Source of the DNA: a virus
Taxonomy: Duplodnaviria; Heunggongvirae; Uroviricota; Caudoviricetes
Length of the DNA stretch: 25,708 bases
Direction: 5' to 3' (one strand)
IMG/VR virus record: IMGVR_UViG_3300048598_000131
This document shows, piece after piece, positions 1 to 25,708 of the stretch (position 1 is the stretch's first letter; each line of letters starts with the position of its first letter). Both the position numbers and the translations under genes were made by a program. The notes under the pieces were generated by a model, which was given only the letters and a program-made list of their open reading frames with translations, made no database searches and was not told the DNA's origin.

Positions 1-1936
1 TGCTTCTCCTAGAAGATTGTTTAGCCGGACTTACGACGTGGCTTCTTATTTGCATTTCTTTACTCCAGAAGCTTTGGAGATTATCAAAAAGATAGTATCA
101 AAATCAGGTATTACTGGTGAACTTACCGAGGAATCTCTTGTAGCTTATTTTAAGACAGATAAGTATAACGTTTTACCGGTTGCCATGGAAGATGCAGTGT
201 ATGCAGCAGGCTATGCTTATGCTATTGATGCTGATAAGGAATATTTTAAGTATAAAATATGTATAGAATTGGGTGTAGACAAGCAGGAAACGGTAGGGAA
301 TATAATACGATGTCATATCCCATGGGAAAGGCTAAAAGACTTATTAGGCAAGCAGCCAATAGGACCAGACATTCAATATTTTGTAATGGATCGTTATAAT
401 GGAAAATTAAGGATAGAACCTCCAGACGGGCTAAGACTTCCTAACCAAGATTATAAATATTTTAACAAGTATAAGCTTATGGCGAGTAATGAATTTTTAA
501 AAAATATGGCGCAACATCCCGTGACTGAATCGGATGAACTTAGCGAACCGGATGAATCAGATATAGAGCCAACTGTAGATCCAGACGATTGGCTTAGGTT
601 TAATAGCCTCAGCCGAGATAATGTAGCTTATAGCGATGATAAGATAGTTGTGTATAGCACATCCGAGAGTGATAATTCAGCGGAGCTTTTTGGCGGAAAA
701 GAATTTAATAATCAAGCGCAGTACGGAGATGTCTACATTGCGTTAAATAAAGCAAATAACGTGCCTATACTCGCGTTTAATTACGATAAAGATGTACCTG
801 GATTCAGGGACTTGGATTCTAACGTGACTGGTAACACTATTCCTGGAATATTTCATACTGAGTTTGCAGAGTCTATAAAACGCGCATTTATATACATAGC
901 TAAAAGACAGCTAAATAGTGAAGCCAATGGGGAAGGATCATCTGAGGCATGCGGGCACATAGTAACTGTTTATAAATACGGAGGATTAGCCGAGCTAGAT
1001 GATGCGCTGAGCGGTAAAAATAAGAAGACATTCACAGGTTATAACACGTTTGTTGGACTGGCCTATGGACAGTCTGGAGATTATAAAAAGGCCGCATATT
1101 GGTTGGGTAGAAAAGAAGAAGATATGACAGCCGATGGTTGTAAAACCCATATCGATAATTGGGATTATTTTTCAGGTATATTTACAGATAGTGACGCAGC
1201 AGATCGTACACTAACGGGAGAAACAGATGTTTTAAATATAGACGATAATTTTATTGAGAATACGCAACCAGGTAATTTACTTTTGTACCTGACGCCTAAG
1301 GCAAAAGCTTATATTTACGATAATTTGATGAACAATCGGCGCATATTGACACACGGTGATAATGGAGAATCTGAGTGGATTGTGTGTAATAAAGACTTTC
1401 TTAAAGACTTTGGTGAGGATGACGTATTGAGTTGGATAGATAATCAAAGTGAGGAAGAGGTTGAAGCCGGGACATACAAGGATATAACGGATGCTGTAAA
1501 ACAGGGCGCTTATTATGCAATTGAGAATAAGACAAATGAAGAAGCAGTATCAAAATATGTTAAAATTATTAAGAAGAATCTTAACATAGTAGAGCACGCT
1601 TGGAGCAATGAAAATCCATCACTTATAATCCAGCAGCGTTGGGTTGGCTTAATGCAGCTTTGGAAAGATTTTAACTCAGAAAATTCAGACGCACCCTTCA
1701 TAAATTCACTGGATGAGCTATTACAGACTGTGCTCAGGGGTAGATACGAAAATCCTGATACAGACGTTGAGTGGCCTGATTTTGACAAAGACGAATATGC
1801 GAGAGAAACACTAAGTGAACCTGTGTTAGAGTTAGAGCCACTACACGAATACGTAGATCCAAAACAAACTGGTTTTAACTTTAAGGTTGAATCTATACTG
1901 TCTGACATTGGCTCTAGAAGTGATTTAATACTATGA
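1..1936 (+). CDS. Hypothetical acidic protein, probably 5'-truncated by the window edge; first visible gene of a probable structural operon
   Basis: The frame is open from base 2 (gct tct cct aga aga ttg), so the TTG at 17 need not be the true start. At least 639 codons, D/E-rich, ATGA overlap with the next gene. No family recognised. Confidence 0.75.
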   Translation, partial: ASPRRLFSRTYDVASYLHFFTPEALEIIKKIVSKSGITGELTEESLVAYFKTDKYNVLPVAMEDAVYAAGYAYAIDADKEYFKYKICIELGVDKQETVGNIIRCHIPWERLKDLLGKQPIGPDIQYFVMDRYNGKLRIEPPDGLRLPNQDYKYFNKYKLMASNEFLKNMAQHPVTESDELSEPDESDIEPTVDPDDWLRFNSLSRDNVAYSDDKIVVYSTSESDNSAELFGGKEFNNQAQYGDVYIALNKANNVPILAFNYDKDVPGFRDLDSNVTGNTIPGIFHTEFAESIKRAFIYIAKRQLNSEANGEGSSEACGHIVTVYKYGGLAELDDALSGKNKKTFTGYNTFVGLAYGQSGDYKKAAYWLGRKEEDMTADGCKTHIDNWDYFSGIFTDSDAADRTLTGETDVLNIDDNFIENTQPGNLLLYLTPKAKAYIYDNLMNNRRILTHGDNGESEWIVCNKDFLKDFGEDDVLSWIDNQSEEEVEAGTYKDITDAVKQGAYYAIENKTNEEAVSKYVKIIKKNLNIVEHAWSNENPSLIIQQRWVGLMQLWKDFNSENSDAPFINSLDELLQTVLRGRYENPDTDVEWPDFDKDEYARETLSEPVLELEPLHEYVDPKQTGFNFKVESILSDIGSRSDLIL

Positions 1937-2619
1937 TCGCTGAAAATATAGCAAATTTACTTTTGGAAGAGTTTTATGACTATGGCTGTTTAATGCTCTA
2001 TGTTCCGCCAAGCATAGGCGATATCATGCTCGAATGGAGTCAGCTTAACATCCCGGATAAAGTTTTATATACAGAGGATGACGATGATAGCTACGGAAGA
2101 GAGACTGAGGCACACGTGACTGTTAAGTACGGATTTGTATCAACATATCTTCCAGAAAAAGTGTATTCAATTGTTCATACTACATCCCCATTTCCTGTTA
2201 CAATTGAATCCGTAAGTCTTTTTGAAAATGATAAGTATGACGTGGTTAAGTGCGGTGTACAGTCAGAAGGATTAATGACGCTTAATCGGCGCATAAGTGA
2301 GTCGGTAAAGACCGAGGATACTTATCCTGAGTATAAGCCTCACATGACACTGGCTTATGTTAAAAAGGGGACGTGCTCGCACTTGGTGGGAAAAACGCTT
2401 CAGAAGGATAAGCTTGAGTTTATGGCTTATGGCATGCGTTGGGCAGGTCCTGGTAAAGTAGGCGAGCGCGATGAAGAAATGCTTTTATTTTCAAAAATAA
2501 AGCAACACACTGATGAATCGGAAAAGGAGCCGTTTGGAGATTCGGCATTTCCTACTTGTGCTGACGAGTTGACTAAATTTTTCAGACGACGAAAGTTAGC
2601 GAAGCAGCGCAATTTGTAG
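1933..2619 (+). CDS. 2H phosphoesterase (2'-5' RNA ligase-like / T4 gp57B-Acb1-like superfamily)
   Basis: Two catalytic HxT motifs: H61 (AHVTVKYG) and H137 (YKPHMTLAYVK), with typical spacing and context. Confidence 0.85.
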   Translation: MIAENIANLLLEEFYDYGCLMLYVPPSIGDIMLEWSQLNIPDKVLYTEDDDDSYGRETEAHVTVKYGFVSTYLPEKVYSIVHTTSPFPVTIESVSLFENDKYDVVKCGVQSEGLMTLNRRISESVKTEDTYPEYKPHMTLAYVKKGTCSHLVGKTLQKDKLEFMAYGMRWAGPGKVGERDEEMLLFSKIKQHTDESEKEPFGDSAFPTCADELTKFFRRRKLAKQRNL

Positions 2620-2627
2620 TTAGACAA

Positions 2628-5600
2628 ATGAGCTTAGCTAACTTAGCCAGCAATTTCCTCTATGAGCGTCTGCCACGGGCTGTATTGAGCCAAGATGAGC
2701 GCGGATTGATCGCAGCAGTAGTCGGTGGGTTTCAGGACCATTTGTCCGATCTAAGGGCCTACGCGGGGCATATGTGCGATTTCTACACGCCGGATAACTT
2801 GACTACAGGCGGGACTAACTGTGTTATTGTAAAGGCGAGCAATGGCCAAGGTGGAGTTTTTACCCAAAGTCTAACGATAGATAGCACGACGCCTTCAGCT
2901 GACAGTAGTAACCTGTTAGTCTGGGCGGCTAAGACTCTGAATTTGCCAGTAGAAAGCATTGTATCTGTTAGTTATGGACTAGATTTACTTAGAAATGTCG
3001 ATGCAAATTTGTTGGCGTGCTTGGCCGCAACAGTAGGAGCAGTGCTACATCAGAATGCTGCTTTAACTGAGGAAACTACAGCGTACACCCGAATGGTAAA
3101 TACTTGGTTTCCTCGGCTGAAGATTAAGGGTACTGCGGCTAGTTTTGAGTCACTTGGTAAGTTAGTCGGATTTGATGATGTCATTGTATCACCTCTGTGG
3201 TCTAGACTATCTCCGCGTGATCCGTCAGATGTGGGTAGTGCTGTAAACGATAGCGATTATGCATCTGTACCTCAGTGCTATCCTGCACAATCGATATCTG
3301 AACACTATGATCCATTTAATTATCGTGATGGTCCGTACTACGCATGGCAGGCTATAGTAAATAATAAGGTAACGAGCAGTAATTACTATACTCAAGTAGT
3401 AACAGGAGCAAATCCATGGATTAAAGCTGTTGTGGTGGGTGGTAGCAATGGCACAGTAACGCATCCGTTTAGCGGAGCGAGTCCCACTACGACGTACACA
3501 GGCAGCGCTGTATTGGCTGGTGGTGGTGATAAAGTGAAAGCTTGGGTTATACCACAGGGTAGTGATATTAAATTCGAAGCTATTGCTGAAGGTGAGTCAT
3601 TCAATGGTTTGGAATTGAATTTTTCGACGACAGGCAGCTTATGCACAATATCTGCTTATGATCGTCTGTCCGACATAAAGTACAGAAGCAGCTATTTCGA
3701 CCTTAAAATGACTATGGACATGGATAAGGTCGAGGAAGTATTTGGAAGTAGGTCTGCTACAGCTAATGCCGATCTAAAGGCAAATCCGGTTACGCCAGAC
3801 GGCACAGCAAGCTCTCCTTATACTGCGTATTCTGGAGGCAGCTATTCTGCGGCGTACAACAGTAGAGACTGGCTAGGAAGCATAGAATCAGTATCTGTTG
3901 TTCAGCCTAGAGTTCAGGCAAATCCAGTAGGTGTAAGACAGTTGAATACAGCTGATCTACTGACTGCGGGTAATCAGGCGCTACAATCCATGGAAGAGGT
4001 ACGTCCGGCTACGCGCTTTGTGCGTAAGTCTGGCGTTGGGTTTCTTCTTAAAGAAGACGTAGAATATGCAGCTTTTTCAACTCCTGTGCTTTTGTTTGCT
4101 GGAGTTGTGAGCCAAACGAGTTATCAAGGACAGCTAGCTTCTGTTGTTCCTTATGCTACGGCTACGGCGCGCATAATTAGTGGTGCAGTAGAGCATGCTT
4201 TTACATCTGAATTATCTCCAGTAGACTCTAATGTTGGAGTATATAACGGAATTGATATCACTTCTAATGGAACTTTTAATTTTTCAGATGGAACTTATGT
4301 CTGGACGCTACCTGCTGCTGATGCAGATAAAATGACAGTTGAGCTACTGTGGCATCCATCGACATCAGAGGTTATACGAGATGAGCCAAGTTTCGTACAA
4401 AAATCAGCAGGGACAATAGACTATCAGACTCGGCCAGAAGACGATTTTTCAGATTATACACTAGATACCGTTGATGATTATGCGTGGCGAGATGATTTAG
4501 CCGTAGGCGGTGATTTAGTTGATTTGGATGTGTATTCGCCTACTGTTACCGATAATTCATTAGTTTCGTTAGTAACGGACACTGTATTTCAGGATCAAAA
4601 TGGCGTAGATGTTAGTGTGTACGGAAAGTACACTGTGGCAAAACCTTGTCTAAGCCTTGTTGACTACAGAGAAACAGGAAAAGCTTATGCACCAGGTCAA
4701 ATGGCTATAGGCTACATGGGATCGTTTAGAGACTTGTCTACATATACAGATAGCCAGCATCTGCTGCCTAATGCTACTGATTACAGTGTGGTGTTTGATG
4801 GCGACTATGCACTTTATCATGTTGGAGTGTGCTATGGGCAGATGGTGGCTGATCTAGCCAAGTTCGCAGGTCCGGCTAATAGTCACGGGCTGACTTGCTG
4901 GATGCCTTTTAATGAACATCCTGAATCAGGTATCAGTGTTTTAGACAGCTACGGACAGATAGTTTTAAGCACAAATGGAATAGCTACGTCTGATCGGATA
5001 TGGGATTCTAATTTTGGCTGGGTTTTAAAGTCACATACATTTAGTATATCACATACTGCCTATAAGAATATAATCGATAGGGCCACGATAAGCTTTTGGA
5101 CTAAATTTGATCAAACTGTGGATAGCGCCTGTATTCAATGCGGTCAGCTAAAGATTGTAATAACAAGCGGCAACGTTGTAGTATACGTGCTAAACTCTGC
5201 TGGCACTTATGTCCAAATTATATCATTTACTCCGTCTTTAAGCACGTGGTATTTTATTTTCGCTACCACAGACAGCCTTACAGCAACAGCAGGCTATGGC
5301 ACAATATCAGGGATTGTTTCAAGTAGCTCAGTATCTTCAAATTTTGCAGATGTTTCAGATTTAGATCAGACACTTAGTATATCTGGAACTAACACCTACA
5401 TTTATTTGCACGATTTAAGGCTCTGGAACGATGTAAAGACGCTTAGTAGCTTAGATGTCATACGCGATTACAAGCCTAGCCCTACGATTTGCCCGTATCC
5501 TCTCGGTAGAGTTGAGTCAATTGATTCTAGGGATGTATACGGGCTGAAAGTGCTACCGTGCGGATGGGCATATCTAACCGATTTACCTCCGGTAATACGT

Positions 5601-8192
5601 AATCAAAATTTAGGCTACGTTCAACGCTATAATAGCTTGGCTAGCTATACCGGTGATACTAGATATTATGAGGCTGGAATAAATGGAGGATATGCACCGC
5701 CATCATCATATAAATTAGGTCATTTATCCTATCAGATGCAGGCATCTGGATCATTATCCTATAGCACTGTAGGCTCGTATATTCCTGGGCCAATAAGTGT
5801 TAATGACACGACAGGTAATATAGTGGCTAGTACTAATGATCCGAGTACGGTTGGAATAGACTGTATAAATGTATTTCAGCGCTATGTGTGGGCAAATAAT
5901 ACAGATGATAATAAGGCTTATCGCCTCGAATTGGATGCCGATAGTTCAAGTGTATGGCTGAATGCGTCATTAGCCGGAAATGATGCAGGGGCTAATTCAA
6001 CTAAATTTAGCATTAGCGCCCTAAAGTCAGCAAGTGCAATTGTTACTCAGAGCTATTTAGCCTACATGTATCTTACGAGTAGAGTCTTGGCGAAGGTTGA
6101 CTCTACTAACATACATAGTAGTTGGGTAGATTCAGGTGTTATACTGCCTGTGAGCAATAGTGTGGACTATTTAGACATGCCTTCGATTATTAACAGCGGA
6201 GGTTATTTGATTGAGCCTACGCTAGGCAAGAATGGAATTTTGGAGTTTACAAATGTTACTCCGTTGCCAAAAGGACGTTATATACTAACGCTAGTAACAG
6301 GCAATGTTGGAAAAGTAGACGCTGACTTTTTAGGGTTTAAGGTGAATTTGTCTATAGGCGGTTATACCTATTCTAAGACACTTTTAGCCAATAAATCAGG
6401 ATATAATTTTTCAGGCACAGACGTTTTTGATATCGATCTTGCTTACGATGTAGGTTCAAACTGGCTATTCGGTATAGAGCTTACCAATGCACTTAGAGAT
6501 ATAGCCAGAAACACACAGAGACAGCTAAGGGTGTATTCTTACGAATTAAGACATGTAAGCGTTGATCCGTACAAAGTGCAGTTTGGTTTAGACTCTAACG
6601 GTAATCCCGCTACACCTGTTATTACACTACTTAGTAAAACAGATGCACTGAATACTCCTGGTGGCTGGATTGCTGAGATTAAGTCCGATGGCAGCACAGC
6701 TACTACTGTGCATGAGTCTGCCATAGTATCGTCAAGTGATACTATGACAAATAGCTTGCCTATTTCATGCTTGTTGACGGGGCAGACTGGTGAAAAAAGA
6801 GAAGATATACTATGTAGTGATATAAAAGACATTACGGGTACAAGTGAAGATATTAAAGCATATACTATACCTGTGCCAGCCTCTGTAGCAGCTCCTGTGC
6901 TAGATAGTGTGACTGCAACGTCTTCTACTTATAGCGAAGGTGATACAGCAAGCTTTACTGCAAATGCTAACTCAGGCAGTGGACCTATTTATAGCTATGT
7001 ATGGACATTTTGGGATGGTTCGACTACGGCAACAGCTGTAAATAGCGTGAGTAAACAGGTTAATATTTGCGGGGATCCGTCTAATTCAAATACATTAACT
7101 GTGTCTTGTGACGCTGTAGGGCCGACAGGACTAGTATCAACCAGCAGCAAGACGTTTAGCGTAAAAGGACTTCCTAGGCTTTTAAATACTATAACTATAT
7201 CTAATAACTATACGTATTTTCCGTTTACCACAGTAATAGCCGTAAAGGCTTATACGCTTAGCGGTAATAGCCTTACTTTTTCTTGGCCGTCCGGTGTAAC
7301 TGCAACAACTACAACAGAGTCCTACTCAGCTAAGTGGAGACCTACGGACACAGCTAGCGTAAGTTGTTTGCTCTATACGTCTACAACTTCAGCTATCAGT
7401 GTAACAGCTGATACCGTGCTAACGTGTAGTATAGCGGATGCTGTAAACGGAACATCGGTGAGCATTGATGTTAATCTGGTTGGTTATGCTGTTAGTGCTG
7501 TGCACGTAAGTTCATCCGTAGGGTCAACAGATATCATTACCGATGCATCAGCACTGCCCATTCAGCGAGTTGGCGCCGATCAAGTTGTAACGTTTACCGC
7601 TTATGCTAATAATGCGACGTCTACGCCAGTTTTTGATTGGGAATTCTATGGATCCAATAACTGGTCGGTGGAGGGAAATACTAATGCGCAGATAGTGACT
7701 AATTTGGGAAATGGAACATATCAGAGCAAAATAATAAAGAGCATAGCGCAAGAGATCATACCACAGGGCCAAACTCAGAAAACAGTGGTGGCCGTTTGCA
7801 CCGTTAACGTGTCCGGCACGTCTTATACGTTGCAAATTCCTGTGATTTTGGAATCAGATCAAGCACCAGGTAATTTTACTATCAGTAGGCTAATAGATGG
7901 CGACAATACGAATTCGGTGGCTATGGCGGATAAAAAATCAATAGTCTATGAAATTGCAGGCATAGATCCAGATGGGGACGTGACTACGGCTATGTGGTCT
8001 GTTAACCAAGATGCACCTCTACCACTTACGGGCATTTATTGGGGTCCAAAGCTGACTTTAAATTCTGGCGATTATGCTATAGGCGACGTCATACAGGGGA
8101 GCGTGACTTTGATCGATAGGCTTGGTGGTTCTAATATACAAGATATTCCAGTTACGTATATTACAGATGTTACGTCTGCGAGCGGACAGTAA
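2628..8192 (+). CDS. Large virion protein: baseplate wedge-like N-terminus (P2 gpI / T4 gp7 / TssG-like), LamG (ConA-like) domain, C-terminal PKD/Ig-like domains
   Basis: N-terminal motif LxxLAxxVG...R...RLKIKGTxxSFxxLxxLVG. LamG-like pattern (CWMPFNE...ATISFWTK...TWYFIFAT...LHDLRLWN) at about 4890-5440. PKD-like SFTA..GPIYSYVWTFWDGS at about 6950-7030, with further beta-sandwich-like S/T/V-rich segments downstream. Confidence 0.7.
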   Translation: MSLANLASNFLYERLPRAVLSQDERGLIAAVVGGFQDHLSDLRAYAGHMCDFYTPDNLTTGGTNCVIVKASNGQGGVFTQSLTIDSTTPSADSSNLLVWAAKTLNLPVESIVSVSYGLDLLRNVDANLLACLAATVGAVLHQNAALTEETTAYTRMVNTWFPRLKIKGTAASFESLGKLVGFDDVIVSPLWSRLSPRDPSDVGSAVNDSDYASVPQCYPAQSISEHYDPFNYRDGPYYAWQAIVNNKVTSSNYYTQVVTGANPWIKAVVVGGSNGTVTHPFSGASPTTTYTGSAVLAGGGDKVKAWVIPQGSDIKFEAIAEGESFNGLELNFSTTGSLCTISAYDRLSDIKYRSSYFDLKMTMDMDKVEEVFGSRSATANADLKANPVTPDGTASSPYTAYSGGSYSAAYNSRDWLGSIESVSVVQPRVQANPVGVRQLNTADLLTAGNQALQSMEEVRPATRFVRKSGVGFLLKEDVEYAAFSTPVLLFAGVVSQTSYQGQLASVVPYATATARIISGAVEHAFTSELSPVDSNVGVYNGIDITSNGTFNFSDGTYVWTLPAADADKMTVELLWHPSTSEVIRDEPSFVQKSAGTIDYQTRPEDDFSDYTLDTVDDYAWRDDLAVGGDLVDLDVYSPTVTDNSLVSLVTDTVFQDQNGVDVSVYGKYTVAKPCLSLVDYRETGKAYAPGQMAIGYMGSFRDLSTYTDSQHLLPNATDYSVVFDGDYALYHVGVCYGQMVADLAKFAGPANSHGLTCWMPFNEHPESGISVLDSYGQIVLSTNGIATSDRIWDSNFGWVLKSHTFSISHTAYKNIIDRATISFWTKFDQTVDSACIQCGQLKIVITSGNVVVYVLNSAGTYVQIISFTPSLSTWYFIFATTDSLTATAGYGTISGIVSSSSVSSNFADVSDLDQTLSISGTNTYIYLHDLRLWNDVKTLSSLDVIRDYKPSPTICPYPLGRVESIDSRDVYGLKVLPCGWAYLTDLPPVIRNQNLGYVQRYNSLASYTGDTRYYEAGINGGYAPPSSYKLGHLSYQMQASGSLSYSTVGSYIPGPISVNDTTGNIVASTNDPSTVGIDCINVFQRYVWANNTDDNKAYRLELDADSSSVWLNASLAGNDAGANSTKFSISALKSASAIVTQSYLAYMYLTSRVLAKVDSTNIHSSWVDSGVILPVSNSVDYLDMPSIINSGGYLIEPTLGKNGILEFTNVTPLPKGRYILTLVTGNVGKVDADFLGFKVNLSIGGYTYSKTLLANKSGYNFSGTDVFDIDLAYDVGSNWLFGIELTNALRDIARNTQRQLRVYSYELRHVSVDPYKVQFGLDSNGNPATPVITLLSKTDALNTPGGWIAEIKSDGSTATTVHESAIVSSSDTMTNSLPISCLLTGQTGEKREDILCSDIKDITGTSEDIKAYTIPVPASVAAPVLDSVTATSSTYSEGDTASFTANANSGSGPIYSYVWTFWDGSTTATAVNSVSKQVNICGDPSNSNTLTVSCDAVGPTGLVSTSSKTFSVKGLPRLLNTITISNNYTYFPFTTVIAVKAYTLSGNSLTFSWPSGVTATTTTESYSAKWRPTDTASVSCLLYTSTTSAISVTADTVLTCSIADAVNGTSVSIDVNLVGYAVSAVHVSSSVGSTDIITDASALPIQRVGADQVVTFTAYANNATSTPVFDWEFYGSNNWSVEGNTNAQIVTNLGNGTYQSKIIKSIAQEIIPQGQTQKTVVAVCTVNVSGTSYTLQIPVILESDQAPGNFTISRLIDGDNTNSVAMADKKSIVYEIAGIDPDGDVTTAMWSVNQDAPLPLTGIYWGPKLTLNSGDYAIGDVIQGSVTLIDRLGGSNIQDIPVTYITDVTSASGQ

Positions 8193-8206
8193 TTTAAAAT
8201 TTAATG

Positions 8207-8241
8207 TTGACATGTCAGGGCACTTGTTTTAGTGTAATGAC
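8207..8241 (+). promoter_or_regulatory. Sigma70-like promoter, predicted leaderless transcript
   Basis: TTGACA (8207-8212), 17 bp, TAGTGT (8230-8235), 6 bp, ATG (8242); AT-rich UP-like tract upstream; no Shine-Dalgarno. Confidence 0.7.
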
Positions 8242-8892
8242 ATGAATATTAAAGATATCCCAGTGGCAACAAAGGAATCGAAGAAAAGTGTGCCTTCCAT
8301 CGTAGTGGAAGGCGATTTAGTCCGACGCTATAATGCAGCGTCGGATGCCTGCAAAAAGGCTGAAGAAGAAATGGCAAATATTAAGCCGCTCCTTCAGTTG
8401 GAAGGCGTTAATTACGTTTTTGGTGTGCGGTGCAAGGGAGATGACACGAGCAGTGTCAATCTCGTGGATAGTGCTGAGAATGGTTCGGATTGTGTTCAAT
8501 TTTCATTTACGCGCAAGGTCGGCGCGCTTGATGAGAGTACCCTGAAGTTAGTGCTCGCAGGGTTAAAGCGCAAAGATGGGGAACCGGTCAAGCTGTCGGA
8601 TTATGCACACTGGGAGTTGCAGGCGTCGTTTGATGCAAAGGTGCTGATGACTGAGCAGAACGGAAAGCCGAAGCTCAATGAGGCGCTTTGTATCGAAATG
8701 ATCAATGCGATCAGTAATATCGCGTTGGCACACGGAGTTGAAAATCCATTGAAATTGAGTCGGTCATTAGTGCCCAATGATGATTTTCACGAAAAGCGCT
8801 GGCAGGATTTCTCGCCAGCGGCAAATAAGTCGCTGTTGGCGGCATTCCCAAATGTAATGACGTTAAAGTCATTACGTCCTAAAACACGCTAG
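8242..8892 (+). CDS. Hypothetical protein (N-terminal coiled-coil-like helix)
   Basis: 216-aa ORF directly behind a good promoter; family not recognised. Confidence 0.8.
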   Translation: MNIKDIPVATKESKKSVPSIVVEGDLVRRYNAASDACKKAEEEMANIKPLLQLEGVNYVFGVRCKGDDTSSVNLVDSAENGSDCVQFSFTRKVGALDESTLKLVLAGLKRKDGEPVKLSDYAHWELQASFDAKVLMTEQNGKPKLNEALCIEMINAISNIALAHGVENPLKLSRSLVPNDDFHEKRWQDFSPAANKSLLAAFPNVMTLKSLRPKTR

Positions 8893-8956
8893 GATTTTGT
8901 TCTAGTGTAATAGGTAGTCAAATTCACGCAAAATACAAGAAAAAGGAATTTGACTA

Positions 8957-9430
8957 ATGAATATTAAAAAAACGCTGTCTGTTAAAGAACGGGCACTAAA
9001 CGATTATAAGCAGGGAGCCATGACTACTGAGTCAATTGCTGCGAAGTACGGCATAGCTCCAGCTACACTTACTGTCTGGGCGTCACATAGTAGTACGCCT
9101 TTGCGTAGGCGCGGGCGTAGAAAATTGGATGCACCGACACCGATGCATTTAAAGATCATAGAACTTGCCAAGACTATGGGCTATAACCAGATAGGCTTAA
9201 AGTTTGGCATGCGGAAACAGTCTATCCACCGTATAGTGAAGCGTTGGCGCGACTGGACACCTTCAATTACGTATCACCCTGGTGATACAGTGGCGTGGAA
9301 AGGTAAAGCCTACGAGGTGCTGGCTGTTGGTGCGACTGATTTAACTTTGCGTGATAGTAATGGAAAACTATCAGTGAAGTTTCCTATTTCTGGTGAATCG
9401 CCTTTGCAAGTGATTCATACGGCGAAATGA
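8957..9430 (+). CDS. Putative DNA-binding regulator with two helix-turn-helix motifs and a C-terminal small beta-barrel (SH3-like)
   Basis: HTH-like TTESIAAKYGIAPATLTVWA and GYNQIGLKFGMRKQSIHRIVKRW, basic linker RRRGRRK, C-terminal YHPGDTVAWKGKAYEVLAV. AAGGA SD-like sequence upstream. Confidence 0.7.
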   Translation: MNIKKTLSVKERALNDYKQGAMTTESIAAKYGIAPATLTVWASHSSTPLRRRGRRKLDAPTPMHLKIIELAKTMGYNQIGLKFGMRKQSIHRIVKRWRDWTPSITYHPGDTVAWKGKAYEVLAVGATDLTLRDSNGKLSVKFPISGESPLQVIHTAK

Positions 9431-9588
9431 TGCTTATGTAGAAAAGCTCTTACTTTCCTAAGAGCTTTTCTATTTTGTTTTCCGTTTTTGGACCTAAATT
9501 TTCTAACTGAGTCAATAAGAAGTTGTTTTTCTAACATTCTGTCCCTGTGCGTAGTTTCTGATCGTGGTTCAATCAATTGGTCGCGCAT
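9415..9588 (-). CDS. Possible 57-aa basic ORF, not in the ORF track (MRDQLIEPRS...RKALRKVRAFLHKHHFAV)
   Basis: Hand-translated open frame ATG 9588 to TGA 9415. Upstream TTAAGTTATG is identical to the context of the ATG at 23182. It crosses a terminator hairpin and may be spurious. Confidence 0.25.
   Translation of the reverse strand: MRDQLIEPRSETTHRDRMLEKQLLIDSVRKFRSKNGKQNRKALRKVRAFLHKHHFAV
9439..9481 (+). terminator. Rho-independent terminator
   Basis: 14-bp perfect stem TAGAAAAGCTCTTA / TAAGAGCTTTTCTA, 6-nt loop, followed by TTTTGTTTT, 8 bp after the stop at 9430. Confidence 0.8.
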
Positions 9589-9603
9589 AACTTAACTACG
9601 TAC

Positions 9604-9632
9604 AACAAAATGGCCCCTATCCGAGGGGCCAT
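9604..9632 (-). terminator. Rho-independent terminator on the minus strand
   Basis: GC-rich 9-bp stem ATGGCCCCT / AGGGGCCAT (9610-9632), 5-nt loop, with TTTTGTT following on the minus strand. Confidence 0.6.
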
Positions 9633-9714
9633 CGCCATTCACGCCAATACAAGCTATGCCTATTATCGACATTAAAATTATTTTTGCAAGTGGAATTTGT
9701 TTTAAATATTTGTG

Positions 9715-9749
9715 TTTACACACTAGATGACTTTTAGTATTGTTGAATT
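9715..9749 (+). promoter_or_regulatory. Sigma70-like promoter, predicted leaderless transcript
   Basis: TTTACA (9715-9720), 17 bp, TATTGT (9738-9743), 6 bp, ATG (9750). Confidence 0.6.
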
Positions 9750-10034
9750 ATGCAAGATGACGTCATGAAGAGCTGCATGCAGCACATAGCTAACGTGCAA
9801 AAGCTCAACGAATTAGGTAGGATAAAATGGACAAAGCTGGATACCAGTGGCGAATCGACGAAGTTTAAATCATATACCGGGTATGCAGCTTGCTATAATA
9901 TAAATATAGCACAGGCTGAAGGTGAGATTTATCTGGGCATGATCGCCTGTCTTACTACTGAAAGTCCTACGGTTATAAATCTGCCACAAGACGTGGCTAA
10001 ATCATTGTATATGTCGGCTGTAACTAAGGTATGA
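9750..10034 (+). CDS. Hypothetical protein
   Basis: 94-aa ORF behind a promoter, ATGA-coupled to the next gene. Confidence 0.75.
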   Translation: MQDDVMKSCMQHIANVQKLNELGRIKWTKLDTSGESTKFKSYTGYAACYNINIAQAEGEIYLGMIACLTTESPTVINLPQDVAKSLYMSAVTKV

Positions 10035-10339
10035 AAACTTGGATTGGAGTTGATTTTGATGGGACATTGGCTGCGTATCACGGCTATAAAGGAAAGCAGT
10101 TAGGAAAGCCAGTGGATAAGATGGTAAATCGTGTACTGCAATGGGTAAAAGATGGCAAAACAGTGAAAATTTTTACCGCACGCGCTGCCGATAAATCGCA
10201 GGTGCAAGCTATTAAAGATTGGCTCAAAGCTAATGATTTACCTGATTTAGAAGTGACGAATGTAAAGGACAAAGGTATGACTCAGTTGTGGGATGACCGG
10301 GCTGTTGGTATTAAAATTAACACAGGTGAACCAAAATGA
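10031..10339 (+). CDS. Small cap-less HAD-superfamily hydrolase/phosphatase
   Basis: Motif I VDFDGT, motif II FTAR, Lys in VTNVKD, motif IV WDDRA. Confidence 0.8.
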   Translation: MKTWIGVDFDGTLAAYHGYKGKQLGKPVDKMVNRVLQWVKDGKTVKIFTARAADKSQVQAIKDWLKANDLPDLEVTNVKDKGMTQLWDDRAVGIKINTGEPK

Positions 10340-10950
10340 GAGGTAAATTTATCGTTATTGAAGGCCAAGATGGCCTTGGAAAGACCACTCAGGCAAAGCT
10401 TCTATGCGATTACTGTACGCGCTTAGGCAGGCCTGTAGCAAGCTTACGAGAGCCAGGCGGCACAAGCCTAGGCGAGGACCTACGGACGCTTATTAAAGGG
10501 CATACGGAAGATATTGATCCATATGCGGAGCTGATGCTACTATGCGCTAGTCGAATACAGCTAGTGAAGCAGGTTATTGAGCCTACTTTGGCCGAGGGAA
10601 CGATCGTCGTGTGCGATCGTTACTTTTATAGCAGCATTGCCTACCAGATTTACGGATATGATTTACTGCGCAGCAGCAAAAATAACCAAGTTTTTGATTT
10701 AGTAGCTGCTAGCACACGTGGATTGTACCCAGATGCCACGATTTTTCTAACCGGTAATAGTTGGAGAGGCTTAGATGGCAATGATTATTTTGAGCGGCAC
10801 ACTGAGGATTATTTTGATCGTGTGGCAGAAGGCTACGATAAAATGGCCGAGGAATATTCTAATTTAAGCTGTGTTAATGCGAATAGACCAGTTCATGAGG
10901 TGCATGCGTCTATAATAGCTGCTTTGCACGATTTAGGCTGCGCAGGCTAG
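10336..10950 (+). CDS. tmk: Thymidylate (dTMP) kinase
   Basis: GKFIVIEGQDGLGKTTQ P-loop, REPGGT, ELMLLCASR, VVCDRYFYSSIAYQ signature. Confidence 0.95.
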   Translation: MRGKFIVIEGQDGLGKTTQAKLLCDYCTRLGRPVASLREPGGTSLGEDLRTLIKGHTEDIDPYAELMLLCASRIQLVKQVIEPTLAEGTIVVCDRYFYSSIAYQIYGYDLLRSSKNNQVFDLVAASTRGLYPDATIFLTGNSWRGLDGNDYFERHTEDYFDRVAEGYDKMAEEYSNLSCVNANRPVHEVHASIIAALHDLGCAG

Positions 10951-11126
10951 TCCGTGCGTGACATGGGCGGGTCTGATAGCGGTGATGCATATCCGTTGAT
11001 CTTATGCGAGGCTAGCGCTAATTGATACGCTAGGTATAGCGCTTCGTCAGAGGTGAGGCGCACGTTTTTTGCGCCTACGAGCTTTATGCACGTTTTTTCA
11101 GGCACAACTTGAACTTTGCGCGTCAC
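10947..11126 (-). CDS. Probable 59-aa protein missed by the ORF track (VTRKVQVVPEK...VRLTSDEALYLAYQLALASHK...)
   Basis: Hand-translated GTG 11126 to TAG 10947. It fills the gap between tmk and the array, and its stop overlaps the tmk stop in the palindrome CTAG. Confidence 0.55.
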   Translation of the reverse strand: MTRKVQVVPEKTCIKLVGAKNVRLTSDEALYLAYQLALASHKINGYASPLSDPPMSRTD

Positions 11127-11158
11127 ATATTAGCTACAGCGCGAATAGCGCCGATCTA

Positions 11159-11467
11159 TCAAATCTGCATTGGTAATATTCGGGCGTGCTTTTTGATGCG
11201 AGATTCGAGTAGCGCGATGAAACTTTCAAGTGTGTCAGTTGCTTTCAATTTGTGCATTAGATCGAGGTACAGTTTAAATTTGTGTTGGTCTAGCTCGTAA
11301 ATATATACAGTATTACTTGAATAGAATGTAAGTGTAGTAGTATCATCTAGCGAGAATTCTTCTATACTAAATTGTAAAAGGTTCAGTGTATACCTTTGGT
11401 AAGGTGTATACCTTTTGTAAGCTTCGTCTAGGTACAAGATCGCAGAATAGTAGGCGTTTACGCACAT
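11159..11467 (-). CDS. Hypothetical protein, terminal gene of the minus-strand block (possibly a very degenerate array member)
   Basis: 102-aa ORF overlapping the upstream gene by 10 nt; lacks the NK-LL start; has a C-terminal amphipathic helix pair. Confidence 0.6.
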   Translation of the reverse strand: MCVNAYYSAILYLDEAYKRYTPYQRYTLNLLQFSIEEFSLDDTTTLTFYSSNTVYIYELDQHKFKLYLDLMHKLKATDTLESFIALLESRIKKHARILPMQI

Positions 11468-11886
11468 TTTGGTACTAAGTTATTTATCATTAATCTTTTG
11501 AGAGTTGCAACATTTTTACGCTTATTTTTGCTCAGATGCTGTAACCAGCCTATCACATACTTTATGGCTAAATCTCCACGTTTAAAATCGAATTCGTAAT
11601 GCATTAGGTGCTCATGCGTATCGTCTGACGAATTGGAGCCTATTACGTGGTTTGTTCTATAAAAGGCGTACGCGCTGTAAACCATTTTAGCTAGTGTGCA
11701 TTTTCGTTCAACTGAATGCATAGAGCCAGATATAAGAGGTTCTACGATGCCTATGCGTAAAGCGTTAGAACTAAGGACGTATATGACTAAGTCAAAATCA
11801 TCAGGTAGCCTAGCTATTTTTGAATAGCTTCTACTGCTAATGCCGCCGAAGTAGGTAAGCAGCCGTATTTTTCGTTTTAGTTTCAT
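11458..11886 (-). CDS. Hypothetical protein, possible degenerate array member
   Basis: 142 aa, basic N-terminus KRKIRLL, ATGA overlap with the upstream gene. Confidence 0.7.
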   Translation of the reverse strand: MKLKRKIRLLTYFGGISSRSYSKIARLPDDFDLVIYVLSSNALRIGIVEPLISGSMHSVERKCTLAKMVYSAYAFYRTNHVIGSNSSDDTHEHLMHYEFDFKRGDLAIKYVIGWLQHLSKNKRKNVATLKRLMINNLVPKCA

Positions 11887-12383
11887 GTCCGATAGACGCT
11901 TTTAACTTTTGCCACTATTTCTGAGAACGCTGTATTAGGTTGAATAGACTTGTTTACAGCGATTAGTTTAGAAATTGTATTACGTAGTTGTTTCAGGCTG
12001 TGCGAAGTCATTGTGCATTGTACGATTGCGCCGTCGCTTGTTGCATCCCAGTGCGCGTAATAGAATTTAGTTTCAGCGTGAACTATATTTGCATAAGGAT
12101 TATTCGCTAGTACAGTCCCAGAAAGAAGACGCGTATAGGTAGGCATGCGAACTTTAGTTAAATCTATAATATCAGTATCTATACGTAAGTCTGAATCAGT
12201 GTGTTTTTTACGCTGGTTTAGCGGCCATATACACGAAATAGATTCTGTAAACGAATTCACACGAGTAGCGATTACTGCCTGTTTAGACACAGCATAAAAC
12301 ACGAGACGTTCAATGTACAGGCCATGAGGTTTAAACTCGGTGTGACCGTGCAGTATTAGCTTTTCTTTTGTTTTTAGATTCAT
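11883..12383 (-). CDS. Hypothetical protein, possible degenerate array member
   Basis: 166 aa, N-terminus MNLKTKEKLIL. Confidence 0.7.
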   Translation of the reverse strand: MNLKTKEKLILHGHTEFKPHGLYIERLVFYAVSKQAVIATRVNSFTESISCIWPLNQRKKHTDSDLRIDTDIIDLTKVRMPTYTRLLSGTVLANNPYANIVHAETKFYYAHWDATSDGAIVQCTMTSHSLKQLRNTISKLIAVNKSIQPNTAFSEIVAKVKSVYRT

Positions 12384-12810
12384 GTGCGAGTAAAATTTTG
12401 GTTAGATTTCGCATAGCGTCGGCGCCGCTCGTGTTATAACCAGTAGAATAAAACCACTGACCAATTAGCATTTTAATTCTGTCGAGTGCTCTGTTACTTC
12501 CAGCTGTACCTAAGCTACAAGTGTCAAGGTGAAAGTGGGTAGTTAAATGCGAGAATTCCATCGTAAAATCGGTTGAAATGTAAGGACATCGATCTTTAAT
12601 CTTATATGCCTTCTTTACTGACTTAATAGCCGTGCTCGGACCATACACGTCTAGACTTAAGTCTATTGGACTAACGTGAATGTAGACACGAACGCTACAG
12701 ATTGGGTCTTCTAGAGAATAGCACATTTTAGCGTAGTCTCCTCTAACGTCGTCTGCGCCGTGGCTTACTGTAGTGTCTAGCAGTAATTTGTTTTTGTTTA
12801 ATGTATTCAC
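12331..12810 (-). CDS. Array paralogue (divergent)
   Basis: GTG start; NKNKLLL near the N-terminus; WFYSTGY followed by a terminal helix. Confidence 0.75.
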   Translation of the reverse strand: MNTLNKNKLLLDTTVSHGADDVRGDYAKMCYSLEDPICSVRVYIHVSPIDLSLDVYGPSTAIKSVKKAYKIKDRCPYISTDFTMEFSHLTTHFHLDTCSLGTAGSNRALDRIKMLIGQWFYSTGYNTSGADAMRNLTKILLAHESKNKRKANTARSHRV

Positions 12811-12826
12811 TGCGTAATTTGTACGA

Positions 12827-13237
12827 TTAGAGCGCTGCCATATTAGCTAAAAATGATTCTATGGCAGAATGTATTGTAGTTGTATAGTTTAAGCTAAGCA
12901 TCCATTTCGATAGGTAGATAGAGAATTCTCGCGTAATCACTGCACTATTAAAAAATACTTTAGCTTCTACTAAGGATAGTGTAGCTGAATCGTAGAACAG
13001 GCTTACGTTTGCTTTGTCGTAGGACATGTACCGGTCTCCGTAGAATTGGTTTTGTAACGGACGTCTGAGTCTGAATTCTAAGCTTATATTACTTTCGTGA
13101 TAGAGTACATGAAAGTGCTTTGTAAACATAAAAATACTAAGTTTATGAGTAGTATCAGTAAGGTTTATGCAGTCGTCTAAGTCACTAACAGGACCAGCTA
13201 TTAAGCGATTTAGAATCTTATTTTTGGTTATAGGCAT
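12827..13237 (-). CDS. Array paralogue (divergent)
   Basis: KNKILN near the start; KWMLSLNY motif. Confidence 0.8.
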   Translation of the reverse strand: MPITKNKILNRLIAGPVSDLDDCINLTDTTHKLSIFMFTKHFHVLYHESNISLEFRLRRPLQNQFYGDRYMSYDKANVSLFYDSATLSLVEAKVFFNSAVITREFSIYLSKWMLSLNYTTTIHSAIESFLANMAAL

Positions 13238-13761
13238 ACTAGCCGATGTGTAGTTGTCCTCATCACGTGCTTAAATGAATCCATGATAGCTAAAGTGGGC
13301 AGGCCGTATTTAACCTTAAGCATCCAGTTGAACACACTTGATTCTATTTTAAGTTTATACGCTATTTTGCATTCTAGCGAATTACCGTAAAATGCGATAC
13401 AGAACGTGTGCGCAGGTTCAACGATGACTGATGTCTCATATATCGTGTGCCTTTTACTGTAGCTGATTATAGCATAGTTTTCGCTTGAATTAGCTTCGTG
13501 TATGCTCCATGCATTTTCAGAATATAAACTAAGTGACTTGCTGTATAAGGCTTCATCGTTAGCGTTAGATAGTTTTTTAGTGTGGTCTATTATGCTTACT
13601 ACGGCTACGCCTGCATTGGAGTATTCGAATAGGCTAATGCGAGCGTGTTTAGTATAAACGTGCACTCCGTAAGGATTGCTTTCTAAGTTCAGCACATGGC
13701 AGCTGAATGGCAGGCTAGGATAGGCTACACATTTGTTTAAAATTATCTGCTTGTTTGTCAT
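13228..13761 (-). CDS. Array paralogue (divergent, longer)
   Basis: ATG at 13761 preferred over TTG at 13767; MTNKQIILN; NWMLKVKYG. Confidence 0.8.
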   Translation of the reverse strand: MTNKQIILNKCVAYPSLPFSCHVLNLESNPYGVHVYTKHARISLFEYSNAGVAVVSIIDHTKKLSNANDEALYSKSLSLYSENAWSIHEANSSENYAIISYSKRHTIYETSVIVEPAHTFCIAFYGNSLECKIAYKLKIESSVFNWMLKVKYGLPTLAIMDSFKHVMRTTTHRLVCL

Positions 13762-13767
13762 AGCCAA

Positions 13768-14229
13768 TTATGTGCTTTTAATACCGAGTAGCGTAGGCAT
13801 TACGTCATCAATGGCTATATTATACTTTAGACTGAGCAACCTTGTCCTAAGTCTTATGTTTAAATCTGTTTTATTCTGTAGTCTTAGGTGTCTTAAGCCG
13901 TTAGCTTTGAACGCCACATGCATTTGTCTATATTGCGTGTAATGCATGTATCCAATAGGTGTATAGATAACTGGATATTGGTCAGGTTTTTTACAGTGGT
14001 CTATGCTGATCTCTAGGTCAAAATTGCTCATAGCTAGTGTAAGACCTATATTCGGCAGTATAGAACTTCGGTTAACCATGATATGAAGGTGCGTTTCAGT
14101 GCCTGAATAAGTAGGATCTAGAACAAGGCGAACATGCTTTAATATCACATCTGTTACACAGGTATTTTGCGCGTTAACCGGCGTACCGTATGTTTCTTGC
14201 GTAGTCAATAATCTGTGCTTGTTGTGCAT
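13768..14229 (-). CDS. Array paralogue (divergent)
   Basis: MHNKHRLL; RLLSLKYN. Confidence 0.8.
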   Translation of the reverse strand: MHNKHRLLTTQETYGTPVNAQNTCVTDVILKHVRLVLDPTYSGTETHLHIMVNRSSILPNIGLTLAMSNFDLEISIDHCKKPDQYPVIYTPIGYMHYTQYRQMHVAFKANGLRHLRLQNKTDLNIRLRTRLLSLKYNIAIDDVMPTLLGIKST

Positions 14230-14232
14230 AAG

Positions 14233-14625
14233 CTATGCGGTTTTCATACAGTTAGCAAAGTTAGCTATAATTTGTTCTAAATCTTCAGCGTACAATAGGC
14301 TATTTGTCCATTTTATCAGTTTTAAGTTTAAATTTAACATTTCGGTAGAACGACAATTAAACAAGGTACAGCTTTTAGTGCTGTAAATGAGCTGAATATC
14401 ATAAGGACTATCTAGGGGCTCTCCACTTTTTAAAATGGATTTTTTCTTTGGCTTATCATTGTAGATGGTTAGCGTTGAAAGACCGCCCCACGTGTTGAAT
14501 TTTATGCTAATTTCAGCAACTTTTGTACGTACATCTATTTCTGCGAGATCGCGCTTAGGCTTGCAACAGCGGTAATAAGCGTAATTAAAGGCACTGAAGC
14601 GCTGCAATAGCTTTTGTTTGTTCAT
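14233..14625 (-). CDS. Array paralogue
   Basis: MNKQKLL; KWTNSLLY. Confidence 0.85.
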   Translation of the reverse strand: MNKQKLLQRFSAFNYAYYRCCKPKRDLAEIDVRTKVAEISIKFNTWGGLSTLTIYNDKPKKKSILKSGEPLDSPYDIQLIYSTKSCTLFNCRSTEMLNLNLKLIKWTNSLLYAEDLEQIIANFANCMKTA

Positions 14626-14628
14626 TGG

Positions 14629-15063
14629 CTAAAGGCTATTTAGAAGGTTAAGTAGACAAGGCGTAAATTCGCTAGGTTTGACACTGAATTTTAGACCTGC
14701 TATCCATAGGCCTATTTTTCTGTCTATTATTGAAGAGAAAGGAGCTGCATGTTTAAATTTTATGCCGATGCTAACGTCTTGCTTTGACTCCGGTCTGTTA
14801 ACCGTCGAGAGCGTGCATATGGCATTTGGAGTTTCTATAGGGTCTGTGACCGGAATTACTTCATCAATAGAATAGTTTAGCGCACATAAATAAATTCGTT
14901 TCAAACCATCTATAGAATAATATCTAGTGTATAAAATAGATAGATGCTTTAGCTTGATTACAGTAGCATGCCGATTACCTAGGTTAATTAGATATCGATT
15001 TGAGCTATCCATGTGCTGCTCTGAGTTATGCCTAAATTTCTGTAAAATAAATGCTTTGTTCAT
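14629..15063 (-). CDS. Array paralogue
   Basis: MNKAFIL; LWIAGLKF. Confidence 0.85.
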   Translation of the reverse strand: MNKAFILQKFRHNSEQHMDSSNRYLINLGNRHATVIKLKHLSILYTRYYSIDGLKRIYLCALNYSIDEVIPVTDPIETPNAICTLSTVNRPESKQDVSIGIKFKHAAPFSSIIDRKIGLWIAGLKFSVKPSEFTPCLLNLLNSL

Positions 15064-15066
15064 GGC

Positions 15067-15525
15067 CTAGATTTCGGATAGCATACGTACAAGACTTGAT
15101 AGCGTAGTCCTGGAACTTTCAGCGTAAGGCCGGGAAAGCATCCACGCTATTATTTTGCTGTGAGTTACAGCCGTAGCAGTAGGTATGCTGAGAGGCGTTT
15201 TAATACTTAAGGTTATACCGTGTTTTGTATAGCATCCTTTGTCTTCACTACAGACCTTTTTGCTTTTATATCCGTTTAGCTCTATGTGCGCGTATTCGCT
15301 CGCAGATATGAGCGCATATGTCTTATTTTCTAGGCATGGCACCGTAAGTTTTATACTGGATTCAATGTAAATAGTAGCATGATTATATTTGTGCCAGTTG
15401 CACATATTATTGAATATAATTAGTGTATTTTTAGTTTTTACACGTAAATTATCACAGATTGTTATGCCATAGTCAGAATAGATGTGTACCATTTGAAATG
15501 CTTTTACTATCTTTGCTTTGTTCAT
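15067..15525 (-). CDS. Array paralogue
   Basis: MNKAKIV; AWMLSRPY. Confidence 0.85.
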   Translation of the reverse strand: MNKAKIVKAFQMVHIYSDYGITICDNLRVKTKNTLIIFNNMCNWHKYNHATIYIESSIKLTVPCLENKTYALISASEYAHIELNGYKSKKVCSEDKGCYTKHGITLSIKTPLSIPTATAVTHSKIIAWMLSRPYAESSRTTLSSLVRMLSEI

Positions 15526-15528
15526 GAT

Positions 15529-15942
15529 CTAGATTGTGGCTATAGTGTTAATTAGGCCAGATAGCGCGGTCTTTTGATCTATTCTGTAGTTGAGCACTCG
15601 CACGTACTTTTCTATTTGAGTGCGCGTATAGTTTAATCCTATATTACGGAATATATAAATTTTAATTTCTAAACTATTACAATTATTTTTGGAGCAGCTA
15701 GATCTAGTGCCCACATGCTTAATAATTTTAGAATCAAATCGATTAGACTTGATGTGCGTATCTAAATCTTTTATGTAGTCGTAATTACTATCGCTAAAGT
15801 GAGTTGTGACGAATACAGTGATAGCTTGCAAGTTGTTTTCAGAATATATTGTAGTCTGAAAGCGTTTAAGATACAGATTTAAAGAAGTGCTGGTTATATT
15901 ATCTCTGTATATGATAGACTGTAATAGTCGTTCTTTGTTCAT
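15529..15942 (-). CDS. Array paralogue
   Basis: MNKERLL; KYVRVLNY. Confidence 0.85.
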   Translation of the reverse strand: MNKERLLQSIIYRDNITSTSLNLYLKRFQTTIYSENNLQAITVFVTTHFSDSNYDYIKDLDTHIKSNRFDSKIIKHVGTRSSCSKNNCNSLEIKIYIFRNIGLNYTRTQIEKYVRVLNYRIDQKTALSGLINTIATI

Positions 15943-16364
15943 GCTTTGCTAATAGTTTGCTTTAGCTTTTTAACAGTGTCTTGTAACTTAAAACTGTAAG
16001 GCAGCAGAAGCATAAAATGTTTTATTTTTAAGTATATAGCTTTGGAAGTGTGGCCGGATATATTACACATGTTTGCGCTTATTACAGCAGAATATCTATT
16101 ACGGTTGTCGTGGCCAATGGTAAAGGCGTGCATGGTATACAAGTGGCATTTCCATTTAGCACTAGATCCTGTAATAGACTCAGGCAAATAAATCGGTGAT
16201 TGCGCTATAATACTGATATTCATTTGATCTCGATTGAACGAAAAATAGTTGTAGTACCTAAGAGTAATTAGACATTGCTTTAGTCGCACGTTTACGGCAT
16301 ACTCTTCTCTACATCGCTCATTTTCTGTAATGCTGTAAGTCTGTAGTAGCTTGTCTTTGTTCAT
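15939..16364 (-). CDS. Array paralogue
   Basis: MNKDKLL; HFMLLLPY. Confidence 0.85.
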   Translation of the reverse strand: MNKDKLLQTYSITENERCREEYAVNVRLKQCLITLRYYNYFSFNRDQMNISIIAQSPIYLPESITGSSAKWKCHLYTMHAFTIGHDNRNRYSAVISANMCNISGHTSKAIYLKIKHFMLLLPYSFKLQDTVKKLKQTISKA

Positions 16365-16807
16365 ATACTAGACAGTAGTTGTACTAAGCCCGCGCAAATG
16401 TCTTTTAAGCTTACCGTGTAGTGAACTGATAATATGTGCGCGCATACACACTGGCATAACTTCAGCTTGGAGGTCTCAACGCGTAATCTGAGCGTAAGCT
16501 CCATGTAGTGATCTATATAATATCGATCAATAGATCCAAATCCTATTCGTGATCGAGCAGTTTGGGTGTAAACACTGCGATAGACGCTAAGGTGATTTCC
16601 TCTGATATAGTCAGGCAGTTTTGGTCGAGTATTAGAAATGATGTAAATGATTCCACACCAAGTTCTAGCACAGATGTTTGTATCGCTAAATATAAGCTGG
16701 GCGTGCTTTAGCTTTGAATGAATAGCTGTTGGTAGGCGTGGACTGAATTCAGAGTAATTGAGTATATTGCCACGATTAAACTCATTTAGTAAAATCTGCT
16801 TGTTCAT
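16361..16807 (-). CDS. Array paralogue
   Basis: MNKQILL; AHILSVHY. Confidence 0.85.
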   Translation of the reverse strand: MNKQILLNEFNRGNILNYSEFSPRLPTAIHSKLKHAQLIFSDTNICARTWCGIIYIISNTRPKLPDYIRGNHLSVYRSVYTQTARSRIGFGSIDRYYIDHYMELTLRLRVETSKLKLCQCVCAHILSVHYTVSLKDICAGLVQLLSSI

Positions 16808-16810
16808 ATG

Positions 16811-17224
16811 CTAGTACGTTTCAATAAAGTGTTTTATGCAGGTTATTGCATCTTTTGGCTTGGAGCCGTAAGGGAGAGTTAGTAGCATATGAGCTATTTT
16901 CAAGAAAGTTGTATTTGCGTATGAAGCTGACATATGTAGGGTATTTACATAGAATGTGCCGTGATAGGGCCTATTGCGGTTAACTGGGCCTGTGGTATGT
17001 GCATAAGAGCTACAGTCACACTTAAGGTTTTTTCCTTTTATGCGATCAGGTAGACTAAAAGTCGTGTTTGATGCGATATTTATGGCTAGCTGTACCTCAA
17101 GGTCACTACGATAATAGACAAAGGTACTTATTTTTAGGTTTTTAAGTTGTACACACAAATTATGGCTGTGCTCAGCAGAAAACATCGTATGATCAAGTGT
17201 GTTTAATACGCGCTGTTTGTTCAT
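16811..17224 (-). CDS. Array paralogue
   Basis: MNKQRVL; HMLLTLPY. Confidence 0.85.
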   Translation of the reverse strand: MNKQRVLNTLDHTMFSAEHSHNLCVQLKNLKISTFVYYRSDLEVQLAINIASNTTFSLPDRIKGKNLKCDCSSYAHTTGPVNRNRPYHGTFYVNTLHMSASYANTTFLKIAHMLLTLPYGSKPKDAITCIKHFIETY

Positions 17225-17227
17225 GTT

Positions 17228-17662
17228 TTAGGTAGTGATAGCTTGTATCAATCTAGTTTCTACTTCTTGCTGTTTTGCATCATAGTTTAAGGACAGCATG
17301 AAGTATTTTATTCGAAGGTAAGTGGCACGTATGCTATCAGCGGGTATTCTTGTCTCATATAGAATAAAACTAGTTACGTACGCCTCTGGTAAGCTAAATC
17401 CGCTTAGAACAGTAAAAAGTTCAGAGCAATTACATGTCCAATTAGAATTTTCTAAGTACCGGTGTTCAGCTATTTTAAAAGGATTGCACGAGTCTACTCT
17501 AAGGTTAATAGAGCTGTGTCGGGTGTCCGTATAGTAATTATTCAGCATAAAGATAGTCATACTCTTTAGCCGTACTTCTACAGAGCTACTATTGATATCC
17601 TCTATATTAGCATACGTTGTTTTGTCTATAAAATTCTGCTGTAATACACGCTGCTTGTTCAT
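17228..17662 (-). CDS. Array paralogue
   Basis: MNKQRVL; YFMLSLNY. Confidence 0.85.
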   Translation of the reverse strand: MNKQRVLQQNFIDKTTYANIEDINSSSVEVRLKSMTIFMLNNYYTDTRHSSINLRVDSCNPFKIAEHRYLENSNWTCNCSELFTVLSGFSLPEAYVTSFILYETRIPADSIRATYLRIKYFMLSLNYDAKQQEVETRLIQAITT

Positions 17663-17665
17663 ATA

Positions 17666-18109
17666 CTATACTGATTCGATGAATTGTATTACACGTGTTA
17701 TTGTTTGTTGCAGTCCTAGGCCATAGGATATGGATAGCGCTAAAAGTCTTAGTTTAGCGTGTAAGCATAGAGTTTTAGCCGCGTCCTGACCAGGCGTTTT
17801 AAGACTAAGTTGAGAAGAATAAAGTATGGGGATTTTTGTATTGGGCGGAGGTTGAACTTGGGCATAGTTGGTACATTCGCATGTAAGACTTTTTGCCTTT
17901 ATGTCTGTAGGTATTCTAAACTCTTGGTGTGATAGAAACTCAATATGTATAATAGCTTTATTGCCCGATGCAAACGTGTAGGGCTTCGAGCATACATAGC
18001 GAATAACGATACATACGGACTTTATTCTGACGATTAGTGTATCATTAACTGCTGTGTTGTTCGCAATAGGAGTCTCTTGGTAGTGTTGCAGCAGTCGTTG
18101 TTTGTTCAT
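17666..18109 (-). CDS. Array paralogue
   Basis: MNKQRLL; RLLALSISY. Confidence 0.85.
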   Translation of the reverse strand: MNKQRLLQHYQETPIANNTAVNDTLIVRIKSVCIVIRYVCSKPYTFASGNKAIIHIEFLSHQEFRIPTDIKAKSLTCECTNYAQVQPPPNTKIPILYSSQLSLKTPGQDAAKTLCLHAKLRLLALSISYGLGLQQTITRVIQFIESV

Positions 18110-18112
18110 AGG

Positions 18113-18532
18113 CTAAGCTGTAGCAACAAAAGAAAGTATTTCATCTCTTAGACGCTGTAATTCTAGGCCATAGGGCATAGATAGTATCAGAAGGCGCAGT
18201 TTAACGTATATCGATAAGGTTTCAGTGTCTGTTGACTCTGGTGCGCTAATTGTAAGTGTAGAGCAATACTCTACAGTGCTTAAATCACAATCAGGCGCAC
18301 AAGCTAAATCATAGTTTTTATAGGAATATTGAATGTGCTTGGTGTAGCTGCCTGTAGGAATATTAAGCGGCTTACGCGCAAACACGTCCAAGACTATAAA
18401 TGCTGCCCACATGGAAGCTGATACGTAGCAAACAGTGGCATGCGCGTGCTTAAAGTAAACCTCTAGTGTATAACCTTCTGTCAGCGTGTTTGTACGACCG
18501 TCAATTCGTTGTAATAGTCGCTGTTTGTTCAT
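18113..18532 (-). CDS. Array paralogue
   Basis: MNKQRLL; LLILSMPY. Confidence 0.85.
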   Translation of the reverse strand: MNKQRLLQRIDGRTNTLTEGYTLEVYFKHAHATVCYVSASMWAAFIVLDVFARKPLNIPTGSYTKHIQYSYKNYDLACAPDCDLSTVEYCSTLTISAPESTDTETLSIYVKLRLLILSMPYGLELQRLRDEILSFVATA

Positions 18533-18945
18533 GCTTTGTATACGATATTCAGTAAACTATCTACGATCAGCTGTGGACTGATACCGTAGCGTAGGGATAA
18601 CAGGTACGTCAGCAGCTTAATGTGTGTGATGCGCACTTTATTAGCGTTTTCATTTTCTAGTATTAGCCTGCACATTGGATATGACCGGCTATATCCAGAA
18701 TAGAAAGTAGAATAGAGTCTAAAGTTTCCTATCGTATTATTTTTAATCTGTTTGATTGGTTCAAATGCTATAGGGTTAGAGACTGTTATGAAGAATTGAA
18801 GCTGCCAAATTGCAGGCTGTTGATATCTAAGTAGTTTGTGGACATAATACTCTATACTACAATCTTTTAGGCCTAAATCAGCTTTTAGACCGTTTGCCTT
18901 AATATTGTAGAGGCTAATAGGAACTAGTAATCGTGGCTTGTTCAT
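18529..18945 (-). CDS. Array paralogue
   Basis: MNKPRLL; GNFRLY; YLLSLRY. Confidence 0.85.
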   Translation of the reverse strand: MNKPRLLVPISLYNIKANGLKADLGLKDCSIEYYVHKLLRYQQPAIWQLQFFITVSNPIAFEPIKQIKNNTIGNFRLYSTFYSGYSRSYPMCRLILENENANKVRITHIKLLTYLLSLRYGISPQLIVDSLLNIVYKA

Positions 18946-19355
18946 GTTTTGGATATGATATTAAGAATACATTGCATGATTCTACGTGGATTACTAAGAT
19001 AGTCTAAAGCCAGGAGATAGGGCAGGACTTGGGTGTAAGCTTTAAAAGTATTATCTCGGCTTGCGTGGTCAATGCGTATGCCATAGGTCGTACTCCAGCC
19101 TGAGTTATCGAGTTGAGAAGCACTTTCAGCGTAGTATGCTATAAACTTGCCAAGCCTAATACGTGAAGTCTGTTCAATCGGCATATACTTATTGCTTATA
19201 GTACGGATAGCTAGAATAAGCTGACTTGTGGTTAAACTATCATAATAGCTAAATTTGACGTACGCGCCTTTTATTGCAAATGCGGCACTCATTGCAGTTG
19301 TGCTAGCTATTGCACTTTCAAACTTATTACGAATGAGTAAACGCTGTTTGTTCAT
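18942..19355 (-). CDS. Array paralogue
   Basis: MNKQRLL; LGKF; YLLALDY. Confidence 0.85.
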   Translation of the reverse strand: MNKQRLLIRNKFESAIASTTAMSAAFAIKGAYVKFSYYDSLTTSQLILAIRTISNKYMPIEQTSRIRLGKFIAYYAESASQLDNSGWSTTYGIRIDHASRDNTFKAYTQVLPYLLALDYLSNPRRIMQCILNIISKT

Positions 19356-19762
19356 ACCTTAGAGATGATTTGAATTATATTGGGCATGATCAATCGTTGA
19401 TTCGTGATGTAGCTTAGTGATAGCAGATATTGAACAAGATTTACCTCAATGCTATCAGTTTTAATGGATCTCGCTACTTCCAGTCCTAGGATACAGGAGG
19501 CGTAGCCGTTTTTAGCTATGTCACAGCGCTTGCTGTATACCTTAAAGTTGCCCATAGAATTGTTGGCTATGGCTTGTAGCGCATCAAAGGCATGCGGATT
19601 AGAGAATAGGGCGTACAGCTCGAATCGATTGAACAGCTCGAATCGATTCGAGCTGTAAGGTATATTGGCATAAAATGTGATATGCGCGTTTTTAAGAACT
19701 GTTCTGATCGATATGCCTGGCAGTCTAAGCACAGGACGAGCTAGTAATCGTTGCTTGTTCAT
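19352..19762 (-). CDS. Array paralogue with internal NRFEL duplication
   Basis: MNKQRLL; GNFKVY; YLLSLSY. Confidence 0.85.
   Translation of the reverse strand: MNKQRLLARPVLRLPGISIRTVLKNAHITFYANIPYSSNRFELFNRFELYALFSNPHAFDALQAIANNSMGNFKVYSKRCDIAKNGYASCILGLEVARSIKTDSIEVNLVQYLLSLSYITNQRLIMPNIIQIISKV
19615..19656. repeat. 16-bp direct repeat overlapping a perfect 24-bp palindrome inside a CDS
   Basis: ACAGCTCGAATCGATT at 19615-19630 and 19633-19648; ACAGCTCGAATCGATTCGAGCTGT at 19633-19656 is self-complementary. Confidence 0.9.
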
Positions 19763-20190
19763 ACCTTAAAGATAATCTTGAGCAAATTTGTTACGATTGT
19801 GCACGGAGGACTACCGTAGTTTAGGGATAGTAAGTATTTCAATATATGAGAGCATGCGATTGAACTTTTATTGTTGTATGAGTTTTCAAAAATTAGTTGA
19901 CATGCCGTAATTTTACACATGCATATAGTATGTATAGTGTCTTTATAGAAATTTATGAGCGCACGAAAGCCTCCTAGCCTACTTGATTGTTGAAGCATTT
20001 TAAGCGCTTTAAACATATTAGGATCAATGGGTGTAATGTATAAAATAAACTGATTAGTTGTATTAGGCTTGCAGGCATAAAATTCTATGTAAATTTCTTT
20101 TAGCTCAAATTCAAATTTTAATTGTGAATAGGGTGCATAAGGTGATGTTACACCGAGTAAGCCGCGTAATAGTAAGCGCTGTTTGTTCAT
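19759..20190 (-). CDS. Array paralogue
   Basis: MNKQRLL; LGGF; YLLSLNY. Confidence 0.85.
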   Translation of the reverse strand: MNKQRLLLRGLLGVTSPYAPYSQLKFEFELKEIYIEFYACKPNTTNQFILYITPIDPNMFKALKMLQQSSRLGGFRALINFYKDTIHTICMCKITACQLIFENSYNNKSSIACSHILKYLLSLNYGSPPCTIVTNLLKIIFKV

Positions 20191-20570
20191 GCTTTGGAGA
20201 TGATGACTTTCAGGTCTGGTATGACTAGCTCTGGATTTATGCCATAGCTTAAGGACATAAGGTAGCGATTTATACTTAGACTTACTTTGCGTAATTTAGA
20301 CCTAGACGCACCTTTCAATTCTACTCTGCGCATTAGATAGCCTGCATTGTAGTAGCTGTCAATACGCGTCCAAAAACGGCCTAATTCCATTGATTCTACT
20401 TTATGGTCAAATCCACGGATGCTATGCAATATTACGTCGATTACAAGGGACGGAGTAGCCAATCGTCGGTGAAATACAACAGTCATGTGCTTTAGCTTTA
20501 ACTCGATTGGGTTATCTGAGACTAGCTTAGTATCAAATGGTATGTCTATTAGTAATTTAGTCTTGTTCAT
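20187..20570 (-). CDS. Array paralogue (pair with 20567-20950)
   Basis: MNKTKLLI; LKLKHM; YLMSLSY. Confidence 0.85.
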   Translation of the reverse strand: MNKTKLLIDIPFDTKLVSDNPIELKLKHMTVVFHRRLATPSLVIDVILHSIRGFDHKVESMELGRFWTRIDSYYNAGYLMRRVELKGASRSKLRKVSLSINRYLMSLSYGINPELVIPDLKVIISKA

Positions 20571-20956
20571 AGACGGGAGATGCTGACTCTTAGTCCTAAT
20601 ACAGCTAGAGTTGGACTGATGTTATAGCTTAATGCCATGAGATGACGTTCTATGCTCTGACGGACCTTTTGTAATGCAGCTTTAGACACGTTTTTTATTT
20701 GTATTTCATACACTGGAATACCAAGCTCGTAGTACTGTTTAAATACGCAGTAAAAACTGCTTAACTTCATTGATTTTGATTTAGGTTCAAATACGCCTGC
20801 ACTGTAGGGCACTAAGTAGACTGCGAGGGATGAAATCGTTAAGTCTTTTTTGAATATCACATTCATATGTTTAAGTTTCAATGCGAATGAGGAGTCTTGG
20901 CCGAATTTAAGCTTATATCTCAGGCCTATTAGTAATTTAGTCTTGTTCATAGACGG
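20546..20956. repeat. Perfect 31-bp direct repeat spanning two consecutive gene junctions
   Basis: CTATTAGTAATTTAGTCTTGTTCATAGACGG at 20546-20576 and 20926-20956, period 380 bp. Confidence 0.9.
20567..20950 (-). CDS. Array paralogue (pair with 20187-20570)
   Basis: MNKTKLLI; LKLKHM; HLMALSY. Confidence 0.85.
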   Translation of the reverse strand: MNKTKLLIGLRYKLKFGQDSSFALKLKHMNVIFKKDLTISSLAVYLVPYSAGVFEPKSKSMKLSSFYCVFKQYYELGIPVYEIQIKNVSKAALQKVRQSIERHLMALSYNISPTLAVLGLRVSISRL

Positions 20957-21338
20957 CTAAGATGGTTTTTATCGTCGGTACAATCGTCTTTGGATCATCC
21001 CTATACCTTAGAGATAGTAAATAATACTCAAGCTTTTTACGCACGTTGTACAGCATATCCTCGTTCGGGCATTCTATGTCCAGCCATCTAACGTTGGCGT
21101 TGCTAAGGACGTGTAAGGAACGAATGTGAAGTAGAAATTTGCCTAAGTTCACCATTGATTTTACTTCATCGTCAGCTCCAAAGGCCTTGTGATATCCTAT
21201 GTTGATACAAATAGGCGTATTTGGTCTATATCTGCGTAAATAAACATAAACACGAGCAAGCGTGATGTTTAAGGCCACACGAATGTTATTAGGCACGAAG
21301 TCATAGGACGCGTTCACTAGTAGTTCAGATTTGTTCAT
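20937..21338 (-). CDS. Array paralogue (recent duplicate of 21335-21754)
   Basis: MNKSELL; PNTPICINI..FGAD.EVKS.VNLGKFLLHI; YLLSLRY. Confidence 0.85.
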   Translation of the reverse strand: MNKSELLVNASYDFVPNNIRVALNITLARVYVYLRRYRPNTPICINIGYHKAFGADDEVKSMVNLGKFLLHIRSLHVLSNANVRWLDIECPNEDMLYNVRKKLEYYLLSLRYRDDPKTIVPTIKTILAVYEQD

Positions 21339-21754
21339 AGGCCAGCCAGGATTACTCTTAAATGAGATATAATCGCTCTCGGATCATTCCTATAGTTTAG
21401 GGTTAGGAGATAGCGTTCAAGCTCTCTATGGACGTCGTACAGCTTATCCTCGTTCGTACATTCTATGCCTAGACGTCTAACGTTGGTGTCACTAAGGATG
21501 AGCAAAGAGTTAATGTGAAGTAGAAATTTACCTAAGTTCACCGTTGATTTTACTTCAGCATCAGCTCCAAATGATTTGTTGTAGATTATGTTGATACAGA
21601 TAGGCGTATTTGGCCAATATCTGCGTAGAAAAACACGGGCATGACGAAGCGTGATGTCTAAAAGTACAACAGTGCGCTCAGGTTCAAGCTCACAGAACGC
21701 ATTAATGCGCGCATACTCATAGCGCACATTTAATAATATCCGAGATTTGTTCAT
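21335..21754 (-). CDS. Array paralogue (recent duplicate of 20937-21338)
   Basis: MNKSRIL; same core motif; YLLTLNY. Confidence 0.85.
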   Translation of the reverse strand: MNKSRILLNVRYEYARINAFCELEPERTVVLLDITLRHARVFLRRYWPNTPICINIIYNKSFGADAEVKSTVNLGKFLLHINSLLILSDTNVRRLGIECTNEDKLYDVHRELERYLLTLNYRNDPRAIISHLRVILAGL

Positions 21755-22152
21755 ACTTTTGAAACAATCTTTAGCATATCCGACATAGCAGTGTGCGGGT
21801 TACTGCGATAGCGCAGGGATAATAGGTAGGCGCGTATTTGAGCACATGCACTAGCTATTTTATCATCGGCTAAACATTCAAAGACTAGCCTACATGAATT
21901 AAAAGCATAGGTGCCTTTAGCGTAGAATAAGGCGTACAGTTTAAAGTTTCCTACCACGCTACCACTAGGTTGTCTAAACGGATCAAACGCTGTAGGATCA
22001 AGTGCGGTGACGAAGAGTAGGAATTGATCAGTACCGATGTCTCTGCGGCTGTAAAGCTCTACGCCAATTGTTTTTAGATTTAAATAGCATTCTAGCTGTG
22101 GATTGCTAGGGTTACGAAATTCAATTGGTATGAGCAATCGAGATTTGTTCAT
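21751..22152 (-). CDS. Array paralogue (pair with 22149-22565)
   Basis: MNKSRLLIPIEFR; PFRQP.GS.VGNF.LY; AYLLSLRY. Confidence 0.85.
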   Translation of the reverse strand: MNKSRLLIPIEFRNPSNPQLECYLNLKTIGVELYSRRDIGTDQFLLFVTALDPTAFDPFRQPSGSVVGNFKLYALFYAKGTYAFNSCRLVFECLADDKIASACAQIRAYLLSLRYRSNPHTAMSDMLKIVSKV

Positions 22153-22565
22153 AGTTTTGAAACAATCCTTAGTATGCCCAACACAATAGCATGTTGGCTA
22201 CTGCAATAGCGCAGAGATAGTAGATAAGCTTCTATTTGAGAACATGTATCAGTTATTTTATCACCACCTAGACTTTCAAAGATTAGCTTGCATGAATCAT
22301 ACACAGGGGAGCGCATATTAGCGAATGAAGCGTACAGCATAAAGTTTCCTACAATGCTACCTCTAGGCTGTCTAAACGGAGTAAACGCTGTATGGTCAAG
22401 TGTTGTAGGGTAACGTGTACTGATGTAGAATATAAGTTGACTAGTGCTACGGCTGTTGAAGTTATCAAGCTCTATTTTAACTGTTTTTAGCTTTAAACAG
22501 AGTTTTAGTTCTGGGTTGTAGGCGGCACGAAATTCAACAGGTATGAGTAATCGAGATTTGTTCAT
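22149..22565 (-). CDS. First array paralogue; true start most likely ATG 22565, not 22619
   Basis: MNKSRLLIPVEFR begins at 22565 and forms an ATGA overlap with the stop of 22562-22951, as in other junctions. Confidence 0.85.
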   Translation of the reverse strand: MNKSRLLIPVEFRAAYNPELKLCLKLKTVKIELDNFNSRSTSQLIFYISTRYPTTLDHTAFTPFRQPRGSIVGNFMLYASFANMRSPVYDSCKLIFESLGGDKITDTCSQIEAYLLSLRYCSSQHAIVLGILRIVSKL

Positions 22566-22951
22566 AGCTGCTCTAGTGCATTCGCTTCCACCCACCGAAT
22601 AAGTGACGCATAATCCCATTCTCCTTGTTGACCAATTATGGGTATGAGCTGTGCTTGTAGATTTAAATCCGTAACCACAAAGTTTCGAATAGCACCAACC
22701 TTTCTATGTAAGAGCTGACCAATGCCTAGGTGAATAATACCTGGTTGCACTACACCATCAATAAAGTCCGTGGATAGCGTAAGGATAAGATAACAGTCCC
22801 TACAGGTATAGCAGAGTGTTACAGTGTCTTGTCTATGAGTAGTGCCGTCCGCATAGACATGGATGTAGACATCGTGTGATTGTAGATCGCGTGTAATAGC
22901 AGGAGCCATGGTATAAATGATTACTTCAAATTGAATAATAATGTTGACCAT
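22562..22951 (-). CDS. Hypothetical protein, first gene of the array operon, not a family member
   Basis: 129 aa, lacks the NK-LL and LLSLxY motifs; contains CYTCRDC; ATGA-coupled to the first paralogue. Confidence 0.7.
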   Translation of the reverse strand: MVNIIIQFEVIIYTMAPAITRDLQSHDVYIHVYADGTTHRQDTVTLCYTCRDCYLILTLSTDFIDGVVQPGIIHLGIGQLLHRKVGAIRNFVVTDLNLQAQLIPIIGQQGEWDYASLIRWVEANALEQL

Positions 22952-22985
22952 AGAGGGCTAAAAGTCAGCTTAAAACCTTGGATTT

Positions 22986-23010
22986 CAATAGCCAGCTATG
23001 CTGGCTATTG
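22986..23010. promoter_or_regulatory. Perfect inverted repeat (hairpin or operator) in the divergent control region
   Basis: CAATAGCCAGC-tat-GCTGGCTATTG, 11-bp arms, no clear U-tract on either side. Confidence 0.6.
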
Positions 23011-23148
23011 GTTTGTACAGAAGTCAAGAAAATACTAGGAGTAGAGTAGAAATTTTTAAAAAACAAGGGTTTAGATAGGGATTTTAGGCTATAAATTTAT
23101 GTAAGTGCTACGTATTAAGCTACTTATAAACGTAATTAAAATTAAATG

Positions 23149-23181
23149 TTGACTTTTAGCCTAAACGCACTAAATTAAGTT
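23149..23181 (+). promoter_or_regulatory. Sigma70-like promoter, predicted leaderless transcript
   Basis: TTGACT (23149-23154), 16 bp, TAAATT (23171-23176), 5 bp, ATG (23182). The upstream 16-mer matches that of the 8207 promoter at 15/16 positions. Confidence 0.55.
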
Positions 23182-23439
23182 ATGAACCTACGCGAATGGC
23201 TTCCACAGGAATTTTTCAATAAGCATAGCTATTCGGAGTTGTACCGACACATGGATGCACACGTTTCTGAGTCTTACGTTTTACCCGCTCTTAATGGTCC
23301 TGTAGAGAAAAAGCATCCATTTAAGCACAAGCACATTTTTAGTTGGTGCATTTTGGACGATGGCTTAGCCGTAGGTGTTAATGAGAGGCCAGGTAGCAGT
23401 AGGGGAATGAGTTTTCCGTATAAGCGAATGAAGTCTTAA
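23182..23439 (+). CDS. Hypothetical protein
   Basis: 85-aa ORF with protein-like composition behind a predicted promoter. Confidence 0.75.
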   Translation: MNLREWLPQEFFNKHSYSELYRHMDAHVSESYVLPALNGPVEKKHPFKHKHIFSWCILDDGLAVGVNERPGSSRGMSFPYKRMKS

Positions 23440-23442
23440 ATC

Positions 23443-23468
23443 TAATATCTAGCTAAAGCTAGATATTA
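23443..23468. other. AT-rich inverted repeat (possible terminator, processing site or operator)
   Basis: TAATATCTAGCT-aa-AGCTAGATATTA, 12-bp arms, directly after the stop at 23439. Confidence 0.55.
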
Positions 23469-23486
23469 AAAGCCAAAAAGTCAAGT

Positions 23487-23843
23487 ATGCTTTTATTAGA
23501 CTATGTTAGAAACCGACTGAAATCATATCAGTCGGTACAAAAGTGTAAGCTGTGCTGTAAGCTCGCTGCTTATGCCGATCGCGTGGTTTCTCCTGATGAA
23601 ATGGGGAGTATCATGCGAGATTGTAGAGACGCTATTTACGTGGCGGCTGATCGTGGTGAGACTAGCTGTAAGATTGATATACCTTTCGTATTTGGCAGCA
23701 AAAATGATTCTGAGTTCAGAAGTAGAGTGCTTCTGATTTACACAGATTTTAATCCAGAGTTTCACGAACGCACAGTTGGCAAGTGCCCTCCGTACACGAA
23801 TAGCTACTTGAATTACGCTCAACTCGTTCTGTATTGGAGTTGA
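23487..23843 (+). CDS. Second-array paralogue 1
   Basis: CRDAIYVAADRGETSC...DFNPEF...LVLYW. Confidence 0.8.
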   Translation: MLLLDYVRNRLKSYQSVQKCKLCCKLAAYADRVVSPDEMGSIMRDCRDAIYVAADRGETSCKIDIPFVFGSKNDSEFRSRVLLIYTDFNPEFHERTVGKCPPYTNSYLNYAQLVLYWS

Positions 23844-23867
23844 TATAAAATTTAATTATAACAGAGT

Positions 23868-24242
23868 ATGAACATCAAAGAAATTCGACAAATAACCAAC
23901 GAGGCCGTGGGTGAAATGCTGCGTGCGCGGCGTCAATCAGCGTTGACTGTAAGTGATGAAGCTGGAGAAGAAGAGCTTAATCGCATGGTTAAAACGTGTG
24001 AGCGCGCGGTTATAGACGAGGCGCATAAAGGGCGCTATTCGTGTCAAGTGGATGTACCCTATAAGTTCGATAGTCCCGCGCACGTGGCGCTAAAGGCTAA
24101 GATAGACGAGTCTTGGAGTGGATTTACGGTCAAATATGCGCCTAGCGGCGTATCTCAGGAATCGGATACAAATAAAAATTGTTTTGTTCGTATTGATGTA
24201 TCTTGGACCGCTGTCTATGCAGATGAATATACAGAGTACTAA
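23868..24242 (+). CDS. Second-array paralogue 2
   Basis: MNIKEIRQIT...CERAVIDEAHKGRYSC...GFTVKY...RIDVSW. Confidence 0.85.
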   Translation: MNIKEIRQITNEAVGEMLRARRQSALTVSDEAGEEELNRMVKTCERAVIDEAHKGRYSCQVDVPYKFDSPAHVALKAKIDESWSGFTVKYAPSGVSQESDTNKNCFVRIDVSWTAVYADEYTEY

Positions 24243-24253
24243 TAACAATTATT

Positions 24254-24613
24254 ATGAATACTATTATGAACGTTAAAGAAATTCGAGAAATAACGGCTAA
24301 AGTGCGCAAGGATAACTATTGTGGGTTTATCCGCGTGCTTAGAGTAAAAACAACCTCCAGTAAGAGGTATCCGAGTCTAGTAGCTTCAGGGTGCGAGCGC
24401 GATATTATAGAATCGGCGCTTAAAGGAGAAAATACCTGTCACATTCTTATTGCTAACGTGGGCGGCGCTAGTATGGCGAATAAGGTTCGTCAAGCGATTA
24501 AGAAGGATCTCGCCGACTTTTCTCCAAAGTTTCTACCGGCTAATTCCGCATTTAAATCGCGCATGAAATACTGTCATATGACGCAGGGAATTCGTGTTAG
24601 TTTCACCTGGTAG
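24254..24613 (+). CDS. Second-array paralogue 3 (start may be ATG 24266)
   Basis: MNVKEIREIT...CERDIIESALKGENTC...DFSPKF...IRVSFTW. Confidence 0.85.
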   Translation: MNTIMNVKEIREITAKVRKDNYCGFIRVLRVKTTSSKRYPSLVASGCERDIIESALKGENTCHILIANVGGASMANKVRQAIKKDLADFSPKFLPANSAFKSRMKYCHMTQGIRVSFTW

Positions 24614-24642
24614 TAAAATAGTATCGCAATAAAACACTTAGT

Positions 24643-25026
24643 ATGAAAACACGCAAAGATAGCTTTATAGCCAAGATTCAACGCATCACCAAGCGCGTTA
24701 AGTCTGATAAAGGACGATTCTTACGCCAGCGCAGTGCTTGGTGCAGCCAACCTACTAAATGGGAAAGGCAGCACTGCCTCAATCTGTCGATTTACGAACA
24801 GGCTATCGAAGCAGCAGCTAGGCGCGGTGAAACTTATTGTGCATGTGCCACTGAATACATGATCGATAGCTATCTGGCCAAGGTACTGATGCGCAAGATT
24901 TGTTTTAAGCTGAAAGAATTCAATCCAGTATTTTTATCCTACACAATACAGTGTAGTGCATCTGATGGCGAGAATAAGGTTGATGAGATCAATAGCAGTT
25001 ATCTGGGCGTGCGCTTCAACTGGTAG
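24643..25026 (+). CDS. Second-array paralogue 4
   Basis: KIQRIT...YEQAIEAAARRGETYC...EFNPVF...GVRFNW. Confidence 0.85.
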   Translation: MKTRKDSFIAKIQRITKRVKSDKGRFLRQRSAWCSQPTKWERQHCLNLSIYEQAIEAAARRGETYCACATEYMIDSYLAKVLMRKICFKLKEFNPVFLSYTIQCSASDGENKVDEINSSYLGVRFNW

Positions 25027-25043
25027 CCGAATACACGTTTCTT

Positions 25044-25391
25044 ATGATACAGCTTAAAACGATTCAAGAGCTGACAAAACTCGCTGAAATCAACAACTAT
25101 AAGCGTTGGATGATTAAGCTGAAAGATAAGTCATATCCGAATAAAGAAGATATTAAATATATCGTAGAAGAGTGCGAGTGTGCGATTATGAACGCCGCAC
25201 TACTCGGAAGGCATAAATGCTCAGCTTATAGCGTAAGGTTTAGCAGTAATACGTCTACTGCGCTTGAAGAAGCAATTAAATCAAAATTGCATGATTTTCA
25301 TCCCGATATCTCACATGAGGCGTTGTTTGATCGAGAGACTAAGACATTTCCTGGAGTACACATTGTTCAAATATCTTTTAGCTGGGTATGA
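25044..25391 (+). CDS. Second-array paralogue 5
   Basis: LKTIQELT...CECAIMNAALLGRHKC...DFHPDI...QISFSW. Confidence 0.85.
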   Translation: MIQLKTIQELTKLAEINNYKRWMIKLKDKSYPNKEDIKYIVEECECAIMNAALLGRHKCSAYSVRFSSNTSTALEEAIKSKLHDFHPDISHEALFDRETKTFPGVHIVQISFSWV

Positions 25392-25534
25392 AAGCATTAA
25401 GAGATTCATTGATTATTTTAATAATTGTAGGGCTAGTTAGCTTCACCTGTAAAGACGACGTTGATGCGCTAGCCGTCGCTGCGATTACGGTTATTTTAAT
25501 GAATGATTTCTTTCCTGATAAGAAATCTAAATAG
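25388..25534 (+). CDS. Small (48-aa) predicted membrane protein, not in the ORF track
   Basis: Hand-translated MKALRDSLIILIIVGLVSFTCKDDVDALAVAAITVILMNDFFPDKKSK; two hydrophobic stretches; ATGA overlap with the previous gene. Confidence 0.65.
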   Translation: MKALRDSLIILIIVGLVSFTCKDDVDALAVAAITVILMNDFFPDKKSK

Positions 25535-25548
25535 AAATTAAGTATATA

Positions 25549-25708
25549 ATGACTATTACATTTTCAAGTATGGAGTCGGGGTTTCTTAAGGAAGTTAAGA
25601 GGTTCCTTAAGGGAGTTGCTGGTAGAAAGAAGGATGTCATTGAAGTGAAATACTGGCGTCACGATCACTCAGACGGATATGGTACTATCTATGGGTATGT
25701 GACTAAGT
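25549..25708 (+). CDS. Hypothetical protein, truncated by the window end
   Basis: MTITFSSMESGFLKEVKRFLKGVAGRKKDVIEVKYWRHDHSDGYGTIYGYVTK..., open to the edge. Confidence 0.6.
   Translation, partial: MTITFSSMESGFLKEVKRFLKGVAGRKKDVIEVKYWRHDHSDGYGTIYGYVTK

Follow-up and report, generated by a model that had tools for sequence, protein, structure and literature searches.

A nucleotide-level constraint on the eight-base start shared by 20 tandem genes of an uncultivated phage

The ACA triplet is a translation-enhancing motif in which a change of any base cuts expression by 23–62% and for which strict positioning is not needed (PMC3879156). It was described at the Salmonella genes yifK and dppA, where ACA or ACAA adjoins the start and every base, including the central C, matters (Yang, Figueroa-Bossi & Bossi 2014, PMC3879156). 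As cited in that work, ACAA repeats promote initiation without an SD motif (Tzareva et al. 1994) and CA repeats act downstream of the AUG (Martin-Farmer & Janssen 1999), two reported properties that match the starts described below. ATGA termination–reinitiation coupling, another related system, requires short co-directional overlaps or very short gaps between cistrons (Huber et al. 2019, PMC6728339; Huber et al. 2023, PMC10666635). Regarding start context, codon 2 makes the largest contribution among the codons of the coding sequence, accessibility at +6 is a top predictor and U is the best base at −1 (PMC10018350); second codons rich in A promote expression (Hollerer & Jeschek 2023, PMC10018350; Tats et al. 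2006, PMC1397820), and the "quadruplet" pairing of a −1 U with the initiator tRNA is counted among the start-context effects (PMC10018350; PMC1397820). In large-scale data, synonymous effects at codon 2 were ascribed to folding and not to tRNA supply (PMC10018350).

The window analyzed here, a whole stretch of 25,708 nucleotides from an uncultivated phage, carries a long operon whose core is a tandem array of paralogs sharing the same eight-nucleotide start. The features are as follows.

11159..22951, minus strand: entire operon, about 28 closely spaced genes; SD-like 4-mers are absent ahead of the array starts (ORF map, junction survey)
14233..22565, minus strand: array core with 20 tandem paralogous genes of 127–152 aa, each opening with ATGAACAA (ORF list, translations, alignment, motif matches)
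22952..23181, no strand: intergenic region between divergent genes, the one large non-coding gap (ORF map, sequence)
22558..22565, minus strand: ATGAACAA start of copy 1, ATGA overlap with the upstream TGA
22145..22152, minus strand: ATGAACAA start of copy 2, ATGA overlap
21747..21754, minus strand: ATGAACAA start of copy 3, ATGA overlap
21331..21338, minus strand: ATGAACAA start of copy 4, ATGA overlap
20943..20950, minus strand: ATGAACAA start of copy 5, 14-nt overlap, upstream stop TAA
20563..20570, minus strand: ATGAACAA start of copy 6, ATGA overlap
20183..20190, minus strand: ATGAACAA start of copy 7, ATGA overlap
19755..19762, minus strand: ATGAACAA start of copy 8, ATGA overlap
19348..19355, minus strand: ATGAACAA start of copy 9, ATGA overlap
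18938..18945, minus strand: ATGAACAA start of copy 10, ATGA overlap
18525..18532, minus strand: ATGAACAA start of copy 11, ATGA overlap
18102..18109, minus strand: ATGAACAA start of copy 12, TAG-NNN-ATG
17655..17662, minus strand: ATGAACAA start of copy 13, TAG-NNN-ATG
17217..17224, minus strand: ATGAACAA start of copy 14, TAA-NNN-ATG
16800..16807, minus strand: ATGAACAA start of copy 15, TAG-NNN-ATG
16357..16364, minus strand: ATGAACAA start of copy 16, ATGA overlap
15935..15942, minus strand: ATGAACAA start of copy 17, ATGA overlap
15518..15525, minus strand: ATGAACAA start of copy 18, TAG-NNN-ATG
15056..15063, minus strand: ATGAACAA start of copy 19, TAG-NNN-ATG
14618..14625, minus strand: ATGAACAA start of copy 20, TAG-NNN-ATG

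Throughout the window, ATGAACAA was found 22 times against 1.19 occurrences expected from shuffles (none of 100 shuffles reached 22), and 20 of these 22 matches lie on the minus strand exactly at 20 consecutive paralogous ORF starts, from 14625 to 22565. Copy 1 of the array begins at 22565, not at the ATG upstream at 22619. On the mRNA strand of the array the 8-mer is therefore seen only at starts, all 20 minus-strand matches being gene starts. This confirms the first-pass annotation, which had reported the 8-mer as invariant at 20 of 20 starts including its synonymous position, a count that depends on the chosen bounds, as four distal members of the 24-member family (12331–14229) lack the exact 8-mer and fall outside them. 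The family proteins have a compact α/β fold and a mean column identity of 21% in the alignment, and no relatives outside this 99-kb contig were detected among the 1.84 billion representatives searched. The start motif does not reveal the function of this ORFan family. The mRNA of the array is G-poor (G 17%, A 33%); promoter and terminator scans showed no excess inside the operon, and the intergenic region upstream of it is the probable promoter region.

The junctions between the array genes follow the layout expected for termination–reinitiation coupling, with co-directional short overlaps or gaps comprising 12 ATGA overlaps (−4), one overlap of 14 nucleotides and seven stop-NNN-ATG spacers (+3). 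The 12 overlaps and the seven three-base spacers lie within working coupling distance according to the distance rule of PMC10666635. None of the motifs GGAG, GAGG and AGGA occurs upstream of any of the 20 array starts, and this missing SD would make independent initiation at the array cistrons less likely. The coupling studies of Huber et al. emphasize overlap distance and, for bacteria, also SD motifs within the upstream gene, whereas the array has no SD and exhibits a conserved element downstream of the AUG instead. The base at −1 (U in 12 starts, C in seven, A in one) agrees with the start-context studies in favoring U, and the fixed positions fall where those studies place weight, at codon 2 and +6.

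The third base of the Asn2 codon, at +6, is silent, and Asn2 is AAC in all 20 copies while the Lys3 codon varies (AAA 14, AAG 6), as the first-pass annotation had stated. Elsewhere in the same 20 genes, Asn in codons 4 onward is encoded by AAC 71 times and AAT 91 times (0.44 AAC), Asn before an A-starting codon by AAC 20 and AAT 43 times (0.32 AAC), and the Asn of internal Asn-Lys pairs by AAC once and AAT six times. No AAC bias at codon 2 is visible among the non-array genes of the window (AAC 2, AAT 5): ATGAAT opens the genes at 8242, 8957, 24254 and 12383, as previously listed, GTGAAT opens that at 12810, and only 23182 and 23868 begin with ATGAAC. The expectation that silent sites should be scrambled was borne out as well, since in paralog pairs below 25% identity the fraction of identical-residue C/T sites with the same codon is 0.55, the baseline being 0.51, and the minimum number of third-base changes on one tree is zero for Asn2, five for Lys3, six for a conserved Tyr and four for Lys44. 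Using neutral two-state models on the family tree, the probability that all 20 copies carry AAC, for a codon picked post hoc from about ten comparably conserved columns, is 2e-6 at the maximum-likelihood rate of five conserved control columns, 6e-6 when averaged and 2e-4 at the lower confidence bound (range 8e-8 to 2e-4), and 8e-5 with the rate taken from all identical-residue sites. A value of about 2e-6, or 2e-4 at its most conservative, indicates that the C at +6 is under selection. Thus, as the annotation had proposed, the 8-mer is constrained at the nucleotide level, and its silent C is not explained by codon usage, inheritance or chance.

It is accordingly improbable that an ancestral AAC without function stayed unmutated by chance in all 20 lineages and was then spotted among many columns and windows. 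A single site was indeed chosen after the fact, the two youngest paralog pairs are still 77–78% identical in DNA, and two further columns, Phe (TTT 10/10) and Ile (ATA 11/11), likewise show no third-base change. However, a 70% TTT bias in one clade accounts for the Phe column and toggling with Leu and Val codons for the Ile column, the control columns need four to six changes on the same tree that yields these low probabilities, and very divergent distal copies hold four more AAC codons in the homologous motif. Three related distal paralogs carry this motif.

14218..14229, minus strand: distal paralog start ATG CAC AAC AAG, AACAAG retained one codon further from the ATG
13750..13761, minus strand: distal paralog start ATG ACA AAC AAG, AACAAG retained but shifted one codon, the inserted codon being ACA
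12787..12810, minus strand: distal paralog start GTG AAT ACA TTA AAC AAA AAC AAA, with AAT at codon 2 and the inner Asn-Lys motif AAC AAA twice

In these three paralogs AACAAR lies one to four codons further from the start codon, the inserted CAC and ACA codons create more ACA, and two to three ACA fall within the first 24 nucleotides. The motif is intact upstream and decayed at the distal end of the array, a gradient that cannot be separated from the age of the copies.

Apart from Met1, only Asn2 and Lys3 are (near-)invariant among the residues, which raises the possibility that they are kept for a protein reason, such as an N-terminal tag, processing or stability, with AAC preferred over AAU for decoding. 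AAC is the only Watson–Crick match to tRNA-Asn(GUU) and AAU is misread more often than AAC, so that a faster and more accurate first elongation step after an unanchored re-initiation could be favored. The pattern would suit such selection in that Lys, served by one tRNA for both codons, varies, and Asn is fixed on its perfectly matched codon. Nevertheless, we consider this unlikely, because a Tyr conserved in 19 of 20 copies shows no preference for C (TAT 10, TAC 9), because AAC persists in the distal copies with Asn at codon 3, 5 or 7, and AAT stands at the real codon 2 of one of these, and because codon-2 synonymous effects have been put down to folding rather than to tRNA supply (PMC10018350). 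Lys3 never changes to Asn (AAY), indicating that some protein-level or +9 purine constraint exists too.

The constraint ends sharply at +8, with +9 being A in 14 and G in six copies and positions +12, +15, +18, +21 and −3 to −1 variable. This bears on a DNA-level element, either a recombination core or microhomology serving in-register duplication, deletion or cassette shuffling, or junctions homogenized by gene conversion, all of which we regard as very improbable. The junction is the only DNA repeat common to the whole array, and arrays of this type must grow by unequal exchange; still, eight bases are too short for homologous recombination, no recombinase was found among the neighbor genes scanned, and individual copies would be only weakly selected for evolvability. 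Among 21 inverted-repeat pairs none was junction-associated or recurrent, and no attC-like structure was seen at the cassette boundaries, leaving the recombination core once suggested for the 8-mer with no positive evidence. Homogenization by repeated recombination, also part of the first reading, is rejected, because silent sites from three nucleotides away vary freely (four to six changes in the control columns) and any conversion tract would have to be at most eight nucleotides long. The T-even internal-protein genes, whose conserved 5′ ends encode a cleaved protein signal of about ten residues (the capsid-targeting sequence) and are linked to recombination, resemble the array in being hypervariable phage genes that share a brief conserved stretch of coding sequence at the N-terminus, whereas here only eight nucleotides are invariant, flanked by scrambled silent sites.

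Among the mechanisms listed in the first-pass annotation, homogenization and a recombination core are not supported, and a re-initiation or translation-start signal fits best with the absent SD, the coupling-type junctions and the published ACA enhancers. The likeliest reason for the fixed letters is help to ribosomes restarting at each gene of a tightly packed operon, a principle that is not new. In its specific form, to which we give about an even chance, AUGAACAA would be an mRNA translation-start module in which the start codon is directly followed by an ACA/ACAA enhancer element at +5 to +8. ACA occupies +5 to +7, and ACAA +5 to +8, in all 20 array starts, and +5 to +8 is the most unpaired stretch in the predicted ensembles (0.74–0.88 against a mean of 0.52). 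Along a single long operon of about 28 SD-less cistrons, ribosomes would restart at each junction, at an ATGA overlap or a stop-NNN-ATG, and selection for (re)initiation that works efficiently without SD at every one of them would keep A4, A5, C6, A7 and A8 fixed, and with them Asn2 and the first two bases of Lys3, leaving +9 onward to drift. A failed restart at any junction would starve every downstream cistron, so a small effect per site could be strongly selected; it might also expose the C-rich, G-poor RNA to premature termination. Invariant Asn and Lys residues at the extreme N-terminus of a compact α/β fold are odd, and are easily explained if it is the RNA that is conserved. Most of the published enhancers sit upstream of a genuine SD, and the evidence for them comes from enterobacteria, which may not resemble the host of this phage, whereas the motif here is embedded as codons 2–3 and is repeated at 20 coupled cistrons. 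Since the family has no relatives and ACA support outside it is weak, we infer both that the constraint is translational and that it acts through the ACA motif; around the starts (−12 to +15) of 17 non-family genes of the window, ACA was observed 13 times against 8.3 ± 2.9 (P = 0.08), a trend only.

Pure accessibility would offer a simpler account, as C pairs least in a G-poor mRNA and the first codons would stay single-stranded more readily with AAC than with AAU, which is able to pair with conserved Leu codons at +16 to +21. In silico, changing C6 to U reduces the probability that +6 is unpaired from 0.87 to 0.68, and that for +16 to +18 by about 0.08–0.10, and raises the opening energy of −10 to +13 in 14 copies against three (mean +0.31 kcal/mol, Wilcoxon P = 0.006). 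This effect is tiny, however; a swap at the freely varying third base of Lys3 (+9) is predicted to cost more (+0.65 kcal/mol), and the start windows open only a little more easily than internal ones (5.3 against 6.7 ± 2.6), which makes accessibility by itself an improbable explanation. The start-context studies explain synonymous effects by folding, whereas the folding effect of C6U in the array is small and below that of +9, suggesting that the effect must be sequence-specific.

T4 RegA binds around AUGs, at sites that are AU-rich and degenerate. Its operators overlapping the AUGs likewise place a short conserved RNA at the starts of many phage cistrons, where joint control is possible, although the array has an invariant 8-mer and no RegA-like gene was found in its neighborhood. 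By analogy, a dedicated trans-acting factor could use the 8-mer as its operator or target and control or process all cistrons together, be it a translational repressor like RegA, a GcvB-like small RNA that masks CA-rich enhancers, or an ACA-specific endoribonuclease. A sharp, totally invariant eight-nucleotide block with free flanks, whole only at starts on the array mRNA, would suit such a factor, as would the mild depletion of AACA inside genes (51 against 64.3 ± 4.9) and the documented GcvB-type silencing of ACA enhancers (PMC3879156). Yet Pfam and PHROG scans of the neighbor genes in the window yielded no candidate factor, searching the whole window against Rfam gave no match at the gathering threshold, no complementary RNA element with TTGTTCAT was evident, there is no avoidance of internal AACAA, GAACAA or ACA, and the displaced distal motifs speak against a rigid operator including the AUG; shared control or processing of this kind is therefore unlikely. 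A shade less probable still is that AUGAACAA is no generic enhancer and is instead recognized by a dedicated factor of the phage or its host, whether an RNA-binding protein, a small RNA or an ACA-specific endoribonuclease, by which the more than 20 hypervariable cistrons are switched, dosed or processed as one set; this, if true, would make it a translational "operator array" over an arsenal of variant proteins.

If the translation-start reading holds, the array would represent a natural replicated experiment with 20 largely independently evolved copies, silent sites near saturation and one silent base fixed, in which a single nucleotide after the AUG can be strongly selected where genes without SD depend on re-initiation. 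Apparent N-terminal conservation, as in Asn2 and Lys3, could then be a by-product of an RNA signal, and AUG plus ACAA would constitute a concrete element for SD-independent coupling in phages of SD-poor hosts. The motif could also aid the calling of true starts in such genomes.

Every one of the 20 proximal paralogous genes of the minus-strand array (starts 22565 down to 14625) opens with AUGAACAA, and the same 8-mer, ATGAACAA, has 22 occurrences in the window where 1.19 would be expected, 20 of them being the array starts. As the first-pass annotation had claimed, the position tally across the 20 copies revealed no variation from +1 to +8, including the silent C at +6 in the AAC codon of Asn2. 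Position +9 is A in 14 copies and G in six, and the positions from +10 onward and from -3 to -1 are variable, save the second codon positions of conserved Leu residues. From codon 4 onward, the Asn codons of these 20 genes comprise 71 AAC and 91 AAT; when followed by A-starting codons the counts are 20 and 43, respectively, and internal Asn-Lys pairs use AAC once and AAT six times. A general AAC bias at codon 2, which the same annotation had proposed to look for, was not observed in the window, where the limited sample of non-array genes carries AAT in five cases and AAC in two. Codon 2 is AAN in 9 of about 18 non-array genes, and MNIK starts occur in three unrelated-looking genes (8242, 8957 and 23868, plus strand; ATGAATATTAAA twice and ATGAACATCAAA once); the window suggests a phage-wide liking for A-rich second codons.

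The invariance of Asn2 was examined against the background of silent sites that lie near saturation, as paralogue pairs with <25% identity have matching codons at a fraction of 0.55 of the identical-residue C/T-ending sites (baseline 0.51), and the codons of the conserved Tyr are divided into 10 TAT and nine TAC. On a FastTree tree of the 20 copies, the minimum number of third-base changes was six for Tyr, five for Lys3, four for Lys44, and zero for Asn2. A two-state model on this tree yielded a probability of 8e-5 that all 20 copies carry AAC when the rate was fitted to all identical-residue sites, and of 2e-6 when five well-aligned conserved control columns supplied the rate; setting the latter rate to its lower confidence bound gave 2e-4. 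Allowing for about 10 comparable columns, a chance origin of the Asn2 AAC invariance is unlikely. Two further columns also exhibited zero third-base changes, and neither was retained as a parallel case: the Phe column (TTT, 10/10) covers one clade with a TTT usage of 70%, pointing to codon bias, and the Ile column (ATA, 11/11) alternates with Leu and Val codons that are a single step away. The invariance of the 8-mer is real and its nucleotide sequence is under selection; the tree-model probability and the lack of changes at Asn2 support the nucleotide-level function that had been proposed for it.

Among the DNA-level readings, homogenisation by recombination or conversion was rejected because the silent sites adjoining the 8-mer are scrambled, and a recombination role is not supported: inverted repeats do not recur at the junctions, which are the sole array stretch similar enough to score as a DNA repeat (62-80% over 40 nt). 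No Rfam family matched in the window, and no consistent ORF spans the junctions on the opposite strand. An AR9-type AACA promoter was also discarded, as AACA(N6)TW is unmatched and +14/+15 are not T/W, and out-of-frame TAA creation, near-cognate AUA, and an RNase E-type site arising from U at +6 were set aside because the data bore out no prediction of theirs.

The window is a portion of a 99-kb contig from an uncultivated large phage, and it encodes a thymidylate kinase, a 2'-5' RNA-ligase/Acb1-like protein, and large ORFan proteins, in agreement with a large phage. The features considered here are the following:

2-1936, plus strand, protein of at least 644 aa without Pfam or PHROG family
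1933-2619, plus strand, RNA ligase-like protein of 228 aa (2'-5' RNA ligase / LigT superfamily, PF13563, E=6e-13)
2628-8192, plus strand, protein of 1854 aa with a weak PKD-domain hint only
12331-22565, minus strand, 24-member tandem ORFan family, hypervariable, with an alpha/beta predicted fold

Neither the 1854-aa nor the first of these proteins produced a tblastn match among 50,697 phage records or a Pfam/PHROG family, and the phage is distant from everything catalogued. The 228-aa protein also matches anti-CBASS Acb1 below threshold (PF23474, E=3e-4), making it a possible candidate for a counter-defence cyclic-nucleotide phosphodiesterase.

About 28 tightly packed genes occupy the minus strand between 22951 and 11159, and 24 of them are the paralogues of 127-177 aa. 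GC skew is positive on the plus strand over the entire window (1-25708), including this 12-kb operon, and the mRNAs of the minus-strand genes are consequently rich in C and poor in G (C 21.5% and G 16.9% in the operon), with a synonymous usage unlike that of the plus-strand genes (AAC 0.44 vs 0.24; AAG 0.33 vs 0.51). There are no tRNA genes in the window, and within the array neither promoter-like nor terminator-like sites are in excess. Upstream of the 20 array starts, GGAG, GAGG, or AGGA was never detected and AAGG alone occurs in three; obvious Shine-Dalgarno (SD) sequences are absent from the other genes of the window as well. Of the 20 junctions, 12 are ATGA overlaps and one is a 14-nt overlap; the remaining seven are in-frame stop-NNN-ATG spacers. 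Since reporter work has established that termination-reinitiation coupling needs overlaps or very short gaps (PMC10666635, PMC6728339), the array appears to be a single long operon that is translationally coupled and SD-less. The upstream gene's penultimate codon is Lys AAR at -5..-3 in ATGA junctions, and a TAG/TAA stop occupies -6..-4 in spacer junctions, so that both junction types contribute to A at -5 in 16/20 and a purine at -4 in 20/20. The two types (14226-22569) seem interconvertible by a 1-nt frame change. On the minus strand, 13762-18112 holds eight in-frame stop-NNN-ATG junctions with TAG as the stop in seven and TAA in one; TAG read-through, if true, would fuse neighbouring paralogues, and the exact ATGAACAA at each junction together with interspersed TAA/TGA stops argue for separate starts. 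Twelve copies have U at -1 and seven have C. In a set of 1.2 million E. coli variants, U was the single best base at -1, via A37 pairing in initiator tRNA, codon 2 made the largest contribution among coding positions, and +6 accessibility was among the top predictors (PMC10018350).

The C at +6 makes the post-AUG sequence A-ACA-A. In Salmonella yifK and dppA, ACA was reported as a translation-enhancing module without need of strict positioning, in which replacing any base lowered expression by 23-62% and randomising four ACAs of dppA lowered it >100-fold; earlier work cited there found that ACAA repeats drive initiation without SD and that CA repeats downstream of AUG enhance translation (PMC3879156). 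Such an enhancer would explain the pattern in full: the C would be essential, A4-A8 would be held fixed, with the consequence that Asn2 and Lys3 appear conserved as protein, and +9 would lie outside the element. Three distal paralogues with extra codons retain AAC-AAR a few codons in, the GTG-start member having AAT at its true codon 2:

ATG CAC AAC AAG
ATG ACA AAC AAG
GTG AAT ACA TTA AAC AAA AAC AAA

These displaced motifs, which keep AAC away from codon 2, count against selection at the codon level in favour of the Asn codon with a Watson-Crick match, a weaker rival for which the conserved Tyr shows no comparable preference for the matched codon. Predicted ensembles leave +5..+8 more open than any other stretch near the start (unpaired probability 0.74-0.88 vs mean 0.52). 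Changing C to U at +6 makes -10..+13 costlier to open by a mean of 0.31 kcal/mol (14 copies up, three down, P=0.006). However, a third-base swap at the freely varying Lys3 costs more (+0.65 kcal/mol), and simple accessibility is not sufficient; a structure-only explanation was rejected given its small effect and the freely varying +9. Less probably, a trans-acting factor may recognise the full 8-mer: AACA is mildly depleted inside the array genes (51 vs 64.3 +/- 4.9), but internal ACA, AACAA, and GAACAA are not avoided, and their occurrence at expectation led us to discard a stand-alone signal shunned elsewhere.

A start-proximal ACA/CA enhancer combined with second-codon effects and ATGA coupling appears to be the likeliest explanation, with about an even chance of being correct. 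Re-initiation, the first option of the first-pass annotation, is the best supported of its readings, given the coupling-type junctions, the lack of SD, and the published ACA enhancers. In a coupled operon of 28 cistrons each junction would gate all cistrons downstream, and with this gating and the C-rich, G-poor mRNA even a small effect at a single junction would come under stronger selection. The proposed mechanism is carried over from enterobacterial experiments to an uncultivated phage. Among 17 non-family genes, ACA in -12..+15 reached 13 vs 8.3 +/- 2.9 (P=0.08, a trend only), and P=0.004 when the four distal family members, which are non-independent, were added. The array start motif would represent an unusually clean natural example within known biology, not a new kind of system.

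The family proteins bear MNKxRLL at the N-terminus and LLSLxY near the C-terminus, with a mean column identity of 21%; across all 24, Met1 and Lys3 are the sole invariant residues and Asn2 is near-invariant. Scanning 1.84 billion representative proteins with a HMMER profile retrieved 22 hits, all encoded in the window, which defines the family as an ORFan; a profile search of a word-indexed set of 5.8 billion proteins returned only the window's own proteins, megablast of the array against the 50,697 phage records gave no match, and Pfam and PHROGs gave no hits. From the 24 paralogues, AlphaFold (AF2) gave a confident alpha/beta model (pLDDT 89.6), with nothing at E<=0.001 by Foldseek against PDB and BFVD and a best Z of 5.5, inside the noise range, in a wide VIA-align search. 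The hypervariability of the family suggests an arms-race role. Inside the array gene 19352-19762, a 26-nt inverted repeat (19605-19666; 85% complementary, 10-nt loop) comprises the strongest hairpin-forming element of the array.
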